A stretch of 64,000 bases of DNA, taken from an uncultured Ruminococcus sp. Its GTDB lineage: Bacteria > Bacillota > Clostridia > Oscillospirales > CAG-272. The notes beneath the pieces were generated by a model. It made no database searches and was not told the origin of the DNA. It saw only the letters and a list, made by a program, of their open reading frames with translations. Positions 1 through 64,000 of the stretch are shown one piece after another. The stretch covers positions 268,281 through 332,280 of the forward strand of contig CAZULC010000001.1 in the NCBI GenBank assembly GCA_964621165.1, written 5' to 3'. Within the stretch, counting starts at the first letter, position 1, and each line of letters starts with the position of its first letter. The position numbers and the translations under genes were made by a program.

Positions 1-1283
1 CGGCTGAGAACATTATTCTCGGTTTGAGTGAGGGCAGGCGGCTTGACATGAAAGCGGTGGAGCGGAAGGTCAGTGAAATCTGCTCACGTTACGGATTTGA
101 CATAGACCCAGGGATGAAGGTTTACGAGATGACGGTATCCCAGAAGCAGACTCTTGAGATAGTGAAGGTCCTCTACCGTGGAGCCGACGTATTGATTCTT
201 GACGAGCCGACTGCCGTATTGACCCCGCAGGAGACTGAGAAGTTATTTTCGGTCATGCGGGAGATGAAGAAGGACGGTAAAGCCATTGTCATCATCACCC
301 ACAAGCTTCACGAGGTATTGGAGGTATCTGACCGGGTTGCGATATTACGCAAGGGCGAGTACATAGGAACGGTGAACACCTCCGAAGCCACTGAATTATC
401 CCTGACGGAGATGATGGTAGGGCGGAAGGTATCGCTGAACATAGACCGGCCCATAATCAGGGACAAGGTGAAGCGGCTGGAGGTGAAGAATCTATCGGTC
501 ATGGGGGCTGAGGGGATTGAGGTTCTCAAGAATGTTACCTTTGACGCGTACGGCGGGGAGATTCTCGGCATAGCTGGCATATCGGGCTGCGGTCAGAAGG
601 AGCTTCTTGAGTCCATAGCGGGGCTTCAGTATCCGTCGTCTGAGTCGAGCATAAAGTATTATCCGGAGCACGAGGGCAGGACGGCTGAGGAGGCTGAGTC
701 CCATTCCACATCTGCTGAGGCGGTAGAGCTTCTCGGGTTAAATCCTCGTCAGATAAAGGAGCTGGGGGTGACTCTATCCTTTGTACCTGAGGACCGGCTT
801 GGCATGGGGCTTGTGGCTTCCATGGGAATGACGGGGAACATGATGCTTAAGAGCTACGAGGACGGCAAGTCGATTTTTGTAGAACAGAAGCCGCCGAAAG
901 AGCTTGCGGAGGAGATAAAGGACGAGCTTGGGGTTGTGACTCCTGGAGTATCCACACCTGTACGGCGGTTATCGGGCGGAAACGTCCAGAAGGTATTGGT
1001 AGGGCGGGAGATAGCGGCGTCCCCCACGGTATTGATGACGGCGTATGCTGTACGCGGGCTTGACATAGGCACATCCTACCAGATATACCATCTTCTCAAC
1101 GAGCAGAAGGAGAAAGGTGTTGCCGTGATTTACGTAGGCGAGGATCTTGACGTGTTGATCGACTTATGCGACCGGATTTTGGTATTATGTGCGGGTCAGG
1201 TCACGGGTATTGTCGAGGGCAGGTCTGCTACAAAGGAAGAGTTAGGACTGCTTATGACGAAGCTCAGCAGGAAAGGGGAATGA
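1..1283 (+). CDS. ABC transporter ATP-binding protein, fused double-ATPase type (BMP/nucleoside-sugar uptake family); 5' end lies upstream of the window
   Basis: The open frame enters from the window edge (listed ORF 24..1283). Domain 1 shows signature and Walker B (QKQTLEIVKVL..VLILDEPTAVL). Domain 2 shows GISGCGQKEL, LSGGNVQKVLVGRE and VIYVGEDLD. Two translationally coupled permease genes follow. Confidence 0.9.
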   Translation, partial: AENIILGLSEGRRLDMKAVERKVSEICSRYGFDIDPGMKVYEMTVSQKQTLEIVKVLYRGADVLILDEPTAVLTPQETEKLFSVMREMKKDGKAIVIITHKLHEVLEVSDRVAILRKGEYIGTVNTSEATELSLTEMMVGRKVSLNIDRPIIRDKVKRLEVKNLSVMGAEGIEVLKNVTFDAYGGEILGIAGISGCGQKELLESIAGLQYPSSESSIKYYPEHEGRTAEEAESHSTSAEAVELLGLNPRQIKELGVTLSFVPEDRLGMGLVASMGMTGNMMLKSYEDGKSIFVEQKPPKELAEEIKDELGVVTPGVSTPVRRLSGGNVQKVLVGREIAASPTVLMTAYAVRGLDIGTSYQIYHLLNEQKEKGVAVIYVGEDLDVLIDLCDRILVLCAGQVTGIVEGRSATKEELGLLMTKLSRKGE

Positions 1284-2416
1284 CAATGGCAGACGTGAAG
1301 AAAATCCAGACGAAGGAGCCGTTCATTCGTTTGGCGAAGCGTGACGGTGTATCCATGAAGAAGAAAGTCGTGATACGTGCGGCGGCCATATTGTTGGCGT
1401 TAGTGATTGACGCGGCGTTTATTGTGATAGTGACGGGGTTAAATCCCATTGCGGTATACCGTGAGATATTTTTAGCAACCTTCCAGACACCGCTGAGGTT
1501 CATGTGGATGCTGCGTGACATGGCGTCATTATTATGCATAGGAATTGCCTTAGCTCCGGCGTTCAAGATGCGGTTTTGGAACATTGGAGCGGAGGGTCAG
1601 GTACTCATGGGCGGATTTGCGACGGCGGTCTGCATGATGAACTTAGGTCAGAGTTTACCGACGCCATTATTATTTTTAGCGATGATAGTGACGAGCGTTT
1701 TAGCTGGTGCTGTATGGTCATTTTTACCGGCGTTTTTCAAGGCGAACTGGGGTACGAACGAGACTTTATTCACTCTAATGATGAACTACGTAGCGATTCA
1801 GCTTGTAGCGTACTACACGAACATATGGCGCGGACAGGCATCCTCCCTTGGAACCATAAACATGGGTACGAAGGCTGGCTGGTTCCCGAAGTTATTCGGC
1901 TATGATTTTACCTTAAACATAATAATAGTGGCAGTGCTTACGGTAGCGATGTACATATATTTAAAGTACACGAAGCACGGCTACGAGATATCGGTAGTAG
2001 GTGAGAGTGAGAACACGGCGCGGTATGCCGGAATTGACGTAAAGAAAGTCACGATACGGACGATGATCATTTCAGGTGCGGTCTGCGGTTTATGCGGGTT
2101 CATAATAGTTGCGGGCAACAAGCACACGATTGCGACGAACACGGCTGGCGGGAACGGGTTCACTGCTATAATAGTGGCGTGGCTTGCGAAGTTCAACACG
2201 TTTTTCATGGCGCTTATCGCGTTCCTCCTGGTATTTCTTGAGAAAGGCGCGAGTCAGATAGCGTCGGCGTACGGTTTAAACGAGTACATCGCGGACATTA
2301 TCTCAGGTGTGATTTTATTCTGCATACTTGGTTCGGAGTTTTTCATAAACTACAGGATGATTTTCCGTCACACTGAGAAAGCTGAAATTTCTGAGAAAGC
2401 AGGTGAAGCAAAATGA
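1280..2416 (+). CDS. ABC transporter permease (BMP/nucleoside-sugar family, YufP/NupP-like)
   Basis: ATGA start/stop overlap with the ATPase gene (ATG 1280, TGA 1281-1283). The protein is polytopic and hydrophobic with a WNIGAEGQ permease motif. The ORF-track start at 1166 lies inside the upstream gene and is unlikely. Confidence 0.85.
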   Translation: MTMADVKKIQTKEPFIRLAKRDGVSMKKKVVIRAAAILLALVIDAAFIVIVTGLNPIAVYREIFLATFQTPLRFMWMLRDMASLLCIGIALAPAFKMRFWNIGAEGQVLMGGFATAVCMMNLGQSLPTPLLFLAMIVTSVLAGAVWSFLPAFFKANWGTNETLFTLMMNYVAIQLVAYYTNIWRGQASSLGTINMGTKAGWFPKLFGYDFTLNIIIVAVLTVAMYIYLKYTKHGYEISVVGESENTARYAGIDVKKVTIRTMIISGAVCGLCGFIIVAGNKHTIATNTAGGNGFTAIIVAWLAKFNTFFMALIAFLLVFLEKGASQIASAYGLNEYIADIISGVILFCILGSEFFINYRMIFRHTEKAEISEKAGEAK

Positions 2417-3411
2417 TAGAGACAAACATACTTGCGTGGATCAGCCGTGCTGTACAGTTTGGCACGATAATAATGTTCGGTTCTCTTGGCGAGATACTGA
2501 CGGAGAAGTCGGGCAATTTAAACCTCGGTGTACCGGGGATAATGTATCTTGGAGCCTTTGCGGGATTTGCGTCAGCGTACGGTTACGAGAACGCGGCGAA
2601 GTCTCCGTCGGGTGCGGTATGCATAATATTAGCGTTAGTGTCGGCGTTTATAGCGGCGGCCATTGGCGGGTTAATATATTCATTTTTGACGATAACCCTA
2701 CGTGCGAACCAGAATGTGACGGGCCTTGCTTTGACTACCTTTGGCATGGGGGTTGCGAACTTCTTTGGAGCTTTGATGTTACAGGGGGAGGTATACACGG
2801 CGGCGCCCATATCGAACGCGGCGTTCATCAAGAAGATACCATATCTCTCGAACCATCTTGGATTTATAGGCGAGGCTATATTCTCATACGGATTTCTCGC
2901 GTACTTTGCGATAATAACGGCTATAATCCTACACATATTTTTAAGCAAGACGAAGTCAGGTTTAAACCTGCGAGCGGTAGGTGAGAATCCTGCTACAGCT
3001 GATGCGGCTGGGATAAACGTATCGAAGTACAAGTATTTAGCGACTACAATTGGTGCGGGGATCTCAGGAATCGGCGGCGTCTATTATGTTCTGGACTACA
3101 ACAACGGCATATGGGCGACGACGGGTCAGATAGAAGCCTTAGGCTGGTTAGCGGTAGCGCTTGTAATCTTCACGACGTGGCGGCCGTTGAATGCAATCTG
3201 GGGAGCATATCTCTTTGGCATGCTCTACTGGCTCTACAACTTTCTCCCGAAGCTCCTCGGTTTCACGAACGTAGACCGCACGAGCAGTCTCTACCAGATG
3301 ATACCGTACATTGTAACGATTATAGTATTAGTGGCGGTAAGTCTCCGGAGAAAGCGCGAATCCCAGCCCCCGGCGTCGCTTGGGTTAGCGTACTTCCGTG
3401 AGGAGCGGTAG
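2413..3411 (+). CDS. ABC transporter permease (YufQ/NupQ-like)
   Basis: ATGA overlap with the upstream permease (ATG 2413, TGA 2414-2416). Hydrophobic 332-aa protein with an NLGVPGIMYLGAF motif. It is the third gene of the importer operon. Confidence 0.85.
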   Translation: MIETNILAWISRAVQFGTIIMFGSLGEILTEKSGNLNLGVPGIMYLGAFAGFASAYGYENAAKSPSGAVCIILALVSAFIAAAIGGLIYSFLTITLRANQNVTGLALTTFGMGVANFFGALMLQGEVYTAAPISNAAFIKKIPYLSNHLGFIGEAIFSYGFLAYFAIITAIILHIFLSKTKSGLNLRAVGENPATADAAGINVSKYKYLATTIGAGISGIGGVYYVLDYNNGIWATTGQIEALGWLAVALVIFTTWRPLNAIWGAYLFGMLYWLYNFLPKLLGFTNVDRTSSLYQMIPYIVTIIVLVAVSLRRKRESQPPASLGLAYFREER

Positions 3412-3427
3412 GTTTAGGAAGTGGAGC

Positions 3428-3731
3428 GATGGGAGACAAGGGGAACGCGCTTCTTGAAAGAAGCTGTGCAAGAACTTTATTCCTCATTCTCCTTTTGGTT
3501 TAGCTGAGCAGGGAATGCTCACTCCGAACTATTCTGCAGCTGAGTAGGTAGGATACGGTGGTAGTGGGAGCAGTCCTTGAACTGAGGAGTAGTTGAGACG
3601 GCAGTCAGGGACCGCCTGGTCGGTACACTTTTCTCCCCCCTGCCTGCCCTCAAACCCTTCCGATTGCGTAATTTAGCAGTGATAACGTGCAGTCGATAGC
3701 AGTTATATCAGCGCGGTTGTTAGTGCTAAGG
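3428..3731 (+). ncRNA. Family C structured intergenic element, copy a (candidate ncRNA, class unknown)
   Basis: Aligns block by block with 41009-41452 and 54080-54406. Outer stem GGGGAA(3440-3445)/TTCCTC(3480-3485) encloses hairpin GCTTCTT-GAA-AGAAGC. The 3' hairpin is TGATAAC..GTTATATCA. No conserved ORF. Confidence 0.5.
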
Positions 3732-3750
3732 TGTTTGTGCATTTGTGTAC

Positions 3751-3772
3751 CTGCTGCGGGAGCAGATTTTTT
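3751..3772 (+). terminator. Weak intrinsic terminator just after Family C copy a
   Basis: CTGCT-GCGGG-AGCAG hairpin followed by ATTTTTT. Confidence 0.35.
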
Positions 3773-3788
3773 GTCGGCGGTGTCTGAC

Positions 3789-3871
3789 TGCGGCAGCTGA
3801 ACTGTAGAACCGTGAGATTTCTTAAACTTAGGCTGAATAATAGCCGGAGATAGCCCGTGGGGGCTCCCCAC
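3789..3871 (+). repeat. Family A GC-hairpin repeat unit
   Basis: TGCGGCAGCTGAACTG..GGCTGAATAATAGCCGGAGATAGCCCGTGGGGGCTCCCCAC aligns with the units at 61139-61462 and 38097-38777. Confidence 0.7.
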
Positions 3872-3880
3872 TTTTATCTT
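3857..3880 (+). terminator. Intrinsic terminator formed by the Family A terminal hairpin
   Basis: GTGGGG-GCT-CCCCAC followed by TTTTATCTT, directly upstream of the guaA promoter. Confidence 0.55.
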
Positions 3881-3886
3881 ATGGGA

Positions 3887-3915
3887 TTTACAAGAAGGCT
3901 GATTTGTGATATAAT
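3887..3915 (+). promoter_or_regulatory. Sigma-A type promoter of guaA
   Basis: -35 TTTACA (3887-3892), 17-nt spacer, extended -10 TGATATAAT (3907-3915). Confidence 0.6.
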
Positions 3916-3948
3916 TAGAATGATAAAAAATTTAAGGTGGTTTTACAT

Positions 3949-5487
3949 ATGCAGAAGGTTATAATACTTGACTTTGGCGGGCAGTACAAAGAACTGATTG
4001 CCCGGCGGGTTCGGGAGTGCGGCACTGACTCCATTATTATTGACGGCGACATTTCCGCTGAGAAATTAAAAAAAGAGGCTCCCATTGGCGTTATTTTAAC
4101 CGGCGGGCCTAATTCCGTTTATTTATCCGACTCGCCGAAGTGTGACCCGGGAATTTTCGGGTTAGGCATACCGGTTTTAGGCATCTGCTACGGCTGTCAG
4201 CTTATGGCGTACACTCTTGGCGGCCATGTGGACTCCTGTGCGGTCAGCGAATACGGGCGGACGAATGCGGTTGTGGATGTTTCTTCACCATTATTTACGG
4301 GGCTTAATGAGGAGCAGGTGGTTCTCATGTCCCACACGGACTTTGTGGCTTCACTGCCCGATGGTTTTATCGGCATGGGGAAGACGGAATCCTGTCCATA
4401 CGCGGCTTTTGGCGACGTGGAGAGGAAGTTATACGGCGTCCAGTTCCATCCCGAGGTAGAGAACACGGAGAACGGCACAGCTATAATCGCGAACTTTTTG
4501 AAAAATGTCTGCGGTGCCATCGGCGACTACTCCATGGACGATTACCTCAAGAGAACTATTGCGGCAGTCCGTGAGCAGGTAGGGGACAGCCGGGTGCTTC
4601 TCGGTTTATCAGGCGGTGTTGACTCCTCAGTATGTGCGGCATTATTATCCGAGGCGATAGGGGAGAGGCTTGTCTGCATATACATCGACCACGGACTTAT
4701 GCGTGCGCACGAGACCGACGAGATCAAGGCGGCGTTTGCGAATCGGAAGCTGAATTTTGTACCGATAGACGCGTCGGAGAGTTATTTCCGTCGGTTGAAG
4801 GGGGTTGTGGACCCTGAGGAGAAGCGTCACATTATCGGGGACGAGTTTGTGCGGTCCTTTGAGCGTGCGGCGGCGGAGGTAGGTAATCCGGAGTTTTTGG
4901 CACAGGGAACGATATATCCGGACGTAGTGGAGTCAGGCAAGAACAAGAAGTCAGCGGTGATAAAGAGTCACCACAACGTGGGCGGTCTGCCTGAGAAGAT
5001 GAACTTCAAGGGGGTAGTGGAGCCGCTGTCCCACCTATTCAAGGACGAGGTGCGCCGGCTTGGAGTTATGCTCGGACTTCCCACCACACTTGTCAATCGT
5101 CAACCCTTTCCCGGACCGGGCTTGGCAGTGCGTGTAATAGGGGAAGTGACGCGGGAGAAGTGCGACATTCTGCGGCAGGCGGATTTGATTTTCCGAACGG
5201 AGCTTGAGCAGTACCGTGAGAAGTCGGACGACGCGCGTGCGGACCAATACTTTGCGGTTCTAACGGACACGAGGAGCGTAGGAGTGAAGGGGGACTTCCG
5301 GACGTACGGGTACACGGTAGCTTTGCGGGCTGTGCGGACGAGTGACTTTATGACGTGCAGGATTGCGAGATTGCCGTATGAGCTGATAGAGACGGTGGCG
5401 TCGAGGATTGCGAACGAGGTGGACGGGGTCGGCAGGGTCGTGTATGATATCACAGGAAAGCCACCGGCTACTATTGAGTGGGAGTGA
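3949..5487 (+). CDS. guaA: GMP synthase (glutamine-hydrolysing)
   Basis: GATase domain with GICYGCQLM, ATP-PPase motif SGGVDSS, and a C-terminal dimerisation domain ending ATIEWE. ATG 3949 sits 9 nt after AAGGTGG. The GTG at 3937 overlaps that SD. Confidence 0.95.
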   Translation: MQKVIILDFGGQYKELIARRVRECGTDSIIIDGDISAEKLKKEAPIGVILTGGPNSVYLSDSPKCDPGIFGLGIPVLGICYGCQLMAYTLGGHVDSCAVSEYGRTNAVVDVSSPLFTGLNEEQVVLMSHTDFVASLPDGFIGMGKTESCPYAAFGDVERKLYGVQFHPEVENTENGTAIIANFLKNVCGAIGDYSMDDYLKRTIAAVREQVGDSRVLLGLSGGVDSSVCAALLSEAIGERLVCIYIDHGLMRAHETDEIKAAFANRKLNFVPIDASESYFRRLKGVVDPEEKRHIIGDEFVRSFERAAAEVGNPEFLAQGTIYPDVVESGKNKKSAVIKSHHNVGGLPEKMNFKGVVEPLSHLFKDEVRRLGVMLGLPTTLVNRQPFPGPGLAVRVIGEVTREKCDILRQADLIFRTELEQYREKSDDARADQYFAVLTDTRSVGVKGDFRTYGYTVALRAVRTSDFMTCRIARLPYELIETVASRIANEVDGVGRVVYDITGKPPATIEWE

Positions 5488-5584
5488 TTGCACAGAGATA
5501 CTTTCCCGGCTGTAGAGCTGTAAAAGTCGTGTTTTAGTGAAGTCGTGACAACGGATTGACAACAATATTTCATTATTCATAAGT

Positions 5585-5628
5585 AAAGAGCTAACTGATT
5601 TTGTCGTCGGTTAGCTCTTTTGTTTTTT
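5585..5628 (+). terminator. Intrinsic terminator after guaA
   Basis: AAAGAGCTAAC..GTTAGCTCTTT stem (11 bp) followed by TGTTTTTT. Confidence 0.75.
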
Positions 5629-5912
5629 ATTAATATGAATTTTTTTTAATTATCAATTTAATCAGTCATCTTTTTATTTTTTCAATCTAACTATATGCCT
5701 CATCTTTATCCTTTTGCTTAACAGTCTTTCGAGGTCAATGTTTTGATTTTTTTCCTTTACATATTTGGTTAAAATTCCTATGAGAAGTTTGCCTATGCGT
5801 AACATTTCTTGATTGGCTTCGCTTTTCAAGCCATCAGCTTCGCCAGCACCTAATTTTATATTATCTCCTCAATTGTTGTTTGTGTTCTTTTTAACCATCC
5901 ATCAGCATATCG

Positions 5913-6230
5913 CTAAAAATTATAATGAACTAACAATACGCCGTTGTTTACTGGATTCAAGCTCCGGGTAGTGATACCGCCATTTATCGTATTCTTCTTT
6001 TGTGATTTCGCCGTTTTCCAGTTTTTTGCCTGCTCGTTCCATTTGAGGAACATATCGTGCATTGCGGCGCGGGAGGTTGTCAGGTCGGATTTTGGAGTGC
6101 GTACCCCTGTTTCGTACTGTGCGAGGCGGACGTCCGCGCTCTTTTCGGGGAAGCACAAAAGCTGTCCGAGATATTTCTGCGTCATGCCGCGGAGATTGCG
6201 GAAAAAATGGATTCTTTCACCTATTGCCAT
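5913..6230 (-). pseudogene. XRE-family HTH regulator, apparently frameshifted
   Basis: The N-terminal HTH MAIGERIHFFRNLRGMTQKYLGQLL is in ORF 5913..6230. The expected C-terminus GEITKEEYDKWRYHYPE is in a second frame (ORF 5920..6156). The frames switch at the T6 run at 6022-6027. Confidence 0.55.
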
Positions 6231-6516
6231 TTGTTTATACTCCTATTATAATTTAATTATCAGATAAAGGTATACAAATCCGGATGATTTATTCGTTATC
6301 ATTATTTAGCTGCAATGGGATGACGATTTACTCCTTGGGCTTACCACATTTTCCGACGGCTGTAGACTTCGTTGGCTGAATCGGCTGTCCGCTTTGGCCG
6401 GATGTCGCTTGCGGAGATGTCTGTTTCAGTGATGTTATTTTTAGTATACCTGTAAATTGCGGATAATTCAAGGGGATTAGGTGAAACATTTCAGTGAAGC
6501 CGGAGTTTGGGTTATG

Positions 6517-6602
6517 TTGCGGGAGCTTTGGCTCGGTCGTCGTGGGAGCTGTTAAAGTTTCAGCTGTAGAAAAGCTGAGACTGCCTGCGGGGACTTCCCC
6601 GC
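6517..6602 (+). repeat. Family A repeat unit (complete, 86 nt)
   Basis: TGCGGGAGCTTTGGCTCGGTCGTCGTGGGAGC..CTGCCTGCGGGGACTTCCCCGC. It occupies the position where the 5' half of the GNAT gene should be. Confidence 0.7.
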
Positions 6603-6839
6603 TGGGAGTGTGACCCGCCGGAGATGAAGGTGGTGCCGTTTTACCGGCTGATGGGGTTTGTGATTGACAGGCGGTTTCGCAGGCGTGGGATTGGCGGGGT
6701 GGTGCTTGAGGAAGCTGTCGCGAGGGTGTCCCGGGAGTTTGGGGTGAGACCGATTGCACTGGGGTGTCAGGAAGGAAATATTGGGGCGGCGCGGTTTTAT
6801 GAGAGACACGGGTTCCGGCGGGTGGAATGGTGGGGATGA
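6603..6839 (+). pseudogene. GNAT family N-acetyltransferase remnant (C-terminal half only)
   Basis: Acetyl-CoA pocket motif RRFRRRGIGGVVLEEAV and ARFYERHGF in ORF 6624..6839. There is no N-terminal half. The expected tail DEDDVYYLRY continues in another frame (ORF 6754..7005). Confidence 0.6.
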
Positions 6840-6885
6840 GGATGATGTGTATTATTTGAGGTATCCTGCGGGGATGCAGAATAAA

Positions 6886-6976
6886 TCGTGGGAGTTTTTT
6901 ACTACTCAGCTGAAGTTGTGCCGATTTCACCTGTCGGGGTGTCCCGACCCGAGTTCACCTGTCGGGGTGTCCCGGC
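6886..6976 (+). repeat. Family A repeat unit with doubled terminal hairpin
   Basis: TCGTGGGAG..CAGCTGAAG..TTCACCTGTCGGGGTGTCCCGAC followed by a second TTCACCTGTCGGGGTGTCCCGGC. Confidence 0.6.
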
Positions 6977-7071
6977 TCATACAGGACCGCTTTTCTTATT
7001 TTTGAACGAGTGTTTAATGAAGAAGATTTTTTATTATTGCAAGGGGCGGGGTGGATTTTTTGGGGGAGATA

Positions 7072-7080
7072 TGGTATAAT
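7072..7080 (+). promoter_or_regulatory. Extended -10 promoter element upstream of the GH3 gene
   Basis: TGGTATAAT lies 35 nt upstream of ATG 7115. The -35 region is weak (TGGATT). Confidence 0.45.
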
Positions 7081-7114
7081 TCTAGTGGTATATAATAATG
7101 AAGGAGATTTTGGT

Positions 7115-8434
7115 ATGAAGCGCGTATATAGATTGAATCGGTTCGATGTTCTGCTCATTGTGCTTGCGGTGGTGATTTCCGTGGGAACTATTGGGTGGTG
7201 TCTGGTTACGATTGGGAACAGGTCGGAATCCGGCGTTGAATCCGGTGAAAGTGACGCTGTGGCTGATACGGACGAATCCCGTGAGTCTGAACCTGAGCCT
7301 GAATCCGAGTCCGAGACGGTGAACGACAGTTTTTTTGAGACGGACGAATCGTGGGAGACTGAGCCGCCTGAGACTTTGCCCGAGACTGAGGCTGAGTCCG
7401 CTCTTCCTTCCGGCGAGGGGGAGTTATTTTACGATTACTACCAGCAGGCGGAGGAAATTTTAGCTTCCATGACGCTGGAGGAAAAGGTGGGGCAGATGTT
7501 TCTTGCGCGCTTCCCGGGTGACGGGGTCCTTGACGAGATTCGGGAGTACTCCCCCGGCGGGTACATTTTATTTGCGCGGGATTTTGAGAATGAGACTCCG
7601 GAGTCCATCCGTGAGAAGCTGGAGCAGTGTCAGGCGGCGAGCAGTGTCGGCTTGATTCTCGGCGTGGACGAGGAAGGCGGGAGTGTGGTCCGGGTCAGCG
7701 GATTTACGGCGTTCCGGGAGAGCAGGTTCCTCTCGCCACAGCAGATATGGGCAGAAGGACAACTTCCGGCAATTCTCGAGGACTCCACGGAAAAGTCGGA
7801 ACTGCTTCTCGGGCTGGGGCTGAACATGAATCTTGCTCCGGTAGCGGACGTGCCGACGAGTGAAAATTCCTTCATGTATGACCGTTCCTACGGGCGGGGT
7901 GTGGACAAGACTTCGATTTACGTGGCGCGTGTGGTGCAGAGGATGAGGCAGGATGGCATGATTTCGGTGATGAAGCACTTCCCGGGCTACGGCGACAACG
8001 GCGACACCCACAACGGCTCTACGGTTGACGAGCGGGAGTATTCGGTATTTGAGGACGCGGACTTTCTGCCATTTGTCAGCGGAATCGAAGCCGGCGGGCC
8101 GTGCATTTTGGTCAGTCACACTATCGTGAAGTGCATGGACGGGGACAATCCGGCGTCTCTGTCGGCAAAGGTACACGGGATTCTGCGGAACAATCTAGGA
8201 TTTTCGGGGGTGATCATGACGGACGACCTTGGCATGGGTGCGGTGAGCGGATATGACGACGCGGCGGTGAGAGCGGTTCTCGCGGGAAACGACATGATTA
8301 TTACGTCGGATCTGAGCGGGGATGTGAGCGAGGTCATGGCTGCGATTGAACGAGGGGAGATAGAGGAAGAAGTGATTGATACGGCAGTTCGGCGGGTGCT
8401 GGCGATGAAAGTCAGGTACAGTATAATAAAATAG
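7115..8434 (+). CDS. Membrane-anchored glycoside hydrolase family 3 (beta-N-acetylhexosaminidase, NagZ-like)
   Basis: AAGGAG lies 8 nt before ATG 7115. An N-terminal TM helix (VLLIVLAVVISVGTIGW) and an acidic linker precede GH3 motifs KHFPGYG and GVIMTDDLGM. Confidence 0.8.
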   Translation: MKRVYRLNRFDVLLIVLAVVISVGTIGWCLVTIGNRSESGVESGESDAVADTDESRESEPEPESESETVNDSFFETDESWETEPPETLPETEAESALPSGEGELFYDYYQQAEEILASMTLEEKVGQMFLARFPGDGVLDEIREYSPGGYILFARDFENETPESIREKLEQCQAASSVGLILGVDEEGGSVVRVSGFTAFRESRFLSPQQIWAEGQLPAILEDSTEKSELLLGLGLNMNLAPVADVPTSENSFMYDRSYGRGVDKTSIYVARVVQRMRQDGMISVMKHFPGYGDNGDTHNGSTVDEREYSVFEDADFLPFVSGIEAGGPCILVSHTIVKCMDGDNPASLSAKVHGILRNNLGFSGVIMTDDLGMGAVSGYDDAAVRAVLAGNDMIITSDLSGDVSEVMAAIERGEIEEEVIDTAVRRVLAMKVRYSIIK

Positions 8435-8448
8435 GTAGGGATTGTTTA

Positions 8449-8489
8449 AAGTTCGTCCTGCTTTTGGGGAAGCAGGTCGGACTTTTTTA
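8449..8489 (+). terminator. Intrinsic terminator after the GH3 gene
   Basis: Stem GTCCTGCTT..AAGCAGGTCGGAC followed by TTTTTTAT. Confidence 0.6.
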
Positions 8490-8633
8490 TGGGTTTAGTA
8501 AAGCGTTTGCGGGAAAACTAAAGCTGCAGTTTAGCTTTGGTGTTTGTCTGATTGGCGGACATTTTGGCGCGGGTTTGGTATAATTTGAGCATCAATGACG
8601 CGCGGGCTTGAAATTTAATTTTATGATGTTTTT

Positions 8634-8792
8634 ATGATTTGCATTGGTGAAAATATCAGACGTTTGAGGCGGGAGCGGGACATCACGCAGGATGAATTGG
8701 CGGAATTTATGCGGCGGGATGAGTTTGCGGATGTTATGGGTGAGGATGAAGTTATGGCTGCGCTGGCTGAGGTTGAGAAAGCGGCGAAATGA
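8634..8792 (+). CDS. 52-aa ORF with the N-terminal half of an XRE-type HTH (possibly truncated)
   Basis: MICIGENIRRLRRERDITQDELAEFM.., preceded by TGGTATAAT at 8576-8584. It is too short for the ORF track and lacks the recognition helix. Confidence 0.25.
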   Translation: MICIGENIRRLRRERDITQDELAEFMRRDEFADVMGEDEVMAALAEVEKAAK

Positions 8793-8796
8793 ATGG

Positions 8797-8883
8797 GGGT
8801 CGGTAGCACCGACGGGCGGTCTCGGCGCTGCGGCAGTTGAGCAGGGGAGAAGACCCACGACGACGATTCTTTGGCTCCCGCAG
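8797..8883 (-). repeat. Family A repeat unit (reverse orientation)
   Basis: The reverse complement reads CTGCGGGAGCCAAAGAATCGTCGTCGTGGG..CCGCCCGTCGGTGCTACCGACCC. Confidence 0.65.
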
Positions 8884-8892
8884 AATAAAAAT

Positions 8893-8931
8893 AAAGGCTG
8901 GCTTGGGCTTGGAGCTTGGGTCAGCTTTTTT
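8893..8931. terminator. Bidirectional intrinsic terminator (serves the convergent AraC gene)
   Basis: AAAGGCTG..CAGCTTTTTT stem with an A/T-rich tract (AATAAAAATAAA) on one side and a T-tract on the other. Close sequence relatives occur at 15758-15797 and 27728-27757. Confidence 0.55.
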
Positions 8932-9059
8932 GCGGATAAAAATATATGAGGTTTTCTATAGATTACGGTGATATATTTTCTTTACAAATTTACCTTGATA
9001 TGGTACAATATTTTATGTAAAGGTATACAAATTTTGCGGGATGATTAAATGATTCCGGA

Positions 9060-9884
9060 CTACTTTTTCCGGAACGTGCCGGGGGAGCAGCCGAATTCTT
9101 TGCGGAAGGAGTCCGTGAAATAGTTTGTGTTTTTGAATCCGGTCATGTAGCAGATTTCCTTGAAGGTCAGGTCGGTGGACTTTATTAAATCCGCGGCTGT
9201 GGTCAGGCGCACCTTCTTAACGTAGCTGGAAAAGCCGATTCCGGTTGCCGTGGCGAATATGTGGGAGAAGTAGGCTTCCGACAGTCCGGTCAGTGCTGAG
9301 GCTTCCTTTAGGGTGATGTTTTTCGCGTAGTTTTCCTTGGCGTAGATGATGGCCTTCTTCACGGCGGAGTAGCCGCTGACCTGCGACGTTCTCTTCTGCT
9401 TCCGGCGCATAATCTCTATGCACAGGTTTTCCATGAGGTTGCCGAGCTGGCGGGCGTACATGTATTTTTTTTCATTATACACCTTCACGCACCACTGGCA
9501 GTAGGTCCGGAAAAATTCCGCTTCCTCTCCTTCGAAGTACAGCACTATGGGTTCGGTGGAGGCGTAGAAGAATGACGACAGGTTTTCGTCGATGTACTTT
9601 GGGAAAAACTGGAGGCAGTAGTAGTTGACGCTTCCGTTCTCCGGTATGCGGTAGGTATGGTAGTCCGCCGGCGAGGTCAGGCAGAGAAGTCCGGGCTTTA
9701 TCTGGAACTTTGTGCTGTTGATTTCATAGCTCCCTTCCCCGTCGACAAAAAACTCAAGCTCAAAGAACGAGTGGAAGTGGATTCTGTTATTGTAATATGT
9801 AGTGAAGTCAACCGCGCTGTTGTCGGCATAAATCTCGGACGGGTCATGTTCGTTTGTACGGCTGACGGTTTCTCCCGCTGGCAT
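9060..9884 (-). CDS. AraC family transcriptional regulator (cupin sensor + HTH)
   Basis: N-terminal cupin-like region and a C-terminal double HTH (ITLKEASALTGLSEAYFSHIF..ICYMTGFKNTNYFTDSFRKEFG). GGAGGAAG SD precedes the ATG. Confidence 0.9.
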   Translation of the reverse strand: MPAGETVSRTNEHDPSEIYADNSAVDFTTYYNNRIHFHSFFELEFFVDGEGSYEINSTKFQIKPGLLCLTSPADYHTYRIPENGSVNYYCLQFFPKYIDENLSSFFYASTEPIVLYFEGEEAEFFRTYCQWCVKVYNEKKYMYARQLGNLMENLCIEIMRRKQKRTSQVSGYSAVKKAIIYAKENYAKNITLKEASALTGLSEAYFSHIFATATGIGFSSYVKKVRLTTAADLIKSTDLTFKEICYMTGFKNTNYFTDSFRKEFGCSPGTFRKK

Positions 9885-9990
9885 AGCTTCCTCCGGAATA
9901 TAGTGAAGTATTTAATTTTATTTTATCACATTTCACAAAAAAATCAAGGGAATACAAAAAATTTACAATAAATTCAGAGAGGTGAACAAA

Positions 9991-11541
9991 ATGAAAAAAC
10001 TCGTTTCAATGCTGCTTGTGTTGGCGGCGATTTTGTCCTGCGTCATGTCCTTTGCTTCCTGTTCCGGGGATGGGGAAGACAAAACTGACGCGCCGGCAAC
10101 TCCCGGATCGGATTCAGCTGACACTGCCGGCCAAACCGAGGCTGAGACAGAGCCGGAAAAGTCCGCGCTGGACTTGGCTGTCGAGAAGACCGGAGTGGGG
10201 GATTTGGGCGGCAGCAGTGTGAAGATTATGTCGCCGGACCCGGGCAAGCACTTCTACTACCACACCAGCGCCGAGGAGAACGAGCTGTACTATGACGAAA
10301 GCGCGTCGGATGTGCTGTCATCGGCCATATACACCCGCAACTCAATGGTTGAGAAGGCACTGAACGTGAAGATTGAGCCGGTATGGGGCGGGGACACGGG
10401 AGATATTTCGTCAGTTGTCAAGGCGAACGTAACCGCCGGTGACTCCACTGAGTTTGACGCGGCCATAAACCGGCTTGACTACTCGATCAACAACGCCATC
10501 GCGGGGGAACTTCTCAACTTCTACAATGTTCCCGGCATGGACATGGAAAATGAGTGGTGGGACAGGCCAATAGTCGACACCTTTACAATCGGCGGTGACA
10601 CTCTCTGCACTCTCGCGGGGGATTTGAACTACTACGACGACTACGCAGTGGAGATGGTTCTGTTCAACAAGAAGCTCATGGCGGACTACGGCAATTCTAT
10701 TCTGTCTCAGGCGGGGTACGCGGATTTATACGAGGCTGTGCGTGACGGCGGATGGACCGTTGACATGATGGTAAATCTTGGGCAGGCCTCTTCCACTGAC
10801 CTTGACGGCGACGGGACTATGACCTTCAACAAGGACATAATCGGAATCGGGGACAACTACGACGTCACGTTCCACTTCCTGTTCAGCTACGGCGAAAGAG
10901 CCAGCGAGAATGACGAAAACGGCTTCCCCCAGCCAAACGGCGCCACTGAGGGGATAGTATCTGCGGTTGAAGATATTGCAGCGAAGCTGATGGACCCGAG
11001 CTACACCTACATGAGCACATGGGACAACGCGACCCCATTCATGAACGATTTAATGTTATTCTACTGCGAGATGGTGGGAATCATACCGAAATTCCGCGAT
11101 ATGGAGTCGGACTTCGGACTTCTGCCAATGCCGAAGGGTGTTGACACAATGGACGGCTACTGTGCGTACGTCTCAAACGGATGGACTACGGTTTACCAGA
11201 TTCCATCGTTCCACTCATACGAGAGTGCGGGGAACATCGGAAAGGTGCTTGAGTGCATGTCGGCGGCTTCAAGTGAGACCGTGACTCCGGCTTTATACGA
11301 GCAGCTTTTGGAAGCGAAGTACATCCGCGACGCTGACTCAAAGGAAATGATGGAGTACATTTTTGCGTCAAAGGTATACGACTGGGCAGGGGATCTTACG
11401 TGGGCTGGAGCTTTACGCAACTGCTACAACGATGTACTGACGTCCGGTGCGGGCGGATTTGTTTCGTCAATGGAAAAGATACAGAAGCCCACCACAAAGC
11501 AGCTTGACAGGCTTGTTGAATCGTTTGAAGAAATCGAGTAA
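9991..11541 (+). CDS. Extracellular solute-binding lipoprotein (large family-1 ABC substrate-binding protein)
   Basis: Lipoprotein signal MKKLVSMLLVLAAILSCVMSFASC with a lipobox Cys. ATG 9991 sits 8 nt after AGAGAGG. No cognate permease genes are adjacent. Confidence 0.75.
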   Translation: MKKLVSMLLVLAAILSCVMSFASCSGDGEDKTDAPATPGSDSADTAGQTEAETEPEKSALDLAVEKTGVGDLGGSSVKIMSPDPGKHFYYHTSAEENELYYDESASDVLSSAIYTRNSMVEKALNVKIEPVWGGDTGDISSVVKANVTAGDSTEFDAAINRLDYSINNAIAGELLNFYNVPGMDMENEWWDRPIVDTFTIGGDTLCTLAGDLNYYDDYAVEMVLFNKKLMADYGNSILSQAGYADLYEAVRDGGWTVDMMVNLGQASSTDLDGDGTMTFNKDIIGIGDNYDVTFHFLFSYGERASENDENGFPQPNGATEGIVSAVEDIAAKLMDPSYTYMSTWDNATPFMNDLMLFYCEMVGIIPKFRDMESDFGLLPMPKGVDTMDGYCAYVSNGWTTVYQIPSFHSYESAGNIGKVLECMSAASSETVTPALYEQLLEAKYIRDADSKEMMEYIFASKVYDWAGDLTWAGALRNCYNDVLTSGAGGFVSSMEKIQKPTTKQLDRLVESFEEIE

Positions 11542-11561
11542 AGTTTGAAGTTTGAAGAGTG

Positions 11562-11664
11562 GAGTCGGGAAGCGCCGATGCAGTGATAAACCACTACTGC
11601 TGTCTCGGCATTTCTTCAGCTGAATATGAGAGCGTTCCCGGGACGACGATTTTTTATCTCCCGC
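11562..11664 (-). repeat. Family A repeat unit (reverse orientation, degenerate hairpin)
   Basis: The reverse complement reads GCGGGAGATAAAAAATCGTCGTCCCGGGAACGC..CAGCTGAAGAAATGCCGAG..GGCGCTTCCCGACTC. Confidence 0.6.
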
Positions 11665-11721
11665 GTGTTGTGGGATGACGTATCGGCAGATTTTATGATT
11701 TATTGATACAAGGTGAAACAT

Positions 11722-13188
11722 ATGGTAAAAGAATATCTTAAAAAAATCGATTCCGTTATTGCTTCGGGGAAGTACAAGGACACTTGGGAGTCGCTTATGC
11801 AGTACCAGGTGCCGGAGTGGTATGCGGGGTGCAAGTTCGGGATTTTCATCCACTGGGGGATTTACTCCGTTCCGGCTTTCGGCAGCGAGTGGTACTCCCG
11901 AAACATGTACATCAAGGGGTCGGCGGAGTACGAGCATCACATCAAAACGTACGGTGAACACAGGGATTTTGGGTACAAGGACTTCATCCCCATGTTCAAG
12001 GCGGAGAAGTTTGATCCGGACGAGTGGGCTGAGTTGTTCCGTGAAGCCGGTGCGCAGTATGTTGTTCCGGTGGCCGAGCATCACGACGGGTTCCAGATGT
12101 ATAGCAGCGAGGTCTCACACTGGAACGCGGAGGAAATGGGTCCGAAGCGGGACTTGATTGGGGAACTGTCGGAGTCCATAAAGAATCACGGCATGGTCAA
12201 CGGGGCTTCCTCACACCGTGTTGAGCATTGGTTTTTCATGGGACACGGCCGCGAGTTTGACAGCGACATCACCGACGCGGAAAAATACGGGGACTTCTAC
12301 TGGCCCGCGATGCCCGAGCCGAACCATCAGGATTTATTCTCCACTCCAACACCTACGGCGGAATACCTCGAGGACTGGCTTGTGCGGTGCGCTGAGATTG
12401 TGGACCGGTTCCATCCGAGGATTGTTTACTTCGACTGGTGGATACAGCACAGCGCGGTGAAGCCGTATCTGAAAAAGTTCGCGGCGTACTTCTACAACCG
12501 TGCGGAAGAATGGGGCGGCGGAGTAATAAACTACAAGCATGACGCGTTCATGTTCGGCACAGCGGTGGTTGACATCGAGCGGGGACAGTTTGCGGACGCG
12601 AAGCCCTTCATTTGGCAGACGGACACCGCGGTGGCTTACAACAGCTGGTGCTACACTGAACACAACCACTACAAAAATCCGGTGGAGATTGTGCGTGACT
12701 TATGCGACATTGTGAGCAAGAACGGGCGTCTGCTGCTCAACATCGGACCGAAGGCTGACGGAACCATACCGGACGAGGACCGGCGGATACTTCTTGAAAT
12801 AGGAAAATGGCTGAAAGTCAACGGTGAGGCCATATACGGCGCGGGTGTGTGGCGGTACTCCGGCGAAGGTCCGACGAAGGTTCAGGAGGGGCAGTTTGCT
12901 GACGGTGCGGACAAGGCTTACACCTCATCTGACATACGGTTCGTGGTGAATCACGGCAATTTATACGCCATTATACTGAATTATCCCAAGTCGGGGGAGG
13001 TCAACGTCACCATGCTGAGAGAAGCCGACGCCAGCCGCCTGCCACTATTCCACGGAATCATAAAAGGAGTGGATGTGCTTGGGTTCCCTGAGAAGCCGGT
13101 ATGGGCAAGAGACGAGTCCGGTCTGCACATCAAGACAACAGGCGTGAAGTCCGATTATCCCGTGGTGTTCAGGATCAATATTGAGTGA
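11722..13188 (+). CDS. Alpha-L-fucosidase (GH29)
   Basis: The GH29 N-terminal signature PEWYAGCKFGIFIHWGIYSVPAFGSEWY is present. ATG 11722 sits 6 nt after AAGGTG. Confidence 0.9.
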   Translation: MVKEYLKKIDSVIASGKYKDTWESLMQYQVPEWYAGCKFGIFIHWGIYSVPAFGSEWYSRNMYIKGSAEYEHHIKTYGEHRDFGYKDFIPMFKAEKFDPDEWAELFREAGAQYVVPVAEHHDGFQMYSSEVSHWNAEEMGPKRDLIGELSESIKNHGMVNGASSHRVEHWFFMGHGREFDSDITDAEKYGDFYWPAMPEPNHQDLFSTPTPTAEYLEDWLVRCAEIVDRFHPRIVYFDWWIQHSAVKPYLKKFAAYFYNRAEEWGGGVINYKHDAFMFGTAVVDIERGQFADAKPFIWQTDTAVAYNSWCYTEHNHYKNPVEIVRDLCDIVSKNGRLLLNIGPKADGTIPDEDRRILLEIGKWLKVNGEAIYGAGVWRYSGEGPTKVQEGQFADGADKAYTSSDIRFVVNHGNLYAIILNYPKSGEVNVTMLREADASRLPLFHGIIKGVDVLGFPEKPVWARDESGLHIKTTGVKSDYPVVFRINIE

Positions 13189-13203
13189 TTCTCATAAAAA
13201 TAA

Positions 13204-13236
13204 GCGTATCGTGGGTTTCTGCGGTGCGCTTTTTTT
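13204..13236 (+). terminator. Intrinsic terminator after the fucosidase gene
   Basis: GCGTATCG..CGGTGCGC stem (two G-U pairs on the + strand) followed by T7. Confidence 0.7.
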
Positions 13237-13321
13237 GGCGATTGGACTGATATGGCGACGGTTTACCTGTGCTGATGTTCGTGAAAAAACAAAAATATTT
13301 TAAAAAATATCATAAACTCTC

Positions 13322-13350
13322 TTGAAATATGAATGAAAATGTAGTATCAT
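13322..13350 (+). promoter_or_regulatory. Sigma-A type promoter of the GH26-like gene
   Basis: -35 TTGAAA, 17-nt spacer, -10 TATCAT, 31 nt before the start codon. Confidence 0.5.
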
Positions 13351-13380
13351 ATTATCAACACATATACAAGGAGTATAACT

Positions 13381-14772
13381 ATGATTGACACACGACGGAT
13401 TCTGACCTTGGGGCTGTCCCTGATTTTTGGGCTGTCCTCCATTTCCGTATGCGGTCCGGCTTGGGCTGACGACAGCACTACCACTGTACAGGGCGGCGGG
13501 GTCGCCAAGGATTTATCGGCAAACACTGAGGTTTACATGGTAACATCAACCCCCGGGGCTGATTATGTTTACTACGGCGCGAAGCTGGAGCCAAAGGGCG
13601 GGGTCTACTACGGCAGGGTCTGCACCGGTGGAAAGAGGGAAGACGGCCGCTGGGGCATGGTGAACGACAAGCAGTCGGAAAACGAGTCGGCGGTGGCGTT
13701 CTACTATTCGGCGGACAGCGATTACGACCTTGAGTATTGGAAATATCTATACGAGAACTATTCCGCCTCGGACAATCAGCATGTGGTTCAGATAAACCTG
13801 AACTTTGACAACCTGCACGACGACATCGCGGCCTACGTCTCGGGGAAATACGACGCCCGATTAAAGAAGGATTTTGAGTTTCTGAACACGCGGACCTATC
13901 CGGTTATGCTCAGAATCGGCGGCGAGATGAACGAGTGGTGCCGTGACGACGCAGAGGGGTTCAAAAGAGCGTACATTCACGTGGCGGCTCTTGCGCGGAA
14001 GTATGCACCGGACATGGCGCTGATTTTTTCGCCGAACTTCTGCGGGGCCGTTGGAGTCGACATGGACGATTTTTATCCGGGGGACGATTATGTCGACTGG
14101 GTGGGCTGTTCGTTATACTACAACCGATACGCGGTGAACGGTGACGAGAAATATGACAGCTTTTACGGTGTGAACGAATACGGAGACGCGCTTCTGAACG
14201 TTCAGCAGACTATAAATTTATCCCGACTGCACAAAAAACCGGTTGCGATAACCGAGGGTGGTTCGGCATACAGCATGGACGGAAAGGACACAACAGCATA
14301 CGCGGCTGACCGGGTGAAGCGTGCGATGGCGTATCTGCCCATGGTATACCCTGAGATAAAGAGTGTGATTTACTCCGACACGAACTTTTACACAGGCGCG
14401 GCAGACTTATACAAAATCTACGACAACCAAACGATGTCAGCGGCATTTGACGAAGGAGTCAATGGGAACAAGGTTTATCTTAACGACTGCACCAAAGCCG
14501 GCGGTGATGGGGTGAAGTATTACACCAAGGCGTCAGCGTACACGGGGGAGGTCAAGGGAAAGGTATCCTTTGCGGCGTACACCTTTGCGGTATACTCGAA
14601 GATGCCCCTTACCGCAGTCTGGTCAGTTGACGGCGTTGAGTCAGCGAAGGTGAGCGCATACCCCTATGCCTTTGACCTTGACGCGGCCTCACTCACCCCC
14701 GGCGAACACAAGATAAAAGTAACTTTCAGCAGCGGTGAATCGAAAGAATATACCCTAACCATAGGTCGTTAG
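13381..14772 (+). CDS. Secreted glycoside hydrolase, GH26-like (mannanase family fold)
   Basis: Signal peptide present. Motifs RIGGEMNEW and YPGDDYVDWVGCSLY resemble the GH26 catalytic region. AAGGAG SD. Confidence 0.6.
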   Translation: MIDTRRILTLGLSLIFGLSSISVCGPAWADDSTTTVQGGGVAKDLSANTEVYMVTSTPGADYVYYGAKLEPKGGVYYGRVCTGGKREDGRWGMVNDKQSENESAVAFYYSADSDYDLEYWKYLYENYSASDNQHVVQINLNFDNLHDDIAAYVSGKYDARLKKDFEFLNTRTYPVMLRIGGEMNEWCRDDAEGFKRAYIHVAALARKYAPDMALIFSPNFCGAVGVDMDDFYPGDDYVDWVGCSLYYNRYAVNGDEKYDSFYGVNEYGDALLNVQQTINLSRLHKKPVAITEGGSAYSMDGKDTTAYAADRVKRAMAYLPMVYPEIKSVIYSDTNFYTGAADLYKIYDNQTMSAAFDEGVNGNKVYLNDCTKAGGDGVKYYTKASAYTGEVKGKVSFAAYTFAVYSKMPLTAVWSVDGVESAKVSAYPYAFDLDAASLTPGEHKIKVTFSSGESKEYTLTIGR

Positions 14773-14881
14773 GCAGGGCGGGGAAGCCCCGACGGGCAAT
14801 TTCGGGTCGGGAAGCCCCGACGGGCGATTTCGGCATTTCTTCAGTTGAGAAGTGGAGACATCCCACGACGACCGGAGACTG
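14773..14881 (-). repeat. Family A repeat unit (reverse orientation, doubled hairpin)
   Basis: Begins on the base after the TAG stop at 14770-14772. CGGGGAAGCCCCGACGGGC occurs twice, then the reverse complement of the 5' module (..GGTCGTCGTGGGATG..). Confidence 0.7.
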
Positions 14882-15073
14882 TTAGCCGGTTCTCCAAAAT
14901 AGCGCCCGCGGTTTATCGGTGCTGAGAATGGACTCTTGGGTTCGGGTGAAAAAGTGAATTTTATACAGGCTGGCTCTGCGCGGGGCCGGCTTTTTATTTG
15001 GACGTGAATACTTTCGTCTCCGCGGAGGAAAGATATTTGGGGAAACCAAAATATATTTTACGGAGATGATTTT

Positions 15074-15742
15074 ATGTTCAAGCATGAGAAAATGCTGTTC
15101 CATCCGGTTGGGGTGGAGAAGCCGAACCCACAGTATGCCGCATTATTGCAGGAGCAGCTTGGGGGCGCCAACGGGGAAATGAAGTCCGCTATGCAGTACC
15201 TGTCCCAGAGCTTCCGGGTGAAGGATCCTGAAATCAAGGATTTATTCATGGACATTGCGGCGGAGGAACTGGGTCACATGGAGATGGTTGCGCAGACTAT
15301 CAACCTTCTGAACGGGCATGACGTAGACGCGGCTTCCGTTCCGGCCGGGGAGGTGCAGACTCACGTTCTGCTTGGGCTGAATCCGGGGCTGATCAACGCG
15401 TCGGGCTACAGCTGGACTGCGGACTACGTCACGGTGACGGGGGACTTATGCGCGGACCTGCTCTCGAACATTGCCTCGGAACAGCGGGCGAAGGTGGTGT
15501 ATGAGTACCTTTACCGTCAGATTACCGACAAGCGTGTGCGGGAGACGATTGATTTTCTTCTGAACCGGGAGGAAGCCCACAACGCCATGTTCCGTGAGGC
15601 CTTCAACAAGGTGCAGGACAGCGGCTCCAACCGTGACTTTGGCACAACGAAAGCCGCGCGGATGTATTTCAGCATGTCCGAACCGTCGCCGAATGACAAA
15701 GGCGGCCATGAGATGGACGTGAAAGCCCCGGCGTTCAAGTGA
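15074..15742 (+). CDS. Manganese catalase family protein (CotJC-like)
   Basis: MFKHEKMLFHPV..ALLQEQLGGANGEMKSAMQYLSQSF and the di-metal motif EELGHMEMV. Confidence 0.85.
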   Translation: MFKHEKMLFHPVGVEKPNPQYAALLQEQLGGANGEMKSAMQYLSQSFRVKDPEIKDLFMDIAAEELGHMEMVAQTINLLNGHDVDAASVPAGEVQTHVLLGLNPGLINASGYSWTADYVTVTGDLCADLLSNIASEQRAKVVYEYLYRQITDKRVRETIDFLLNREEAHNAMFREAFNKVQDSGSNRDFGTTKAARMYFSMSEPSPNDKGGHEMDVKAPAFK

Positions 15743-15757
15743 TGTAGGCTGAAAAGA

Positions 15758-15797
15758 AAAAAGCTGGCGTTTGCTTTGGTGCGGGTCAGCTTTTTTG
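15758..15797 (+). terminator. Intrinsic terminator after the catalase gene
   Basis: AAAAAAGCTG..CAGCTTTTTT. Confidence 0.7.
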
Positions 15798-15808
15798 GTT
15801 TGGGGATT

Positions 15809-15902
15809 GCGGGAGCTATTGCATATGGTCGTAGGTTGGGAAGTTGTGCAGAGATTGCCTGTCGGGGCTTCCCGACTCGAGATTGCCTGTCGGGGCTTCC
15901 CG
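15809..15902 (+). repeat. Family A repeat unit (compact, doubled hairpin)
   Basis: TGCGGGAGCTATTGCATATGGTCGTAGG..GATTGCCTGTCGGGGCTTCCCGAC followed by a second GATTGCCTGTCGGGGCTTCCCG. Confidence 0.65.
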
Positions 15903-16096
15903 TAAAAGTAAAACCGCCCGGGAGCAATCCGGACGGCTTCGGGTTAGACGGACAAACAGCGTTATAGTTGTTTGTTTTTTTTGTACCGTTAGGTCGACGA
16001 TACGATTGAGTTAGAGAAGTAATGGACGTAGAATAATCTCGAAAACCTATAATCCTCCACATATGTAATAACACATTTAAAAGCTGTTGTCAAGAT

Positions 16097-16231
16097 AAAA
16101 AGAGCAAAAATGTTCCCGTCTATCTGCACAAATCGTAATTACATAGGCTATGTAGTTTTACTGTATGGCTGTACAGCTGGCGGCGGAGGACCTAACTCCG
16201 TGCAACGCGGGTTTGAATTATGACGGGAACA
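16097..16231 (-). terminator. Long structured 3' region closed by a 10-bp stem plus a U-tract (minus strand)
   Basis: TGTTCCCGTC (16111-16120) pairs with GACGGGAACA (16222-16231). On the minus strand the stem is followed by TTTTTGCTCTTTTT. The 101-nt interior has further local hairpins. Confidence 0.4.
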
Positions 16232-16252
16232 CTTACATTGTTCGTTTCTTAG

Positions 16253-16339
16253 TTACTTATTCTCTTTTTCAGCTATTGCTAACTGAATCAGAAGAATAAG
16301 GACACTAATAATAGTCTGGAGGAAGTTTTCGATGTCCAT
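16253..16339 (-). CDS. 28-aa hydrophobic peptide (type I toxin / holin-like toxin candidate)
   Basis: MDIENFLQTIISVLILLIQLAIAEKENK. GGAAGGAG lies 5 nt upstream of the ATG at 16339. The longer 62-aa ORF in the track runs into the Family B repeat. Confidence 0.35.
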   Translation of the reverse strand: MDIENFLQTIISVLILLIQLAIAEKENK

Positions 16340-16358
16340 TCTTTCTCCTTCCCGCCTA

Positions 16359-16496
16359 TTCTCCTTTAGCGAGAAGAAAAAGACCCAAAAGAGGAACTCC
16401 TTGGAAGTCTTGGGTATTTCGACTTCTGCGGAAGTCGACAAAGGGACTTTGTCCCCTTGACCTAAGCTTTTGTGGCGACAACGTGAAGTTTTAGGG
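16359..16496 (+). repeat. Family B structured repeat, copy B1 (5'-shortened, lacks hairpin H3)
   Basis: CTCCTTTAGCGAGAAG..TCGACTTCTGCGGAAGTCGA..GGGACTTTGTCCC..GTGAAGTTTTAGGG. Confidence 0.65.
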
Positions 16497-17351
16497 CTAC
16501 GGGATGTCGGGGATTACTGTCGGAACCTCATCAAGCTGCCACGGGTTTTTTACCACGGACTTCAACAGTTTCAATGCCGACGCGTAGTAGTATCCATCAC
16601 AGATTCTCTCATCTAATACAAACGTAAAGTCCATATACTGCTTCTTTTTCACCGAACCTTGTGCGTCCATCTCATACACCCGTCTCTTGGAGCCGAAGGA
16701 GAAAAATATGGGGCAGGTGCCGAAGTCATAGAGGTGGTGGTAGATTGGCGGGATGCCGAGGGAGCCCATTGACGTTATGAAGTACGAGCAGTGGAAGGGG
16801 CTTACCTTTGCGATGAACTTAGGCATGACTCCGAAGTAGTCGAGGGTCTTGAAAAACCACACGGCGAACTTGAACATGAGTCCGGGGAGTAGGGTAAACG
16901 CCCGTGCCGTATTGTCGAAGTCCCCGCCGGGGTTAGCTCTATAGGACGTGATTTCATAATCGAGGGCCTTATACACGTCCGCGGTGGTGGCGGTGGGAGG
17001 GAGTGTGATTTTCACGACTGTATCAGGGGACTGGAGGGACATTTCCTTTTTGATGGTGAGTGAGACTTCCACGTTTTTTCTTGTCCAGATTCGCTGACCC
17101 CGTATGAATCTATTTAGTGCGGGGCGCTGTGAAACTACGCGGATGAAGGCTGCTATCATGACGTGCATGATACTGATATTGGGCATACCGTTCTGTTGTT
17201 TTTCGCGGATATATTTTTCGATTTTATCTATTTCGATTGAGTCGGTGATGAAGTTCTGTGAGCCGGTGCGGTTTACCATGATGAAGGGGATGACGGCGGA
17301 CATTGGCGACACGGATTTGACCCGGCGGAATTCTTTTTCTTTTTTGGACAT
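16497..17351 (-). CDS. Acyltransferase with 2-oxoacid dehydrogenase E2 catalytic-domain fold
   Basis: C-terminal LDERICDGYYYA aligns with the DHRxxDG catalytic motif of E2/CAT-type acyltransferases. ATG 17351 (MSKKEKEF) is preferred to the TTG at 17375. Confidence 0.7.
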   Translation of the reverse strand: MSKKEKEFRRVKSVSPMSAVIPFIMVNRTGSQNFITDSIEIDKIEKYIREKQQNGMPNISIMHVMIAAFIRVVSQRPALNRFIRGQRIWTRKNVEVSLTIKKEMSLQSPDTVVKITLPPTATTADVYKALDYEITSYRANPGGDFDNTARAFTLLPGLMFKFAVWFFKTLDYFGVMPKFIAKVSPFHCSYFITSMGSLGIPPIYHHLYDFGTCPIFFSFGSKRRVYEMDAQGSVKKKQYMDFTFVLDERICDGYYYASALKLLKSVVKNPWQLDEVPTVIPDIP

Positions 17352-17698
17352 GTTCTTAACCTTTCTGTTATACAAATGAAAGAATTCTGGTCATCCTTGG
17401 ACGATGAAAAATGGTTGGTTCCGTTTTTCAAAGAATTCTTTGGCGTAAAATCAGCTTAACAAGGGTGAGGTTGGCTGGATATATCACGCGCACCTCATTG
17501 TGGGAAATTTTTTGATATTTTTAAAATTATATCATATTTTATATAAAATTTCAATCAACGTTTGATTAAAAAACAGTATTTAATAAAGAAAATTCAGTTA
17601 ATATAAAAAATTTAGGGAAAACTGGTGAAATTCGCTGGGAGTTCACATTATTGTGGTATTATTATGGGCAGATAATTATATTTTTGCGAGGTTTTGAC

Positions 17699-18322
17699 AT
17701 GGGACACGTGCCTGTTTTGATAGATGAGGGCGAGATTTTATCTTTCCGTGAGGCTTATGCTCGGTCTGAGTCGGGGGTTGGGGGATACGACCGGGGGCGG
17801 TGGTTATATGTGCCGGACTATTACACGGAGTACCGTTACATATTGGGAACGCGTGGGAAGCGGCCGTTGATTGCGGTGGGGGTTAATCCTTCTACGGCGG
17901 GTCCGGGGGACTTGGACAACACGTTGAAGTCGGTGGAGAGAGTGGCGCTTGGGAATGGGTTTGACTCGTTTATTATGTTCAACGTATATGCTCAGCGTGC
18001 TACGGATCCGGATTTGATGGACCGGGAGATGAACGTACGGTTACACCGTGAGAACATGGAGGCATTTGAGTTTATTTTGGAAAAGTATGCGGGGGTCAGT
18101 CATCCGGCGATATGGGCGGCGTGGGGGACGATTATAGAGAAGCGGGGGTATTTGAAGCGGTGTGTGCTCGACATGGTGGAATTAGGGGAGCGGTACGGTG
18201 CTGAGTGGTTTATATGCGGGAAGAGGTCGAAAGCTGGGCATCCGCATCATCCGTTATATTTAAAGAAGGGGGAGCCGCTTATGCCTTTTGACGCGTGGGA
18301 GTATGCGCGGGGGCTTAGGTGA
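17699..18322 (+). CDS. DUF1643 domain-containing protein
   Basis: YRYILGTRGKRPLIAVGVNPSTAGPGDLDNTLKSVERVA..FIMFNVYAQRATDP is typical of DUF1643. ATG 17699 sits 7 nt after GAGG. Confidence 0.75.
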   Translation: MGHVPVLIDEGEILSFREAYARSESGVGGYDRGRWLYVPDYYTEYRYILGTRGKRPLIAVGVNPSTAGPGDLDNTLKSVERVALGNGFDSFIMFNVYAQRATDPDLMDREMNVRLHRENMEAFEFILEKYAGVSHPAIWAAWGTIIEKRGYLKRCVLDMVELGERYGAEWFICGKRSKAGHPHHPLYLKKGEPLMPFDAWEYARGLR

Positions 18323-18406
18323 TATTTATTTTTAGGGGAATATCTCGGGGGAAGTATATTTTTCTGTAGGGAGATTTTATTTTTCTATGGATTTTGCGGG
18401 ATTTTA

Positions 18407-18415
18407 TGGTATAAT
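18407..18415 (+). promoter_or_regulatory. Extended -10 promoter element upstream of mnmG
   Basis: TGGTATAAT lies 53 nt before the start codon. Confidence 0.45.
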
Positions 18416-18467
18416 AAGGTGATGTAATTTTTTAATCTGAATTCTTTGGAGACTTACATATATTATC

Positions 18468-20372
18468 ATGGAAAAATTTGATGTTGCAGTTGTTGGTGCG
18501 GGTCACGCGGGAGTCGAGGCCGCTCTTGCCTGTGCGCGCATTGGGTTAAAGACTGCTTTGTTTACGCTTTCCCTTGACGCGGTGGCGAACATGCCCTGCA
18601 ATCCTTCCATTGGTGGAACGGGAAAGGGGCATTTGGTTTACGAAATTGACGCTCTTGGCGGTGAGATGGGTTATGCCGCGGATTTAGCTACCACTCAGTC
18701 CCGCATGCTGAACACCTCGAAAGGTGCGGCTGTGCAGTCGAAGCGGGTACAGGCTGACCGTCGGAAGTACACGGCTATCATGAAGTCGGTTATCGAGAAC
18801 ACCCCAGGGTTATACCTGATTCAGGGGGAAGTAGTCGACATTTTGGTTGAGCCGTCGGGGGAATCCGGTCGGATGAAGGTTGTAGGGGTTACAGCTGAGC
18901 CGTCGGGGGAGTACTCCTGCAAAGCGGCTGTTATTTCCACGGGAACCTATCTCGGCGGGCGGACGTTTGTGGGGGATGTGGTTCGTGAATCGGGGCCTGA
19001 CTCCACTTTACCGGCGAAGTCGCTCACGGGGAAGCTGGAGAAGTTAGGTTTCCGTTTGATGCGGTTCAAGACCGGGACTCCGCCGAGGATCAACAGGCGG
19101 TCCATTGATTTTGGCGAGCTTGACGTACAGGAGGGGGACGGGTACATTGTGCCGTTTTCTTCCCGCACGGACGAGGCGGCTTTGAACCGAATAAAGCAGG
19201 ACGTCTGTCATGTGGCGTACACGAATGAAGAGACTCACAAAATCATCCGGGAGAACATCAGCCGCTCACCCTTATACTCGGGGATGATACACGGGGTAGG
19301 TCCGCGGTACTGTCCGTCGATTGAGGACAAGGTGATACGTTTTGCGGACAAGGAGCGTCACCAGTTATTTGTGGAGCCGATGGGGGAGAATTGCAGTGAG
19401 ATATATCTACAGGGGTTTTCCTCATCCTTACCGGCGGACGTACAGGAGAAGATGCTGCGGACGCTCAAGGGGTTCGGACATGCGGAGATCATGCGGTACG
19501 CCTATGCGATAGAGTACGACTGCATTGACCCGCTTGAGTTATACGGCACTCTTGAGACGAAGCGTGTTGCGGGGTTATTTGGCGCGGGTCAGTTCAACGG
19601 GACATCCGGATACGAGGAAGCGGCGGCTCAGGGGGTATTGGCGGGGATCAACGCGTCGTTATACTGTCGGGGCATGGAGATGATTACATTACCGCGGCAC
19701 TCGTCGTATTTAGGGACGTTAGTGGACGATTTAGTGACGAAAGGCACGGCTGAGCCATACAGGATTATGACGGGGCGGAGCGAGTACCGGATTTTACTGC
19801 GTCAGGACAACGCGGAGGCGCGGCTTTCGAAGTACGGGCATTATGCGGGGTTATTATCGGATGAGCGTTTTTTTGCTGCTGAGGAGCGGACGAGGTTAGT
19901 TGAGGCTGAGGTCGAGCGTTTGAAGCGGGTGAGCATTGGGTCGACCAGCGGGGTGAACGAATTACTCCGTGAGAGGGGGACCAGTGAGATAAAGAGTGGG
20001 GCGACTTTAGCTGAATTAATACGGCGGCCGCAGTTAGACTATGAGATGTTGGCGCCATATGACGAAGGCAGGCCGGAGCTTGAGCGTGGGTTGAGGTTTC
20101 GGGTATGGTGTGAAGTGAAGTACGAGGGGTACATCAGACACGAGTTGAGTGAGGCGGCGCGGTTTGAGGCTGCCGAGGGGATGGTTTTACCGGCTGGTGT
20201 GGATTATACCGAGATAAAGGGGTTACGTCTTGAGGCTGTGCAGAAGCTTGATTTAGTGAAGCCGCGGACGATTGGGCAGGCGTCGAGGATTTCCGGTGTG
20301 AATCCGGCGGACGTAGCGGTGCTTATGATATGGCTTCGCGAGCGTCGGTGCGGTAATGCGGACAAGGAATAG
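18468..20372 (+). CDS. mnmG: tRNA uridine 5-carboxymethylaminomethyl modification enzyme MnmG (GidA)
   Basis: FAD fold VVGAGHAGVEAALA, NPSIGGTGKGHLVYEIDALGG, GPRYCPSIEDK and the C-terminal GidA-associated domain. Confidence 0.95.
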   Translation: MEKFDVAVVGAGHAGVEAALACARIGLKTALFTLSLDAVANMPCNPSIGGTGKGHLVYEIDALGGEMGYAADLATTQSRMLNTSKGAAVQSKRVQADRRKYTAIMKSVIENTPGLYLIQGEVVDILVEPSGESGRMKVVGVTAEPSGEYSCKAAVISTGTYLGGRTFVGDVVRESGPDSTLPAKSLTGKLEKLGFRLMRFKTGTPPRINRRSIDFGELDVQEGDGYIVPFSSRTDEAALNRIKQDVCHVAYTNEETHKIIRENISRSPLYSGMIHGVGPRYCPSIEDKVIRFADKERHQLFVEPMGENCSEIYLQGFSSSLPADVQEKMLRTLKGFGHAEIMRYAYAIEYDCIDPLELYGTLETKRVAGLFGAGQFNGTSGYEEAAAQGVLAGINASLYCRGMEMITLPRHSSYLGTLVDDLVTKGTAEPYRIMTGRSEYRILLRQDNAEARLSKYGHYAGLLSDERFFAAEERTRLVEAEVERLKRVSIGSTSGVNELLRERGTSEIKSGATLAELIRRPQLDYEMLAPYDEGRPELERGLRFRVWCEVKYEGYIRHELSEAARFEAAEGMVLPAGVDYTEIKGLRLEAVQKLDLVKPRTIGQASRISGVNPADVAVLMIWLRERRCGNADKE

Positions 20373-20399
20373 GAGTGGCGGTTGGCTTCCTTATAATTT

Positions 20400-20620
20400 G
20401 GGTGAAGTGGAGCGGGTGCGGGAATTTTGTTCTTCTTTTTCTCCTTTGGCGAGGAGGAAAAAGAAGCAAAAAGAGGAACTTTTTATTGAGTCTTGGGGTG
20501 TTTCGACTTCTGCGGAAGTCGACAAAGGGACTTTGTCCCCTTGACCCTAACAGACTTTTGAAAAAGTTTGATCAAAACTTGTGGCAACAACGTTTAGTTT
20601 GAAGTTTTAGAGATCCTTCT
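20400..20620 (+). repeat. Family B structured repeat, copy B2
   Basis: H0 CTCCTTTGGCGAGGAG, H1 TCGACTTCTGCGGAAGTCGA, H2 GGGACTTTGTCCC, H3 ACTTTTGAAAAAGT. It ends 30 nt before the cimA ATG. Confidence 0.7.
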
Positions 20621-20649
20621 ATATATTAACAAGGTGAAGTTTAACAATT

Positions 20650-22245
20650 ATGAAGATTGAAATTTTTGACACGACTTTACGTGACGGTGCGCAGGGTGCG
20701 GGGGTTGAGTTTTCCCCTGACGACAAGCGGCGTGTGATTTCTGCCTTGGACAGGCTCGGCGTCTCCTACATTGAGTGCGGGATGATTACCGGGGTGAACG
20801 ACGACCCATTTTTCGCGGAGCTTGGGAACATACAGAAAAGTCTCGTGGTCTCACGCCTGGTTCTCTTCACCCGCACCGTGAAGCCATATGTTTCTCCTGC
20901 TGACGACCCAGCGATAGTTGCGGCTGGGAACTCTATGGTTTCGGTTATTGTAATCTACGGCAAAGCTTCCCTTTATCAGGTTTCCAGTGTTCTCCGTGTT
21001 GACCCGGGGGAGAATCTACGGATGATTGAGGAGACGGTGGCGTATCTTCGTTCCCGTGGGAAGGCTGTCATTTTTGACGCGGAGCATTTTTTTGACGGGT
21101 ACTCGGACAATCCGCTCTATGCGTCCCTTGTTCTTGAGACTGCGATAAACGCGGGTGCTTGCCGTGTGGTTCTCTGCGACACGAACGGGGGCATGATTCC
21201 GGACGTGATAGGCCTGATAACCCATGCGATGGCTGAGAAGTACAAGAACATCGGGATTCACTGCCACAACGACATGGGCATGGCTGTAAGCTGCACGATT
21301 TCCTCGGTCCTCGAGGGGGCATGTCAGGTTCAGGGGACCATGCTGGGGATTGGGGAGAGGTGCGGGAACGCGAATTTATGCACGCTCATACCGGTATTAC
21401 AGCTGAAGTTAGGCTTTGACTGCATTGGGGAGCGGATTCGTCACCTTACTTCTTCTGCCCGGGAGATTGCGGAAGCCGCGAATTTAACCTTTGACGAAAG
21501 TGAGCCTTTTGTCGGCGGATACGCTTTCACACACAAAGCCGGTGCGCACATTGACGGGGTTAACAAGGCTCCGCAGACGTTTGAGCATATTTCACCGGAG
21601 TCCGTTGGCAATCACCGGAACATTGTGATAAGCGGGTTATCCGGTCGTGCGGCTGTGCTTGACAAGATGGAGGTGTACCTGCCGGAGGAGCATTTCACGA
21701 AGGACGACGCCCGGGTTCAGCGTTGCTGCGACTTGATTCGGGAGAAAGAGGCTGCGGGGTACGACTACGAGGACGCGGGGGCTTCGCTTGCCTTATTGAT
21801 TGACGAGGTTATGGGTCGGCGGCGGAACTTTTTCAAGCTTTTGAGTCTCAAGGTTGTCTCGGACGAGGCGGAGGTCAGCGGGGACAGTGAGGATTCGTCG
21901 GAGTCGGCTGGAGTTTTATCGGCAACTGCCATGATTAAAATTTCCGTCCGGGGGCAGACTGAGCTTACGGCTGGCGAGGGAAACGGTCCGGTCAACGCGG
22001 TGGACGAAGCCCTGCGGCGGTCTTTGGTGCGGTTTTACCCCGAGGTGGCGCGGATGAGGCTGACGGACTATCGTGTTCGTGTGCTTGACTCCAAGGCTAC
22101 GGCGTCAATGGTGCGGGTTGCGATTGAGTCCACGGACGGTGAGACGGTCTGGCGCACGGTTGGGGTTTCCTCCGACGTGATTAACGCGAGCTGGCAGGCG
22201 CTGAGGGATTCGGTGGAGTACATGCTGAAAATGCGGCGTGGGTGA
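20650..22245 (+). CDS. cimA: Citramalate synthase (IPMS/HMGL family)
   Basis: MKIEIFDTTLRDGAQG, HCHNDMGMA, and a C-terminal LeuA-dimer-type regulatory domain. Length of 531 aa is typical of CimA. Confidence 0.85.
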   Translation: MKIEIFDTTLRDGAQGAGVEFSPDDKRRVISALDRLGVSYIECGMITGVNDDPFFAELGNIQKSLVVSRLVLFTRTVKPYVSPADDPAIVAAGNSMVSVIVIYGKASLYQVSSVLRVDPGENLRMIEETVAYLRSRGKAVIFDAEHFFDGYSDNPLYASLVLETAINAGACRVVLCDTNGGMIPDVIGLITHAMAEKYKNIGIHCHNDMGMAVSCTISSVLEGACQVQGTMLGIGERCGNANLCTLIPVLQLKLGFDCIGERIRHLTSSAREIAEAANLTFDESEPFVGGYAFTHKAGAHIDGVNKAPQTFEHISPESVGNHRNIVISGLSGRAAVLDKMEVYLPEEHFTKDDARVQRCCDLIREKEAAGYDYEDAGASLALLIDEVMGRRRNFFKLLSLKVVSDEAEVSGDSEDSSESAGVLSATAMIKISVRGQTELTAGEGNGPVNAVDEALRRSLVRFYPEVARMRLTDYRVRVLDSKATASMVRVAIESTDGETVWRTVGVSSDVINASWQALRDSVEYMLKMRRG

Positions 22246-22269
22246 AATTAGGGCGGAGTTTGGGGTTGT

Positions 22270-22600
22270 CTGAATTTGGCGTTTTGGACTAATGCCCTTC
22301 TATAAACCGAATAATATTGTGTGGCAGAGTTTAAATTCGGACTATTGTCCCTCTGTTGGCTGTGCGATATTGTGCGGTGGAATTTATTTTTAGGCTATTG
22401 ACCTGTTGTCTCTGCAGTGGGTGAGTTTGAAATTGGACTATTGTCGCTCTATAAGCAGAATGATATTGTGCGGTTGAGCTTAAAATTGGACTAATGTCCC
22501 ATCGGCAAACGTGCTATATTGTGCGGTAGAATTTGATTTTGGACTATTGTTCTGCTGTCTCGGCTATGCGCGAGTTTGAAATTGGCCTAATGCCATACCG
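22270..22600 (+). repeat. Family E tandem array: seven GGACnnnnGTCC-type palindromes in a 149-bp higher-order repeat
   Basis: GGACTA(A/T)TG(T/C)CC-like sites start at 22286, 22339, 22393, 22435, 22488, 22541 and 22584. Spacings are 53, 54, 42, 53, 53 and 43 nt. Each site is preceded by ATATTGTGCGGTnGAATTTGAAATT. Confidence 0.7.
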
Positions 22601-22760
22601 CTGACCTTGCTGTTTTTTGGTATAGAAAACCTTCCATATTATATAAAATTATATTGCCGCGGGGAGTTGGCTTTACTGCGGCTCGTGACTTGAAAATTAT
22701 TCATCTAAATAAAATTTTGTGCGGGAGAGTTGACTTTGCTTCCGCGGATTGGAGTTTGAT

Positions 22761-23816
22761 ATGTCTGATATTAAGCCTGTTGTGGTGGTTATTTTTGGCG
22801 GGGAGTCATCGGAGTATGAGGTTTCGCTCTCTTCCGCTACATGCGTCCTCGAAAACCTTGATTTCGGCAAGTATGACGTGAAGCTGATTGGGGTTACGAA
22901 GCGGGGGAATTTCTACCTTTACGAGGGTGCGCTTCCCTTGATCAAGCGTGACCTTTGGGAGGACGGGGACATTTATCCGGTGTCACTGGATTTAGTCAGC
23001 GGGCGGTTTTACGCTCACCGTGGGGACGGGATTGAGGCAATAAAGCCCGACGTGGTGTTCCCGGTGGTTCACGGGCGTTTCTGCGAGGACGGAACCTTAC
23101 AGGGGATACTTGAGCTGGCCCACATGCCCTTCATCGGAAGCGGAAGCACCTCCTCTGCCGCCTGCATGGACAAAGCCATCACGAAGGCTGTGGTGCGGAC
23201 GTATACGAATGTAAAGCAGGCTAAGGCTGTGGTTGCCCGACGGGGAGATGACGTTTCGGCTGTACGGGAAAAGTGCGAGAGGGAATTTGGGTACCCCATG
23301 TTCGTCAAGCCTGCCCGTGCGGGGTCGTCGGTGGGAGTCACTAAGGTGAAGTCGGCTGGTGAATTTGATTCGGCTGTGGATGTGGCTCTGCACGAGGACG
23401 GGAAGTACATTGTGGAGGAGTGCATTGTGGGCCGCGAGGTCGAGGTGGCGGTGTTTGAGAACCACGGGAAATATTTTGCGGCACACGCGGCTGAGATTAT
23501 CTCGAGCAACGCGGAAATCTACGACTACAACGCGAAGTACAACAGTGAAACGTCCACATACCGGCTGCCGGCTGACATACCGCCGGAGAAGATGGATGAG
23601 ATTCGCGCGCAGGCTCTGGAAGTATTCAAGGCGATGGACTGCCGGTCGTTATCGCGGGTGGACTTTTTCTACACGGAGGTTGGCGAGCTGGTGTTCAACG
23701 AGATAAATACGCTTCCCGGGTTTACCACAATTTCCATGTACCCGAAGATGATGATGAACGAGGGCATGAGCTACGCGGAGCTTGTGGAGAAGCTGATTGG
23801 GACGGCGCATGAGTGA
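22761..23816 (+). CDS. ddl: D-alanine--D-alanine ligase
   Basis: VVVIFGGESSEYEVSLSS, ATP-grasp core and EINTLPGFT. ATG 22761 sits 6 nt after GGAG. Confidence 0.95.
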   Translation: MSDIKPVVVVIFGGESSEYEVSLSSATCVLENLDFGKYDVKLIGVTKRGNFYLYEGALPLIKRDLWEDGDIYPVSLDLVSGRFYAHRGDGIEAIKPDVVFPVVHGRFCEDGTLQGILELAHMPFIGSGSTSSAACMDKAITKAVVRTYTNVKQAKAVVARRGDDVSAVREKCEREFGYPMFVKPARAGSSVGVTKVKSAGEFDSAVDVALHEDGKYIVEECIVGREVEVAVFENHGKYFAAHAAEIISSNAEIYDYNAKYNSETSTYRLPADIPPEKMDEIRAQALEVFKAMDCRSLSRVDFFYTEVGELVFNEINTLPGFTTISMYPKMMMNEGMSYAELVEKLIGTAHE

Positions 23817-23960
23817 GATGAGGTAAAAAAGGGGAAGATTTGAGTCAGGATGAGATTTATTCTTATTCCACTGCGGAGGGCGGCAGATTAAATCAGCATT
23901 TGAATTTCGAATCAAATAAAAGCGGGATTGAATCCCGTAACAAAAAAAGGAGGACATACC

Positions 23961-25643
23961 ATGTCTATCTTATTCAAGACGATCTCATCTATGGAGAAGT
24001 GTTTTCTTGACGAAGACTTTTCTTCCAAGGCGGAGTATTCTTCGGGGAGCTGCCTATTGGGAGAGGAGTTTGCTTTTCAGGCGGCTTACACCGGGGAAGG
24101 GTGGGAGTTTGACCCTAAGGCTATCCTGCACCTTGAGGTGGAGTCCCCTCTGTCGGACTATGTGACTGTGCGGACGGTTGAGTCGGTGCCGGTGCGGTTT
24201 CCGGCGTACAGCGGGGTTGACGACTATTATTTACGCAAAACTCCCGGGCTTTATCCTGACCTGCTAAGGCCTTTTTCGGGACCGTGGCGCGAGGTTTACG
24301 TTTCTCAGGGTCAGCTTAAGTCGCTGTATGTGACGGTGAAGGTTCCGTCTGACGGGGGCTTGATTGGGTTAGAGAGCGGCGAGAGGTCGCGGGATTATCC
24401 TGTTAAGCTGAAGTTAGTCGGCGGCGGCAGGGTCTGGGGCGAGTGTGAGTTCACTTTACACGTGATAAACGCGGTTTTGCCGGAGCAGAAGATGGTTGTT
24501 ACCGAGTGGTTCCACTGCGACTGCATTGCGAATTACTACAGGCTCAAGGTCTGGAGTGAGAAGCACTGGGAGTACATCGAGAAGTTCGTCAAATGTGCGG
24601 TGGACAACGGTATCAACATGATTCTCACGCCAATACTTACGCCTGCCCTTGACACTGCTGTCGGATGGGAGCGGCTTACGACTCAGCTGGCGGAAATTTC
24701 CTACGAGGGCGGCGAGTGGAGTTTCGGCTGGGAGAGGCTTGAGCGCTGGGTGAAGATATGTCTTGGCTGCGGGGTGAAGTATTTTGAGATTCCTCCGTTA
24801 TACACTCAATGGGGAGCCGCACATGCGCCTAAGGTTATGGCTACAGTTAATGGCGAGCGGGTGAAGGTATTTGGCTGGGACACTGACTCGACCTCGGCTG
24901 AATACCGTGAATTTTTGCGTGCGATGATTAAGTCTCTGCTTGACGAGGCGAAGGTTTTGGGGATAGAGAAGAAGCTGGTATTCCACATTTCGGACGAGCC
25001 GTCGGGGGACAGTCTGGGGCATTACATGGAGGTGAAGGCTCAGATTGCGGATTTACTTGAGGGGTACCCCATAGTTGACGCTTTATCTGACGTTGAGTTT
25101 TACAAGAGCGGGGTAGTAAAAAATCCGATTCCGTCGACGAATCATGTGAAGCCGTTTCTTGAGGCGGGGGTGCCGGATTTATGGGTATACTACTGCTGTG
25201 GTCAGACAGACAAGGTATCGAACCGTCTTTTAGCCATGCCGTCGCAGAGGACGCGTGTGATTGGTGTACAGTTCTGGAAATACAACATTGCGGGGTTCCT
25301 ACAGTGGGGGTACAACTTTTACAACAACCAATACTCTACACATGAAGTAAATCCATTCCTTATCACGGACGGGGACTATTTTGTTCCGGCAGGGGACTGT
25401 TTTGCGGTATACCCGGGGGATTCGGGTGAGCCGTGGGAGAGTTTACACATGAAGGCGTTCACTCAGGCTCTTTATGATGTTCGTGCGATGGGGTTAGCAG
25501 GGGAGCTTATCGGTCGTGATGCGGTTATGGCGTTGGTTGACAGCCGCGGGGAAGTTGAGTTTGACTTATATCCGCGTGACGGGGATTACGTTGAGTGGGT
25601 GCGGGAAGAAGTGAACCGTTTGATTGAGGGGGCTATTCAGTAA
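23961..25643 (+). CDS. DUF4091 domain protein (GH123-like glycosidase candidate)
   Basis: AAGGAGG lies 7 nt before ATG 23961. MSILFKTISSMEKCFLDE.. and the C-terminal WVYYCCGQ..GFLQWGYNFY resemble the DUF4091/GH123 family. Confidence 0.65.
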   Translation: MSILFKTISSMEKCFLDEDFSSKAEYSSGSCLLGEEFAFQAAYTGEGWEFDPKAILHLEVESPLSDYVTVRTVESVPVRFPAYSGVDDYYLRKTPGLYPDLLRPFSGPWREVYVSQGQLKSLYVTVKVPSDGGLIGLESGERSRDYPVKLKLVGGGRVWGECEFTLHVINAVLPEQKMVVTEWFHCDCIANYYRLKVWSEKHWEYIEKFVKCAVDNGINMILTPILTPALDTAVGWERLTTQLAEISYEGGEWSFGWERLERWVKICLGCGVKYFEIPPLYTQWGAAHAPKVMATVNGERVKVFGWDTDSTSAEYREFLRAMIKSLLDEAKVLGIEKKLVFHISDEPSGDSLGHYMEVKAQIADLLEGYPIVDALSDVEFYKSGVVKNPIPSTNHVKPFLEAGVPDLWVYYCCGQTDKVSNRLLAMPSQRTRVIGVQFWKYNIAGFLQWGYNFYNNQYSTHEVNPFLITDGDYFVPAGDCFAVYPGDSGEPWESLHMKAFTQALYDVRAMGLAGELIGRDAVMALVDSRGEVEFDLYPRDGDYVEWVREEVNRLIEGAIQ

Positions 25644-25682
25644 AAAAAGTTGATGATTTTCCATGATTGGCAGGAAATTCAC

Positions 25683-25711
25683 TTGATTTTTCGCGGTGCA
25701 TGTAGTATAAT
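25683..25711 (+). promoter_or_regulatory. Sigma-A type promoter upstream of Family B3 and the M23 gene
   Basis: -35 TTGATT, 17-nt spacer, -10 TATAAT. It would give a leader of about 330 nt containing all of copy B3. Confidence 0.6.
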
Positions 25712-25799
25712 TAATATGGATTAGTAAAACCTTGCGTTGCTATTGGCTGCTGGTCCGGTCAGGGGGGGTCCTTTGGTTCTGGGCTTTTCTTCCGTTTCG

Positions 25800-26038
25800 T
25801 TATTTTTCTTTTATGGATTGGATGACGGGGAGATGGTGCGGATTGTTCTTTGTTCTTTTCTCCTTTATCGAGGAGCAAAGAACCAAAAGAGGAACTTCTT
25901 GGAAGTATTGGGGTGTTTCGACTTCTGCGGAAGTCGACAATGGGACTTTGTCCACTTGATCCTAACAAGCCTTTGAAAAGGCTTGACCTAAACTTTTGGG
26001 CTGACTACGTTTTGTTGAAATTTTTAGTGATCCTTCTT
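25800..26038 (+). repeat. Family B structured repeat, copy B3 (full length)
   Basis: H0 CTCCTTTATCGAGGAG, H1 TCGACTTCTGCGGAAGTCGA (25918-25937), H2 GGGACTTTGTCCA, H3 AAGCCTTTGAAAAGGCTT. It ends 14 nt before ATG 26052. Confidence 0.7.
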
Positions 26039-26051
26039 ATTGGGGAATATT

Positions 26052-27701
26052 ATGAAAAACAAAGTTATTTTGGCGTTACTTTTAGCTTTATGCTTCATTC
26101 CTTCCGTCGTTGCGGTTGCGAGCTACAACTCTACCAAGAACGCGCCGGTTGACGAAAGCACTGCGAACTCCATCTCCATTGATGATGTGAATGGCAAAAA
26201 CTATACCCTTTACAAGACCCGTGACGGCGACGAGGCGGACGTCATCATCCAATACTTCCTCTCCCTCCCGTCAAAGGCTCAGTCGATTGTTGCTCTACCG
26301 GATTCACTCATGGGTCAGCACTTTTTCAAGGTTGAGATTTCCAGTCCGGTGCGTAAGCAGGTGGCGGAGTATTATTTCACCACTGATCCGGACACATGTT
26401 ACTACCGGACCAGCGAGGGTGCAGCCTACAAGCTTGACCCCACTGACGCTGAGGTTTTCATCACGAGCAAGTATGCCGAGTCACTCTACGAGGAGGCTGC
26501 CCTGCCGAAGCTGACCTTATCCGGCGCCTACGACATTCAGCCTGACAGTGCGATTTGGCAGTACAAGAACTACACCGGCGAGTTTGTCGACGCGGACGTT
26601 TCGGAGCAGGTTTTCGAGCATGTGGAGTCCTACGAGCTTGAGGGCGGGCTTGACCTATCCTTTGATTTATTGCCGGATTTATGCACGGTGAAGATCACGG
26701 GCAGCGACGACAATGTATATTTTGACGGAAATTTGGAAGACGTGGGGACCTTCAATCTTTCATCGACTGAGCAGCTGAATGTTGAGGTATCGGCGCGGTG
26801 GTATGAGGACTACACGCGTAGTTTCTGCGGTGAGCTTGAGTACAATTTCACGTCCCTTGTATCGGCTCCGGCTGAGTTTTACATAGCGATGCCCGTCATT
26901 GACGCCGGAAAGTTTACAGCGGTGACTGCGTTAAACGTGACGAATCCGGCGAATGTGCGTTTATCCACCACGATGGAAGACGAGCCGGACATGACGTTCT
27001 ACAAATATGACGACACGACGGCTGTAGGATTCCTACCGATTCCCTTTGACACGCCGGAAGGGGTTTACACTTTGACGTTTGTCTACGGTGGAACGACTCA
27101 GGACATCACGATAACTGTCGAGAGCGAGGGTGAAAAGCGGTCGGATGTTTCCGTTGGTGACGCGATTTTGGCCTACCGCACCGAGGACAGCCTAAGCCAG
27201 TTCGAGACGGTTGCCGCAACTTTAGCCACAAGCGGGTCAACAACGAAGTATTTCAGCGGCTCTTGGGGAACGGGCGTTCCTGACGGTTCAACTCTGATGC
27301 GCGGATTCGGCCGTGATATTTACGTCAACGGCGACGCGACTCCCCTTTACCGGAACAACGGTGTGGATTATCAGGCTTCGGCGGGGCTTGATGTGACTGC
27401 GTGCAACGGCGGCGAAGTGGTTTACGCATCAAGTGAGTGTACTTATGCCGGAAACATGGTGGTTATCGAACACGGGTTCGGATTAAAGACTTGGTACTAC
27501 AACCTTGGCTCTATAGATGTGGCGGTCGGAGACGTGGTTGAAAAGGGCGAGAAAATCGGAACGACGGGTCAGACGGGCTTCGGCTTACAGGTCGGCGCAC
27601 ATGTGGCGATGTCGGTTGGCTCTACGTTTGTCTCCCCCTATGACACTTGGGCGAACTCTGAGAATCACGGCAAGGTTGCCATTGCGAAGATTGACGAATA
27701 A
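26052..27701 (+). CDS. Membrane-anchored M23/LytM-domain protein (active-site residues degenerate)
   Basis: N-terminal TM/signal segment. The C-terminal LytM domain has GEKIGTTGQTG, but NNGVD replaces HxGxD, YYNL replaces YxHL and AHVAM replaces HLH. Confidence 0.8.
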   Translation: MKNKVILALLLALCFIPSVVAVASYNSTKNAPVDESTANSISIDDVNGKNYTLYKTRDGDEADVIIQYFLSLPSKAQSIVALPDSLMGQHFFKVEISSPVRKQVAEYYFTTDPDTCYYRTSEGAAYKLDPTDAEVFITSKYAESLYEEAALPKLTLSGAYDIQPDSAIWQYKNYTGEFVDADVSEQVFEHVESYELEGGLDLSFDLLPDLCTVKITGSDDNVYFDGNLEDVGTFNLSSTEQLNVEVSARWYEDYTRSFCGELEYNFTSLVSAPAEFYIAMPVIDAGKFTAVTALNVTNPANVRLSTTMEDEPDMTFYKYDDTTAVGFLPIPFDTPEGVYTLTFVYGGTTQDITITVESEGEKRSDVSVGDAILAYRTEDSLSQFETVAATLATSGSTTKYFSGSWGTGVPDGSTLMRGFGRDIYVNGDATPLYRNNGVDYQASAGLDVTACNGGEVVYASSECTYAGNMVVIEHGFGLKTWYYNLGSIDVAVGDVVEKGEKIGTTGQTGFGLQVGAHVAMSVGSTFVSPYDTWANSENHGKVAIAKIDE

Positions 27702-27727
27702 ATTGATTTGACGGATAAAAGAAAGAG

Positions 27728-27757
27728 GATCGGGTCAGCTTTGGCGCGGTCTTTTTT
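27728..27757 (+). terminator. Probable intrinsic terminator after the M23 gene
   Basis: Imperfect stem GATCGGGTC..GCGCGGTC followed by T6. Confidence 0.4.
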
Positions 27758-27799
27758 CGTCAGATGGCAGGAAATTTTCCTGTAATGTACAAATAAATG

Positions 27800-27828
27800 T
27801 TGAAAATTGGCTTGGAATTACATAAAAT
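27800..27828 (+). promoter_or_regulatory. Sigma-A type promoter of addB-addA
   Basis: -35 TTGAAA, 17-nt spacer, -10 TAAAAT, 16 nt before the ATG at 27844. Confidence 0.5.
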
Positions 27829-27843
27829 TAATGTGGTGGATGT

Positions 27844-30800
27844 ATGATTCATTTTATAGTCGGGAGAAGCGGATACGGGAAGAGCGGATTCATTGTTCGC
27901 GAAATTGAAAAAATGGTGGAGTCCCGCGTTCGTGGAAAAAGCGGGGTCTTGCTAGTTCCGGAGCAGGAGACGGTGGTCTGGGAGTCGAAGCTGGCGCGGA
28001 TTCTGCCAGCTCGGGCGAACTTATGTTTGGAAGTGACGAACTTCACCCGACTGGCCAACTCGGTTTTCCGGCAGTACGGTGGGCTTGCGGATTCGGTCAT
28101 CGACGACGGCGCGCGGATTTTGATTCTATGGCGTGCCATGCTGTCGGTCTGGGACGATTTGCGGTTTTACAATCATCTATCGGGGCGTGAGGACAGGAAC
28201 ATTCCGGTTCTGCTTTCGGCAATTGACGAGCTGAAACAGAGCGGAATTACCGTTAAAAAAGCGTCGGAAGCCGCAGATCTCATGCTGGCGGATGAGCAAA
28301 ATGGCGAAAATGTTGGTCAAAATGTACAAGGAAATCGACTTTCGGACCGGCTTTCGGACGTGGTTTTGGTGTATTCCGCGTACAATACCCTGCTTCACGA
28401 GGAGTACATTGACAAGGCGGATCTCGAAACCCGGCTGGCTGAGTCTCTGCGGATTCACCCATTCTTCAAAGGTAAAACGGTCTACATTGATTCGTTTCTG
28501 TCGTTCACATCGGGTCAGGTCAAGATAATCCGCGAAATTTTCCGGCAGGCGGACGAGGTTTTCGTCACGTTCATGGCTCCGGTGGAGAATGGGCAGGTTC
28601 CGATTGAAGATGAAGATGGCGGTGCGGATTTGACGTTTTTTGAAACTGAGCAGTGCCTGCGCGACATGAAGATACTCGCGTCCCGAGTGGGAGTGGAGTA
28701 TGATGTGGTTCCGCTGGTCGAAAATTTCCGTCATAAAGGCAAACGCGGGCTTGGTTTGGCAGAAAAATACTTGTTTGACTATACGTATTCCGGTGATGGT
28801 GCACAAAAAGAAGATGATAAAAATGAGTCAGAGTTGTCGGTATTTGACAGAGAAGTGAGCATAATCAGCTGCGGAGACAAATACGGCGAGGGCGAGGCTT
28901 GTGCCATGGCGGCTGCGGGTCTGCTGAAGCGGGGGTATGATTTTTGCGATATCGCAGTAGCCGCGGGCGACGTCAGCAGGTATGATGGGATAGTGGATTC
29001 ATCTTTGCGGCGGCATGGATTCCCAGTGGATATGTCGAAGTCCACAAATGCAACGTTGAATCAAACGATAAAATTTATACAATGTGCTCTAGCGGTAGGT
29101 GCGGGAGGCTGGAGACGCGAAGATATAATCAGGTTAGTGAAAACCGGCCTGACAAATCTTTCAGGAAACGCCGAACTTCCGGATTTTGCGGCGGAATATT
29201 TCGAAAGCTACGTGAACACATGGGAAATCAGCGGCCGGAAAAGCTACACTGGCAGCGGCTGGTCCATGAATCCGGCGGGGTACAAGATTGGAATTAGTGA
29301 ATACGGTAAAAAAATGCTTACAATAGTGAATCAGGCAAAGGAGACGCTGGTTCCGCCGCTGAATGAGCTTCTGTCGGTGTTCGATGATGGTGCGGCTGAA
29401 ATTCGTCGAATTGCCGAAAAAATTGTTGAATATGCCGAAGCGGTAAATCTGCGAAAAGGCTTGAATCGGCTTGCGTCCGAGCAGAAAAAAGCGGGACTCA
29501 TGGCGGATGGGCTGAAAACCGAGTCCGGATGGCAGGTCTTGTGCGAAATACTCGACAAAATGGTGAAATTCCTCGGCGATTCACGGTGCGACTGTCAGCG
29601 ATTCTTGGGCCTATTCTCGAAAGTTGCGGCTGAAACCGACGTGGGCAGCATCCCTTCCGGAATCAACGAAATCATCATGGGCAATGCTCAGGGAATCCGG
29701 TTCGATGGGCGAAAATGTATAATTATACTTGGCTCAAACGATGGAGAGTTCCCGGGAAGCGGCGGCGCGGTCAGGTCGTATTTTGGCAAAAAAGAGCGTG
29801 AAATTTTGGCTGAATACGGCTTGGTTCTCGATGAAGGAATAGGGGATCTGTCGGCGGTTCGCGAGTATTGCATGTATTATCGTGCGGTGGCTGCGGCTTC
29901 GGACAAGCTGATTGTGCTGTGTGACAGCGATCGGGATGAGTCAATCTCGGAAGGCGCGCGTCGGCTCAGGCAAATCTGCGGGGTCAATGTAGTCAGGATG
30001 GACGAACTCGACGAATCGGACGCGGTGTATGATAAGTCAAGTCTCGAGCGTTATCTGGTCCGGCACGGATGCGAAGATGTCAAGGAAATTGCAGAATCAA
30101 TATGCAAAACCGGCGAAAATGAACCGAAAATAATAGAAAATCAACATCGGGCCGAAGAATATACCACGGGTGAGCAGATAAGCCTGTTCTTGGAGGATGA
30201 AGAAGTACTATATTTGTCACAAACGAAAATTGAGACATATGTCAAGTGTCCGTTCGACTATGGGTGCAAGTATGTCCTCGGAATCAAACCAAAAGCTGTT
30301 GGCCGAATCACGCCGCCGGACATCGGTTCGCTCATGCACCGGATGCTGCAGGAATTCTTTGAGAAAAATCCGCCGGAAGAATACGAAATGCTTATGAATA
30401 ATTCGGAAGAGCTTGACAAGCGTATAGATCGAATTTTAGATAATTGCAAATCGGAATTAAAGGAAAATGTTGGCAATCTCGAGAACCGGATTGAATATTT
30501 ATTCGTACGAATGAGAAAGCACCTGACGCTGTTTGTACGCAAAGCGATTGTAGAACTGCGGTCAGGCGAGTTCAAGCCGGTTTACTTCGAGAAGAAAATC
30601 GGAAGAGGTGGGATTCCATCAATTGTTGTAGAGGCAGAGAATGGATGTTCGATCGTGGTGGAAGGAATAGCGGACAGAGTTGATTTTGCGGAAGTCGACG
30701 GCCAAGAATTCGTTCAAATTGTGGATTACAAAACTGGAAGCAAGAAATTCTCGCTGGAAAAAGCGCTCCAAGGCGTGGGAATACAGCTGTTGGTGTATCT

Positions 30801-31185
30801 TTCGTCGATTGTAATGTCGAACAAAAAATATCGTCCCGGACGTGCGCTGTATTTTTCGACGAACATGACTGGCGTGAAGGTAGAGCCTGGCGAGAGTGAG
30901 GATGAAGTATTGTCGAAGGCGGAAGAAGCGATTGCGGTCAGCGGCCTTGTAAATTCACAATTTGTTGAAAACGACAAAGATAATAAGAAATACGATATAA
31001 TAGACGAAAATGAATTTGAAGCGGTGTTCAACGACATGAATGAGTTGATAAGAATAATCGGAAGCAAAATAATGCAAAAGCAGTTTGGGGCATCACCGCG
31101 CGAATTTGACAGAGTTCTGCCGTGCAATTATTGCGAGAATGCTTACATTTGCAGAAGAAAACGTGGAGGCGAGGCCAATGGGTGA
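27844..31185 (+). CDS. addB: ATP-dependent helicase/deoxyribonuclease subunit B
   Basis: N-terminal GRSGYGKSG P-loop. C-terminal RecB-type nuclease with a Cys cluster (CPFDYGCKY .. LPCNYCENAYIC). It overlaps addA by 8 nt. Confidence 0.92.
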   Translation: MIHFIVGRSGYGKSGFIVREIEKMVESRVRGKSGVLLVPEQETVVWESKLARILPARANLCLEVTNFTRLANSVFRQYGGLADSVIDDGARILILWRAMLSVWDDLRFYNHLSGREDRNIPVLLSAIDELKQSGITVKKASEAADLMLADEQNGENVGQNVQGNRLSDRLSDVVLVYSAYNTLLHEEYIDKADLETRLAESLRIHPFFKGKTVYIDSFLSFTSGQVKIIREIFRQADEVFVTFMAPVENGQVPIEDEDGGADLTFFETEQCLRDMKILASRVGVEYDVVPLVENFRHKGKRGLGLAEKYLFDYTYSGDGAQKEDDKNESELSVFDREVSIISCGDKYGEGEACAMAAAGLLKRGYDFCDIAVAAGDVSRYDGIVDSSLRRHGFPVDMSKSTNATLNQTIKFIQCALAVGAGGWRREDIIRLVKTGLTNLSGNAELPDFAAEYFESYVNTWEISGRKSYTGSGWSMNPAGYKIGISEYGKKMLTIVNQAKETLVPPLNELLSVFDDGAAEIRRIAEKIVEYAEAVNLRKGLNRLASEQKKAGLMADGLKTESGWQVLCEILDKMVKFLGDSRCDCQRFLGLFSKVAAETDVGSIPSGINEIIMGNAQGIRFDGRKCIIILGSNDGEFPGSGGAVRSYFGKKEREILAEYGLVLDEGIGDLSAVREYCMYYRAVAAASDKLIVLCDSDRDESISEGARRLRQICGVNVVRMDELDESDAVYDKSSLERYLVRHGCEDVKEIAESICKTGENEPKIIENQHRAEEYTTGEQISLFLEDEEVLYLSQTKIETYVKCPFDYGCKYVLGIKPKAVGRITPPDIGSLMHRMLQEFFEKNPPEEYEMLMNNSEELDKRIDRILDNCKSELKENVGNLENRIEYLFVRMRKHLTLFVRKAIVELRSGEFKPVYFEKKIGRGGIPSIVVEAENGCSIVVEGIADRVDFAEVDGQEFVQIVDYKTGSKKFSLEKALQGVGIQLLVYLSSIVMSNKKYRPGRALYFSTNMTGVKVEPGESEDEVLSKAEEAIAVSGLVNSQFVENDKDNKKYDIIDENEFEAVFNDMNELIRIIGSKIMQKQFGASPREFDRVLPCNYCENAYICRRKRGGEANG

Positions 31186-34100
31186 AGTAAAATACACGGA
31201 GTCACAGCTCAGGGCGATAAATTTTGATGGAAATAATTTACTTTTATCGGCAGCGGCTGGAAGCGGAAAAACAGCGACTTTGGCTGCGCGAATTGTGGCT
31301 TTGATAAGTGAAGGGAAATGCGATATTGACGAGATGTTGATCGTCACGTTCACCAGAGCCGCTGCAGCTGAAATGAAAAGCAGGATCAGAAAGAAGTTGA
31401 TTGAGCTAAGAAATGAAAAAATATACAAAGCGCATTCATCTGTGAAGTGGCTGAATCTGCAGCTGTCGAAGCTTGAAAACGCAGAAATCTGCACGATAGA
31501 TTCGTTCCTTTACAAAAACATGCGACAGTACTTCCCGCTGGCGGAATTTTCCGGTGATTCGAGAATCGCTTCCGAGAGAGAAATTGACGAACTCAAAGCA
31601 AATGTCATGAAAGAAGTCGTCGATGAGATATTTGATGAACCCGAAAATCACAAAATATCTCACGAAAAATGGCAAAGTTTATGCAATATGATCAATCAGA
31701 CGCGGGATACGTCAAAGATAGACAGTGTACTTTTGGATATCGCGGATGAGCTGGAATCAAAAGATGTTGATGTGGAACAACTTTTGAACAAATACGGTAA
31801 GGACGGAATCGGGGATGCAGAAATTGTTGACTGGCTCAAGGAATATTTACAAATATTCATAGAACACTATAAATATGCATACAAAAAATCGCTCGAAATG
31901 TTATCAACTGACGAAGACGCGATGAAAAAATTGGGAAAAGCATGTAAATCCGATTTGGCATTCATCATGAATTTGGAAATAATATGCAGTAGCGCCAATT
32001 CTGAAATGGAAATAATAGGAAAAGAGATTGCATCCTTTTCATTCGAACGACTCGGATCTGTGAAAGAGAAGACCGAAGAGACTGAATTGTTCAAAGCGCT
32101 GCGAGAAAATTTCAAAAAAGACTTAAATGATTTACGAGAAAAATTCTTTGAATTCAGCAAGGCTGAAATTGAGAGCGGAAAACAGGAATCGCAGGAAAAT
32201 ATTCTGACAATTTTACAAGTGCTAAATGAATATTATGCAAAAATAAGATATGAAAAAATCGCAAAGGGTTTTATCTCTTACCACGACCTAGAGATTATAT
32301 CATATAGAATACTTATAGAAAATAGGCAAATTGCACAAAACGTCGGACAGAAGTACAAATACATTTTCATCGACGAATATCAGGACACGAACCGGATTCA
32401 GGATGAAATTTTCTGCATGATTAGCGACAATTCCTCGCGCTTTTTGGTAGGTGACATCAAACAATCAATCTACAGGTTCCGCGGCGCCGAACCAATGATT
32501 TTCAACGGGTACCGGCGCGACTGGTCCGCTGACGGAAATGTGATTTTTATGAGCGAAAACTTCAGGTGCTCCCGCGAGATTGTTCGCACGGTAAACCGGA
32601 TTTCAAGCGAAATCATGCCGTACAGCGACGTCGACTATTGCGAAGACGACAACCTGATATATGCAAAGAGCGAAGAAAAAGAGATCGTGACGCAATCAGA
32701 AGTAGCGCTGATTGAGAAAAAGCGTAAAAAGAAAACTGATGAATCAGCTGAAATTGAGAATCCTGAAGCAGAATATGCATCAATATACATAAAACATGCA
32801 ATCGGCAGGTTTGATGAAAAGTGCGGCAAAATCATCGAACCGGACGATATTGCTATTATTATGCGCAGTCCGGCGTCCCATGGTATAGAATTTTGCGATG
32901 CTCTGGCAAGGCGAGGGATTAAGAGCAGACTAAAAAAAGAAGCTCCACTCGTGGAATTTGCAGGAGTGAAGCTGATTATGTGTGCTCTTGAAGCGATAAA
33001 CAATCCGCTCGATGACGTGTGCCTTGTCGGCTTGGCGCAATCGGAGTTATTTGGCTTTTCAATGGATGATTTGATATGTATAAAAAAAATGTCAGATGGT
33101 TTGCCGTACTACTCCGGAATTGTCGAATCTCAACGCTTGCATAATAAAAATGAACTGACAAAGAAATGTGAAAGATTGATTAATTGGGTGCAGGATTATC
33201 GGACAAAGGCTTCTGTTATGAATGTCAGTCTACTTGTTGATTTGATTATCAATGATGATAATATTTTGTTGTTTGACGAGATTAAGTCGGATCCAAATGA
33301 GAGTGTGGCGCTCAATAGATTGTGTGATATGGCACGTGAATATTCAGTAAATGCTGCGGATGGTGGTAGAATTGCAGGATTTTTGGAAATGGCTTATGAT
33401 GAAATTGAAGACAGCATATCTACCGATGAAGATGATGGTGAAAAAAACGCCGTTTCGATAATTAGTACACATTCTTCAAAAGGACTTGAATATCCAATCG
33501 TGATTTTGTGCGAAACGTCAAGGGCGAGATCGAAACAGGATGAGATGAAGCCGTTCATAATTGACAAAGATTTGGGAATTGGCCTGAAAATTGCCGACAG
33601 CACAGGGTTTGGAATAAGAGATACACTTGCAAGGCGGATTCTGGCGAAGAAAAATGATTTGACCAACGCATCTGAAGAAATGCGAATGCTCTATGTTGCA
33701 ATGACCCGTGCGAAATGCAAACTTTTGATAACTGCGGTCGTAAGCGACATCGACAAAGCTCTCGCTCAGGCACATGTTAACAAAATATATAAAAGCAAAT
33801 ATTCTGTACTTGAATGCGGAAGCTACATTGAGTGGATTCTGATGTCACTTGACGGAGAAGATTACAGTGAGTACTTGAAGATAAACGAGATTCGAGACCT
33901 GAATAATTATTTAGCTGATGAGAAAAAGTCGGAAAATGGCGAAAAGTTTGATGATCGGAATGTGACAAATAATTGTATTGATGAAGAAAAAATCTCGCTT
34001 GTCGAAGAACATTCTTCGATTGATGAAATAATTAATAAAATACCTTCAAAAATCGCTGCCGCTAAGGTAAGTCCGGATTTTCTCGACAAGAACTGTGCGG

Positions 34101-34741
34101 AATACAAAAAATCGGACGAAAGCAGAGATGAAGCTGTTGAAGAAGAAGTCGTGCTTCCGGATTTTATGACAGGCAAAAAGAAGTCCGCGGCTGAAAAGGG
34201 AAACGCAATGCACCGATTTATGCAATTTATGAATATAAATACGCTCAAAAATGATGGAATCGCAGCCGAAATTGAGAGACTTCAAGCTGAAAAATATCTG
34301 AGCGAGGCGGAAGTCGGACTGCTAAACAAACAGCAAATCAAACGGTTTGTGCAAAGTAAACTTTACAAGGAAATGCTCGAAACTGACTTCATCGAAAGGG
34401 AATTTCGGTTCAACGTGCCGATTCCTGCGTGGGAGATGACGGAAAAACCGGAGCTGCGCGAAGAACTAAAAAAACGCAGAACGTGCGTCACAGTTCAGGG
34501 CGTGGTCGACTGCGTTTTACGTGATTCTACGAGCGGCGAGTTGATTTTGGTGGATTACAAGACGGATTCGCTGACGAGAAATGAGTTTGCTGACAAAGAA
34601 GCCGGGCGAATGAAGCTGATTGAAGGGCACAAATCGCAACTGTTGACGTACAAGAAAATTTGCGAGATGATGTTTGAAGAGCCGATTTCGCGCGCCTGCA
34701 TATATTCGACAGTTCTCGGGGAACTGATCGATGTTGAATAA
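31178..34741 (+). CDS. addA: ATP-dependent helicase/nuclease subunit A
   Basis: UvrD-type motifs AAAGSGKT, FIDEYQDTN and VGDIKQSIYRFRGA. C-terminal nuclease motif LILVDYKTD. ATG 31178 (MGEVKYTESQL) is preferred to the track start at 31085, which lies inside addB. Confidence 0.95.
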   Translation: MGEVKYTESQLRAINFDGNNLLLSAAAGSGKTATLAARIVALISEGKCDIDEMLIVTFTRAAAAEMKSRIRKKLIELRNEKIYKAHSSVKWLNLQLSKLENAEICTIDSFLYKNMRQYFPLAEFSGDSRIASEREIDELKANVMKEVVDEIFDEPENHKISHEKWQSLCNMINQTRDTSKIDSVLLDIADELESKDVDVEQLLNKYGKDGIGDAEIVDWLKEYLQIFIEHYKYAYKKSLEMLSTDEDAMKKLGKACKSDLAFIMNLEIICSSANSEMEIIGKEIASFSFERLGSVKEKTEETELFKALRENFKKDLNDLREKFFEFSKAEIESGKQESQENILTILQVLNEYYAKIRYEKIAKGFISYHDLEIISYRILIENRQIAQNVGQKYKYIFIDEYQDTNRIQDEIFCMISDNSSRFLVGDIKQSIYRFRGAEPMIFNGYRRDWSADGNVIFMSENFRCSREIVRTVNRISSEIMPYSDVDYCEDDNLIYAKSEEKEIVTQSEVALIEKKRKKKTDESAEIENPEAEYASIYIKHAIGRFDEKCGKIIEPDDIAIIMRSPASHGIEFCDALARRGIKSRLKKEAPLVEFAGVKLIMCALEAINNPLDDVCLVGLAQSELFGFSMDDLICIKKMSDGLPYYSGIVESQRLHNKNELTKKCERLINWVQDYRTKASVMNVSLLVDLIINDDNILLFDEIKSDPNESVALNRLCDMAREYSVNAADGGRIAGFLEMAYDEIEDSISTDEDDGEKNAVSIISTHSSKGLEYPIVILCETSRARSKQDEMKPFIIDKDLGIGLKIADSTGFGIRDTLARRILAKKNDLTNASEEMRMLYVAMTRAKCKLLITAVVSDIDKALAQAHVNKIYKSKYSVLECGSYIEWILMSLDGEDYSEYLKINEIRDLNNYLADEKKSENGEKFDDRNVTNNCIDEEKISLVEEHSSIDEIINKIPSKIAAAKVSPDFLDKNCAEYKKSDESRDEAVEEEVVLPDFMTGKKKSAAEKGNAMHRFMQFMNINTLKNDGIAAEIERLQAEKYLSEAEVGLLNKQQIKRFVQSKLYKEMLETDFIEREFRFNVPIPAWEMTEKPELREELKKRRTCVTVQGVVDCVLRDSTSGELILVDYKTDSLTRNEFADKEAGRMKLIEGHKSQLLTYKKICEMMFEEPISRACIYSTVLGELIDVE

Positions 34742-34750
34742 ATATGCAAA

Positions 34751-36766
34751 TCAAGGGGCAGGAAACAGCATTTCGTCGACGAATTTTTCGGTGAAGCTTG
34801 ACTCGGATGACAGCTCAATGTAAACTAAGTTTGTCAAAAAAACGGATAAATTATTTCTGAATGCCGAATTAATCATGAATTCGATCGCGCCTTTTGCGGA
34901 GGTGTTGCCAACTGCTTCTGTGATGGACGCGGTATTTCCGTTGACTTCGGGCAGAAGACCGATTCTTGCGGCTTTTTCTGGGTTGATTCCGCCACCAAAG
35001 GAACCTGCGAGATAAATTATGTCGACAGAAGAGAACAAAAGTTCTGCCAACTTGACAAGAACAGCTGTACCTGCGGCGATTGCGGATTTTGCTATCTGCA
35101 CTTGTCGAATGTCACTGTTGGTCAACTGAATCGGCGGATTTTTGCTGAGATATACAGCGGTTTTTCCTGACTCTGATTCGGATATATGCCGCTTGAAAAC
35201 CGAATAAACGTTTGTGAAAGCTGGGTTTTCGGGCTCACCATCGTCGCGGATTCGTCCGTATTCGGTGACAAGTCCGGCGTCGAGGGCCGCGGCAACTGCG
35301 CTGATTATTCCGCTTCCGCAGATTCCTCTCGGCGGTGCGTCGGCGATTGTTCTCAAGTCGAACTCTCCCGAATCCAGATTCAGCTCAACTGAATAAATCG
35401 CGCCATCGACTGCTGGGAGTCCGTATTTTATGTTTGCTCCTTCGAGAGCCGGACCTGCCGCAGTTGCCGCAAGATAGAATTTGCTGGTGGAATTATACAA
35501 CTCACCACCATTCCTAATGACACAGATTTCGCCATTTGTGCCTAAATCGAGGATAATTGCGTTTTGTGAAGCAAGCTCGGGTTTGGATGTGACGAGATAC
35601 GTCACGCCGAATGAAATGTCACCTCCGACGTATGACGCGGGAAGCGGTGCGAGGTAAATCGGTGCGTTGGGGTGAGCAAGAGTTAGGCCGGCGGCGGTTG
35701 TGCATTCGCTTGATTTAATTGTAAAGCCGAATTTTGTCGGAAGTGTGAAAGGGGAAGTTGAGATTGACTTGGTGTCGATTCCGGCGAACATATGCTCCAT
35801 TACAGAGTTGCCGGCGAGCGTACAAAAAGTAATGTCGTCAGTTGTGAATGAAGCGTCGATTTGCTCTAATAGAGAACAAATGTTGCTGCAGATTGAATCT
35901 CTTAAGCAGAACATAAGATCGCTGGCGCCACTTGAGCTATCGGAAGAGTAGGACATTCTTGATATCACATCGGCTCCGAACTTGCGCTGAGGATTCTCGA
36001 AAACCCGGTTCCCGAGGACTTTTCCATCGGACAAATCGACAATTGCGGCGCATATTGTGGTCGTTCCTAAATCGACTGCAAGCCCGAGCGCTGGATTAGT
36101 TGAATTATGAACTTTAACAACGGTAATATACGACGTTTCATCTGACTGGACTGTCGGAAATATGCGTGACAGGACGAGCAAAATTCTTGCTTTTCCTTCA
36201 TGCATTGCACGGCTGACCTGAGAGAGAACATCGGCTGGGATTTCTATTATTGCTTCCTTGAATTCTGCAAGAATATGCAATTCACTGGATAGGGACAAAA
36301 CCTCGCGCAGAATCTCGTCGGTTGATTTTTTGTTATTCGGAGAGATCTTTGGAAGGGAAACTTCAACTGTCACCGACAAAGGTGAGAACGCGGAACCTCT
36401 TGTGTGATTGCTTGTTTTTATCGCGTCCGTGCCGGAAAGCTCGCTGTAGTCGGGAAGGTACACATCGGATATGCCACTGGCTGGAGTTTTACAAATGAGA
36501 ACCGGAAACGCTGATTTACCAGAGTTTTCATCAAAATGAGTCGATTTAAGCAGATTTTGAAGCTCGTCCGGCGATAGCGTAAGGCTTTCTGATGCCAAAC
36601 ATTCGCTGTCGTGTACTGCTATGGCAGTGCATTTTTTACATACTCCGTGACCACCGCAGGGAACGCGAAGTTTAATTTTCGATTGAGGCGCGAGTATTTC
36701 GTACAGTGTTTTGTTCGCGTCCGTTGCGGGAATGGAGAACGTTTTGTTCATAAAATGCACAATCAT
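34751..36766 (-). CDS. 2Fe-2S ferredoxin / ASKHA ATPase fusion (DUF4445, RACo-like corrinoid reductive activator family)
   Basis: N-terminal CGGHGVCKKCTA ferredoxin motif and central AVDLGTTTICAA ASKHA phosphate-1 motif. AGAGG SD. Confidence 0.7.
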   Translation of the reverse strand: MIVHFMNKTFSIPATDANKTLYEILAPQSKIKLRVPCGGHGVCKKCTAIAVHDSECLASESLTLSPDELQNLLKSTHFDENSGKSAFPVLICKTPASGISDVYLPDYSELSGTDAIKTSNHTRGSAFSPLSVTVEVSLPKISPNNKKSTDEILREVLSLSSELHILAEFKEAIIEIPADVLSQVSRAMHEGKARILLVLSRIFPTVQSDETSYITVVKVHNSTNPALGLAVDLGTTTICAAIVDLSDGKVLGNRVFENPQRKFGADVISRMSYSSDSSSGASDLMFCLRDSICSNICSLLEQIDASFTTDDITFCTLAGNSVMEHMFAGIDTKSISTSPFTLPTKFGFTIKSSECTTAAGLTLAHPNAPIYLAPLPASYVGGDISFGVTYLVTSKPELASQNAIILDLGTNGEICVIRNGGELYNSTSKFYLAATAAGPALEGANIKYGLPAVDGAIYSVELNLDSGEFDLRTIADAPPRGICGSGIISAVAAALDAGLVTEYGRIRDDGEPENPAFTNVYSVFKRHISESESGKTAVYLSKNPPIQLTNSDIRQVQIAKSAIAAGTAVLVKLAELLFSSVDIIYLAGSFGGGINPEKAARIGLLPEVNGNTASITEAVGNTSAKGAIEFMINSAFRNNLSVFLTNLVYIELSSESSFTEKFVDEMLFPAP

Positions 36767-36817
36767 GACGTACCTCTGAATTTGTGATAACCCAAAAATG
36801 AATATAGACAGGAATAA

Positions 36818-37714
36818 TTAAACTTCACTATCGAAACGGAGAGTCTCCTGCTGACCGTCTTTTGAAATGACGACTCGTGGAAAAACTGACTGTGGTTCGT
36901 GTGAAAATAATGCCGGCTCGGGCAATGCGGGACTGTAGTGGGTGAGCCAGAGCCTGCGGCAGCTGGCGTCCTTTGCGAGATTCGCGGCGTCGTACATCGT
37001 CATGTGGAACGCTTCTTTTGCACGGGCGTTTTTCTCGCGTTCGAACATACCTTCGCAGATCAAAAGATCCGCATCAGCTGCCATGGTGGAGATGATGTCG
37101 CAGGGGCGGCTGTCGGTGGCGTAGGTGACGTGGAGTCCGCGACGGGATTTTCCAAGAACCATGTCGGGCGTGAAACCGTCAATCTGCTCACCCTTTTGCA
37201 GCCTCGACCAATATTTCATAGGTACATTGTTGGAAACTGCTCTGTCTCTGTCGAATTTACCGGCGCGTGAGATGCGGATGTCGTATCCAAGACAGGGACA
37301 GCGGTGTTTTAACTCAAACGACGTTACGGTGTACCCGAAAGCGGTGAAGCTGTCGAAGTCAGACATCTCGCGGAAGTTTATTCGGAACGGAAGTTCGGGC
37401 GCGATAGTCAGAAGGGACGAAACAATCCGCTCAACTCCACGGGGGCCGCAGATTTGAAGAGGTGAAGTCCGGCCTTCATTGCCCATCGATAGCAAAAATC
37501 CGGGGATGCCGCTGACGTGATCGGCGTGGAAGTGGGTCAGGAGGATGACGGCGGTTTTCGACAGGGAAAATCCCGCTTTTTTTACGGACAGCTGAGTCCC
37601 TTCACCGCAGTCGATGAGCATTCCGGTCCCCTCGTAGCGGAAATAAGCGCAGCTCAGGAATCGGTCGAGGCGTGGGACGGTGCCTCCTGTGCCGGGTAAA
37701 CAAACGTCTAACAT
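36818..37714 (-). CDS. rnz: Ribonuclease Z (MBL fold)
   Basis: GTGGTVP.., LIDCGEGTQ and the LTHFHADHVSG metallo-beta-lactamase motif. AAGGAG SD. Confidence 0.85.
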   Translation of the reverse strand: MLDVCLPGTGGTVPRLDRFLSCAYFRYEGTGMLIDCGEGTQLSVKKAGFSLSKTAVILLTHFHADHVSGIPGFLLSMGNEGRTSPLQICGPRGVERIVSSLLTIAPELPFRINFREMSDFDSFTAFGYTVTSFELKHRCPCLGYDIRISRAGKFDRDRAVSNNVPMKYWSRLQKGEQIDGFTPDMVLGKSRRGLHVTYATDSRPCDIISTMAADADLLICEGMFEREKNARAKEAFHMTMYDAANLAKDASCRRLWLTHYSPALPEPALFSHEPQSVFPRVVISKDGQQETLRFDSEV

Positions 37715-38096
37715 GGAATACGCTCCTTTTTGGATGATGAAATGGAAATAAATGTTAATTCAAGCGAGAATTATCGGATTATTTGGATGGAAAAATATGA
37801 AGAAATTTCGCGAAAGCGGAAAATTATGCAGAAAAATAACTGAGGTTAATTTTGGTTAATTCAGAAATACTACAACCGCACAACAAAAGGCCCGGGCGGC
37901 TGAACACAGGTCAAAACCGGCGAGCCTCACGTTGGCTGGGTGATGTTGATTTAGAATTGGACTAATGTGCTGTTTGGGCAATGGGTTCGTTGGAAGCGAA
38001 TTTTGTCGAGGAAAATGCTATTTTGATGAGCAGATTACGCTTTTGAATCCTATATAATAAGGAAGGAAATTGCGAATTTTCAGTAAAGTCGTGGTT

Positions 38097-38777
38097 TGCG
38101 GGAGCTTAAGTTTGTCGTCGAAGGTTGGCTTTAAATCAAAACTGAACGAACGATGTGCTTGCCCGTGGGGGCTTCCCCGCAATCGTAGGTTTTCGGGCGG
38201 TTTTGGGGCTGATGAAGTGCCGTGCTTGCCGCTACCGACCCCACTGCGGGAGCTTAAGTTTGTCATCGAGGGTTGGCTTTAAATCAAAACTGAACGAACG
38301 ATGTGCTTGCCCGTGGGGGCTTCCCCGCAATCGTAGGTTTTCGGGCGGTTTTGGCTGATGAAGTGCCGTGCTTGCCTGTCGGTGCTACCGACCCCACTGC
38401 GGGAGCTTTAGTTTGTCATCGAGGGTTGGCTTTAAATCAAAACTGAACGAACGACGTGCTTGCCCGTGGGGGCTTCCCCACAATCGTAGGTTTTCGGGCG
38501 GTTTTGGGACTGATGAAGTGCCGTGCTTGCCGCTACCGAACCCACTGCGGGAGCTTTAGTTTGTCATCGAGGGTTGGCTTTAAATCAAAACTGAACGAAC
38601 GACGTGCTTGCCCGTGGGGGCTTCCCCACAATCGTAGGTTTTCGGGCGGTTTTGGGACTGATGAAGTGCCGTGCTTGCCGCTACCGAACCCACTGCGGGA
38701 GCTTTAGTTTGTCATCGAGGGTTGGCTTTAAATCAAAACTGAACGAACGACGTGCTTGCCCGTGGGGGCTTCCCCAC
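38097..38777 (+). repeat. Tandem array of Family A composite units (4.6 x 148-153 bp)
   Basis: Units start at 38097, 38245, 38398, 38546 and 38694 (TGCGGGAGCTT..). Units are near-identical. The last unit is cut at 38777 and supplies the last 14 codons of the GH2 gene on the other strand. Confidence 0.85.
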
Positions 38778-40961
38778 CTTGGCGGCTTCTGCGGCCTCTT
38801 TTGACTCTATGTACATGTTGTATTCGTTGACTATTGTAGTGCCGCAGGCGCATTTGAAGGTCAGCTTCACTTGGAACACCGTCTTCGGCTTCGTTCCTGC
38901 GGGGAACTTGAACTTTATTACGCCGCCTTTGGCGTTTTTGTTCTCCTCTGCCACAACATGGTGTACGCCAGTGTAATATTCAACTCCGTCAAGCGTAATT
39001 TCGGAGATAATGTCGCCTTCCGGTGCGTGAGGGCCGTCGTTGAGCAGCCATGTCTCGAACTCGAACTCCTCCTCCGGAAACCACGCAAATTTCCTGAACT
39101 TGGCTGAGGGAACAACATCGCGGAGGGAGTCTTTTACCGCAAAATACCCGCCCTTTTTCACGTTGGGGTATGCGATGAGGGAGTTGTTCGCGGCGCACTT
39201 CCACGGCTCGCACCAGCACCAGTTGATTGCCATTGCGCAGAGGGGCTTCTGACGGCGGGCTTCCTCGAAAATTGCCTTATATCCGATGCCTTGGAGCCTG
39301 TTTGACGTCTCGACGATTGACTCAATTGTGGAAATATCACCAAATCTTTCCAGCGTTGGAAGACTCAGCCACGGATTCATGCCGCCCCATGCATAGAACG
39401 CGTGATGTGCCTGCCAAACTCCGCCAGGCTTGGGTGGGAACAGCTCGTCCTCGGGGATAAATGAGCGGAGGTACTCTACACTCGGCGGAGTTGCGGGAAT
39501 TCCAAACTCGGTGTAGGCTGTGGCGCGGGTCCGACCGAAGAGTGCGAACTGGTCCTCACCGGTTTCAAGATCGAGGAAGGTATAGCCGCCGTGCTTCATT
39601 CCGTCGATTGGCGAGGTGGGGTTGAAGGGGACTTCGGGGCAAAGCTCGAGGGTGAGTGCGTTGAGGAGTCGGAGCGCGAGGTGCTGATCCGTCATGCCCG
39701 ACCAGCTATTGAACAGCTCGTTTCCGCCGCACCAGATTGCGATGGACGGATGTGAGCGGAGCTTCAGAATTATTGCGGTTGCCTCCTGCTTGAGAATGGA
39801 TAAATATTCAGGGGAGTCGTAGTAGTTATTGCAGGACAGGGGGAACTCGAACCAGAGCATGATTCCGTATTTATCGCAGAGGCTGTAAAAAATTTCCTTC
39901 TGGCATCCGGTACCGCCCCAGCAGCGGAATACGTTCATGTTGGCTTCATACGCGAACCTGATGAGTTCCTCGTATTCTTTATCTGTCACAATGCCGGGGA
40001 AGATTTCCTGATTGACGTAGTTGGAGCCTTTTGCGAAAACGTTGACTCCGTTGAGTGTAATCTGAGCCGGTGGCCATGCGCGGGACTTAGGGAAGCCTTG
40101 TGGGTCGATGAGTCTGCCGCAGTTTTGGGTGAGCTGGACTCTACGGAAGCCGATTTTCTTATCAACTGAGTTTTCTTCATTATAAACGGTGACTGTATAA
40201 AGGTTGGGTTCGCCGTAGCCTCTACACCACCAGAGCTTGGGATTTTCGACGTACGCGGTGAATTTACCGTCAATGGTTGTTCCTTCGGCAACGACATCTC
40301 CTGCTGTGTCGGTGATTTTGACCTTACAGGGGAGTGTTGAGTCGACGGTTGTAGTGACTTCGGCGTGTGTGAAGTCCGGGGAAAGGGTATAGCGGGATTC
40401 TGTTCTGCCGATATAGTATTGGTTACGTGATTCTACGAATGTGTCGTCCCATATACCGGAGGGGATAGCTCTGGGGTGCCAGTCCCAGTAGTAGGAGACG
40501 GGGGGTTTACAGGACTGGGAGGCTTGGTTACGGTCCATTGGCATACCCTCGAGCATGGGGTGGGGGTGGATTTTGATTTTGAGGTTATCGCCGGGCTTAG
40601 TGTTACGACCGAAGAGTGAGTTTGCGAAGTCGTCGAGGCAGATATCGACCCGTGAGAACATACCCTCGTGGTGGAAGATCTCGCGGTCATTGAGGAGTAC
40701 GGTCCAGATATAGTCGATCCCCTCGGTAGCGAACCAGATTTTCTCGCCGGCCTTACGCTGGAAGTCGAGAGTTGTGGTATAATACCAAGTAAAAGGTTCC
40801 AGCTGCGTCATCTTTTCGTGCTGCATACCGTAGTTTATATCCGAGATGAATTCTGGGTGTGCCTTAATATAGTCATTCTGCACGTTTCCGGGAACCTGAG
40901 CGGGAAACGGCGGGCAGTCGACATCCGGCGAGTAAGCGGTAAAATTTTGGTAAAACTTCAT
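38733..40961 (-). CDS. Glycoside hydrolase family 2 (beta-mannosidase / exo-glucosaminidase-like)
   Basis: GH2 architecture with a sugar-binding N-terminal region, a TIM barrel with FRCWGG and CGGNELFN. AAGGAG SD. The C-terminal GKPPRASTSFVQF is encoded by the antisense of a Family A unit. Confidence 0.85.
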   Translation of the reverse strand: MKFYQNFTAYSPDVDCPPFPAQVPGNVQNDYIKAHPEFISDINYGMQHEKMTQLEPFTWYYTTTLDFQRKAGEKIWFATEGIDYIWTVLLNDREIFHHEGMFSRVDICLDDFANSLFGRNTKPGDNLKIKIHPHPMLEGMPMDRNQASQSCKPPVSYYWDWHPRAIPSGIWDDTFVESRNQYYIGRTESRYTLSPDFTHAEVTTTVDSTLPCKVKITDTAGDVVAEGTTIDGKFTAYVENPKLWWCRGYGEPNLYTVTVYNEENSVDKKIGFRRVQLTQNCGRLIDPQGFPKSRAWPPAQITLNGVNVFAKGSNYVNQEIFPGIVTDKEYEELIRFAYEANMNVFRCWGGTGCQKEIFYSLCDKYGIMLWFEFPLSCNNYYDSPEYLSILKQEATAIILKLRSHPSIAIWCGGNELFNSWSGMTDQHLALRLLNALTLELCPEVPFNPTSPIDGMKHGGYTFLDLETGEDQFALFGRTRATAYTEFGIPATPPSVEYLRSFIPEDELFPPKPGGVWQAHHAFYAWGGMNPWLSLPTLERFGDISTIESIVETSNRLQGIGYKAIFEEARRQKPLCAMAINWCWCEPWKCAANNSLIAYPNVKKGGYFAVKDSLRDVVPSAKFRKFAWFPEEEFEFETWLLNDGPHAPEGDIISEITLDGVEYYTGVHHVVAEENKNAKGGVIKFKFPAGTKPKTVFQVKLTFKCACGTTIVNEYNMYIESKEAAEAAKVGKPPRASTSFVQF

Positions 40962-41008
40962 GCGGTTTGGCTCCTTATTTATAGATTTAATTAGGTTCAG
41001 ATTTGATG

Positions 41009-41452
41009 TGAAGGTGAACGAGGGGGACGTGCTTCTTTAAAGAAGCTGTGCAGGAACTTTATTCCTCATTCTGTTTTATGTGAAGTTTAGCAGGACATGT
41101 TCACTCCGAGCTAATCTGTAGTTTAGTAAGGAGGATGCGGAGAAAATATAGAATACCAAGGGATCAGGAGGGATATAATACGGCAGTCAGGAACAGCCTT
41201 ATTGGAGATAGCTTGCTATCTCCGGTACACAGTTCCCGCCCCCTGTCTGCCCACGCCGGATTCAGATTGCGGGATGGGGCAGTGATAACGTGCAGTTTAC
41301 ATCAGTTATATCAGCGCGAGCGTTGGTGCTGATGGTTGAGAAGATCATGAAATGTTGCGATTGCTGGATTAGCAGTGATAACGTTTGGTTCTACAGCAGT
41401 TATATCAGCGCGAGCGTTGGTGTTGAGGGTGGAGAAAATCATGACGGTATAT
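41009..41452 (+). ncRNA. Family C structured intergenic element, copy b (3' module tandemly duplicated)
   Basis: Same block order as copies a and c. Hairpin GGAGATAGC-TT-GCTATCTCC is present. The 3' module GCAGTGATAACG..GTTATATCAGCGCGAGCGTTGGTG occurs twice (41279 and 41372, 93-nt period). Confidence 0.5.
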
Positions 41453-41826
41453 TATCTTGTAATAAAGTAAATCCCGGAGTGACGTTTCAAAACAAGCGTA
41501 GATGAAACCCTGCTCTCGCAAGGACGGCGCCCTCTCCGATGGTTTGTGCTCCCAGCGTCCTAATCACTACGGCGGCGCGGAATGCGTCTCACGGTAATGG
41601 AGGGAGGTCTGCATACCTGCACCGGAAGTCCAGGCTCCTTTTTACTCTTTGTGGGTTTTTACGCTCATCTTTATTTCGTACACCCCAGGACAGGGTTGAT
41701 TATATGATGTTGGTTTTGCGTACTTCTGTTATAGTTCGGTTTAAGTTTGCGTTATCCTTGACTTTTCAATCTTAGAATCAAGTTGTTCTTATGAAATTTA
41801 ATTTTGCTTAAATTGCTTGTGAAGCC

Positions 41827-42183
41827 TTAATCCTCATCGTAGAATATATCCGAGAATTCGTCGTCGAAAATATCGGCTATTCTGTCGAATTCGTCGTCGT
41901 CTTCGATTGTTTCAAGAATGTCTTCGCCGTCATCGTCTTGTGAACATTTCAGGATTACGTACTCATTGCTTTCTTCTTCGCCGTTTTCGTTCACGGGAAT
42001 CAGGGCTTTGTAGGTCTCGCCTTCATGTTCAAGAGTGCCAAGTAGGGCAAAGTTCAGCTCGTTGCCTTCTTCGTCGGTCAGAGTGTAAATCTCGGGGTCG
42101 TACTCTTCGCCTTCCTCAATTTCCGGCTTGCTGCTCTCATCCTGCTCATCACGCTCGTCGAAGAGTCCGTCGTTCTTATCCAT
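41827..42183 (-). CDS. DUF1292 domain-containing protein
   Basis: Acidic 118-aa protein. YTLTDEEGNELNFALLGTLEHEGETYKALIPV..YVILK matches the DUF1292 pattern. Confidence 0.8.
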   Translation of the reverse strand: MDKNDGLFDERDEQDESSKPEIEEGEEYDPEIYTLTDEEGNELNFALLGTLEHEGETYKALIPVNENGEEESNEYVILKCSQDDDGEDILETIEDDDEFDRIADIFDDEFSDIFYDED

Positions 42184-42275
42184 CTGCGCTGCTCCTATAT
42201 TTTTATGCTTGTTTTTTCTTTACTGATATTGTACACGATTTTTGGGTTTTTGTCAATAGGATTTTTATATCATTT

Positions 42276-42809
42276 TTATATTTCCGTGGGTTTTGCTTGA
42301 TTTTTTTTGCGCTCCGGAATGTCAATCCGCACAATACCCACAATTATGGAGCATAGCACGAAAATTTCGTTTACGCAGCCGATGTTTTTGTGGGACAGGT
42401 GGTAGGCGAACCAGCATGAAGGCGATGGCAGGGTGAACAGGCGGGTCATGGCGGGGGACTTGCATGAGAAGGAGTAGATCGTGAACAGCGTTCCAACCAG
42501 CGCCAACGCGTCGAAGATGTTTTCGTAGGTGAATGCCGTCATTACCACAGCGCTTATCATGAACAGCGGCAGCCAGACTTTGCTTCTTGCCCATTTGTGC
42601 TCGGGCGCAAGATAGAATACCGTAAGCCGGATTACGGCGTGAATGTTCATCAGCACTCCCGTCCATGCCAGCTTGAGTCCGAGGTTGGCGATAAACATTG
42701 CGGTCGCGGTGATCTGCCAGAAGAGAATTTTCTTTTTGTCCTTCATCTGGTAGCATATGATGTTGCAGATTATGGCGAGGATCGCGAAGATTTGAGACAG
42801 TATTTCCAT
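42276..42809 (-). CDS. YgjV-like inner membrane protein
   Basis: 177 aa with about six TM helices. The N-terminus ILSQIFAILAIICNIICYQMKDKKKILFWQ resembles the YgjV family. Confidence 0.55.
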   Translation of the reverse strand: MEILSQIFAILAIICNIICYQMKDKKKILFWQITATAMFIANLGLKLAWTGVLMNIHAVIRLTVFYLAPEHKWARSKVWLPLFMISAVVMTAFTYENIFDALALVGTLFTIYSFSCKSPAMTRLFTLPSPSCWFAYHLSHKNIGCVNEIFVLCSIIVGIVRIDIPERKKNQAKPTEI

Positions 42810-42871
42810 GGTCGATATTATTCTTTCGGATTTCTGATGATATTATTCTGGTAAGATTTGGCAAAATTTGG

Positions 42872-43429
42872 TCAGATTCTGAGTTCCTTCACCACTGTGG
42901 CGGAGGAATTGTAGAATTTGATTGACTTTATCATCTTGTTCGTGGCTTCAAAGTATACCACAAGGGACTTGCCGTCCTTCTCGAGTCTGCCGAAGTAGGC
43001 GTCGTCGGCTTTTACGCTTCCACGGAAGTCCAGTATGCGGTCCGCTTTCTCCCATTTGCCGCGGTTTGATTCTTCCATCGGCTCGATTGCTGAAAACTCG
43101 GAAATGAGATTTTCAAAAATGAGATTCTCCTTCTTGTGGCCGTATACGTCGGTGAAGCGGATCTTTGCGTTTGAAATTTCAGTTTTATGATCCACATTAA
43201 CGGCTCTGCTCCAGACCAGATTGTGGATGATGACGATTGTAATTGGAATGAATGGGAGCGTGATTATTGCTACGAGAACACCGTATGTGCTGAGCAGGGT
43301 CATAATGCCGATGTATGCAAAAGTGACGGCGGCATAGAGCAGAAGTAGAAGAATTTTGTTTCTCAAGTATTTGCCTTCCGATTTCTGTGTGACGGTGTAT
43401 TCCGCATAATTGATGGAGTCCGATGCCAT
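42872..43429 (-). CDS. Hypothetical membrane protein (two TM helices plus a soluble C-terminal domain)
   Basis: AAAGGTGA SD. The ORF shows a coding-like composition. No family was recognised. Confidence 0.6.
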   Translation of the reverse strand: MASDSINYAEYTVTQKSEGKYLRNKILLLLLYAAVTFAYIGIMTLLSTYGVLVAIITLPFIPITIVIIHNLVWSRAVNVDHKTEISNAKIRFTDVYGHKKENLIFENLISEFSAIEPMEESNRGKWEKADRILDFRGSVKADDAYFGRLEKDGKSLVVYFEATNKMIKSIKFYNSSATVVKELRI

Positions 43430-43501
43430 GTTTTTTCACCTTTCTTCTTGTTTTTGTTGTTGGGCGTGATTTATGTAAAGTATAAAACAGTTCCGCTGTA
43501 A

Positions 43502-43676
43502 TTTCCCGGTAGCTTGGGTTTGTCGTCGAGGGATTGCTGTAAATTTAAACTGCAAAAATGACGTGTCTGCCTGTCGTTGCTATTGACTGCGGGAGCTAAA
43601 GTTTGTAGTCGAGGGATCGCTTCAAATTCAGACTTCAAAAACGACGAGATAGCCCGCGGGGACTTCCCCGCCCCCA
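43502..43676 (+). repeat. Two tandem Family A units (first with a degenerate hairpin)
   Basis: ..GGTAGCTTGGGTTTGTCGTCGAGGGATTGC.. then TGCGGGAGCTAAAGTTTGTAGTCGAGGGATCGC..GACGAGATAGCCCGCGGGGACTTCCCCGC. Confidence 0.65.
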
Positions 43677-43854
43677 CTATATTTTAGCATAGTTGGGGGG
43701 AGATTGCAACAGATTTTGGGAATTATGTTTACAGAAATCTTTTTATTTTTACAGTTTTTGTTTTATGACGATAAAAGTTTTGTTTATGATAGGTGCGTAA
43801 ATAATAAAGATTTGACTTTTTCCGTCATTTTCGCAAAAAGTTTTGATTTTGCTA

Positions 43855-43883
43855 TTGACCTTGACGGATGCTTATACTATAAT
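43855..43883 (+). promoter_or_regulatory. Sigma-A type promoter of the isomerase/sulfatase-like/oxidoreductase locus
   Basis: -35 TTGACC, 17-nt spacer, -10 TATAAT. Confidence 0.65.
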
Positions 43884-43945
43884 GTTTTTTGGTAGTATTA
43901 AACGAAAATTCAGACTGAATCAACTAAAAAATAAGGAGAGTTTTT

Positions 43946-44794
43946 ATGCTCAACATTGGTGTAACTTCCCGGGCTTTTTCCGGTTTGACGATTTACGACA
44001 CGGCGTCACTCATGAAAAATGCCGGATTCAGATGTACGGAGCTGTGCCTCTGCCACGAGGATCTGCCGGGATGGGAGTATAACGGCGCGGGTGTGCTTGA
44101 CGGTATGTCGCCTGCACGGGTGAAGTCGGCGGCGGATGTGTTCCGTTCACTTGGGATCGAGGTTGTGTCGCTGGGACTGTTCACAAACCTGCTCTCGGGC
44201 GGGGAGGCATGCATGGATACGGCCCGCAGGTACATCGAGTTCGCGTCTGAGGCAAAAATACCGTATATCGCGTCAGAGTGCGGATTTACCCCGGGCAGAC
44301 GCGGAATCTGTGCGGACTCTTACGAGACAGACTACTGTAAACTGAAAGAAACCTTGCGTGCGCTGTGCCTTGAAGCGGAGTCGGCGGGAGTGCATGTGTG
44401 CCTCGAAGGATGCGTGCTTGACGTGATTCCCTCGCCCCGTAGAATGAAAAACCTTATCGAAGAGCTTGAGGCGGAGTGCGAGGTTCGGCTTGGTGCGCTT
44501 CTTGATCCGGCAAACTACATCGCCAACTCGGATGAGGAAGGGATGTTCTATTACCTCAAGCACGACATTGCCTACATCCACGGCAAGGACAGGAAAATCA
44601 ACGCGGCCTACGGGGTTAATGTAGGTGACGGGGACATTGACTGGGTGAAGTTTATGGAGTGTTACATCAGGTATGCCAACCGAAAACCGGTGATTCTCGA
44701 ATACTGCAGCAAGGACAACTGCGGCGAGATTAAGGCAAGAACGGAGGAATACTACGAGGACGCCTTCACTGGGATTATCAACCGGCTGGCGTGA
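43946..44794 (+). CDS. Sugar phosphate isomerase/epimerase (xylose isomerase-like TIM barrel)
   Basis: AAGGAG SD. 282 aa with the alternating pattern and acidic metal-ligand positions (CLEG.., HGKD) of the AP-endonuclease-2/TIM family. Confidence 0.75.
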   Translation: MLNIGVTSRAFSGLTIYDTASLMKNAGFRCTELCLCHEDLPGWEYNGAGVLDGMSPARVKSAADVFRSLGIEVVSLGLFTNLLSGGEACMDTARRYIEFASEAKIPYIASECGFTPGRRGICADSYETDYCKLKETLRALCLEAESAGVHVCLEGCVLDVIPSPRRMKNLIEELEAECEVRLGALLDPANYIANSDEEGMFYYLKHDIAYIHGKDRKINAAYGVNVGDGDIDWVKFMECYIRYANRKPVILEYCSKDNCGEIKARTEEYYEDAFTGIINRLA

Positions 44795-44821
44795 GGATCC
44801 GTGGGGTGGAATATAGTTTAT

Positions 44822-45125
44822 TGGAATTGGATTTAGAGAATTCAGGGATTTCGTTGTTATTTTCTCATTTATCGATGAGCAAAGGACCAAAAGAGGAACT
44901 CCTTGGAAGTATTGGGTGTTTCGAATTCTTCGGAATTCGACAATGGGACCCGCTTCCCTTGACCCTAACAAACTTTTGAAAAGGCTTGATCTAAACTTTA
45001 TTGCTACAACGTGAAGTTGAGTAGTGAAGTTTGCCCGCGGGGGCTTCCCCGCTTCCCTTGACCCTAACAAGTCTTTGAAAAGGCTTGATCTAAACTTTTC
45101 GGCAACAAAGTGAAGTTGAAATTTA
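44822..45125 (+). repeat. Family B structured repeat, copy B4 (chimeric, 3' module duplicated around a Family A hairpin)
   Basis: H0 CTCATTTATCGATGAG and H1 TCGAATTCTTCGGAATTCGA. The 3' module CTTGACCCTAACAA..AAAGGCTTGATCTAAACTT occurs twice, separated by CCCGCGGGGGCTTCCCCGC (45034-45052). Confidence 0.7.
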
Positions 45126-45141
45126 TAGGAGGTATATCAAA

Positions 45142-45939
45142 ATGATTAAACTTGGTGTGAATTCGGTTTTGTTCAAGGCGTTTCCTTACCGGGTGGTGGC
45201 TGAACAGATTGCGAAAATCGGGTACGACGGGGTGGAGCTTTCCGCCATACAGGGAATGTGCGAGCATCTCTGTCTCGACCGGTGGCGAGAACAGGCGGAG
45301 GAATTGAAGTCAATCCGGGAGGAATTTAATCTTCCCTACCTTGCCATGGAGGCGGCAACCCTTGACCGGGAGCGGTTACTCAAAGCCTACGAAGCGGCGG
45401 CTGAGATTGGCATTCCCGTGGTGAATATCGGTCCCGGCGGACGTTCAGGCGACGAGGATTCCCTCAAGGCCCAGCTGGAGCTTATTTCCCGTCTGGCTGA
45501 GGACGCGGAATCCTTTGGCGTGAACCTCTGCGTGAAGGCACATGTAGGCGCGGCGGTGTACTCGACTCCCACGACCCTTGCGATGATGGAGTCGGTTAAG
45601 TCCCCTGCGTTCGGCGTCGACATGGACCCGTCGCACATTCACAGAGCCGGAGAAAATCCCGCTTTGGCTTTACCGGCGGTTCTCTCGAAGATGAAGCACA
45701 TCCACATACGGGACTGCAAGGGCGAAGGGCCGTCCCCGGGTGCGCCGGTTGATCAGGCCTGCGGAAAGGGCGACATTGACCTGTGGGGGTACTTCAAAGC
45801 AATGGTTGAGCAGAACTACGACGGTCCGGTTGACCTTGAGGTTATAGGTCCGGAGCAGAGCCTTGAGTCGGCGGTGCAGATTGCGGCGGAAAGCTACGGA
45901 TACATGAACGCGGTGCTGAAAAAGCTCGGCGCGAGATAA
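45142..45939 (+). CDS. Sugar phosphate isomerase/epimerase (xylose isomerase-like TIM barrel)
   Basis: AGGAGG SD. MIKLGVNSVLF.., GYDGVELS and HIHIRDCKG are typical of the family. Confidence 0.8.
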   Translation: MIKLGVNSVLFKAFPYRVVAEQIAKIGYDGVELSAIQGMCEHLCLDRWREQAEELKSIREEFNLPYLAMEAATLDRERLLKAYEAAAEIGIPVVNIGPGGRSGDEDSLKAQLELISRLAEDAESFGVNLCVKAHVGAAVYSTPTTLAMMESVKSPAFGVDMDPSHIHRAGENPALALPAVLSKMKHIHIRDCKGEGPSPGAPVDQACGKGDIDLWGYFKAMVEQNYDGPVDLEVIGPEQSLESAVQIAAESYGYMNAVLKKLGAR

Positions 45940-46043
45940 GGCTTGGAATTTGTAATAAAGAAGAAATCTGAATCATACGCTTGAAAAATTGAGATTGCTG
46001 TATTAAGAATGTGTTTTGCTTACAGCGGAAAAAGGTGAAATTT

Positions 46044-47420
46044 ATGAGTAAAAAATATCCTAATATATTGTTTTTTGGTATCGACAGCCTGCGGAGCGAC
46101 CATATGTCACTTTATGGCTACGAACGGCTGACTACCCCTCACATTGACCGGTATATCGAGGACGGCGGGGTCATGTTTGAGCGGATGTACTCCCCGTCAA
46201 TCCCTACCACACCGGGCTATGCTTCCATGGTGACGGGCATGGACTGCTTCTCCACCGACTGCGTTGCCCTGCGTCATGTGGGGGAAATTACCTCTGCCGT
46301 GCGCACAATGCCGGAGATTCTGCGTGACTTTGGCTACACCTCAACCTATATCGGCGGTCACTCATGCCGGGGATGCGACAAGTATATCCGTTACCCCGAC
46401 TGGAATGCTGACAAGGCTGAGGAGATGAACAAAGCGGCCATTCCCGAGCTTGAGAGACTGGCAAAACAGGACAAGCCGTGGCTTCTCTTTATGCGTCACA
46501 TGGACCCCCACTCACCCTACTACACGAAGGAACCCTTCACGCGGATGTTCTATCAGGGTGACGAATTTGACCCGAAAAACAAGTCCATGAATCCGGTTTA
46601 CTCCTTCAAGCCCTTCCGCGATTACTTCCTGTCATGGTTCCCTGAGGGATGCACTGACGCGGAGTATATCTCGGCTCAGTATGACGCTTCTGTGGCTTAC
46701 ATGGACCTCTGCATAAGCCAGATCCTCGAAAAGCTTAAGGAACTGGGACTGGAAGACGATACCATTGTGGTATTCACCTCCGACCACGGGGAGACCCTCA
46801 CCGACCACGGCTGCTACTTCGACCACCACACGATTTACGACAACGTGCTGAACGTTCCCTTTGCTTTCAAATACGCCGGCTTCCCATACGAGGGACGGGT
46901 TGACAACATCACCCAGACAAAGGATATTCTTCCGACCATACTCTCCGTTGCGGGAATCGACTGCGGCATAGACTTTGACGGACGTGACATGACTGCCGCA
47001 ATCCGTGGGGAAGAGATACGCGAGGAGCCGGAGTTCTACATCACGGAAGCCACATGGATGCGCAAGCACGGCTGGAGAACCCCCGAGTGGAAGCTGATTG
47101 TGGCGCTGGAGCCGGACTTCCACTTCCTGCCCGGGGTGGAACTGTACAACTTGGTGAAGGACCCGGGCGAGAACCACAATGTGGCCGAGGAAAACCCAGA
47201 GGTAGTGGAGTGTCTCAAGACCCGCATGATGGCGCATATTGCCAAGCGTGAAGCCGAAGTGGGGCATCCCGACCCGATTTACACCAACGCCGACACATGG
47301 AGCGGATTCGGCCGTCCTTTTGCCACAAGTGAAGAAGCCTACGCGAACCTGCACATAGGCGACCCGGCGGCGGCTCAGAAGCTTCAGGACAAGCTGAAAG
47401 AAATGGGCGTGGAGGAATAA
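46044..47420 (+). CDS. Sulfatase-like hydrolase (alkaline-phosphatase superfamily) lacking the formylglycine motif
   Basis: PNILFFGIDSLRSDH (metal-binding Asp). The nucleophile segment reads PTTPGYASMVTG where sulfatases have C/S-x-P-x-R-x-x-x-x-TG. ATG 46044 sits 6 nt after AAAGGTG. Confidence 0.8.
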   Translation: MSKKYPNILFFGIDSLRSDHMSLYGYERLTTPHIDRYIEDGGVMFERMYSPSIPTTPGYASMVTGMDCFSTDCVALRHVGEITSAVRTMPEILRDFGYTSTYIGGHSCRGCDKYIRYPDWNADKAEEMNKAAIPELERLAKQDKPWLLFMRHMDPHSPYYTKEPFTRMFYQGDEFDPKNKSMNPVYSFKPFRDYFLSWFPEGCTDAEYISAQYDASVAYMDLCISQILEKLKELGLEDDTIVVFTSDHGETLTDHGCYFDHHTIYDNVLNVPFAFKYAGFPYEGRVDNITQTKDILPTILSVAGIDCGIDFDGRDMTAAIRGEEIREEPEFYITEATWMRKHGWRTPEWKLIVALEPDFHFLPGVELYNLVKDPGENHNVAEENPEVVECLKTRMMAHIAKREAEVGHPDPIYTNADTWSGFGRPFATSEEAYANLHIGDPAAAQKLQDKLKEMGVEE

Positions 47421-47732
47421 TTCGGACACAAATTCACACGAAAAAGATAATCCTGCGCCAGATTCGGCAAAAATCCGGCGGGGATGAATGCAAAATTTGT
47501 GGAAACTGACGTGATGTAGTGGTATGTTCACAAACTTTGGCGAAAAAAATAATCCTCGGCTGGGGATGCACAAGGCTTGGCGGGGATTTGATAGCGAAAT
47601 TGGCGAAAATGACAAAGTTGTGCAAATGTTCACAAATTCCGGCGATTCTGTTAATCCTCAGCTGTGATTGAACAAAATTTTGCTTGAAACAATACGGATA
47701 ATTGGTGTAAATCAACAGAAAGGGATGATATT

Positions 47733-48743
47733 ATGCTGCGTACTGCTGTAATTGGAATGGGTCCTATCGGGAACAGGCACGCGAGGGCTTACACGGAGAC
47801 TGAACGGGCTTCGCTTGTGGGGGTCTGCGACAGGATTCCGGAGAGGGCGAAATCTGCCGGGGAGAAGTTTGGCGTACCGTACTTTTACTCGGCTGAGGAG
47901 ATGCTGCGGGAGCTTAAGCCGGATCTGGTCAGCGTTGCCACGGGCGGGCGTGAGTATTCCAGCGACCACTACGAACCCACGATTCAGGCTCTGGAGGCGG
48001 GCTGTCATGTGCTTGGCGAGAAGCCCATATCGGACGATCTGCGTCACGGGGAAGAGATGGTGGCTTTGGCTGAGGCAAAGGGCTTATGCTACGGTATAGA
48101 TTTAAACCACCGGTTCACTCCGGCTGCGCGTCAGGCGAAGAAGTGGCAGAACGAGGGCAAAATCGGCTCGCTTCTGTTCTGCAACATGGCCCTGTGGATA
48201 GGCAAATTCATGCCGCTGGATTCGGTTTACTATCATTTGAAGGCGCTGAACCCCCATTCGGTGAACATAATGCAGTACTTCATGGGTCCGGTCGAGGAAG
48301 TTTCCACCTTTGCCATGAAGGCGCCGGGGCGGGACATATACTCAACCCAGTCGACGAACATGAAGTTTGCCTGCGGGGCTGTGGGGCATCTCACGTCCTC
48401 CTACGACATCAAGCGGGGTCATCCCATGGAGCGGTGCGAGGTTGCGGGAGTAGGCGGCAGGCTTGTGTTCGAGGACATGTGGCGTGAGGCTGTGCTATAC
48501 CCGGCTGACTCGCTTGTGAAGGAGGTCTACACGAATCCGGTATTTGACGGCTTTGAAGGATTTTACGACACCTTCCGCGACAGGATCCACTCATTTGTGG
48601 CGCAGGTTGACGACGGCTGCAAACCGGATGAGATAGACGGAAGCGGACGGGAAGGACTTGAGGCACAGCGGGTGATTCACGCCATGATTAAGTCGCTGAA
48701 CGAAGGCGGCGCTGTTGTGACGGTTGCCGAGGTGCATGAGTAA
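47733..48743 (+). CDS. Gfo/Idh/MocA family oxidoreductase
   Basis: Rossmann N-terminus LRTAVIGMGPIGNRHA and the GEKPIS motif. AAAGGGA SD. Confidence 0.85.
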   Translation: MLRTAVIGMGPIGNRHARAYTETERASLVGVCDRIPERAKSAGEKFGVPYFYSAEEMLRELKPDLVSVATGGREYSSDHYEPTIQALEAGCHVLGEKPISDDLRHGEEMVALAEAKGLCYGIDLNHRFTPAARQAKKWQNEGKIGSLLFCNMALWIGKFMPLDSVYYHLKALNPHSVNIMQYFMGPVEEVSTFAMKAPGRDIYSTQSTNMKFACGAVGHLTSSYDIKRGHPMERCEVAGVGGRLVFEDMWREAVLYPADSLVKEVYTNPVFDGFEGFYDTFRDRIHSFVAQVDDGCKPDEIDGSGREGLEAQRVIHAMIKSLNEGGAVVTVAEVHE

Positions 48744-48814
48744 AAAAACTGCCTGAGCGGCGTGAGTACCATACATCAGTACAGCAATAGAGGAAGGAAA
48801 AGCGGGTAAAGCCA

Positions 48815-49699
48815 ATGGAAAAGGACGTTGAGTTATACAAAATGAACAGTTTCGTGGACATGCCGCCGAATATAACTGTAGTTCCGGCAACCCACAACGG
48901 GCGGGCGGGGCAGCACTACCACAACTTCATCGAGATGGTGTACGTATCCAACGGGTTCACGCTGCACAGTTCCGAGGGGAAGATCACGATGCTGATAACA
49001 GGGGACTGGTTTTTCATAAAGCCGGGGGAAGCCCACTCATACATCAACGCCTACCGTGCGAAGATATACAATCTGCTTTTTGATCCGGCGGAGCTTGGTT
49101 CGTTATGTGATGAGCTGAGCGAGCTTCCCGGTTTGAGTGTGCTGTTGAAGGGTGACGAATACTCCGATCCGCCGTCGCGAATAATACACGTACCCATGAG
49201 TGAGCGGCAGAACGTGGAGCTTGCCCATGAGAAGATAATGTGGGAGAGGGCCGAGCGGAAGAGTGGCTGGCAGGTATCTATGAAGGCGCGGTTATGTTCT
49301 TTATTGATCCGGTATTCGCGGATGTGTGTGGACCAGAGCAAATTTGAGCGTTCCACGCGTGGCGACGACTACTACGGCTACATATACAAGGCGCTGCGGT
49401 ACATAGACGAGCATTATGCGGAGGACATAGACACGAAAGTATTGGCGGACATATCTGGATTATCGCTTGACTACATGGCGCGACGGTTCAAGGCGATATT
49501 GAACATGACGCCGGCGGAATACTTACGTCGGTACAGGATAGCGAAGGCGATGGAGTTATTATGCACGACGGATAAGTCCATTTCGGAGATAGGAGCGGAG
49601 ACGGGGTTTTCGGACCTGACGATATTCTCGCGTGTATTCAAAGCGAACGTAGGCTGTCCCCCAGCCGCGTTCAGGAAAACCATGGTCAGCCGTGAGTGA
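48815..49699 (+). CDS. AraC family transcriptional regulator (cupin + HTH)
   Basis: Cupin-like N-terminus (HYHNFIEMVYV) and C-terminal HTH (TKVLADISGLSLDYMARRFK..ISEIGAETGFSDLTIFSRVFK). Confidence 0.85.
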   Translation: MEKDVELYKMNSFVDMPPNITVVPATHNGRAGQHYHNFIEMVYVSNGFTLHSSEGKITMLITGDWFFIKPGEAHSYINAYRAKIYNLLFDPAELGSLCDELSELPGLSVLLKGDEYSDPPSRIIHVPMSERQNVELAHEKIMWERAERKSGWQVSMKARLCSLLIRYSRMCVDQSKFERSTRGDDYYGYIYKALRYIDEHYAEDIDTKVLADISGLSLDYMARRFKAILNMTPAEYLRRYRIAKAMELLCTTDKSISEIGAETGFSDLTIFSRVFKANVGCPPAAFRKTMVSRE

Positions 49700-49754
49700 C
49701 GTTGGTTAATGGGGGAAACGTGGGAAATGGGGCGAGTGCGTGGGGGTAGGTTGT

Positions 49755-49985
49755 GCTTTCTCCTTTATGGATTTATGTACAAGGGGAGAATAGTGCGGGA
49801 TTTCGTTGTTCTTTTCTCCTTTATCGAGGAGCAAAGAACCAAAAGAGGAACTCCAGAAAGAGCTTGCTCTTTCAGAAGTCAATGGGGTGTTTCGAATTCT
49901 GCGGAATTCGACAATGGGACTATGTCACCTTGACCTAAACTTTTGGGCTGACAATGTTTAGTTTAAATTTATTGAGATACTTCTA
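49755..49985 (+). repeat. Family B structured repeat, copy B5 (lacks hairpin H3)
   Basis: H0 CTCCTTTATCGAGGAG, H1 TCGAATTCTGCGGAATTCGA, H2 GGGACTATGTCAC. It ends 28 nt before ATG 50013. Confidence 0.7.
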
Positions 49986-50012
49986 CGTAACATTTTTTGG
50001 AGGATTTTTACC

Positions 50013-51098
50013 ATGTCTAAAATTTTTAAATCTGCCGTTGTTGGTATGGGCGGAATTGGTCACACTCATGCCACGTGCATCAAAAACGACCCCTTAGCCG
50101 AGCTTATTGCCGTATGCGACTTAATCCCCGCGAAGGCTGACTCAGCCGGTGAAAAATTCGGCGTACCGGCCTACTATTCCCTCAAGGACATGCTCTCCGC
50201 TCATCCGGAAATCGAGGTAGTCCACGTCACCACCTCCGGTTTTGAGAACGGCTCATGGCACTACGTTCCCACCATGGAAGCGTTGGACGCTGGCCGTCAC
50301 GTTCTTGTGGAGAAGCCCATTTCCAACAACATAAACGAAGCCCGCGAGATGGTTGACTATGCGGCGAAGAAGGGGTTATACTTGGGCTGCGACCTGAACC
50401 ACTATTTCAGCGGACCGGCTGACCGTGCACGTGAGATTATTGCGTCCGGCGGAGTAGGCGAGCAGGTTTACACCATGATGAAGGTGGGCTTTGACGGTTC
50501 ATCCACAAAAGTAAATCGTGCGGACAAGACATCCCGCTGGCAGATGCCCTACTCCCATGCGAAGGCGTTTCTGACCCACCCATTCTCGGTCATGCGGCAT
50601 TTCTGCGGCGACGTGACCCACATTCAGGCGTTCATGGACAAGCCGGGCGCCCGTCGTCAGTCGGAGGACTTAATGCTGTCGATTCAGTCGATTCACATGC
50701 GCTTCCAGAACGGCTGTGTGGGATATTTACTCTCCCAGCGTGGCGACGCGATGTTCGGGCTTGGCGGCTGGTGGTCATTTGAGCTGGCGGGGACTCAGGG
50801 AACGTTCTGCATTGAGAACTGTGTGGAGAAGCTGACGTACTGGAAGCAGGGTCAGGCTCCCGAGGTGATGAACACAGGAGTAACGTCCTTTGACGCCACC
50901 TTCCCGATCCGGATACACGCGTTCTACGAGGATCTCGCGAACAACGTTCCGCTTGAGCATTTACGTGCGTCCGGACGTGACGCGCTTGCTACGATGGAGT
51001 ACATTTTTGCGGCGATAGACTCCTACGAGAGCGGCGGTCAGATAGTGCGTCCCCACGCCCTTCCGGCATACCACGGCGACGTACACATCATTCACTAA
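50013..51098 (+). CDS. Gfo/Idh/MocA family oxidoreductase
   Basis: FKSAVVGMGGIGHTHA Rossmann N-terminus and the VEKPIS motif. GGAGG SD. Confidence 0.85.
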   Translation: MSKIFKSAVVGMGGIGHTHATCIKNDPLAELIAVCDLIPAKADSAGEKFGVPAYYSLKDMLSAHPEIEVVHVTTSGFENGSWHYVPTMEALDAGRHVLVEKPISNNINEAREMVDYAAKKGLYLGCDLNHYFSGPADRAREIIASGGVGEQVYTMMKVGFDGSSTKVNRADKTSRWQMPYSHAKAFLTHPFSVMRHFCGDVTHIQAFMDKPGARRQSEDLMLSIQSIHMRFQNGCVGYLLSQRGDAMFGLGGWWSFELAGTQGTFCIENCVEKLTYWKQGQAPEVMNTGVTSFDATFPIRIHAFYEDLANNVPLEHLRASGRDALATMEYIFAAIDSYESGGQIVRPHALPAYHGDVHIIH

Positions 51099-51112
51099 AA
51101 GGAAAAGCAAAA

Positions 51113-51156
51113 GCAGGAGTCGGTCCTACGAAAAGGCGGCTGGCTCCTGCTTTTTT
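51113..51156 (+). terminator. Intrinsic terminator after the oxidoreductase gene
   Basis: GCAGGAGTC..GGCTCCTGC stem followed by T6. Confidence 0.8.
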
Positions 51157-51195
51157 GGGTTATGGTATGGTCGTTGGATTACTTACAATTTCAGC

Positions 51196-51647
51196 TCAGG
51201 AAATGCCGGATATACCCTCGGGGGTTCCCCGTACGGCTTCCTTCATCAGCTCAAGGGCGGCTTCGTCGTTTTTTTTTCGCTTTATCTATAAGTCCGCATA
51301 TTTCTGCCCGGGCGGCGGGGTCAGCGAGGGTTTCGAGGATTTCTTCGTGGGTGCTTCCGCTCCTCTTCCTTATCTCACCCACTACGGCGGCGGTTTCGGC
51401 GAAGGCTTCGGCGGTTTTTTTATAGATTTCGGCTTTATCGGGGGGATTTTGCGGCAAGGAAAGTTAAGTATTTGGCGGCACATGACCGTCCGTCGCTGAG
51501 GCAGTTCAGTGCGTCGGTGTGGCACAGCAGCTTCTCGAAGGATACGGTCAGGCTTCCGTCGGTTGACCTGGGAAAGTTTTTCTCGTTTGAGAGGGCGTTT
51601 TTCCAGCCGTCGTAGGCGAGGGTTCCCTTACAGTAGCCGCAGTCCAT
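51196..51647 (-). pseudogene. Hypothetical gene apparently split by two frameshifts
   Basis: Adjacent minus-strand ORFs 51435..51647 and 51251..51457 are in different frames. Reading resumes past a T9/A9 run near 51280 to a stop at 51196-51198. No family was recognised. Confidence 0.25.
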
Positions 51648-51679
51648 TCGTCCGGTGAGTGCGCGGATTCCGTTCCGGA

Positions 51680-52828
51680 TTACGTTTTTTCATCAAATGG
51701 CTCGCCTTTTACCGCTCCAATGCACATGACGGCCTGTGTGTCGGTGTTCTCCCACCAGTTTTCGCTGATGAAGCAGCCACACTCGTCGAAGGTGACGTTT
51801 CCGCCGAACTCCGGGTCATGCTGGAAGAAATTCCAACCGTAAAGGGTTATGTTATTGTCAAGGGACTGATTTGAGGTTTCGGCAGAAGTTCCCCATTCCC
51901 GGTAGCCGGTGATTATGCAGGGTTCCGGTGGTCCTATGATACCCAGCGCTATGCAGGGGTAGCCTTCGTCTATGTGGGACTTGATGAAGTTTGTGAAGTC
52001 GTCCTTGGTGGTGGTTTTGTCCCGCCCGGTGAAGAAGAATTCCCGTCCCAAAGCTTCTGCTGGGATTCTGTAGACGCCGCCGCTTTCGTCGAAGGTGTGG
52101 CAGATGTCAACGTTGCTCAGGTCCCAGTCGAGGCTGTTCCACGCGAATCTGAACGCGGCTCCGGTGATTGCCATGGTTGTGGGGCAGTCAACGTCCTCAC
52201 CGAGGTAGGCGAGAGTTGATTTGAGGCAGATGGGGTAGGGTGTACAGCCGCCGTATTCGCCGAAGCCAGCCTTGGGGATGCCATATAAGATGGTGCTGTT
52301 GGTGGATTGTTTTGTCATGGGTATGTCGCTCCTTTGTTCTTTTTTGGGAATAATGCCTACGCTGAATATACCGTCACATAATTGCACCTTTCCGACAATG
52401 GGTCGTTCTGAAAAAGATTTGTCGCCATGCTGCGGGAGTTTTGTTTTGTCGTCGTGGGATAGCTTTACGGTTTCAGCTTCAGAAGTGCCGTTTTGCCTGT
52501 CGGGGCTTCCCGACCTGAATTTGCTGGGATTCATGCCTGTGATTCTGTGGAATGAGCGGGTGTAGGTTTCATGGCTGGAGAAGCCGTACTTTAGTGCTAT
52601 GTCGAGTATGGTTTTGTCCGAGTGGAGGAGGTCGAGGGCTGAGCGGTGGATTTTCCGCGTGAGGATATACCTTGTGATTGGCATGCCTGTGTCGTGGCGG
52701 AACTGGGTTCGGATATGCACCCACGAGAAGCCGAGTGCTTTTTGGATTTGCTCCGGTGTGAGTGGGGAGTCGAGAATATGGGACTCGATATAGCGGATTG
52801 CGGCTATGGTGCAGAGTGGATAGCTCAT
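51680..52828 (-). CDS. AraC-type HTH regulator with an uncharacterised C-terminal domain, carrying an in-frame Family A insertion in the linker
   Basis: N-terminal HTH (ITRYILTRKIHRSALDLL..IALKYGFSSHETYTRSFHRITG). The linker SGSPDRQNGTSEAETVKLSHDDKTKLPQ is encoded by the antisense of repeat 52430-52514. AAAGGAA SD. Confidence 0.75.
   Translation of the reverse strand: MSYPLCTIAAIRYIESHILDSPLTPEQIQKALGFSWVHIRTQFRHDTGMPITRYILTRKIHRSALDLLHSDKTILDIALKYGFSSHETYTRSFHRITGMNPSKFRSGSPDRQNGTSEAETVKLSHDDKTKLPQHGDKSFSERPIVGKVQLCDGIFSVGIIPKKEQRSDIPMTKQSTNSTILYGIPKAGFGEYGGCTPYPICLKSTLAYLGEDVDCPTTMAITGAAFRFAWNSLDWDLSNVDICHTFDESGGVYRIPAEALGREFFFTGRDKTTTKDDFTNFIKSHIDEGYPCIALGIIGPPEPCIITGYREWGTSAETSNQSLDNNITLYGWNFFQHDPEFGGNVTFDECGCFISENWWENTDTQAVMCIGAVKGEPFDEKT
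52430..52514 (+). repeat. Family A repeat unit located inside a CDS (antisense to it)
   Basis: TGCGGGAGTTTTGTTTTGTCGTCGTGGGATAGC..CAGCTTCAGAAGTGCCGTTTTGCCTGTCGGGGCTTCCCGAC. All Family A modules are present. Confidence 0.7.
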
Positions 52829-52904
52829 TGGCGTTATTCCTTTATGTGGGGTGATGGTTGTATTATAGCACAGGGGAGCGGGTTTGTCTTGACGATTCTG
52901 ATGA

Positions 52905-52933
52905 AAAGAAAAACCCCGGGGTGAATCCGGGGC
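52905..52933 (-). terminator. Intrinsic terminator after oxidoreductase gene 52948..54027
   Basis: On the minus strand, CCCCGG-ATTCACC-CCGGGG is followed by TTTTTCTTTTC. Confidence 0.75.
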
Positions 52934-52947
52934 TGGTTTAGGTTTCG

Positions 52948-54027
52948 TTACAGCTCAATCTCGACTTCGTGACCGCATGCGTTGGATCTGATAATGCCGT
53001 CGATGATGGCTTGGTTATATATAATCTGCGACGTGGGGATGGGAGCGCCGGTGCCGTTTTTCACAGCGTCGATGAACGCGCGGATTTTGGACTCGAACAT
53101 GCCCATTTTCACGTTATTACCTTCAACGGGGATTTCGGTTGCGATCTGTTTACCTTCTTCGTTGTCCTTATAGAGGATGAGATCTCCTGCGGCGCCGTCC
53201 CAGCAGCATCCGACGGGGGCTTTTACTTTAAGTCCGGCTTCGGTGCCGAAGAACATTGAGTCGCCGGTGGTATCCATATTCATAGCCCACGACGCGCGGT
53301 AGTCGATTACAATATCGCCCTCACAGCGGATCATTGCCACGGCGAAATCGTCGTCGACTGTGAATCTTGCGGCTTCTGCGTATTTTTTGGGATTTTTACC
53401 GAAGTAAGCGAACTGTTTAGCGGAGACTGTGAGCGGTTTAGGGTAGCCGATAGAGTTAAGAGCGAAGTCGAGGCCATAGCAGCCTATATCACCTACAGCG
53501 CCCACTGCGGCTTTATCCTTTTCGATAAATGTGCGTCCGGGGATACCCTTGACTCGACCTCCGCCGACTACCACGTAGTAGACCTTTCCGAGGACTCCTG
53601 AGTCAATGACTTCGCGGACCTTTTTGACGTTAGCGCCGTATCTTGGCTGGAATCCGACTGTGACGAAATGGTTTGTAGCCTTCTCGACCGCGCATATGGC
53701 CTTAGCCTCGTCGAGAGTGACGCACATAGGTTTTTCGAGCATGACGTCTTTTCCCGAGGTGAGCGCGCAGATAGTAGGTGCGGCGTGCTGGGAGTTATAG
53801 GTACACACGGACACAGCGTCAATATCGTCTCTTGCGCACAGTTCCTCATGTGTTTCATAAGCGGCAGCGTCGGTCAAGCCGAATTCGTCGAGGAACTTTC
53901 TTGCCTTTCCGGGAACAATATCAGCTCCGGCTACGACTTCCACGTCATCGAAACTCTTATAAGCCCGTGCGTGGTTATGCGCGATTCCACCGGTACCGAT
54001 AATCCCGATTCTAAGTTTATCCTTCAT
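52948..54027 (-). CDS. Gfo/Idh/MocA family oxidoreductase
   Basis: LRIGIIGTGGIAHNHA Rossmann N-terminus and the LEKPM motif. Confidence 0.9.
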   Translation of the reverse strand: MKDKLRIGIIGTGGIAHNHARAYKSFDDVEVVAGADIVPGKARKFLDEFGLTDAAAYETHEELCARDDIDAVSVCTYNSQHAAPTICALTSGKDVMLEKPMCVTLDEAKAICAVEKATNHFVTVGFQPRYGANVKKVREVIDSGVLGKVYYVVVGGGRVKGIPGRTFIEKDKAAVGAVGDIGCYGLDFALNSIGYPKPLTVSAKQFAYFGKNPKKYAEAARFTVDDDFAVAMIRCEGDIVIDYRASWAMNMDTTGDSMFFGTEAGLKVKAPVGCCWDGAAGDLILYKDNEEGKQIATEIPVEGNNVKMGMFESKIRAFIDAVKNGTGAPIPTSQIIYNQAIIDGIIRSNACGHEVEIEL

Positions 54028-54079
54028 ATGTTTTATACCAACCTTTCTTGGTGAGATTTTGTTTTATGTGTAATACAGT

Positions 54080-54406
54080 GATGGGAAACGAGGGGAGACG
54101 CGCTTCTTGAAAGAAGCTGTGCAAGAACTTTACTCCTCATTCTTTATCACGTTCAGTTGAGTAGGGGAACGGTCACTTCGTACAATTCTGCAGCTTAGCA
54201 GGGAGGAGTCCGGATAAGGTGGAGCGATCCAGGGGATGAGGACACAGTGGCTGACAGCAGTCAGGGACCGCCTTGTTGGAGATAGATTGCTATCTCCGGT
54301 ACACGTTCCCGACCCCTGCCTGCCCACGCCGGATTCAGATTGCGGGATGAAGCAGTGATAACGTTTTATTTACAGCAGTTATATCAGCGCGAGCGGAGTG
54401 CTTGCC
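54080..54406 (+). ncRNA. Family C structured intergenic element, copy c
   Basis: Outer stem GGGGAG(54092-54097)/CTCCTC(54133-54138) encloses GCTTCTT-GAA-AGAAGC. Hairpin GGAGATAG-ATTG-CTATCTCC is present. The 3' hairpin is TGATAAC..GTTATATCA. Confidence 0.5.
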
Positions 54407-54514
54407 GCGGAGAATATCAGGACGGATTACGATTCTGGAATATGGTTTGCAGTAGTTTCGCGAATCAGGACGGTGCCAGATTCTGCAATCCAGTGCGGAG
54501 TAGTGCAGCGATAC

Positions 54515-55453
54515 TTATACCGCGGCAAGCCACTGGGCGAACATTACTATGGGTGCAATTGTTACTGTGCAGAACAGGACTGACGAGCCTACGAGCTCAC
54601 TTGCGTATCCGGGGGAGATTTTATACATTTCGTCGAACATTGTGACCACCGCCGCGCAGGGCATTGCCGCCATTATTGTGCCGAAGACTATCATATATTC
54701 GGGGAGTCCCACGAGTTTTAATATACATGCGGTGAGGAGGGGCATTATTACGAGTTTTACTATATTTGTGTAGTAGACGTTTTTATTTTTAAGCATTATT
54801 TTCAGCGAGCGGCGGGAGAGGTTTGCTCCGGAGATTATCATTGATATGGGGGTGCAGATATTACTTAGATATGACGTGAGGTTGAGGAGGGGCTGGGGGA
54901 GGGGAAGGTGGAGAACGAACAGTGTTAAGCCTATGATGCAGGGCAGTGTGCCATAGTTGAGGATTATTTTCTTTGGTGTGATTTTTATGTCGTTGCGCTT
55001 TCTTGCTAAAATCATGATTCCCCATGTCCAGACGAAGAGGTGGAAGGACACGATATAGAACGCGCCATAGAAGAGGCCCTCTTCACCGAAGATTGAGTTT
55101 ACGATAGGGAAGCCGATGAAGCCGCAGTTTGCGAAGAACATTGAGTATTCGGAGAGCTTTTGTTCATCGAAGTCGCGGATGGGTCGGGCGAGGAGGAAAG
55201 CCACAGCCGCCATTGCCCCATGCATACAGAGGCCGAGAGCGAGAATTTTCAGTCCTGTTATTAGGTTTTCCCGGGTGTACTCTTGGGAAATGAGGGCGTT
55301 TATGATGAGAAAGGGCTGACCCAATTTTATGATTAGTGTGGAGAGGCGTTCGGTGGAAATTTCGTCTGTGATTTTCGTCTTACCCGTGATATAGCCTGCC
55401 AAAAGAAGCAGTGCGAGGGTGGCGACGGTTGATAATAGCTCGCTTGTCTGCAT
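54515..55453 (-). CDS. AEC (auxin efflux carrier) family transporter
   Basis: 312-aa polytopic membrane protein with the two-repeat AEC layout. It starts 4 nt after the stop of the amidase gene. Confidence 0.8.
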   Translation of the reverse strand: MQTSELLSTVATLALLLLAGYITGKTKITDEISTERLSTLIIKLGQPFLIINALISQEYTRENLITGLKILALGLCMHGAMAAVAFLLARPIRDFDEQKLSEYSMFFANCGFIGFPIVNSIFGEEGLFYGAFYIVSFHLFVWTWGIMILARKRNDIKITPKKIILNYGTLPCIIGLTLFVLHLPLPQPLLNLTSYLSNICTPISMIISGANLSRRSLKIMLKNKNVYYTNIVKLVIMPLLTACILKLVGLPEYMIVFGTIMAAMPCAAVVTMFDEMYKISPGYASELVGSSVLFCTVTIAPIVMFAQWLAAV

Positions 55454-55457
55454 GATG

Positions 55458-57392
55458 TTACCGTTTCAATGATATATCGTTTGATGTGGAGTTTTCGTGG
55501 GTATTGTCAGGGGAATCGTCATCTGTGTCGTAGTTTTCCGTGGAATCATCATCTGAGTCATATTCTTCCGTGGGTTCCTGCTCGAAGTGGGCGGCGTTAA
55601 GTCTCAGATGACGCTTTTTTGCCTTGGATTTGGCGTTGATTACCATTACGGCGCAGAGCACTATCTGAATCACTATAATCACTCCGGCCGCGATTGCAAC
55701 GGGGCTTGAGAAGAAGGGCGTTTTGACCTTATTCCCCGGGAGTTGGTCGGTGATATTGCCACAGAACTTACATATGTACTTTCCGGTCTGCTCGTCGTAG
55801 TCGTAGGAGTGGGGCGTTGCCTGATAGAGTGTGGTTTTCACATCGCCGCAGGCGGAGCATTTTTCCCTTTTGAATCCGTCCTCGGTGCAGGTGGGGTTGA
55901 CTTCCATCTGGGTCTCGTAGTTGTGGCCGACAGCGGGAATTTCCTCCGTATAGGTGCGGCCGCAGATTGAGCAGGTTTTTTCGGTGAGTCCGGTTTCGGT
56001 GCAGGTGGGAGGGGTGGTTTTCTCGGTGAAGTCGTGATCGCAGGTGGATAGTATTTCCTGTTTTTCTTTCCCACAAACAGTACAGGTGTAGAGGATGTAT
56101 CCGTCCTCCGCGTCGGTTGGCTCCACTCTTGACTGTTCGGTGTAGCTGTGGCCGATGGGTGGGATGGTTTCTTCTTCGGTTATGCCGCAGATTTTGCATT
56201 TTCTCACGGTTTTACCCGGATTTTCGCAGTCGGCTCCCGTCTGTTCGATGACTTCTAGGTCGTGAGGCTCGCCCGGGCGGATTTCTTCGATTTCATCCCC
56301 GCATCGGGTGCATTTCTGCCGCAGAACGCCGTCGTAGCCGTGACCGGGGTTTGTGTCCTCGATGATTGCGTATTTGTGACCATATGCAGGGACTGTTTCG
56401 GTATAGCCGTGGACGGTGCAGGGATATCCTTTGTCGTTGAGGTTATACGATATCTGGCAGATCCAGTTTATTGTTCCGTCCGTTGTGCAGGTGGCTTCGG
56501 TTTCACTTTCCTTGCGGTAGAAGTGGCCGTCGGGATTTGGCGCGAGGGTTATGGTGCCGGTTTTTGCTGAGCAGACCGTGCATCTGAACGAGGCCTGACC
56601 GTCGAGGGTGCAGTTTGAGGGGAAGTCCACTGTTCGCTCAGCTGGAAAGTCATGGGTGTGTCCGAAGTAATAATCTATAAGTGCGTCAGCTTCAGCACGG
56701 GCGATTTTTTTCAGGTTTTCGTCCTTGTCGATGATTTCCGCGTCGGACTCATTTGTGAGGTAGCCGTGTTCCACAATAATCGAGGGAATCCCGAACTTGG
56801 AACACCATGTATTTACGGAGTAGTAGTCGCTCTTCTGGCCGAGGGAGGTGTGGCTTGGCATGTCCCACTGTTTTTCGTCGTTCCAGTAGTAGACGCCCAG
56901 CTCGTCGCCCGTGTCCTCTATTTCCTTGATTTCGCCCTTTGCGATACCGACGGCTTTGTTTATATTGGTGAGGATTTTGTCCGATAAGGTGTAGGCCGAG
57001 AACTCGTCGACAACTGTAATATAGGCTTCAACGCCGTTTACGTAGTCCGCGTCGCTGCTGTTGCAGTGGAGTGAGAGGAAGAGATCGGCGTTATGCTCCT
57101 TTGCCACAAGCGCCCGGGGCAGGATTTTTGAGTAGCTGTCGTCTTCCCGGGTGAGAAAGACTTCAAACCGGCCGTCAGCGGTGAGGTAATCCCTTAGATA
57201 TCCGCTTATGAGCAGGTTATAGACTTTTTCGGTTCTTGCTCCGGTGTCAGTTCCCCCGTCAATTCCGCCGTGACCCGGGTCGAGGACCACAGTGATTTTA
57301 TCCCCGTTCATTGCGCGGGCCGGAAGAGTAACGGCTGAGGCGAGGCAGACAAGAAGCAGAAGAAGCGGTAGAATGCAGATATATTTTTTCAT
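55458..57392 (-). CDS. N-acetylmuramoyl-L-alanine amidase (Amidase_3) with Cys-rich repeats and a C-terminal membrane anchor
   Basis: Signal peptide, then ITVVLDPGHGGIDGG..LSLHCNS amidase_3 motifs. About eight C-x2-C-containing repeats follow, then TM helix VAIAAGVIIVIQIVLCAVMVI and an acidic tail. ATG 57392 (TTG alternative at 57395). Confidence 0.85.
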   Translation of the reverse strand: MKKYICILPLLLLLVCLASAVTLPARAMNGDKITVVLDPGHGGIDGGTDTGARTEKVYNLLISGYLRDYLTADGRFEVFLTREDDSYSKILPRALVAKEHNADLFLSLHCNSSDADYVNGVEAYITVVDEFSAYTLSDKILTNINKAVGIAKGEIKEIEDTGDELGVYYWNDEKQWDMPSHTSLGQKSDYYSVNTWCSKFGIPSIIVEHGYLTNESDAEIIDKDENLKKIARAEADALIDYYFGHTHDFPAERTVDFPSNCTLDGQASFRCTVCSAKTGTITLAPNPDGHFYRKESETEATCTTDGTINWICQISYNLNDKGYPCTVHGYTETVPAYGHKYAIIEDTNPGHGYDGVLRQKCTRCGDEIEEIRPGEPHDLEVIEQTGADCENPGKTVRKCKICGITEEETIPPIGHSYTEQSRVEPTDAEDGYILYTCTVCGKEKQEILSTCDHDFTEKTTPPTCTETGLTEKTCSICGRTYTEEIPAVGHNYETQMEVNPTCTEDGFKREKCSACGDVKTTLYQATPHSYDYDEQTGKYICKFCGNITDQLPGNKVKTPFFSSPVAIAAGVIIVIQIVLCAVMVINAKSKAKKRHLRLNAAHFEQEPTEEYDSDDDSTENYDTDDDSPDNTHENSTSNDISLKR

Positions 57393-57494
57393 CAATACAA
57401 TGAGTATTTCTAATTCTTTCAGAATTAATAATTCAACATTTCATAAAATTATATCATATCGTCGGGTGGAATGCAATATTTTCGGGAAAATTTC

Positions 57495-57550
57495 GCAAAA
57501 AAATAAAATCCGCCGTGGATGGTCTGAAAAATTCAGCATTCGGCGGATTT
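57495..57550 (-). terminator. Intrinsic terminator (minus strand) upstream of the amidase promoter region
   Basis: AAATCCGCCG (57506-57515) pairs with CGGCGGATTT (57541-57550). On the minus strand it is followed by TATTTTTTTGCG. Confidence 0.6.
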
Positions 57551-57681
57551 ATGGATAACCGCGTTAGGAAAGGAGGTGATTTGTTTGCGGTAGATCCCAA
57601 TGATAATTTTGCGCAGGTGCGGAACAATTGCACAGTACCCGGATGTGCGGCTCGCGTCTGCATGACTTCGGCTGAACATTG

Positions 57682-57786
57682 CATTATTGCACAAGTCCCA
57701 GTTGTATGGCTCATTATTGCACAAGTCCCAGTTGTACGGCTCATTATTGCACAAGTCCCAGTTGTACGGCTCATTATTGCACAAGC
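57682..57786. repeat. 30-bp perfect tandem repeat, 3.5 copies
   Basis: CATTATTGCACAAGTCCCAGTTGTA(T/C)GGCT is repeated from 57682. The only variation is one T/C. Confidence 0.9.
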
Positions 57787-57845
57787 TTCAGATTACACAG
57801 CCCCGTTTACAGCCCCGGTTTGCGGCACCTGCGTGAAGGAATGGC

Positions 57846-58064
57846 TCAGAACAGCTTTTTCAGGCCGTCAAGCGCGCTTCCGATTTTATCAAGGGAGACT
57901 TTGGCTTTGACTCCGTCCACTACCTTCTGAATCTGCTCTTCCGGAAGGTCAACACCAAGCAGCTCTTCAACTACCTTGACCGGTTCTTTCGCGAATCTGC
58001 TCTTGAGGTTCTCGTCGGTCGTGACTTTCTTTACGATTTCTTCGATTTTATCTTTGATTTCCAT
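57846..58064 (-). CDS. Small helical hypothetical protein (72 aa)
   Basis: MEIKDKIEEIVKKVTTDENLKSRFAKEPVKVVEELLGVDLPEEQIQKVVDGVKAKVSLDKIGSALDGLKKLF. AAAGGAA SD. The 139-aa track ORF is extended upstream through AT-rich non-coding sequence. Confidence 0.55.
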   Translation of the reverse strand: MEIKDKIEEIVKKVTTDENLKSRFAKEPVKVVEELLGVDLPEEQIQKVVDGVKAKVSLDKIGSALDGLKKLF

Positions 58065-58251
58065 TTTATATAATTCCTTTGTACAGTCTTTGCTTTTCGA
58101 TAATAATATTATATCACATAATTCCGCGAAAATCAAGAGTATGGGGAGAAAATCGGGTAATGAAACTTTATGAATTTTTTTTGATACAAAATACACGACG
58201 AAAATTGACTGACAGTTCACCATTTGTTTACAACAAAATGAAGCTTTCGAG

Positions 58252-58280
58252 TTGACTCCCTGCAAAAACTGTGCTATAAT
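58252..58280 (+). promoter_or_regulatory. Strong sigma-A type promoter of the Re-citrate-synthase-like gene
   Basis: -35 TTGACT, 17-nt spacer, extended -10 TGCTATAAT. Confidence 0.7.
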
Positions 58281-58333
58281 ATACCCATAAAATGGATTTA
58301 TTCCTGCAAAAATGAATTGAGCGATAATGAATT

Positions 58334-59764
58334 ATGCACAAAATTACCTTTGACGTAACCAATCCCGAGAAGTACCTGAACAATACGAAGGTTGAATATT
58401 CTCCCTCTACGCACCTGATCGAGCAGTCGGTGGACAAATATCCCCTGCAGGAGCGCACCGATCCCAACCTCTACCGCCAGCTTTTCGACTACGAGAGCGT
58501 GCCGAAGGTCTCCTTCAACCACCGGCTTGTGCCGACTCAGATGCCGGAGAAAATCAGAATCACCGACACAACGTTCCGGGACGGCCAGCAATCCATGCAC
58601 CCATTCACGGTTGAGCAGATTGTGGAGCTGTACAAAATGCTTCACCGTCTGGGCGGCAAAAACGGCATAATCAGCCAGTCGGAGTTCTTCGTCTACACGG
58701 AAAAGGACAGGGAAGCCCTTCTGAAATGCCTTGACCTTGGATACGAATTCCCTGAGGTTACAACGTGGATTCGGGCTTCAAAGGCGGATTTTGAGCTGGT
58801 GAAGTCCCTCGGCATCCGTGAAACCGGCGTTCTCGTCAGCTGCTCCGACTACCATATTTACAATAAAATGGGACTCACCCGCTCTCAGGCGATGGAGAAA
58901 TACCTTGGGGTCTGCGCGGACATTATGGACATGGGGATCTCGCCCCGCTGTCACTTCGAGGACATAACCCGGGCGGACTTCTACGGCTTCGTTATTCCAT
59001 TTGCTGAGGCCCTCGAGTGCCTGAGCGAGCAGTATGGTATACCGGTGAAAATACGTGCCTGCGACACAATGGGCTACGGCGTGACCTATCCCGGCGCGGC
59101 TCTCCCCCGTTCAGTTCCCGGAATCATCTACGGCCTGAACCACTACGCCGGAATCCCCTCGGAGAGGCTTGAGTGGCACGGACACAACGATTTTTACAAG
59201 GCGGTGGCGAACTCATCAACGGCGTGGCTCTACGGCTGTTCCGCAGTCAACTGCACCATGCTTGGAATCGGCGAGAGGTGCGGCAACACTCCCCTTGAGG
59301 CCATGGTGATGGAGTACGCTTCCTTAAGGGGTGACACCGACGGCATGGATCTCTCGGTCATCACGGAAATCGGCGAGTACTTTGAGCATGAAATCGGCTA
59401 CGAAATTCCCCCGCGGACTCCTTTTGTGGGTCGGGACTTCAACGTGACAAAAGCCGGAATCCATGCCGACGGACTCATGAAGGACGAGGAAATCTACAAC
59501 ATCTTCAACACACAGAAGCTGTTGAACCGTCCGGCTATGGTCTCCATAAATCAGCGCAGCGGACTTGCCGGAATCGCGTACTGGCTGAAAACCCGCAAGC
59601 CTGACGAGGAAGCCGTGCTGTTTGAAAAGAGGTCGGATTTGGTAGCCCGCATGAAGGAAAAAATAGATCGGGTATACGAGGACGGCCGCGACACAAACAT
59701 GTCCGACGAAGAAATGGTTGAGATTTACTTCGACTGCAAGCGGGAGACGGACGTGAATATATAG
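58334..59764 (+). CDS. HMGL-like homocitrate/isopropylmalate synthase family enzyme (probable Re-citrate synthase)
   Basis: ITDTTFRDGQQS and HGHNDFYKAVANS catalytic motifs. About 70 aa of N-terminal extension and no LeuA regulatory domain, as in clostridial Re-citrate synthases. Confidence 0.75.
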   Translation: MHKITFDVTNPEKYLNNTKVEYSPSTHLIEQSVDKYPLQERTDPNLYRQLFDYESVPKVSFNHRLVPTQMPEKIRITDTTFRDGQQSMHPFTVEQIVELYKMLHRLGGKNGIISQSEFFVYTEKDREALLKCLDLGYEFPEVTTWIRASKADFELVKSLGIRETGVLVSCSDYHIYNKMGLTRSQAMEKYLGVCADIMDMGISPRCHFEDITRADFYGFVIPFAEALECLSEQYGIPVKIRACDTMGYGVTYPGAALPRSVPGIIYGLNHYAGIPSERLEWHGHNDFYKAVANSSTAWLYGCSAVNCTMLGIGERCGNTPLEAMVMEYASLRGDTDGMDLSVITEIGEYFEHEIGYEIPPRTPFVGRDFNVTKAGIHADGLMKDEEIYNIFNTQKLLNRPAMVSINQRSGLAGIAYWLKTRKPDEEAVLFEKRSDLVARMKEKIDRVYEDGRDTNMSDEEMVEIYFDCKRETDVNI

Positions 59765-59887
59765 TGTAATTGTACAAAAGTTTTCTTTAAATTTGTGCAA
59801 TACCGTCATATTTCAGCTTGATGGACTGTCGTAAATGAAGTATAATATCCCTCGGTAAAGAGATTTTATTTTTACGCGGGGGACTTT

Positions 59888-61031
59888 ATGAACGTTGCGG
59901 GTCACAAAACAACGGCTTTGCTTTGAGTCCGGCTTCATCTTCACGGTCATGGCGGAGCTTTGGCGGGATTCTGACGTCGATCAGGGGCTTTGTCAGACGC
60001 AATCCAGTGCTTACATAACGGCGGCTCTGGCTGCATTCACATCGGTGACTGCTCCGCTGGACATCGCGTATCTCGGCTACTTCGACTACCGCACACTCAC
60101 CTGCCTGTTCTGCACCCTGTCGGTGATCTGCGCCCTGAAGGAAATCCGGTTCTTCTACGTCTGTGCGGAGAAAATCACATCATTCGCGAAAAATCTGCAG
60201 CTTGCCGCGGTGGTGCTGGTTTACATCACGTTTATCGGGTCAATGCTCAATACGATATGGCGCTGATTATGTTCCTGCCCCTCGGGTACATAGTCCTGAA
60301 ATGTACGCATACGAAAAAAGTACACGGCGTACGTCTTTATTCTCCAGAACATAGCGGCGAACCTCGGAGGCATGCTGACCCCATTCGGCAACCCGCAGAA
60401 TCTGTATCTGTACTCGTACTTCTCCATTCCAGCCGGTGAGTTTGTCACGGTGATGTTCCCGCCGTTTTTAGTCGCGGTGGCCCTGATAACCCTTGCCTGC
60501 TTTGCCCTTCCGAAGAAGCCGATGGAATTTTCCGAGGAGATTGAGAAGCTGCCCACGGCCCGGCTTGCGGCGTAACTCGTACTGTTTGCGGCGTCGATTC
60601 TCGATGTGTTTCGGGCGTGCCCCTACTGGATCGGGCCTATTGTCATCACGGCGGCACTTCTGGTTCTCTACAGGAAAGCCCTCGCCGAGGTTGACTACGG
60701 ACTCTTGTTCACCTTCGTGTGCTTCTTCATTTTCTCCGGCAACATGTCCCGTATTCCGGTGGTGTCCTCTTTCATGAATTACCTCGTGGGAGGCGGTGAG
60801 AGAGCGGCGCTGTTCTGCTCGGCCATGGCCTGCCAGGCGATTTCAAACGTACCCAGCACGATTCTCCTGTCGAAGTTTGTGTCAAGCTTGAAGCCCCTTC
60901 TCTACGGCGTGAACATCGGCGAATGCGGCACCATAATTTCATTCCTCGCCAGACTGATAACGTTCCGCACGTACATGTCCCACAAGAGCGAGTTCGGCGG
61001 TTCGGCAGTCTACATGGGACTTTCAGCGTGA
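59888..61031 (+). pseudogene. ArsB/NhaD-superfamily anion permease (YbiR-like), multiply disrupted
   Basis: Family motifs are spread over three frames (..YFDYRTLTCLFCTLSV.., NDMALIMFLPLG, ANLGGMLTPFGNPQNLYLYSYF, ..ACQAISNVPSTILL). Frameshifts lie near 60245 and the A6 run at 60313-60318. There is an in-frame TAA at 60573-60575. Confidence 0.7.
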
Positions 61032-61138
61032 TGAACTTTGGGTTCTTGGCTGTGCTGCTTGGCGTGTGCATGATTTTGGTATAAGTTATAAATTAAGCCT
61101 TGCTTGAATAAATTTTATTTGAGTGGGGCTTATTCTAT

Positions 61139-61462
61139 TGCGGGAGCTTGAGCTTGCCGTCGAGAGAGCTTTTCCGCTTTTGGCTGAAGAAATGACGAGA
61201 ACACCCGCGGGGGTTTCCCCGCTTCCTTCATTATTATATATAAGAATTTTTGCGGGAGCTTGAGCTTGCCGTCGAGAGAGCTTTTCCGCTTTCGGCTGAA
61301 TAAATGACGAGAACACCCGCGGGGGTTTCCCCGCTTCTTTCATTATTATATATAAGTATTTTTGCGGGAGCTTGAGCTTGTCGTCGAGGGATCTTTTCCG
61401 CTTTTGGCTGAAGAAATGACGAGAACACCCGCGGGGGTTTCCCCGCTTCTTATTATATATAG
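61139..61462 (+). repeat. Tandem array of Family A units (3 x 112 bp)
   Basis: TGCGGGAGCTTGAGCTTG(C/T)CGTCGAG..GACGAGAACACCCGCGGGGGTTTCCCCGC plus a 28-nt AT-rich spacer. Units start at 61139, 61251 and 61363. Confidence 0.85.
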
Positions 61463-61594
61463 GGATAAAATGGATGTGTTTGAAATATTTAATCTAATTT
61501 AAGAACGCGGAATCACATTTTGTTCAAAAAAAACTCTTGCTTTTTTTCTTATTTTATTATATGATATATACGTTGTAGATTGCTGTCGAATCGG

Positions 61595-61623
61595 TTGACA
61601 TTTTGTCTACAATTTAGTATATA
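61595..61623 (+). promoter_or_regulatory. Sigma-A type promoter of the activase gene
   Basis: -35 TTGACA, 17-nt spacer, -10 TATATA. The -35 is flanked by the inverted repeat TTGTAGA..TCTACAA. Confidence 0.55.
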
Positions 61624-61639
61624 AATAGTAGGGTTAAAC

Positions 61640-64000
61640 ATGAAATTAGATATAAAGAAAACTGACGGGGTGACTGTCGGAATTGACGTGGGGTCCACTA
61701 CCGCAAAGCTGGCTGTGATTCGTGACGGCGCTGTGGTGCGGGAAACCTACGAGCGGCACTTCTCGAAGATCCGTGAAACCATAATCTCCATGCTTGAGGA
61801 CGCACGGGAACTTTTAGGGGATGACCGCTTCACGGCGGCTGTGTCGGGTTCTGCCGGAATGGGACTTGCGGACGCGGCAAAAATCCCCTTTGTGCAGGAG
61901 GTCTGGGCCACGGGCGAGGTTGTCAAGGCGGACTCCCCGGACACGTCCCTTGTAATCGAGCTTGGGGGAGAGGACGCGAAAATCATCTTCTTCGACGGTG
62001 CGATTGACGAGAGAATGAACGGAACCTGCGCCGGCGGAACGGGAGCTTTCATTGACCAGATGGCGACGCTGCTTGACGTGACTCCGGATGAAATGGATGA
62101 GTTGGCAATGTCGCATAAAAAAATCTATCCCATTGCCTCAAGATGCGGCGTTTTTGCTAAATCCGACGTCCAGCCTCTTCTGAATCAGGGAGCTGCGAAA
62201 TCCGACGTGGCGGCCTCAATTTATCAGGCGGTGGTGAACCAGACCATTGCTGGACTTGCCCAGGGACGAAAAATCACGGGGAAGGTCATGTTTTTGGGCG
62301 GACCTTTGTACTTCAACAAGGCTCTGCGGGAGAGATTCGTTGAAACATTGAAGCTGACTCCCGAAAACGCTGTGTTCCCGGAATACGCGAGAAACGCGGT
62401 GTCAATCGGGGCGGCAATCTACGCGGCTTCAATCGGCGGCGGCGAGGACGTGAAGAAGTATACAGTTGACGAGCTGATTGGGCTGATAAAGAACGCGAAA
62501 ATCACGGCTACCTCAACCCGCATGCCGCCACTGTTCAAGGATAAGCAGGAGTACGACGAGTTTGCCGCACGCCACGCGAAAGCTGCCGTTGAAATCTGCG
62601 ACATAAGCGGGTACTCTGGCGACGCGTACCTCGGAATTGACTGCGGCAGCACTACCACGAAGTTAGTTTTAATTGGCAAAGATTTACAAATTTTATACAC
62701 ATACTATGACTCAAATAAGGGCAATCCGGTAGAAATCGTCCGGTCGGAGCTTGAAAAAATTTACAATTTGTGCGAAAACAGGATAAAAATCTGCGGCTCA
62801 GCGGTCACGGGCTACGGCGAGGAGCTGATCACCCACGCGTTCCGGATTGACTGCGGCGTTGTTGAAACAATAGCCCACTACACGGCGGCGAAATTCTTCA
62901 AGCCCGAGGTTGACTTCATCCTCGACATCGGCGGGCAGGACATCAAGTGCTTCAAAATTGCGAACGGCGCTATCGACAAAATCATGCTCAATGAGGCTTG
63001 CTCCTCCGGCTGCGGGTCGTTTATCGAGACTTTCGCCAGGGGCATGCACATGAACGCCGAGGAATTCTCGAAAAAAGCGCTGTTCGCCAAGTCCCCGGTG
63101 AATCTCGGCAGCCGGTGTACGGTTTTCATGAATTCCCAGGTCAAGCAATCCCAGAAGGACGGCGCGACGGTGGAGGATATTTCCGCGGGGCTGTCGATCA
63201 GTGTGGTAAAAAATGCCATTTACAAGGTAATCCGCGCCCATTCCCCGGAGGAGCTGGGTAAAAATATCGTGGTTCAGGGCGGCACCTTCGCAAACGACGC
63301 GGTTCTCAGAGCTTTCGAACGTGAAATCGGTGGAAACGTGACTAGACCGAACATTGCGGGACTCATGGGAGCCTACGGAGCGGCATTATATTCCATGAAA
63401 AACGCAAAGAAAAGTGATAATTTTTCGTCAATTATCACCAAAGATGAATTGAAATCGTTCACACATACGTCAAAAACCTCCACCTGCAATGGATGCGGGA
63501 ACCACTGCCTGCTGACAATCAACACGTTCCCCGGCGGCAAAAAGTTCATCTCAGGCAACAAATGCGAGAAGGGCGCAGGTCTGGCTGAAAAAACAGCCGG
63601 CGTGCCGAACCTGTACGAATTCAAGCGGAACCTGCTTCTGTCAACCTGTCCGGAATGCACAAAAAATGAAGAAAAGTCTGTTGGATCGAACGAAAAGATT
63701 GTGAAATCGGACGAAATTGCAGAGGAAAAATCGTTAAAATCCAACAAAAACAAGCGCGGGAGAATCGGACTTCCACTGACCCTCGGCATGTACGAGCTTC
63801 TACCCCTCTGGACCGGCGTGTTCCAGTCCCTTGGGTTCGAGGTCTGCCACTCAGGAATGTCCACAAAGGCGATTTACGAGAAGGGCCAGTTCACAATCCC
63901 CTCGGACACGGCGTGCTATCCGGCAAAGATCATGCACGGCCATATCGAAAAACTGTGTGAGTCTGACTGCGACGCGATTTTCTACCCCCGTCTGACGTGG
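61640..64000 (+). CDS. Acyl-CoA dehydratase activase-like protein (tandem BcrAD/BadFG ATPase domains plus HgdB-like region), 3' end beyond the window
   Basis: Absent from the ORF track. My hand translation from ATG 61640 gives 787 codons with no stop, running to the window edge. Two ASKHA ATPase modules are present (GIDVGSTTAKLAV.. and GIDCGSTTTKLVL..) with CAGGTGAF and EACSSGCGSF cluster-helix motifs. Confidence 0.9.
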   Translation, partial: MKLDIKKTDGVTVGIDVGSTTAKLAVIRDGAVVRETYERHFSKIRETIISMLEDARELLGDDRFTAAVSGSAGMGLADAAKIPFVQEVWATGEVVKADSPDTSLVIELGGEDAKIIFFDGAIDERMNGTCAGGTGAFIDQMATLLDVTPDEMDELAMSHKKIYPIASRCGVFAKSDVQPLLNQGAAKSDVAASIYQAVVNQTIAGLAQGRKITGKVMFLGGPLYFNKALRERFVETLKLTPENAVFPEYARNAVSIGAAIYAASIGGGEDVKKYTVDELIGLIKNAKITATSTRMPPLFKDKQEYDEFAARHAKAAVEICDISGYSGDAYLGIDCGSTTTKLVLIGKDLQILYTYYDSNKGNPVEIVRSELEKIYNLCENRIKICGSAVTGYGEELITHAFRIDCGVVETIAHYTAAKFFKPEVDFILDIGGQDIKCFKIANGAIDKIMLNEACSSGCGSFIETFARGMHMNAEEFSKKALFAKSPVNLGSRCTVFMNSQVKQSQKDGATVEDISAGLSISVVKNAIYKVIRAHSPEELGKNIVVQGGTFANDAVLRAFEREIGGNVTRPNIAGLMGAYGAALYSMKNAKKSDNFSSIITKDELKSFTHTSKTSTCNGCGNHCLLTINTFPGGKKFISGNKCEKGAGLAEKTAGVPNLYEFKRNLLLSTCPECTKNEEKSVGSNEKIVKSDEIAEEKSLKSNKNKRGRIGLPLTLGMYELLPLWTGVFQSLGFEVCHSGMSTKAIYEKGQFTIPSDTACYPAKIMHGHIEKLCESDCDAIFYPRLTW

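Follow-up and report, generated by a model that had tools for sequence, protein, structure and literature searches.

A dispersed intergenic sequence family with covarying hairpins, possibly a REP-, BOX- or bcr-like repeat, between an ABC importer operon and guaA

We analysed the intergenic sequence that follows an ABC importer operon within a stretch of 64,000 nucleotides (the window) and found that it contains one copy, copy a, of a family of ~310-350 nt, Family C, of which the window carries three full copies. With a probability of about one half, copy a is a member of a new modular, hairpin-structured, interspersed intergenic repeat resembling the REP/BIME, BOX and bcr elements. The family was grouped with these elements because its units are dispersed and modular, their hairpins are conserved in structure, the copies are homogenised, gained and lost, lack a promoter or terminator of their own, and occur in both orientations beside unrelated neighbours. 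The membership of copy a in the family, modularity, hairpin covariation, retention at orthologous sites, concerted evolution, and the lack of an orientation bias and of a promoter were observed directly. The repeat has not been described before and has no match in Rfam. As to its expression, copy a is most likely transcribed solely as part of the 3' UTR of the importer operon, and would be neither an RNA gene nor a leader of guaA.

The window gave three full-copy matches with nhmmer (3470-3758, 41052-41350 and 54123-54409); their E-values, 1e-82 to 1e-97, exclude chance similarity. An extra 3' module was found at 41355-41444. By nhmmer and alignment, copy a covers ~3417-3730 on the + strand. 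Copy b (41010..41444, + strand) has a long apical hairpin and a duplicated 3' module, and 49 nt separate its module end from the start codon of a minus-strand GH2 gene; copy c (54083..54440, + strand) also has a long apical hairpin, with 66 nt between its module end and the start codon of a minus-strand GFO/IDH/MocA oxidoreductase gene. A fourth copy, copy d, is located upstream of the ABC ATPase gene on a Logan contig of the same organism (L001). This contig begins inside copy d and ends inside copy a, indicating that Family C breaks metagenome assemblies. The pairwise identities in the window were 67% (a-b), 69% (a-c) and 78% (b-c), which makes copy a the most divergent copy there; the initial annotation was right in this and in placing copy a in Family C. 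Its boundaries needed revision. The annotation let the copy begin 17 nt after the permease stop codon at 3411 and gave 3428-3880 as the range of the copy and its terminators together: the stop codon was confirmed, the conserved sequence sets in at ~3417-3428, and comparison with the ortholog suggests that the element starts 0-9 nt past the stop, while the element proper ends near 3730 and positions 3751-3880 lie outside Family C.

Copy a is built from a series of blocks, all given here on the + strand. The G/A-rich leader of the 5' module (GGAAGTGGAGCGATGGGAGACAAGGGGAACGC, 3417..3448) is the counterpart of the (GGGGAACG)n octamer repeats in other genomes (nhmmer module match at 3417-3482, E=8.6e-13; 41 module instances compared). 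Hairpin H1 (GCTTCTTGAAAGAAGC, 3449..3464), invariant across all Family C copies, is followed by a conserved tail (TGTGCAAGAACTTTATTCCTCATTC, 3465..3489), in which the alignments revealed the GCAAGAAC motif together with a signature that is specific to each genome (ATTCC in the window, AAAAC in the related genome L105). The first ~55 nt, composed of G-rich repeats, the hairpin GCTTCTTGAAAGAAGC and the tail GGCAAGAACTTT, form a separable 5' module. The variable body (3490..3599) contains the TCACTCCG block and the direct repeat AGCTGAG(C/T)AGG twice; sliding-window conservation and region-wise identities showed that 25-70% of its columns are invariant. The central stem-loop (3600..3648) has the arms GGCAG-T-CAGGG (3600-3610) and CCCTG-C-CTGCC (3638-3648), identified by compensatory changes, and carries in copy a the short apical hairpin GACC-GCCT-GGTC (3610-3621). 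The 3' module (GATTGCG...GCAGTGATAAC-N15-GTTATATCAGCGCG...GTGCT, 3662..3727) was recognised from repeat families D7 and D15, the alignments and the L001 sequence.

The blocks vary in number and presence. Copy a has one 3' module, copy b two and copy d none, the 5' module is also found alone, and the apical hairpin may be present or absent, a modularity like that of BOX elements. Copy a indeed lacks the GGAGATAG hairpin and reads GACC-GCCT-GGTC in its place, as noted before, but the difference is a 20-nt indel rather than a swap: in the window genome, copies b, c and d carry the GGAGATAG...CTATCTCC apical hairpin as an insertion of 20 nt that is confined to them, and all four L105 copies possess the short form, the commoner one across genomes. 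In the whole family the apex is hypervariable, being either empty or occupied by one of three unrelated small hairpins. Conservation is block-wise, and the observed runs of invariant columns were matched by 1/5000 shuffles. A minus-strand ORF (MRNKVLAQLLSRS...) was rejected as coding, since it is interrupted in copy b by a stop codon and the copies differ by indels whose lengths are not divisible by three.

Comparison among copies showed that the pairing of H1 is kept through changes of sequence and length (GCTTTT/AAAAGC and GGCTTTTTT/AAAAAAGCC). L109 has the stem GAGCAGC/GCTGCTC in place of the canonical one, which is found in its ortholog L108, and the tail GGCAAGAAC is kept in L109 despite the replacement. 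Thus, as in REP/BIME elements, the pairing of the hairpin and not its sequence is maintained beside a conserved flanking motif. A pairing switch between the 5' arm of H1 and the tail had been suggested by coordinated variants, and was contradicted by this same locus, where the stem is replaced and the tail unchanged. The central stem showed compensatory changes from C-G to A-U (L110 and L107) and from A-U to G-C (a_orth, the L105 ortholog of copy a), and a mismatch repaired to U-A. In a ten-sequence alignment, H1 and the central stem together had both-sided changes in seven pairs, a count reached by 0/500 shuffles, and 82.5% of cells were paired, compared with 38-58% when the partners were slid. 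No consistent helices were found in the rest of the Family C body, and in a candidate long-range helix (TCACTYC/GRAGTRG) the inner three pairs alone hold. The consensus fold energy was -51.4 kcal/mol on the + strand and -54.7 kcal/mol on the - strand, and the single-sequence folding z-scores were -1.3 and -1.8. An assignment of the strand by G.U versus A.C asymmetry was abandoned: the central stem favours the - strand and the candidate long-range pair the + strand.

The gene upstream of copy a (2413..3411, + strand; ORF list) encodes a permease and is the last gene in an ABC importer operon of the Bmp type (nucleoside/CUT2; Pfam BPD_transp_2, E=2.5e-33), and its TAG stop codon is at 3409-3411. 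The spacer of 525 nt between this gene and guaA contains, in order, copy a, a first terminator-like hairpin (T1), a Family A repeat unit (with a second such hairpin, T2) and the guaA promoter. The consensus scan supported the positions of both hairpins and of the promoter in the initial annotation. T1 (CTGCT-GCGGG-AGCAG followed by A and T6, 3751-3772, + strand) is not part of Family C; T2 is the hairpin GTGGGGGCTCCCCAC (3857-3871) followed by TTTT (to 3875), with which the Family A unit (3787..3875, + strand) ends. The promoter (TTTACA-17-TATAAT with an upstream TG, 3887..3915, + strand) matches the consensus at 11/12 positions, and guaA itself (GMP synthase, Pfam GATase and GMP_synt_C; 3949..5487, + strand) has its likely start at ATG 3949 after the ribosome-binding site AAGGTGG. 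Both T1 and T2 have the form of predicted intrinsic terminators, a GC-containing hairpin directly before a T run, with modest energies: T1 folds at -7.0 kcal/mol (z-score -0.8) and T2 at -12.6 kcal/mol, each unremarkable against shuffled sequence.

The two hairpins had been described as the own terminators of copy a, which the comparisons did not support. T1 overlaps and includes CTGCGGGAGC, a 5' motif of Family A. The Family A unit 3787-3871 has T2 as its terminal hairpin, which the annotation had itself recognised as a Family A hairpin; this unit aligns with the Family A units at 43590 and 6536. No counterpart of T1 or T2 was found after the orthologous copy in L105, which is followed by an AT-rich, unalignable spacer with no + strand terminator before guaA, and a terminator scan found none after copies b, c and a_orth. 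Judging from these alignments, T1 and T2 belong to the adjacent Family A repeat. Among the Family A copies in the window, only the T2 copy has a T run after its terminal hairpin. A conserved arrangement of Family C with Family A in L002 was considered and dropped, the tail of L002 failing to align with Family A. The proposal of an independently terminated RNA is therefore not supported, because the terminators are not those of the element and no promoter is conserved on either strand. The statement that copy a is not part of the guaA leader holds, since guaA has a near-consensus promoter that comes after both the element and the two terminator-like hairpins. The third proposal, a 3' UTR element of the importer operon, stands in part: read-through is the simplest route of expression, as copy a directly follows the last stop codon of the operon, and importer transcripts running through it would end at T1 or T2 of the Family A repeat; a dedicated 3' UTR function, however, would not predict the mixture of orientations that the family shows across nine loci (4 sense, 5 antisense).

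We searched for known elements in and around the copies. Rfam 15 gave no match in the whole window at the gathering score and chance-level matches only (E>1) in a permissive search of 3300-4000; there was no match in L105 2000-10100 at E<=1, and a tRNA was the only match in L082, L091, L107, L110 and L002. Copy a and the L082 double unit had no blastn match in the plasmid and phage collections, and a literature string search for the hairpin was negative as well. The consensus scan detected no conserved sigma-70-like promoter upstream of or inside the copies on either strand, so that the family has neither the conserved promoter nor the terminator of an independent sRNA gene. Nor does it keep the constant orientation and upstream position of a leader or riboswitch: besides the mixture of orientations, a promoter lies between element and gene in L110. 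An inverted-repeat search of the three window copies gave no terminal pair, and Family C is thus not a MITE in the strict sense. No transposase partner was noticed in ~1.3 Mb of loci. By inspection, the attC core sites RYYYAAC ... GTTRRRY are absent from the module, and the flanking genes are syntenic housekeeping genes rather than cassettes. Several other identities, judged by eye on a partial resemblance, were rejected because their defining positions did not fit or varied among copies, namely T-box, sigma-54 promoter, ECF promoter, cre, hix/gix, dif, attC and G-quadruplex. A PurBox was dismissed as well, CCGAACTAT in copy a being replaced by CCGAGC, TCGTAC or TCGAGC in other copies, and so was a minus-strand extended -10 (TGATATAAC), which lacks the conserved final T and where the scan reported no promoter.

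The copies were compared with those of a close relative, L105 (NCBI GCA_037193895.1), whose coding DNA is ~80% identical. The L105 genes run in the order AMP-binding, Pribosyltran, Bmp, ABC ATPase, permease, permease, guaA, so that the synteny from Bmp to guaA is shared with the window. The guaA protein of the window is 91% identical to P0001 of L105 and 76% identical to that of the best species representative, with a placement in uncultured Clostridia or Eubacteriales; accordingly placed, the host of Family C would be an uncultured, Oscillospirales-like lineage of Clostridia. In L105, four Family C copies lie within 10 kb, one in each intergenic gap (4/4) of the purine-salvage cluster, which places copies a and d at orthologous sites in both genomes. 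The window and L105 align continuously across the importer genes and the element as far as 3716, and thereafter no similarity was found until guaA. Outside this pair, more distant homologs were located at three sites: one upstream of the oxidoreductase ortholog in L110, with the position and orientation of copy c, one after the OTCase stop codon in L107, and one upstream of guaA in L002. The same gene junctions occur without the element in L115 and L110. Where L110 has the full element, L111 has a module remnant only; the synteny of the two ends at the element edge, which is a rearrangement and not a clean empty site. No direct repeats were seen at copy edges.

Sequence identity does not follow these orthologous positions. 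Family C copies are 66-84% identical, and the orthologs a and a_orth, at 70%, are no closer than paralogs. All window copies carry the signature AACTTTATTCCTCATTCT and all L105 copies AACTTTAAAACTCATTCT (C2: AACTTTTTAACTCATTCT), and paralogs show mosaic near-identity, for example between d_orth and C1, which are 98% identical in two blocks. These three features together argue that Family C undergoes concerted evolution. The copies may be maintained by copy-to-copy exchange, either through gene conversion or through transposition as single-strand DNA guided by the hairpins, in the manner of REP/RAYT or IS200/IS605. A hairpin with an adjacent conserved motif is the recognition target of single-strand HUH/Y1 transposases, and the likeness of H1 and its adjacent motif to the REP/RAYT and IS200/IS605 arrangement makes mobilisation of the HUH/Y1 type a candidate. 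If the elements have any effect in the cell, their stable hairpins might serve as a barrier or a processing site at mRNA 3' ends.

We also examined the 5' module on its own, which recurs in other Clostridia known from metagenomes. A relaxed 5' pattern matched 23 metagenome contigs and 0 viral contigs; the strict pattern found no match in metagenomes, and the 3' module pattern none in viral and genome contigs. With nhmmer, 42 instances of the 5' module were detected across the loci analysed and none in 79 other Clostridia and Chloroflexi guaA loci. The start of H1 lies 26-47 nt past the stop codon of a co-oriented gene in 11/23 contigs, the gap being filled by the G-rich repeats, and in 2 further contigs the ORF extends into the module and stops at a TGA in the H1 loop. 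The preceding genes are unrelated housekeeping genes (SecA, ClpP, LeuA, PBP transpeptidase, SDR, melibiase and others), and their Pfam matches extend to the C-termini. This adjacency to stop codons is tighter than passive tolerance of insertions predicts. The sequence that follows the module depends on the lineage, being a covarying terminator-like hairpin, a different body of ~200 nt, or the next gene. Units are single or form inverted pairs that fill the intergenic gap between tandem genes (L082, L091). A foldback element with long terminal inverted repeats was rejected, as the L082 arms are two copies of a unit found singly elsewhere. A bolder interpretation, to which we give little credence, is that the 5' module (Shine-Dalgarno-like G-rich octamer repeats that begin at the stop codon, a hairpin conserved in structure, and GGCAAGAACUUU as an invariant tail) with the attached Family C bodies is a new post-stop-codon RNA element acting on terminating ribosomes or the mRNA 3' end, Family C being a new class of ~300-nt structured RNA at orthologous loci of uncultured Clostridia. 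If this were true, the module might stall or recycle ribosomes, couple translation across the gap or block exonucleases; should it prove to act on RNA, it would be a new post-transcriptional element.

Part of the evidence is shared between the interpretation as a repeat and that as a functional, structured + strand RNA of ~300-350 nt, which would arise by read-through or processing from the upstream gene at sense loci or from a promoter in the divergent region at antisense loci, and act in trans or on its own mRNA 3' end. Block-wise conservation and hairpin covariation fit either, as does the retention of copies a and d at orthologous sites while the spacer is unalignable. A variable-length apex on a covarying central stem, together with the covarying H1, is common in structured RNAs; the G-rich end is at every locus turned towards either a co-oriented gene upstream or a region of divergent promoters, from which + strand transcription could enter; and a series of C-G, U.G and U-A at one candidate long-range pair is compatible with + strand pairing only. 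The interpretation as a repeat is further weakened by the tight adjacency to stop codons, which exceeds simple insertion tolerance, and by the negative outcome of the search of Family C for a transposase partner, terminal inverted repeats and target-site duplications, which leaves its mobility putative. Against the RNA, however, are the absence of promoter and terminator conservation, with T1 and T2 belonging to Family A and absent in the ortholog; fold energies that fail to separate the strands and z-scores of only -1.3 and -1.8; one-sided changes in the central stem that give A.C on the + strand and G.U on the - strand; and a body mostly devoid of consistent helices. We consider such an RNA unlikely. 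If instead the minus strand were functional, as a long 5' leader or upstream RNA of the GH2, oxidoreductase, Bmp (L105) and guaA (L002) genes, with the C-rich octamer complement as a Rho-loading or anti-Shine-Dalgarno tract, the G.U-compatible changes would be explained, the consensus fold is marginally better on that strand, and 5/9 loci have the required arrangement. This is highly improbable, since in copies a, d, C1 and the L107 copy the minus strand points into the 3' end of the upstream gene and has no gene to lead, the L110 promoter is downstream of the element, and the candidate -10 described above lacks the conserved final T, with no promoter reported there.

Two further explanations do not invoke RNA. 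The elements could act as DNA in cis, as clusters of palindromic protein-binding sites or promoter modulators for the adjacent gene; Neisseria REP2, Correia elements and IHF- or gyrase-binding BIMEs are cis elements of this type. H1 remains a hairpin even where L109 and L108 differ completely in its sequence and length, which fits base pairing and not sequence-specific protein recognition, the L110 neighbour has its own good promoter between element and gene, shared with L111 where the element body is missing, and the neighbouring genes are functionally unrelated. We therefore regard this as quite unlikely, even though a cis function would not depend on orientation, in line with the arrangement of the loci, perfect or near-perfect palindromes are present (GCTTCTTGAAAGAAGC, GGAGATAGC/GCTATCTCC and GTGATAAC...GTTATATC), a start codon follows 49-100 nt downstream of the module end in five loci, and four copies are crowded into one purine-salvage cluster. 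It is very unlikely that the copies are remnants of a mobile element now extinct and are today both functionless and inactive. An identity of 66-84% among copies implies that they are old, no partner transposase was seen, and some copies are truncated or partial (copy d without the 3' module, the L111 remnant); but conservation is non-uniform, compensatory changes occur in two hairpins, all copies of a genome share its signature, and the element can be aligned between genomes where the adjacent spacer cannot.

To our knowledge, small interspersed repeats have been studied well in Proteobacteria, in streptococci and in the Bacillus cereus group, and have hardly been described from uncultured gut and rumen Clostridia. 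Family C supplies ready-made hairpins directly 3' of the stop codons of core genes, can be used as a lineage marker, and offers a tractable case of within-genome repeat homogenisation set against fixed loci; knowing it prevents its mis-annotation as sRNA genes or leaders. Copy a resembles 3'-UTR-derived small RNAs in that it immediately follows a stop codon and precedes a terminator. These share the terminator of their mRNA and are locus-specific, whereas Family C is multi-copy, occurs in both orientations and is followed at this locus by terminators from another repeat.

Among the interspersed repeats that Family C resembles, the REP/BIME elements of Enterobacteria and Pseudomonas (RAYT) share a short conserved hairpin with a conserved adjacent single-strand motif, a location in gene gaps, often just 3' of genes, as single units or inverted pairs, and species-specific types at shared loci; roles in mRNA 3'-end stability have been proposed for them (PMC3184786). 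Family C differs in its unit of 200-350 nt with a structured body (~35 nt in REP), in the (GGGGAACG)n and GACGC, with no GTAG, that precede the hairpin, and in its start with G-rich octamer repeats, the lack of a linked RAYT/Y1 transposase and its Firmicute host. Pneumococcal BOX elements (boxA-boxB(n)-boxC) are likewise modular composites with a variable number of internal or terminal modules, are intergenic and clustered with other repeat families, and are predicted to form stem-loops if transcribed (PMC3049150). They have no sequence similarity to Family C, possess terminal inverted repeats, which it lacks, and target-site duplications, none of which were seen at its edges, and are unlike it in that Family C is retained at orthologous loci between species. 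The bcr repeats of Bacillus cereus (for example bcr5, 310 nt; groups B and C) are similar in their length of ~300 nt, Firmicute host, lack of inverted terminal repeats and predicted stable structure, and some of their groups, which keep their places in the genome, may be RNAs (PMC3184786). The likeness to bcr is by description, with a sequence relation not expected, and bcr5 is associated with a resolvase gene cluster, to which nothing is comparable here. The Correia (Neisseria) and ERIC (Enterobacteria) elements are transcribed intergenic repeats able to fold into long hairpins, and are resembled by the inverted pairs of L082 and L091, whose folding would place a stop codon beside the start codon of the following gene. 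Correia and ERIC are each a single palindromic unit with terminal inverted repeats, whereas the foldbacks found here consist of two separate units in opposite orientation.

At two loci from other genomes or metagenomes, reading frames were found to run into the 5' module of Family C, which consists of G-rich octamer repeats, the hairpin H1 and a conserved tail. At L096 1757-1804, the LeuA ORF continues through the octamer repeats and stops at a TGA in the H1 loop, and another ORF, on the minus strand of L104 (~8150-8200), crosses the same kind of repeats and terminates at the H1-loop TGA, so the repeat provides the stop codon of both ORFs. The C-terminal tails that it encodes in them are ...ENEGNGGNEDAS and ...ENGGNGGNGDAS. 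A subtype of the module was also observed in L083, L087, L088, L092, L094, L095 and L100, all from metagenome JGI994J12354. Here, an additional hairpin (GGCC-TCCGGC-GGCC) precedes H1, and a covarying hairpin, GAGAATGCC...GGCATTCTC, with the variants GGGAATG/CATTCCC and GAGGATG/CATCCTC, lies 3' of the tail. Wherever the upstream gene is visible, it is co-oriented with this subtype, which follows its stop codon; two copies of the subtype lie at contig ends.

In L105, a contig from a close relative, each of the four gaps between genes in one purine-salvage cluster (2097-9656; AMP-binding, Pribosyltran, Bmp, ABC importer and guaA genes) contains a Family C copy, and neither a purine riboswitch nor any other Rfam family was detectable in this region. 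Directly 3' of guaA, L105 11661-21539 carries an integrase, an HTH regulator, two D12 methyltransferases and an AlwI-type restriction enzyme and looks like an integrated element, of which the window has no counterpart at that place.

Other repeats occur in the window. Family A units are ~85-150 nt long, with the layout CTGCGGGAGCT...GTCGTCGAGGG...GCCCG(T/C)GGGG-NNTT-CCCC(G/A)C, and are located at 3787-3871, 6536-6602, 15804-15914, 38093-38810, 43507-43671, 52493-52524 and 61138-61473; some stand in tandem and form arrays, one of 5 x 148 nt and one of 3 x 112 nt. The T run after the terminal GC hairpin is usually absent, and Family A gave no match in Rfam. Family B, a repeat of ~180 nt with …AAAGAGGAACTYCTTGGAAGTCTTGGGGTGTTTCGACTTCTGCGGAAGTCGACAAAGGGACTTTGTCCCCTTGACCC…, has five copies, four of which (20421-20602, 25840-26017, 44844-45119 and 49796-49973) lie just upstream of + strand genes, the exception being 16379-16500, which ends where an ORF on the minus strand has its 3' end. 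Its core AAGGGACTTTGTCCCCTTGACCC is present in a related genome as well (L111, ~4615-4640).

Short repeats were seen at 57682-57785 and 22321-22592, comprising a 30-nt unit (CATTATTGCACAAGTCCCAGTTGTAYGGCT) three times in tandem and a separate set of repeats, each of 83 nt, which occupies the gap preceding the gene at 22749. Between Family C copy b and a DUF1292 gene lie ~380 nt of non-coding sequence (41450-41827) with a terminator-like site on the minus strand (41523-41508).

In L110, which has a more distant homolog of Family C, three units of ~480 nt each stand in tandem at 3620-5090, adjoining a tRNA gene (5136-5209). Each unit combines a promoter-like site (TTGACA...TATACT) and a strong terminator with a small ORF for ~30 hydrophobic aa (MVVTVCTVITTVCTVLLLWLAWLSYRNDMK), and the whole looks like a type I toxin array.

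Follow-up and report, generated by a model that had tools for sequence, protein, structure and literature searches.

A short stretch of DNA near position 25,800 of the analyzed window, a 64,000-nt segment of the genome of an uncultured Ruminococcus sp., carries a string of small hairpins, and the same string recurs at four other places in the window. This raises the question of whether the element, referred to herein as Family B, is a structured RNA leader that belongs to the genes lying behind it, as was proposed in the first-pass annotation of the sequence, or a repeat with a history of its own. The copies in the window, their fold, their relatives in other genomes, their position relative to genes and their ends were analyzed to decide between these possibilities.

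Copies of Family B in the window

The five homologous copies recognized at first pass, B1 to B5, all on the plus strand, were recovered both by pattern matching and by a covariance model (Table 1). The 25-nt pattern of hairpin H1, TTTCGAMTTCTKCGGAAKTCGACAA, matched at 16417, 20501, 25916, 44919 and 49890, with 0 matches expected in shuffled sequences, and the pattern of the linker, CAAAAGAGGAACT, matched the same five sites. The covariance model, which was built from 14 Family B copies, gave scores between 97 and 154 bits for the five window copies (E 4e-20 to 8e-33); the match to B3, covering 25847-25999, scored 154 bits. The sole extra match of the model in the window was partial (45027-45101) and is located inside B4. 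No further full copy was detected in the window, and matches on the minus strand appeared only with E values of at least 0.07.

The window copies are about 150-320 nt long. Homology with the other copies and with the right terminal repeat of the IS630 type (see below) served to fix the right end of B3, and the right ends given at first pass agree with the alignment of the window tails to this terminal repeat. B1 extends at its 3' end right up to the stop codon of a gene on the minus strand (16497-17351), and within B4 a GC hairpin of another repeat, Family A (about 45033-45052), is located between the two H3/tail modules. Homology of the Family A units to the tail of Family B was considered and rejected, because the GC hairpin inside B4 is all that they have in common. 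Likewise, GGTTAATGGGGG was considered as a terminus of the element and was rejected, its only two occurrences being consistent with chance. The end of a core-less array at 22260-22640 weakly resembles the right end of Family B, with 13 matches among 16 positions. All five window copies are located on the G-rich strand.

Table 1. Location of the Family B copies, of the parts of copy B3 and of the promoter upstream of B3 within the 64,000-nt window.
Feature	Position	Strand	Remarks
Copy B1	16348..16496	+	110 bits; 5' end truncated; without H3
Copy B2	20392..20623	+	149 bits; right end TAGAGATCCTTCTATA
Copy B3	25812..26039	+	TATGG (approximate) to terminal ...GATCCTTCTTA; left edge uncertain by about 10 nt
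Copy B4	44819..45135	+	H3 and tail module doubled: 44958-44991 and 45057-45090
Copy B5	49766..49985	+	97 bits; H0b expanded; H3 absent
Sigma-70-like promoter	25683..25711	+	TTGATT-17-TATAAT; about 100 nt upstream of B3, outside the repeat
H-1 of B3	25807..25833	+	TCTTTT ... GGGGAGA; three G-U pairs needed; then GTGCGG motif
H0 of B3	25852..25883	+	12-bp stem GTTCTTTTCTCC / GGAGCAAAGAAC; loop TTTATCGA
Purine-rich linker of B3	25884..25896	+	CAAAAGAGGAACT; last three bases begin H0b
H0b of B3	25894..25906	+	Small variable hairpin ACTTC-TTG-GAAGT; about 35 nt in B5
H1 of B3	25918..25937	+	TCGACTTC-TGCG-GAAGTCGA
H2 of B3	25942..25954	+	GGGAC-TTT-GTCC(A)
H3 of B3	25967..25984	+	AAGCCTTT-GA-AAAGGCTT; optional module
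3' tail of B3	25985..26039	+	Ends ...TAGTGATCCTTCTTA; homologous to the right TIR of the IS630-bounded subfamily and of the IS630-family element

Hairpin organization

Four hairpins, H0 to H3, had been described as shared by all copies. The named hairpins can indeed be read in the sequence, but H3 is missing from B1 and B5, and a fifth hairpin, H0b, is present. In the case of H0, the pairing CTCCT/AGGAG noted at first pass is real, but the full stem extends to 12 bp. The compensatory changes quoted at that time are all legible in the sequence: H0 is CTCAT/ATGAG in B4; H1 is GAATTC/GAATTC in B4 and B5, with a TTCG loop in B4; and H3 is GCCTTT/AAAGGC in B3 and ACTTTT/AAAAGT in B2. Between genomes, the base of the H0 stem covaries as GTGC/GCAC, GTAC/GTAC and CTTC/GAAG. 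In an alignment of 95 copies, six of the eight pairs of H1 carry compensatory double changes, and 98.9% of the H1 cells are paired. The H2 stem is longer in relatives, in the form of either AAGGGAC/GTCCCTT or TTAGGAC/GTCCTAA.

Upstream of H0, B3 carries an additional hairpin, H-1, which lies outside the core shared with the TIR-bounded subfamily described below. Its counterpart in B5 is the stem CTTTCTCCTT/AAGGGGAGAA, as found by RNAfold of the copies, and the GTGCGG motif that follows H-1 is common to B2, B3 and B5. The organization is modular in the same sense as that of the BOX elements: H3 is present in zero (B1 and B5), one (B2 and B3) or two (B4) copies, H0b is expanded in B5 and the tail is doubled in B4. 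A helix closing the whole element by pairing of its flanks was also tried with RNAduplex and rejected for lack of discrimination, the energy being -32.4 kcal/mol vs -30.1 kcal/mol for shuffled sequences.

Covariation and strand of the fold

RNAalifold, applied to an unfitted MAFFT alignment of 14 copies, predicted H0, H1, H2 and H3, and 11 of the 27 pairs were compensatory. In the 95-copy alignment, for which 90 distinct sequences were counted, 98.1% of the stem cells pair, compared with 86.5% after shuffling; double changes were found in 15 of the 27 pairs; and the covariation score was 0.312, compared with about 0.04 when the partners were slid by 1-3 columns. The window copies alone gave a modest signal (93.1% of stem cells paired vs 89.5% in shuffles), and covariation is strong only once the relatives are added to them.

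Among the five window copies, divergence amounts to about 26% in the unpaired part of the core and to 13% in the paired part, the stems thus changing at about half the rate of the unpaired segments. Stems that remain paired at this level of divergence point to selection on the fold itself, a type of selection that is not obviously needed by a purely selfish DNA element. The retention of pairing might possibly reflect a requirement of the element itself, copy-to-copy conversion, or selection on the transcribed fold. Conversion is possible because, at orthologous insertions between nusA and infB, the stem variants differ although the flanks are 90-97% identical. Conserved loops were seen in H0 and H1, the apparent invariance of fixed segments being partly a collection effect: the scans that supplied the copies demanded portions of H0, of the linker or of H1, so that diversity is under-sampled, and the linker, being included in both search patterns, owes most of its invariance across the wider set to ascertainment.

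The two strands fold equally well, with -60.6 kcal/mol for the sense and -62.1 kcal/mol for the antisense orientation. G-U pairs exceed A-C mismatches by 20:4 when cells are counted, but by 11:4 when position types are counted. The suggestion that the G-U pairs fit a plus-strand RNA is therefore sustained only to a limited extent: the upstream stem of B3 does need G-U pairs, but the argument is weak in view of the few independent positions and the lack of asymmetry between sense and antisense folding.

Distribution of Family B

A scan of representative genomes yielded nine copies in six MAGs of rumen or gut Clostridia, belonging to Ruminococcus, Oscillospiraceae and Eubacteriales. A scan of metagenomes, for which the pattern left H1 to H3 free, matched at least 120 contigs, mostly from rumen samples. 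In the loci collected in this way (0.9 Mb fetched), at least 145 matches of the covariance model were obtained, and the GC content of the copies ranges from 36% to 55% across MAGs. Overlap with a called gene was found for only three of 120 copies. Of 147 matches, 27 are partial, and the majority of these are interrupted at the end of a contig, in keeping with repeats at which assemblies break.

The check by cmscan that had been proposed at first pass placed the element in no Rfam family: neither the window nor three of the loci gave a match in Rfam 15 at the gathering threshold, and a permissive E value gave only chance matches of the miRNA/snoRNA type on the element. There was also no match in collections of phages, plasmids and viral contigs. 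A search of the literature gave no description of a Clostridia or rumen MITE of such kind, and a text search with the sequence gave only unrelated primers. Family B is uncatalogued, that is, new as a family and ordinary in kind.

Position and orientation relative to genes

The identities of the window neighbors proposed at first pass were borne out by Pfam, which detected HMGL/LeuA_dimer (cimA-like), Peptidase_M23, a xylose-isomerase-like TIM barrel and GFO_IDH_MocA. B2 occupies the spacer from mnmG (18468-20372) to the cimA-like gene (ATG at 20650), B4 reaches with its diverged right end into the GGAGG Shine-Dalgarno sequence of the gene starting at 45142, and B5 is located upstream of the Gfo/Idh/MocA gene (ATG at 50013). 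The consensus promoter that had been indicated upstream of B3 is present in the sequence (Table 1) and would put B3 in the 5' UTR of the M23 gene. As to the docking before start codons, four of the five window copies are in the sense direction and end 12-30 nt before the start, but this arrangement does not hold in the wider census.

For this census, orthologous sites were removed to leave 96 independent sites outside the window, originating from other genomes and subfamilies, and genes were called with a simple codon-bias caller, which gave the correct strand for most genes when compared with the official calls at three loci and errs mainly on small or partial genes. The downstream gene was co-oriented with the repeat in 26 cases and opposed in 49 (75 genes in total), the upstream gene was co-oriented in 47 cases and opposed in 30, and convergent contexts were found at 16 sites vs divergent contexts at eight. 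Family B tends to adjoin gene 3' ends on both sides, which is the usual placement of tolerated repeats and the opposite of that of a leader. The orientation is unrelated to the local GC skew (43 vs 30) and to the majority gene strand (45 vs 51). The presence of all five window copies on the plus strand, in a window with approximately 75% plus-strand coding, has a probability of p = 0.06 under random orientation and is not significant. While the census counts refer to other genomes and subfamilies, in this genome four of the five copies lie in the sense direction just upstream of genes.

Elsewhere, the neighbors are housekeeping genes, such as nusA-infB, gyrB and genes for ABC transporters and solute-binding proteins, and antisense copies are present inside core operons, for example nusA-infB. 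No recurrent protein family, be it a transposase, a reverse transcriptase or TnpB, was found among 653 flanking proteins, which were clustered and partly annotated. Of the features expected for a cis-regulatory leader, covariation was observed, but the neighboring genes are unrelated and form no coherent class, and just 26 of the 75 downstream genes are co-oriented with the repeat. The idea of an outward promoter within the 3' tail was rejected as well, because a -35-like sequence, TTGAAA or TTGAAG, is present, but a matching -10 only in B2.

Altogether, the orientation and position relative to genes are random in the wider census, the outcome that the first-pass annotation itself had named beforehand as refuting its proposal, and the reading as a plus-strand leader docked at start codons fails for this reason. 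Other parts of that proposal gained support, namely that Family B is a portable, structured and non-coding module, that its hairpins covary, and that it is not a ligand riboswitch.

Terminal repeats and an IS630-family element

One branch of the family, subfamily 2, consists of eight copies of 223-247 nt, which have sharp boundaries in eight unrelated flanks. The ends of these copies are TATAGCAATCCGCTCAAATACTCGCAC ... GTGCAGCTAATTCTGAGTATTGCTATA, forming inverted repeats of about 27 nt that end in TA, of which 11 nt are perfect and about 16 nt imperfect. All eight copies begin with TA/TAGC... and seven of the eight end with ...GCTA/TA, that at locus L029 ending with ...GCTAAA. Insertion of IS630-family elements duplicates a TA target, and the TA found at each extreme of subfamily 2 fits such a duplication, but could belong to the repeat itself. 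Long complementary termini are present in other subfamilies as well, and the termini differ between subfamilies around the same core.

The left end of subfamily 2 was also found far from any core at two loci that carry Family B copies, L035 and L029. At both loci, an extended -10 promoter comes next, and then the start of an open reading frame with a transposase-type HTH, shortly after which the contig ends. A homology search with this 37-aa transposase fragment gave only truncated proteins, and a complete element was reached via the contig of P0020. It is an IS630-family element of approximately 1.03 kb (L138:149-1176) with matching inverted termini, and its transposase was identified by PF13358 and by NF033545 at 132 and 165 bits (cut-off 100), in a reading frame broken by two frameshifts. 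In alignments, the subfamily-2 element proved homologous to this insertion sequence at both of its ends. Family B has the size and copy pattern of MITEs, being shorter than about 400 bp, devoid of a transposase gene, dispersed (five copies in 64 kb) and mostly intergenic, and the terminal sequences of subfamily 2 correspond to the ends of an autonomous insertion sequence of its host.

In the window copies, the 3' tails (...ACAACGTTTAGTTTGAAGTTTTAGAGATCCTTCTATA in B2) can be aligned with the right terminal repeat of the IS630 type and stop at the equivalent TA. A left inverted repeat was not recognizable in any of the five copies, their 5' parts, which consist of the extra hairpin and GTGCGG, failing to align with this repeat; the window contains neither an inverted copy of the right end nor an IS630 gene. 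The divergence of about 26% at unpaired positions, together with the lack of a recognizable left repeat, leads us to regard the window copies as old.

Differences in occupancy between related loci were observed. L074 is 97% identical to L087 but lacks the core found at L087:4692-4836, carrying 12 nt in its place and probably keeping the right end. B5 is absent from eight relatives with an oxidoreductase at least 90% identical; in these, a 102-aa gene is present and the spacer is unalignable. No clean pair of filled and empty sites was found among the loci compared, and the TA duplication is one that we infer rather than read.

Discussion

Family B is probably a miniature non-coding repeat of intergenic DNA, mobile at present or in the past, of the same kind as MITEs, BOX and bcr1, with a core of four to five hairpins. 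A miniature mobile element is more likely than a dedicated gene leader because one branch of the family shares its ends with an IS630 transposon. According to this model, an IS630-family transposase acting in trans would bind the terminal repeats, cut out the element and paste it into TA sites of intergenic DNA; the cognate IS630-like element of the source MAG would be expected to bear an end of the TATAGAAGGATC type. The window copies would be old derivatives, probably immobile now, which vary through loss or duplication of the modules H3, H0b and tail. Upon read-through of neighboring transcription, in either direction, the core would fold into independent stem-loops within UTR or intercistronic RNA, and in the case of B2 to B5 the folded block of about 230 nt would be positioned 12-30 nt ahead of a start codon. 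If the element affects stability, processing or translation, this would then be a by-product or a local exaptation, and not the reason for which the family exists.

Comparison with published repeats indicates that Family B shares its kind, but apparently not its sequence, with RUP, BOX, bcr1, Correia and ERIC. For these analogues, secondary structure, co-transcription, compensatory changes and mobilization by insertion sequences have been described (PMC3049150, PMC3184786). RUP is a 107-bp MITE of pneumococci, thought to be mobilized in trans by IS630-Spn1 (PMC3049150). It resembles Family B in being a small non-coding repeat of Firmicutes with IS630-like TIRs of the same host, TA ends, an intergenic location and a highly base-paired transcript (PMC3049150). 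Family B differs in that it is two to three times longer, that the multi-hairpin interior is conserved and not the termini only, that its core is combined with several unrelated termini, that no similarity in sequence exists and that the window copies have no left repeat. BOX of Streptococcus is composed of boxA, boxB repeated n times and boxC (PMC3049150), and shares with Family B the modular build, with optional or tandem internal modules that fold independently, the intergenic location, the co-transcription and the nesting with other repeats (PMC3049150). The modules of BOX are, however, different, and the likeness to Family B appears to be one of build and not of sequence; the modules of Family B are short hairpins whose compensatory covariation is strong across genera, and a partner transposase for BOX has only been proposed (ISSpn2).

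The bcr1 repeat of the Bacillus cereus group, about 155 bp in length, is likewise a mobile-like repeat of Firmicutes that varies between strains, is transcribed and retains its structure by compensatory changes (PMC3184786). It carries direct repeats of 5 bp, forms a cruciform of two stems and is restricted to a single species group, whereas Family B has four to five hairpins, is found in several lineages of Clostridia and is linked to IS630 in one subfamily. Like Family B, the Correia (CREE/NEMIS) and ERIC elements are bounded by inverted termini of about 26 nt with flanking TA and occupy intergenic positions beside genes (PMC3049150, PMC3184786), and their transcripts form stem-loops and can be processed or supply promoters (PMC3049150, PMC3184786). 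They are elements of Proteobacteria that fold as one long terminal stem, in contrast to the string of independent covarying hairpins of Family B.

Several observations count against the MITE model. The window copies have no recognizable left repeat and the window has no IS630 gene; no clean pair of filled and empty sites was found among the loci compared; stems stay paired in copies that diverge by 26% at unpaired positions; in this genome four of the five copies are in the sense direction just upstream of genes; and the same core is found in shells with quite different termini, the reverse of the usual pattern of MITEs, in which the termini are conserved and the interiors are free. The conserved interior, the exchangeable termini and the stems kept paired in diverged copies are the grounds on which a minority reading is retained, even though it appears rather unlikely. 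It assumes that the core is a functional RNA cassette (a stabilizer, insulator, processing site, new ribozyme or protein-binding RNA) spread by transposon shells, with a fold under selection in many lineages of Clostridia, and recruited here as 5' UTR blocks before metabolic genes. We judge as unlikely the related proposal that the core is a functional structured RNA (a ribozyme, a guide-like RNA or a protein-binding scaffold, for example) for which different transposon shells serve as carriers, the repeats being dispersed copies of a non-coding RNA gene. Conservation of the core across MAGs, in copies of widely different GC content (36% to 55%), next to termini that are wholly different between subfamilies would fit this proposal, as would stems that evolve at about half the unpaired rate yet stay paired and the conserved loops of H0 and H1; the lack of a match to any known family makes a new class possible. 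Such an RNA gene would, however, be at odds with the lack of a consistent internal promoter or terminator, of any orientation preference or strand asymmetry in folding energy, and of a recurrent partner protein gene adjoining; H3 and H0b are lost and duplicated freely, which a tertiary fold rarely tolerates, and much of the invariance of the linker is due to the method of collection.

The proposal from which the analysis started, a cis-acting leader or intercistronic module whose sense hairpins stabilize, process or tune the translation of the downstream mRNA, is now quite unlikely. It draws on what is seen within the window, that is, the four sense copies ending 12-30 nt before start codons, the good promoter upstream of B3, the overlap of the diverged end of B4 with a Shine-Dalgarno sequence, the covarying stems and the G-U pairs needed by the upstream stem of B3 (20:4 cells for G-U vs A-C). 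Against it stand the depletion of co-oriented downstream genes outside the window (26 of 75), the antisense copies inside operons such as nusA-infB, downstream genes without a functional theme, the equal folding of sense and antisense strands and the value of only p = 0.06 for five plus-strand copies out of five in a plus-biased window. Movement as single-stranded DNA by an HUH/Y1 enzyme, as for REP/BIME with RAYT or for the IS200/IS605-derived PATEs, would explain the upkeep of stems by recognition of folded DNA, and thereby hairpins that covary without a need for transcription; the location of all five window copies on the G-rich strand also agrees with it. We nevertheless regard this route as highly improbable: orientation elsewhere is unrelated to GC skew (43 vs 30), the inverted termini of one subfamily are of the classical type and correspond to those of a DDE (IS630) element, no conserved tetranucleotide target was found, and no Y1 transposase was seen in the 0.9 Mb of flanking sequence, of which 653 proteins were clustered and partly annotated.

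As a miniature mobile repeat, Family B adds an abundant uncatalogued family to the uncultured Clostridia of rumen and gut, where small mobile elements are almost unstudied, and accounts for one type of contig break in assemblies from the rumen; a covariance model is now available for its annotation. It is also a warning that RNA discovery based on covariation will flag such repeats as candidate regulatory RNAs. The conservation of a structured interior while the termini of the transposon are swapped is unusual, and if the core does act at the level of RNA, Family B would represent a natural case of a regulatory or structural RNA module spread by MITEs.

Relationship between Family B and other repeats in the window

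Family A, the second repeat family in the window, consists of tandem units of 75-148 nt each, and every unit carries the GC hairpin GCCCGCGGGGGCTTCCCCGC as its terminal part. The same GC hairpin was identified at approximately 45033-45052 within B4, the copy of the hairpin-rich, non-coding Family B element with a duplicated H3 and tail module, where it is located between the two tail modules. Because of this embedding, the two families show a mosaic or nested arrangement. Another tandem array, which precedes the gene at 22749, bears the motif ATATTGTGCGGT, similar to the GTGCGG motif located upstream of the B cores, and its terminal sequence, TAGAAAACCTTCCATA, resembles the right end of B. The array may represent a Family B relative that lacks the core.

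Positions of repeat features in the window and at loci outside it (L-numbers)
Feature	Location	Position	Strand	Remarks
Tandem array	Window	22260-22640		About five units of ~50 nt
Family A tandem arrays	Window	6536-6602, 38097-38803, 43507-43698, 61138-61473
Stand-alone GGGGCTGTCGCATT...AAATGCGACAGCCCC hairpin	L004	~1309	-
Stand-alone GGGGCTGTCGCATT...AAATGCGACAGCCCC hairpin	L037	~6007	-
Stand-alone GGGGCTGTCGCATT...AAATGCGACAGCCCC hairpin	L077	~8891	-
Family B copy	L046	1425-1575	-
Family B copy	L046	2138-2283	+
Third dispersed family (D7, D9, D11, D13, D19)	Window	3436-3747, 41018-41444, 54093-54395
Tandem repeat D14	Window	57682-57785

The third dispersed family is represented by three copies of up to ~300-430 nt with 73-90% identity, and in tandem repeat D14 the 30-nt unit CATTATTGCACAAGTCCCAGTTGTAYGGCT is repeated ~3.5 times. 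A low-GC stretch at 30000-34000 (GC 0.40-0.43 versus ~0.51 elsewhere), with positive AT skew and two very long open reading frames (1113 and 1218 aa), may be acquired DNA.

Family B and related sequences on other contigs

A complete IS630-family insertion sequence of ~1.03 kb, with the terminal repeats TATAGCAATCC, was identified at L138:149-1176. Its transposase frame is interrupted by two frameshifts, for which programmed frameshifting, a faulty assembly or decay into a pseudogene could account. In the commonest Family B subfamily, the 5' end is the GGGGCTGTCGCATT...AAATGCGACAGCCCC hairpin, which was also detected as a stand-alone hairpin flanked by A and T tracts; in this form it looks like a bidirectional intrinsic terminator. 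The two copies on L046 lie ~560 nt apart in opposite orientation, a composite-like arrangement, and one contig bearing a Family B element also carries a cobalamin riboswitch (L116:25-275; RF00174, 44.8 bits).

In four related genomes (L017, L052, L061 and L102), a Family B element is inserted antisense at the identical site in the nusA-infB spacer. These copies differ in their H0b, H1, H2 and H3 variants despite flanks of 90-97% identity, which suggests conversion between copies, or replacement.

Follow-up and report, generated by a model that had tools for sequence, protein, structure and literature searches.

How did a glycosidase gene come to end inside a tandem array of short repeats? The gene encodes a GH2-family glycosidase of 742 aa (38733 to 40961, - strand; Pfam Glyco_hydro_2_N2 and Glyco_hydro_2 are on record for the protein). 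It lies in a 64-kb stretch of DNA that we analyzed as a whole and refer to as the window. TRF reported a tandem array at 38097 to 38777 with a period of 148, 4.6 copies, and 95% matches, and a repeat search gave unit spacings of 148, 153, 148, and 148. The two methods agree with the initial annotation, which had described a composite tandem array with unit starts at 38097, 38245, 38398, 38546, and 38694. The GH2 ORF and the array share 45 nt, and the array does supply the last 14 codons and the stop codon of the gene, as had been proposed.

The 681-bp array consists of nine head-to-tail copies of an element that we call Family A. There are five 84-nt cores and four 5'-truncated copies of 64 to 69 nt, arranged as (core + linker) × 4 + core; TRF, the repeat search, unit alignment, nhmmer, and sequence identities all contributed to this layout. 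Throughout the array, the element has its sense sequence on the + strand, antisense to GH2. Core 1 (38097 to 38180) is the most diverged, matching cores 3 to 5 at 79/84 positions, and its hairpin, GTGGGG-GCTT-CCCCGC, contains a T.G wobble. By nhmmer and unit alignment, linker 1 (38181 to 38244) is a short-form Family A copy with a 7-nt deletion in the hairpin. Core 2 (38245 to 38328), also placed by its identities, is followed by linker 2 (38329 to 38397), a short-form copy with the intact hairpin GTCGGT-GCT-ACCGAC at 38377 to 38392. This longer variant had been assigned to unit 3, but it belongs to unit 2 (38245 to 38397), which is the 153-nt unit. The remainder comprises core 3 (38398 to 38481), linker 3 (38482 to 38545), core 4 (38546 to 38629), linker 4 (38630 to 38693), and core 5 (38694 to 38777).

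Units 3 and 4 are identical at 148/148 positions, linker 3 is identical to linker 4, and cores 3, 4, and 5 are identical at 84/84 positions. Units 1 and 2 differ from units 3 and 4 at 5 to 7 positions plus indels. The identity of the three GH2-proximal cores shows that the last duplications are very recent, in line with the recent amplification suggested earlier from the very high identity between units. The linkers had been described as a 66-nt second half of each unit. Such a second half is present, but it is itself a 5'-truncated Family A copy: nhmmer matched linker 2 to Family A at 38330 to 38392 (model positions 21 to 83, E = 4.9e-6). Likewise, the array does reach 38777, but it does not stop arbitrarily within a fifth unit, since its right end is the exact 3' end of a complete 84-nt core. 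As had been thought, the array's + strand ORFs are artifacts; a protein search with the 83-aa array ORF found no homologue and no further candidate arrays.

The window GH2 ends in 14 repeat-encoded codons, VGKPPRASTSFVQF, and a TGA stop (38733 to 38777, - strand), all read from the antisense strand of core 5. The native GH2 C terminus in congeners is ...AKPKKKVEKFVQF*. Alignment with the congeners places a deletion junction at 38778 to 38780 (- strand), where the window has a single AAG and the congeners have AAG, 37 nt, and a second AAG. The lost 37 nt coded for PKKKVEKFVQF along with the native stop, so the last 11 codons are gone. Replacement of 11 native residues by 14 repeat-encoded residues leaves the protein 3 aa longer than the 739-aa orthologues and 23 aa longer than the 719-aa relatives.

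In three congeneric species (L025, L026, and L027; 92 to 94% aa identity in GH2), one antisense core lies 1 to 2 nt past the intact native stop. Therefore, the repeat sat behind GH2 without touching the gene. The initial annotation held that the insertion had replaced or extended the native C terminus, but the congeners carry the core behind an intact stop, and a separate 37-nt deletion caused the fusion. On the basis of this alignment, the GH2-repeat fusion results from a deletion and not from an insertion. No orthologous GH2 has the 14 residues without the repeat; the orthologous tails are different and have only the final FVQF in common with the repeat-encoded tail. We also noted that the native tail and the repeat-encoded tail are of equal length and have the same last five codons, a similarity that is not statistically secure. 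The native tail as an older domesticated copy was considered and rejected (local alignment versus shuffles, p = 0.01 to 0.24).

Comparison of the GH2 site across related genomes shows where the array came from. Core 5, nearest to GH2, is orthologous to the single core of the congeners and is 90 to 92% identical to it by blastn and alignments. The left flank of the array (38051 to 38096, + strand; TATATAATAAGGAAGGAAA...) is also common to the congeners by blastn and alignment, and therefore the array grew between fixed flanks, which hold one core in the congeners and five cores plus four 5'-truncated copies in the window. More distant relatives (L020 to L024, 72% aa identity) have no repeat, only a 41- to 88-bp spacer after GH2. 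The spacer between GH2 and the downstream metallo-beta-lactamase-fold gene (36818 to 37714, - strand) is 1018 bp in the window and 362 to 389 bp in the congeners. Thus, an ancestor of the genus gained one 84-nt copy in the GH2 3' UTR, in antisense orientation and with its hairpin end 1 to 2 nt past the stop, and the array is an in situ amplification of that single ancestral copy. The relatives, which are 74 to 86% identical in DNA, offered no clean empty site with exact boundaries.

Blastn gaps and the repeat search also revealed a 93-nt stretch (37958 to 38050) that has no counterpart in the congeners and holds a TTGGACTAATGT-type motif of another repeat family. Beyond it, at 37878 to 37926 (- strand), the sequence contains a likely intrinsic GH2 terminator, GGCTCG...CGGGCC followed by TTTTGTTG, which is kept in the congeners. 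A simple terminator scan missed it on account of its long loop. The array sits between the GH2 stop codon and this likely terminator, within the 3' UTR, and it lengthens the 3' UTR by about 650 nt.

Family A is not confined to this site. Its elements are 84 nt long, multi-copy, and without a conserved ORF, and their ends are TGCGGGAGC and CCCC(G/A)C. By nhmmer and pattern searches there are about 24 copies or fragments in the 64 kb, or about one per 2.7 kb. The hairpin pattern gave 18 matches in the window versus 0.1 expected, and the Family A 5' motif gave 10 versus 0 expected. A second tandem array, with three cores and a 112-nt period, lies at 61139 to 61446 (+ strand; TRF, repeat search, and nhmmer). 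Two adjoining cores are present at 43505 to 43671 (+ strand, nhmmer); at the orthologous site L025 has one short-form copy with very different internal sequence. Single cores were found at 8800 to 8882 (- strand, nhmmer), at 11584 to 11664 (- strand, nhmmer), about 35 to 45 nt past the stop of ORF 9982-11541, and at 6518 to 6602 (+ strand), beside a 5'-truncated GNAT gene fragment (6624-6839). Gene fragments were found beside Family A copies.

Several copies are incomplete or extended. A short-form copy with a duplicated 28-nt hairpin module lies at 6886 to 6976 (+ strand; TRF, hairpin pattern, and nhmmer). At 15808 to 15901 (+ strand, nhmmer) there is an internally deleted copy with an extra hairpin module, at 3790 to 3870 (+ strand, nhmmer) a diverged copy, and at 45003 to 45052 (+ strand; hairpin pattern and nhmmer) a hairpin-module fragment. 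All truncated forms (28, about 46, and 64 nt) retain the hairpin end and lack the 5' end, and extra modules join the hairpin end. Comparisons of orthologous sites show gain, loss, and exchange of copies between congeners. Roughly one in three window copies is behind no gene, being upstream of genes or in a divergent promoter region. A replication-strand bias was considered, given that the G-rich strand carries 10 of the 13 window loci, and was rejected because loci in the metagenomic contigs RCNI01 carry both orientations side by side.

Two copies have altered an HTH_18-domain gene. A Family A core is inserted in frame and antisense at 52431 to 52514 (+ strand; 84 nt, 28 codons). The insert is absent from all homologues, and the host gene is frameshifted downstream, which makes its translation uncertain. 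It sits in an interdomain linker, and the gene may be decaying. In the same gene, a 3' fragment of about 46 nt (51187 to 51232, + strand), absent from L025, replaces the stop, changing LMNEAVK* to LMKEAVRGTPEGISGIS*. Several frameshifts, including one at an A9 run, affect at least one window gene, so small indels in this assembly need care.

The terminal hairpin of the element is 16 nt long, with a 6-bp stem and a 3- to 4-nt loop, and follows a TTGCC(C/T) lead-in. In an alignment of the hairpins, 99% of cells were paired, and three of the six pairs had changed on both sides. The covariation score was 0.388, versus 0.147 for shuffled alignments, and 0 of 500 shuffles scored as high. Folding of the whole element was no better than that of shuffles for most copies (z from -0.8 to 0), which argues against a globally structured RNA. 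A specific global model, with an outer helix GCGGG/CCCGY and inner stems, was rejected: the sequences are near-invariant, the outer helix clashes with the covarying hairpin, and the folding z-scores are mostly insignificant. Evidence of selection for structure is confined to the 16-nt terminal hairpin. The hairpin has four wobble pairs, a small sample; these are G.U on the element sense strand and would be C.A mismatches in the mRNA of the gene.

The hairpin is placed directly against stop codons much more often than expected by chance. At 5 of about 34 independent loci it starts -1 to +1 nt from the stop of a long ORF, and at 7 of about 34 it lies within 11 nt. Random intergenic positions do so at rates of 0.17% and 1.0%, respectively (binomial p about 3e-9 and 4e-8). 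In the window, a copy with an extra 28-nt hairpin module (14779 to 14909, - strand) begins 5 nt past the stop of a GH26-like gene, and in the L028 orthologue the Family A copy starts 0 nt after the TAA. The GH26-like gene ends at its native position despite the abutting repeat. The native end of mnmE, FCVGK*, is likewise intact, and the G of its TAG doubles as a base of the stem. Three junctions in RCNI01 read TA|G, with the element giving the third base, and the others read TAA|G, TGA|G, and TAAG|G. Targeting of a TA dinucleotide was therefore rejected, as it fits the three RCNI01 junctions only. Copies that abut stop codons have a constant antisense polarity to the gene.

The same hairpin and TTGCC lead-in occur on other repeat bodies in RCNI01, PDWI01, and JAEIGA01 metagenomic contigs, where they are clustered and tandem. 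Across genera, both the 5' and the 3' end of the element are conserved. In RCNI01, the hairpin end faces the stop in every gene-adjacent cluster, and element orientations are mixed in one cluster only. Rfam gave no match at gathering score over the whole window and only chance-level matches at E up to 10 over the array region. BLAST of two array units against plasmid and phage collections gave no match, viral and metagenome scans with a strict two-part pattern gave none, and neither did a viral scan with the hairpin alone. A genome-contig scan with the Family A 5' motif returned only single chance matches, in high-GC genomes, and a full-text literature search with the hairpin sequence found nothing. 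No partner gene (transposase, RAYT, reverse transcriptase, or other) was found in the 64-kb window or the fetched loci, and Pfam scans of the window ORFs and of the ORFs beside RCNI01 elements found only housekeeping genes.

Family A resembles several known repeat systems without coinciding with one. Like REP/BIME elements of Enterobacteria and Pseudomonas, which are associated with RAYT transposases, it has short GC-rich hairpin modules in very high copy number and mostly outside genes. Both are often clustered in 3' UTRs between stop and terminator, with compensatory changes in the stems, and Family A has a short imperfect palindrome, as REPs do. E. coli REPs close to stop codons reportedly affect translation and mRNA stability. 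Unlike REPs, Family A lacks a conserved GTAG (or GTGG) tetranucleotide and has the TTGCC(C/T) lead-in; its hairpin forms the 3' end of a longer body of 84 to 180 nt, and its hosts are Clostridia. Unlike the inverted doublets of REPINs, its clusters in the window are direct and head-to-tail. No RAYT (Y1 HUH) gene was found in the window or the fetched loci.

BOX elements are built of A-B-C modules, one of which is reiterated variably in tandem, and Family A is likewise modular. It does not have boxA-boxB(n)-boxC modules as such, but the modular logic is similar. The sequences are unrelated, and the reiterated part in Family A is the 3' terminal portion (28, 64, or 148 nt) and not an internal boxB. 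To our knowledge, placement flush with stop codons has not been described for BOX. The BOX repeats of Streptococcus pneumoniae resemble Family A in being Firmicutes repeats that cluster with other repeat families and encode no transposase (PMC10969869). In Rickettsia, RPEs are inserted in frame in protein genes and read as extra residues (PMC10969869). The 28-codon insertion in an interdomain linker, if translated, and the two C-terminal re-tailings in the window would be comparable. However, RPEs, at about 150 bp, are Rickettsia elements found mostly within genes, whereas Family A lies mostly outside them, and the sequences are unrelated.

Bacterial MITEs such as Correia, ERIC, Nezha, and Chunjie are small, non-autonomous, multi-copy elements with truncated variants, occasional translational fusions, and effects on neighboring genes (PMC10969869). 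Family A is small (under about 500 bp), non-coding, and multi-copy as well. In place of the MITE terminal inverted repeats of about 10 to 50 bp, it has about 7 nt of imperfect similarity (TGCGGGA versus the reverse complement of TGCGGGGA), which is absent in GTCGGG-type copies. No target-site duplication was seen in the flanks of more than 12 copies or in one filled-versus-unfilled comparison, the flanks compared had no conserved target motif, and no transposase was found in the 64-kb window or the fetched loci. An IS200/IS605-derived PATE was rejected, as Family A has just one conserved hairpin, which is at its 3' end, and its flanks have no conserved tetranucleotide. A CRISPR array was excluded because the linkers are not unique spacers but copies of one another and of Family A; no CRISPR-DR family matched at gathering score in the window or at E up to 10 in the array region. 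An integron attC array does not fit either, for there are no GTTRRRY sites and the ends are those given above. DGR and group II intron fragments were rejected on anatomy.

We consider it probable that the array arose by local amplification of an interspersed repeat that is lineage-specific and non-coding, ends in a hairpin, and is of the same general kind as REP/BIME, BOX, and RPE. A possible but rather unlikely alternative is that Family A, or its hairpin module, is a selected cis-acting mRNA 3'-end element that blocks 3' exonucleases or acts in a device coupled to termination, with the arrays redundant and the spread secondary. A ribosome footprint at the stop codon would melt the hairpin under this proposal. 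The stop-flush frequency, far above random, speaks for such a role, as do the intact native C termini of mnmE and the GH26-like gene, the hairpin end turned toward the stop in every gene-adjacent RCNI01 cluster, the location of copies between stop codon and terminator, and the retention of orthologous copies behind GH2 and the GH26-like gene since the species split. However, a selected 3'-end element accords poorly with the third of window copies that follow no gene, with copies that interrupt or re-tail genes, and with the free turnover of internal sequence. The C.A mismatches in the gene mRNA also count against it, although the sample is small and mutational bias is possible.

Those wobbles favor the + (sense) strand and would suit a different proposal, that the array is a set of tandem small-RNA genes on the + strand, convergent with GH2, like the tandem sRNA paralogues of other Firmicutes. 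TATAAT-like boxes precede the first core at the GH2 site and also occur within every linker of the array at 61139, and the conservation of both element ends across genera is in keeping with it. We nevertheless regard sRNA genes as highly improbable. Rfam gave no match, the hairpin is not followed by a U-tract, folding energies rarely surpass those of shuffles, the linkers of the GH2 array are truncated copies and not promoter-terminator units, one copy lies inside a coding sequence, and internal sequence varies at orthologous sites. It is also very unlikely that the array copy number, the 37-nt deletion, or both are assembly artifacts, through repeat expansion or collapse or through indel error. 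Three units are 100% identical, and the frameshifted window gene with its A9 run is what noisy long-read assemblies produce. But units 1 and 2 have substitutions and indels of their own, which mis-assembly of one copy would not make, and the second array and many doublets share the architecture. Moreover, a 37-nt loss with AAG microhomology is unlike a homopolymer-type error, and the 350-kb contig on record suggests reads that span 681 bp.

Family A is best read as a new REP/BOX-like repeat family. Copies may be made by way of the hairpin, as a site of recognition or processing. The truncated forms all retain the hairpin end without the 5' end, and modules are added there, which suggests that the hairpin is where copying begins. 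The growth of the array and the 37-nt deletion would be by-products of slippage or unequal recombination at the hairpin end. With the 37 nt bounded by AAG at both ends lost, the ribosome now reads 14 antisense repeat codons before a TGA. The new GH2 tail is most likely a side effect, either neutral or slightly deleterious.

Save for the precision with which it abuts stop codons, Family A is an ordinary kind of genome clutter. Neither the flush hairpin placement nor the constant antisense polarity is predicted by purely selfish random insertion, and both may reflect a targeting rule or a 3'-UTR function. A bolder reading, which we hold to be unlikely, is that the hairpin module (TTGCCYGTCGGGGCTTCCCGAC) defines a stop-codon-linked superfamily in several uncultured Clostridia, either through insertion that targets the stop codon or as a selected device that works with the terminating ribosome. 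The shared 3' end of the truncated forms and the head-to-tail concatenation would fit hairpin-started copying, for example by a rolling-circle mechanism or by reverse transcription. No small-repeat system in bacteria is known to be copied in this way.

For GH2 itself, the consequence is small, in that its 11 last residues are swapped for 14 repeat-encoded ones. Neither this tail nor the ORFs inside the array should be taken as meaningful in annotation. For the organisms, the finding is that hairpin-ended repeats of a dense and previously undescribed family are present in an uncultured, gut-type Clostridia genus and in at least two or three further metagenomic organisms. Family A reshapes gene ends: the window has two re-tailed genes, one in-frame insertion, and several truncated neighbors. 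The repeats also break short-read assemblies. That they meet stop codons so exactly, also at essential genes like mnmE, is a regularity that is clean and can be tested. Should targeting or a role at translation termination lie behind it, this would be a property new to bacterial interspersed repeats.

Tandem Repeats Finder reported a single array at 38097-38777, with a period of 148 nt, 4.6 copies, and 95% matches. A repeat search of the window found a 75-nt core five times within it, at spacings of 148, 153, 148, and 148 nt. These results bear out the composite 148-bp array of the initial annotation, in which each unit was a Family A core (84 nt in full) followed by a second half. That layout holds, and the second half turns out to be another Family A copy, missing ~20 nt from its start (nhmmer, model positions 21 to 83, E = 5e-6). 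The array consists of nine Family A copies arranged head to tail, five full ones of 84 nt and four short ones of 64 to 69 nt. It had been described as stopping inside unit 5, but its end coincides exactly with the 3' end of a complete core. Likewise, the intact hairpin GTCGGT-GCT-ACCGAC, previously placed in unit 3, lies at 38377-38392, in the 153-nt unit, which is unit 2. The very high identity noted between units was confirmed: units 3 and 4 match at 148 of 148 positions and cores 3, 4, and 5 at 84 of 84. Cores 1 and 2 differ from cores 3 to 5 at 3 to 5 positions. The antisense ORF at 38733..40961 encodes a 742-aa GH2-family glycosidase and overlaps the array by 45 nt; the array does supply its last 14 codons and stop.

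The nearest GH2 proteins outside the window's own cluster have 719 aa, are 67 to 72% identical, and end in ...NEYNMVVGA*. Their loci (L020 to L024) have the same gene order as the window: DUF1292, GH2, an MBL-fold hydrolase, a RACo-like gene (at some loci), and AddA/AddB. The GH2-to-MBL spacer there is 41 to 88 bp, and ~47 kb of sequence from L020 to L024 contained no Family A copy. Three further proteins, 92 to 94% identical, share the 90%-identity cluster of the window GH2 protein. At their loci (L025, L026, and L027), DNA identity to the window is 74 to 86%, and they therefore represent congeneric species, not strains. In all three, GH2 ends in ...AEAAKPKKKVEKFVQF*, and one Family A core, antisense to GH2, begins 1 to 2 nt past the stop. 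About 90 nt farther along there is a conserved hairpin with a T-run after it; the spacer to the MBL gene is 362 to 389 bp. The left array flank (TATATAATAAGGAAGGAAA...) and the terminator at ~37878-37926 (minus strand) are common to the window and the congeners. In the window, the segment between them contains the entire array and, at 37958-38050, 93 nt from another repeat family. The ancestral site held a single copy, which was amplified in situ.

In an alignment with L025 and L026, 37 nt (CCGAAGAAAAAAGTAGAAAAATTCGTCCAATTTTGAG and variants) are absent from the window. Both edges of the missing segment are AAG, and it encodes PKKKVEKFVQF together with the stop codon. Since three does not divide 37, the loss shifts the GH2 frame into the antisense core, where it reads VGKPPRASTSFVQF and then TGA. 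The insertion had been thought to replace or extend the native C terminus. The repeat-encoded tail stands, but its cause is the 37-nt deletion and not the insertion. The repeat thus left the C terminus in place on arrival, and a later microhomology-flanked deletion at the repeat/gene junction displaced it. This fused GH2 end is an ordinary by-product. The last residues, FVQF*, are common to the native (L025, 12205-12222) and repeat-encoded (38733-38750) tails; 13 of 15 nt match there, and the tails have equal length after K-P. We asked whether the native tail is an older repeat copy. The local alignment of the two did not clearly outscore shuffles (p = 0.01 to 0.24), and we therefore treat the likeness as coincidence.

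The segment at 41467-41694 (minus strand) is likely a divergent 6S RNA. Its full-model match to RF00013 scores 30.2 bits (E = 2e-4), below the gathering threshold of 46.4. It is 94 to 98% identical to L025, L026, and L027, versus ~80% for the flanking DNA. A ~330-nt repeat has three copies, 73 to 100% identical (3436-3747, 41018-41350, and 54093-54395). Two of them make up the 5' regions of genes on the minus strand, one encoding GH2 and the other a GFO/IDH/MocA oxidoreductase, and the repeat is repeated in the congeners too. A family with a TTGGACTAATGT-type motif occurs at 22284-22594 and 37958-38050 and includes a 149-nt tandem array of 2.1 copies; one fragment of it falls in the 93 nt, specific to the window, that lie between the Family A array and the GH2 terminator.

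An HMM built from 12 window copies found ~24 Family A copies or fragments in the 64 kb, short forms among them. They include a second array at 61139-61446 (period 112), a doublet at 43505-43671, and tandemly duplicated 28-nt hairpin-only modules at 6921-6976, 14779-14828, and 15858-15904. The consensus is TGCGGGAGC, ~8 nt, GTCGTCGWGGGA, a variable stretch, CTGAAGAAATGCCGAGA, TTGCC, and GTCGGG GCTT CCCGAC. A degenerate hairpin pattern matched the window 18 times (0.1 expected), and the 5' motif 10 times (0 expected), counts far in excess of chance. Family A matched nothing in Rfam or in plasmid and phage collections, and a full-text search did not find the hairpin sequence in searchable papers. 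Its sense strand is the G-rich strand at 10 of 13 window loci; GC skew is strongly positive across the entire window, 1-64000 (0.01 to 0.28 in each 2-kb bin).

Among 17 distinct versions of the terminal hairpin, 99% of cells are paired, and three of the six pairs have changed on both sides. The stems GTCGGG/CCCGAC, GCGGGG/CCCCGC, GTGGGG/CCCCAC, and GTCGGT/ACCGAC all occur, and no shuffle reached the covariation score. The four wobble pairs are all G.U when read on the sense strand of the element, a weak hint that this is the strand that folds. Most whole elements fold no better than shuffled controls, and a candidate outer helix hardly varies and shares positions with the hairpin. Therefore, we do not regard Family A as a globally structured RNA. 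Only its terminal hairpin shows clear structural constraint.

Two further repeats share the window. A family of ~170 to 200 nt with several hairpins (plus strand) occurs at 16350-16520, 20425-20655, 25840-26045, 44845-45145, and 49795-50018, with four of the five copies directly upstream of plus-strand genes. Its stems co-vary (TCGACTTC/GAAGTCGA versus TCGAATTC/GAATTCGA), it has no match in Rfam, and L025 has copies too. A 30-nt tandem repeat (57682-57785, 3.5 copies, 98% identical) occupies a stretch with few ORFs, flanked by an amidase gene and an HMGL-like gene.

Family A turns over between species. Where the window has the two full copies of 43505-43671, the orthologous site in L025 holds a single short copy whose interior is very different. 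At 51187-51232, the window has ~46 nt of hairpin end that are absent from L025, and the end of an HTH_18-domain protein is altered from LMNEAVK* to LMKEAVRGTPEGISGIS*. The same protein has a full 84-nt core between its HTH and C-terminal domains (52431-52514), antisense and in frame as 28 codons, and the 34-residue insert is absent from its best homologues among 1.8 billion representative proteins. A second insert of 13 residues (51860-51898) is also absent from homologues. Farther along, this AraC-type gene (51233-52828, minus strand, ~520 codons) is split by at least three frameshifts, of which one falls at an A9 run; either it is a decaying gene or pseudogene, or long-read indel errors have entered the assembly. 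Two gene fragments on the plus strand also adjoin copies, the C-terminal half of a 5'-truncated GNAT acetyltransferase (6624-6839) and a piece of a CitMHS transporter (60606-61031, profile positions 239 to 319 of 336). The window showed no transposase-like gene. Terminal inverted repeats of Family A did not exceed ~7 nt, and around its copies we found neither a target-site duplication nor a conserved flanking motif.

Scanning metagenomes for the hairpin plus its lead-in (TTGCCYGTSGGGGCTTCCCSRC) gave 26 loci. Eight are from assembly RCNI01 and carry a longer relative of 150 to 180 nt. Its 5' end (TTGCGGGCGG) is similar and its terminal hairpin identical; it also has a GTCGTC motif, and its internal hairpins differ. 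This relative is clustered and tandem, with a 94-nt period; RCNI01 repeats also adjoin dnaN and parA/parB. In JAEIGA01 contigs the match is a genuine Family A copy of the short form, and in PDWI01 contigs it is a third body type. Across these loci, the antisense hairpin often begins directly at the stop codon of the preceding gene. The gap is -1 nt at three RCNI01 genes, an aldolase, an RNase J-like gene, and mnmE (L034, 3215-3238 and 10611-10634; L044, 3610-3633), where the G of the TAG stop is common to the stem; mnmE keeps its native FCVGK* end. It is 0 nt at L028, the orthologue of the window GH26-like locus (TAA then G), and at L038 (TGA then G), 1 to 2 nt in the GH2 congeners, 5 nt at the window GH26-like gene, after an extra hairpin module was added, and 11 nt at L045. 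By a rough locus tally, gaps of -1 to +1 occur at ~5 of 34 independent loci versus 0.17% for intergenic positions drawn at random, in random orientation, from those sequences (binomial p ~3e-9), and gaps of -1 to 11 at ~7 of 34 versus 1.0% (p ~4e-8). The hairpin end faces the stop in every gene-adjacent RCNI01 cluster and at about two thirds of window loci.

This stop-codon rule supports a selected 3'-UTR or termination-coupled element. However, two observations weaken that explanation: the strand of the wobble pairs, and copies that lie elsewhere than behind a gene. The idea of tandem sRNA genes finds little support. An assembly artefact is unlikely, as array units carry unit-specific differences and the same architecture occurs elsewhere. 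The most economical reading is that Family A is a new family of REP/BOX-like interspersed repeats. Like REP/BIME, it places hairpin modules in 3' UTRs; BOX elements are modular with reiterated modules (PMC10969869), and so is Family A; one copy may resemble RPE in its in-frame insertion. However, it lacks the TIR and TSD that define MITEs and the GTAG and inverted doublets that define REP/REPIN, and the defining tests of PATE, CRISPR, and attC each set it apart. We file it with the small bacterial interspersed repeats, as a new family.

For its mobilization, we infer a copying process that would start at the hairpin, because all truncated classes keep the hairpin end, new modules were added there, and the newest duplications and the 37-nt deletion lie there. 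Slippage or unequal exchange would then produce arrays and adjacent deletions. The hairpin end is a conserved module that is probably recognized by a protein. Its flush placement at stop codons, which recurs in several organisms, is the feature that most merits further study. It may stem from a targeting rule or from a function that the hairpin has where coding sequences end.

Follow-up and report, generated by a model that had tools for sequence, protein, structure and literature searches.

Streptococcus pneumoniae and S. suis carry BOX elements, non-coding intergenic repeats assembled from modules as boxA-(boxB)n-boxC, one module varying in tandem number. How many boxB modules are present differs between loci and between strains; the fold of boxB does not depend on the end modules, and in S. 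suis one and the same boxB is found with more than one kind of end module around it (PMC3049150). BOX elements also have terminal inverted repeats and target duplications, and their variable module lies between the end modules.

Other small repeats share some of these properties. REP, BIME and REPIN sequences are short imperfect palindromes, extragenic, often placed just after a gene and present at high copy number, and they occur either singly or in inverted doublets, which fold into long hairpins (typically about 100 nt for a REPIN), with no transposase inside the element. MITEs and ERIC-type elements (RUP, Correia/NEMIS, ERIC/IRU) are small, non-coding, multi-copy and intergenic, with internal indels, presence/absence polymorphism and predicted hairpins when co-transcribed. 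PATEs of the IS200/IS605 type have subterminal hairpins, lack inverted terminal repeats and target duplications, and insert 3' of a short conserved sequence.

Here we describe family C, a repeat present three times in a 64-kb stretch of DNA (the window, by which we mean the whole stretch analysed), one copy of which carries its 3' module twice. We consider it probable, though well short of certain, that family C is a new non-coding, multi-copy, modular intergenic repeat of uncultured gut Clostridia, like BOX, REP and MITE sequences in kind.

Results

Family C is a modular repeat found three times between genes

The window is ordinary chromosome of a glycan-degrading Clostridia bacterium, with genes for GH2, GH3 and GH123 proteins, a fucosidase, a sulfatase, AraC-type regulators, AddAB, GuaA and MnmG; no transposase or recombinase was found in its 64 kb. 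The GH2 protein has a 100% identical database protein (P0001), and exact look-ups of the GH2 and DUF1292 proteins returned no record. The window also contains several tandem arrays and, besides family C, at least three repeat families.

All three family C copies are intergenic and on the plus strand. The element is built from a head, a lineage-specific core of about 230 nt and one or two tail modules; the head consists of G-rich octamers, the hairpin GCTTCTT-GA-AAGAAGC and then GCAAGAACTTT. The copies and their immediate neighbours are as follows.

3425-3740, plus strand: copy a, with one tail module (3661-3740), between an ABC permease stop codon (3411) and a terminator-like hairpin (3751-3765)
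38733-40961, minus strand: GH2-family glycoside hydrolase gene (Pfam Glyco_hydro_2_N2, Glyco_hydro_2 and Glyco_hydro_2_C), the divergent neighbour of copy b
41005-41452, plus strand: copy b, whole element, delimited by nhmmer and BLAST against copies a and c, between the GH2 start (40961) and the 6S RNA 3' end (41467)
41012-41061, plus strand: head of copy b, comprising G-rich GGTGAACGAGGGGGACG, the hairpin GCTTCTTTAAAGAAGC (41031-41046) and then TGTGCAGGAACTTTA
41062-41264, plus strand: core of copy b, with a helix of GCAGTCAGG (41183-41191) and CCCTGTCTGC (41241-41250) around an optional hairpin GGAGATAGCTTGCTATCTCC (41204-41223)
41265-41357, plus strand: tail module b1, comprising GATTGCGGGAT, arm GCAGTGATAACGT (41279-41291), a variable loop, arm CAGTTATATCAGCGCG (41303-41318) and GAGCGTTGGTGCTGATGG..ATCATGA
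41358-41452, plus strand: tail module b2, the tandem duplicate, with arms at 41372-41384 and 41397-41412
41467-41694, minus strand: 6S RNA gene (RF00013, full-length, 30.2 bits, E 1.7e-4), convergent with copy b, outside the element and bounding its 3' side
54072-54430, plus strand: copy c, with one tail module (54338-54430); a divergent Gfo/Idh/MocA gene has its start codon (54027) 51 nt away

As the initial annotation of this DNA had noted, copy b lies 48 nt from the GH2 start codon (minus strand) and points away from it; its other end is about 15 nt from the 6S RNA 3' end. Six family C copies were examined in total, these three and those of three related loci (L003, L019 and L020; assemblies GCA_037193895.1, GCA_037193765.1 and GCA_037193195.1), whose GH2 falls in the same 90%-identity cluster as that of the window. 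The core is known only from the window and these relatives; copies b and c have its optional hairpin, which copy a and the three relatives lack. A profile search of 592 kb of related DNA found no tail module outside the window.

We found no clear terminal inverted repeats in family C, none that joins the ends of copy b, and no target-site duplication; complementarity between the G-rich 5' end of copy b and a C-rich stretch at 41235-41254 is only weak. A distant BLAST search of plasmid and phage collections gave no match to copy b. Logan contigs of run SRR10165008 are 100% identical to the window and end inside copies a and c, identity in copy c being complete up to contig ends at 54119 and 54256; assembly breaks inside copies are the usual signature of a repeat.

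Copy b carries its tail module in tandem

The 3' module of copy b had been described as occurring twice, at 41279 and 41372, with a 93-nt period. BLAST and a pattern search bear this out, with the unit of about 93 nt starting 14 nt earlier: 41265-41350 aligned to 41359-41444 at 85% identity (E 1e-20 to 1e-18), and a repeat finder gave spacings of 93 and 94 nt, while Tandem Repeats Finder at its thresholds did not call the duplication. The pattern GCAGTGATAACG-N(8-24)-CAGTTATATCAGCG matched at 41279-41316 and 41372-41410 in copy b and once each in copy a (3676-3713) and copy c (54352-54389), giving four matches in the window against 0 in 100 shuffles. Each unit begins with GATTGC (41265 and 41359) and ends about 7 nt beyond ATCATGA. 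The nearest relative of b1 is b2, and vice versa (84.7% identity); with the module of copy c, the two are 78.6% and 80.0% identical.

Reading the two modules side by side, we recovered the differences that the earlier description had listed: the loops are not the same, and a small helix that is ATCAGC/GCTGAT in b1 has become TCAGC/GTTGA in b2, with one G-U pair. The module is not a coding repeat, as a 1-nt indel puts b1 and b2 out of frame with each other in the sole ORF that spans both units (41290-41505).

Relatives keep the head and core and have a different tail

The three relatives have the element at the same site between GH2 and 6S RNA, with head and core kept up to CCCCCTGCC(T/C)GCC...GATTGCGGGAT. 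From there on the tail module of the window is gone, replaced by about 190 nt of unrelated sequence that includes a TCTCT-rich run; L003 and L020 have remnants of the module only, as fragments reading CAGTTATAGGATTGCGGGATAACGTG. Because these relatives keep the core at this locus with a different tail, the family C tail is dispensable. The segment before the core helix is the copy a variant in L019 and the copy c variant in L003 and L020, and this mosaic make-up of orthologous copies points to probable recombination or gene conversion among copies. Compared across these loci, as had been proposed, module number (one in copies a and c, two in copy b, replacement in the relatives) fits modular change.

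L001, a more distant relative, shares its gene order with the window (YgjV, DUF1292, GH2, metallo-beta-lactamase, RACo, AddAB), its GH2 being 71% identical, and has the 6S block with no family C element at the site; the 6S RNA gene is conserved in this genome and in the other three. Loci L004-L018, whose Gfo belongs to the same 90%-identity cluster as that beside copy c, are without the element, and are uninformative as empty sites because their gene neighbourhood also differs.

Tail arms are conserved in sequence while folds are not

The stems had been called identical in b1 and b2; we found that both arms, GCAGTGATAACGT and CAGTTATATCAGCGCG, are in fact invariant in all four modules of the window. 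In the four-module alignment, 48 of 85 columns are invariant and the arms form invariant runs of 16 and 13 columns; of 100,000 permutations, about 0.1% gave an invariant run as long as the longest observed and none gave both runs at once.

The initial annotation had taken this conservation to indicate a functional hairpin and had held that the duplicated module is unlike neutral sequence. The first reading stands only as far as the arms being far more conserved than the rest of the module. In the proposed stem, 8 of 11 positions pair; it is the minimum-energy fold of none of the four modules, which fold differently from each other, and their z-scores against shuffled sequence (-0.67 to -2.04) are not exceptional; as the dominant fold, the hairpin is unsupported. 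Because the arms never vary, the four modules offer no compensatory change in the stem; the C-to-T change that gives the G-U pair fits an alternative pairing, CAGTGATAACG/CGTTGGTGCTG, equally well, and the left arm pairs as well with CGTTGGTGCTG further downstream. Since the arms are conserved while the folds are not, the constraint seen in the tail module is one of sequence and not of demonstrable structure.

The contrast with neutral sequence likewise holds in part: the arm runs exceed chance, but recombination could hold the copies identical, and since the copies are mosaics of each other, arm identity is possible without selection on a hairpin. Decay of the stems in other copies had been named as the observation that would count against function, and this is largely what the orthologous site displays, the module being absent or fragmentary in all three relatives; the suggested look for partner proteins of the hairpin found none in the window or the related loci. 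The functional-hairpin interpretation is therefore partly supported, in that there is sequence constraint on the arms in this genome; a functional hairpin as such is unsupported, and the module is dispensable in close relatives.

The head is shared by gut Clostridia of different genera

A pattern from the three window copies, CTGTGCANGAACTTTANTCCTCA, inside which the orthologues vary, found nothing in viral, genome or metagenome collections. A relaxed 30-mer of the head, GCTTCTTKAAAGAAGCTNNGCARGAACTTT, succeeded, recovering 40 loci in 15 species-representative MAGs together with 20 metagenome contigs; the MAG records name Eubacteriales, Clostridia, Oscillospiraceae and Ructibacterium from human, buffalo and deer gut. 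Over 30 nt, the head is unchanged in at least 15 species-level MAGs of gut Clostridia, across genera, and it is the sole part of family C common to other species. Its hairpin is preceded by tandem G-rich octamers (GGGGAACG and similar) or by small hairpins that covary and have UUCG/UCCG loops; GAACTTT is followed by one of several unrelated bodies, or directly by the next gene.

With the head hairpin and its flanks, nhmmer gave 88 hits in 592 kb of ascertained loci, three of these hits being in the window, mostly between ORFs. By crude ORF calling, 12 of 68 exact-pattern heads lie within ORFs called at 90 aa or more, and 31 of the 61 heads with a known upstream neighbour follow a co-directional ORF stop within 60 nt. 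Most of the remainder are 50-135 nt from a divergent start codon; the divergent genes inspected are ones that we take, from reading the N-termini of their translations, to resemble pheS, der, hisA, ilvN and rpsH.

The bodies themselves vary between loci. In L030 a 117-nt body follows immediately on GAACTTTT, whereas in L063 and L075 the head stands alone, the DNA around it being nearly identical; the junction is clean, with a target duplication of at most 1 nt, and this single presence/absence case, in another species, is the evidence for mobility. A 220-nt central segment in L026 is absent from L052 and L068 at the same locus, and the subterminal hairpin module of L055, about 84 nt long, is present three times in tandem at one end and once at the other. 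L026, L061, L052/L068 and L055 are long imperfect palindromes of 230-720 nt, in which the head, with its octamers now C-rich, recurs as an inverted complement at the 3' end. An inverted partner head lies 110-700 nt downstream of about 9 of 68 heads and of no family C copy, the three in the window included. Between the facing heads of L040 we found ordinary genes and no transposase, and ORF clustering around 60 loci returned only generic or spurious recurrent protein families. No autonomous copy with family C ends was found, and a full-text literature search for the head hairpin sequence found no paper.

A more specific version of our preferred explanation would make the head and tail arms the subterminal hairpins of an IS200/IS605-type PATE or a REP/REPIN element, moved by a Y1/HUH enzyme (TnpA or RAYT) encoded elsewhere in the genome. 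Hairpins do occur near both ends of the element, which lacks terminal inverted repeats; the L030 body sits directly 3' of GAACTTTT with no target duplication; a subset of heads forms inverted, REPIN-like doublets; and heads cluster at gene ends, outside genes. However, no Y1/HUH homologue was found in about 656 kb (best E 0.14, with approximate probe sequences), and heads show no replication-strand bias by GC skew (32 versus 29). A single TnpA normally recognises left and right hairpins that resemble each other, but those at the 5' and 3' sides of family C have no sequence relationship; and REPs usually diverge along with their RAYT, whereas the head stays identical from genus to genus. We consider this version rather unlikely. 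Group 1 RAYTs have been reported in Clostridia (PMC5581495); none is linked to family C, and none was found linked to heads in the window or the approximately 656 kb of loci.

More speculatively still, the head might be the recognition signal of a novel trans-acting system that nucleates and spreads modular structured bodies, with family C expressed and its tail arms serving as a second, lineage-specific putative protein-binding site. Candidates for such a system would be a single-strand DNA enzyme of RAYT type, or a host factor that binds or processes RNA at gene ends, and the duplication in copy b would then double a functional site; we give this proposal little probability.

Folding, covariation and transcription signals

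That family C is a structured sRNA gene of about 320-450 nt on the plus strand, its tail hairpin an RNA domain such as a protein-binding platform and its duplication a doubling of sites, was suggested by the fold of copy b as a whole, which has a z-score of -3.9 to -4.05 on the plus strand against about -0.8 to -1.05 on the minus strand. This good fold arises mainly because b1 pairs with b2. The asymmetry vanishes for the cores (z +0.5 to -2.0 for both strands, hardly more stable than shuffled sequence) and for copies a and c (-0.3 to -2.0, again for both strands), and is reversed over 66 head-bearing loci, where the minus strand folds better (-3.1 versus -2.3, Wilcoxon p ~1e-5); selection on a plus-strand RNA is unsupported after these comparisons.

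Among the six family C copies, three helices were assessed for pairing.

Head hairpin with a 3-pair extension: 94% paired; the six hairpin pairs are invariant and one extension pair is changed on both sides in one sequence
GCAG-CAGGG / CCCUG-CUGC, in the core: 98% paired; one compensatory A-U to G-C pair, in two related sequences
TCCTCA / TGAGGA: 78% paired; decays in the orthologues

Overall, 2 of 24 pairs tested change on both sides. The well-paired core helix speaks for an RNA, as do the variable-length hairpin insertion in copies b and c, a feature typical of RNA families, the covarying small hairpins 5' of the head in other species and the conservation of the tail arms beyond chance. Against it stand the decay of the third helix, the want of a common fold among tail modules and the absence of the tail domain from the three relatives. 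No promoter or terminator was found framing any family C copy. Rfam at gathering threshold had no match in the whole window or in 19 related loci, counting out CsrB/RsmY-type RNAs, OLE, ROOL, GOLLD, HEARO, raiA, group I/II introns and T-box; a search of L061 at E up to 1 found nothing. With E up to 10, the sole match in 40900-41600 was RsmY (13.5 bits against a gathering threshold of 57, E 0.87), and we rejected a CsrA sponge like RsmY or CsrB, for which that match and a GGA-rich composition were the only basis. Family C does not display the promoter and terminator of its own, the folding or the covariation of a stand-alone structured sRNA, and we regard that identity as improbable.

A cis-regulatory module of the divergent neighbour, whether a minus-strand promoter, an insulator or a leader, would explain why copies b and c lie 48 and 51 nt from the GH2 and Gfo start codons. 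Short 'type 1' relatives are similarly 51-64 nt from divergent housekeeping starts, which from their N-terminal translations we take to be pheS-, der-, hisA- and ilvN-like, the pheS-like case recurring in two species; and a minus-strand promoter-like site, TTCACA-17-TAAAGT, overlaps the conserved GAACTTTA. But promoter-like matches occur at the level of shuffled sequence (four found versus 2.1 +/- 1.4 expected), the 31 of 61 heads just after co-directional stop codons have the wrong placement, copy a follows a gene end so that its minus-strand reading enters the 3' end of that gene, and the syntenic GH2 of L001 has no element. We judge this explanation very improbable.

Finally, an assembly artefact might be suspected of a repetitive family in a window apparently taken from a metagenome-derived contig, where an independent de Bruijn assembly of the same sample stops inside copies a and c, but it is exceedingly improbable because b1 and b2 differ at 13 of 85 aligned positions plus indels and the tail-to-head junction of ATCATGAAATGTTGC with GATTGCTGG (also written as ATCATGAAATGTTGC with GATTGCTGGATTAGC; spanning stretch ATCATGAAATGTTGCGATTGCTGGATTAGC) is unique, with zero k-mers in common with other copies, and the GH2 and 6S flanks are contiguous at this locus in four other assemblies.

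Discussion

Family C is best read as a lineage-specific member of a clade-wide superfamily of modular intergenic repeats, its tail module as an exchangeable unit, and the doubling in copy b as a local tandem duplication. The modular copy-number variation of BOX is found in family C, where a 93-nt module occurs once or twice and is replaced in relatives, and in the related L055, with three modules at one end against one at the other. The variable module is at the 3' end in family C, in contrast to its place between end modules in BOX, and the terminal repeats and target duplications of BOX are not found. The likeness is a functional analogy, with no claim of sequence similarity, and the hosts differ (Streptococcus versus gut Clostridia).

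The head is a short, abundant, mostly extragenic palindrome that behaves much as a REP unit does. It differs from REP sequences in having tandem G-rich octamers and the invariant linear motif GCAAGAACTTT, identical across genera; its doublets span 170-720 nt, longer than a typical REPIN, and family C is single-headed. Family C shares with MITEs and ERIC-type elements small size, lack of coding capacity, copy number and internal indels, and its superfamily shares presence/absence polymorphism, whereas the target-site duplication, matching autonomous IS and clear terminal inverted repeats of MITEs are all missing. Subterminal hairpins, and the insertion 3' of a short conserved sequence seen in L030, are compatible with a PATE, but the left and right hairpins are unrelated, there is no strand bias, and no tnpA or tnpB was found nearby or in the loci examined.

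On this modular-repeat reading, the extra module of copy b would have come from unequal recombination or replication slippage between tail modules, after which b1 and b2 would have diverged by 15%. Recombination or gene conversion among copies may have kept the arms near-identical, and the arms are probably also putative recognition sites, as single-stranded DNA hairpins, for a trans-acting enzyme that spreads the elements. Read-through from neighbouring genes, which probably places copy a in a 3' UTR before the terminator, would add hairpins to the transcript, with an effect that is at most modulatory. A purely selfish or neutral model leaves unexplained the conservation of the arms, the one compensatory helix in the core and the identity of the head across genera, and these three features point to real constraint.

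The duplication itself carries little weight, as changes in module number are routine in mosaic bacterial repeats. For annotation, the case of family C counsels caution against calling a repeat a regulatory RNA from hairpins conserved only within one genome. Head-bearing repeats, which have neither an Rfam entry nor a literature match for the head hairpin sequence, break short-read assemblies of these genomes, and they mark places where DNA has been rearranged or where copies have recombined. The gut Clostridia concerned, which degrade host glycans, are densely populated by families of modular intergenic repeats with a single invariant head in common, and these repeats could offer a way into a REP/RAYT-like system of Clostridia.

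A probable 6S RNA gene beside copy b

Copy b of family C, the non-coding modular intergenic repeat, is convergent with a small gene that we identify, from its covariance-model match, as probably encoding 6S RNA:

Window 41467-41694, minus strand: probable 6S RNA (SsrS) gene, full-length match to RF00013

At 30.2 bits (E 1.7e-4), the match falls short of the gathering score, which is 46.4. A DUF1292 gene lies upstream; the gene itself is near-identical in three close relatives (L003, L019 and L020) and the more distant syntenic L001, while the intergenic DNA around it is not alignable.

Family C heads before other bodies

The head of family C also occurs outside the family, and at one locus a body follows it in one contig and is absent in two others:

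L030 3530-3559, minus strand: head

Immediately after this head's GAACTTTT stands a 117-nt non-coding body, which the otherwise near-identical contigs L063 and L075 lack; this presence/absence polymorphism is clean, with a target duplication of at most 1 nt.

A shorter arrangement, which we call 'type 1', was found near divergent genes:

L037, L057, L042, L050, L053 and L039: short 'type 1' heads

These elements of about 80 nt consist of TTAGTTTnATGT..GGTACGGTC, the head and ATTTTGGCTGTCGCCG. At the first five loci the hairpin lies 51-64 nt from the divergent start codon, and the divergent genes are presumably pheS-, ilvN-, der- or hisA-like, as judged by reading their translated N-termini by eye; the divergent gene at L039 we take to be YebC-like. 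The pheS-like gene adjoins a 'type 1' head in two species, and the small hairpin covaries (GGC-TGTC-GCC versus GCC-TGAC-GGC).

Heads also terminate long imperfect palindromes:

L055 2721-3440; L061 555-1075; also L026, L052 and L068: long imperfect-palindrome elements, 230-720 nt

Inverted heads bound these elements, and the octamers are G-rich at the 5' end but C-rich at the 3' end. The L055 element carries three tandem subterminal modules on its left and one on its right, and L026 has a 220-nt insert in its centre that L052 and L068, at the same locus, lack.

Other repeat families in the window

Further repeats occupy the window:

16356-16491, 20398-20620, 25803-26037, 44845-45124, 49757-49984: five-copy intergenic repeat family, 110-235 nt
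6886-6976, 8797-8864, 14778-14872, 15847-15901, 52448-52524: short dispersed repeat family, 55-95 nt, both orientations
38097-38777; also 43556-43672, 61138-61461, 22284-22594: long-unit tandem arrays

The 5' part of the five-copy family, a hairpin CTTCTTTTTCTCC..GGAGGAAAAAGAAG followed by ..GAGGAACTTTTTATTG, is similar in design to the family C head, which suggests that the two may be members of one superfamily. The tandem arrays are built of units of 148 nt x 4.6, 112 nt x 2.9 and 149 nt x 2.1, and a CCCGTGGGGGCTTCCCCAC-type hairpin is common to the first three listed. The array at 38097-38777 overlaps the GH2 ORF by 45 nt at the end of the ORF, whose product has 742 aa in the window versus 739 or 719 aa in relatives.

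Repeats at assembly ends and possible breakpoints

Logan contigs of run SRR10165008 match the window at 100% identity, which identifies the sample containing this genome, or a strain that does not differ from it over the matched stretches. Their ends fall within copies a and c; these repeats fragment short-read assemblies.

Window 3467: end of L082
Window 54119: end of L002
Window 54256: end of L081

An 11-nt inverted repeat (GCTTGCCGCGG / CCGCGGCAAGC, window 54401-54411 and 54519-54529) connects the copy c tail module with the 3' end of the convergent membrane-transporter gene.

In L004-L013, contigs from Hadza and other gut metagenomes, an ABC permease pair is followed directly by a Gfo/Idh/MocA gene on the same strand; these Gfo/Idh/MocA genes fall in one 90%-identity cluster with that of the window. 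In the window, permease (2413-3411) and Gfo/Idh/MocA (52948-54027) genes are 50 kb apart, copy a adjoining the former and copy c the latter. Family C repeats may mark rearrangement breakpoints.
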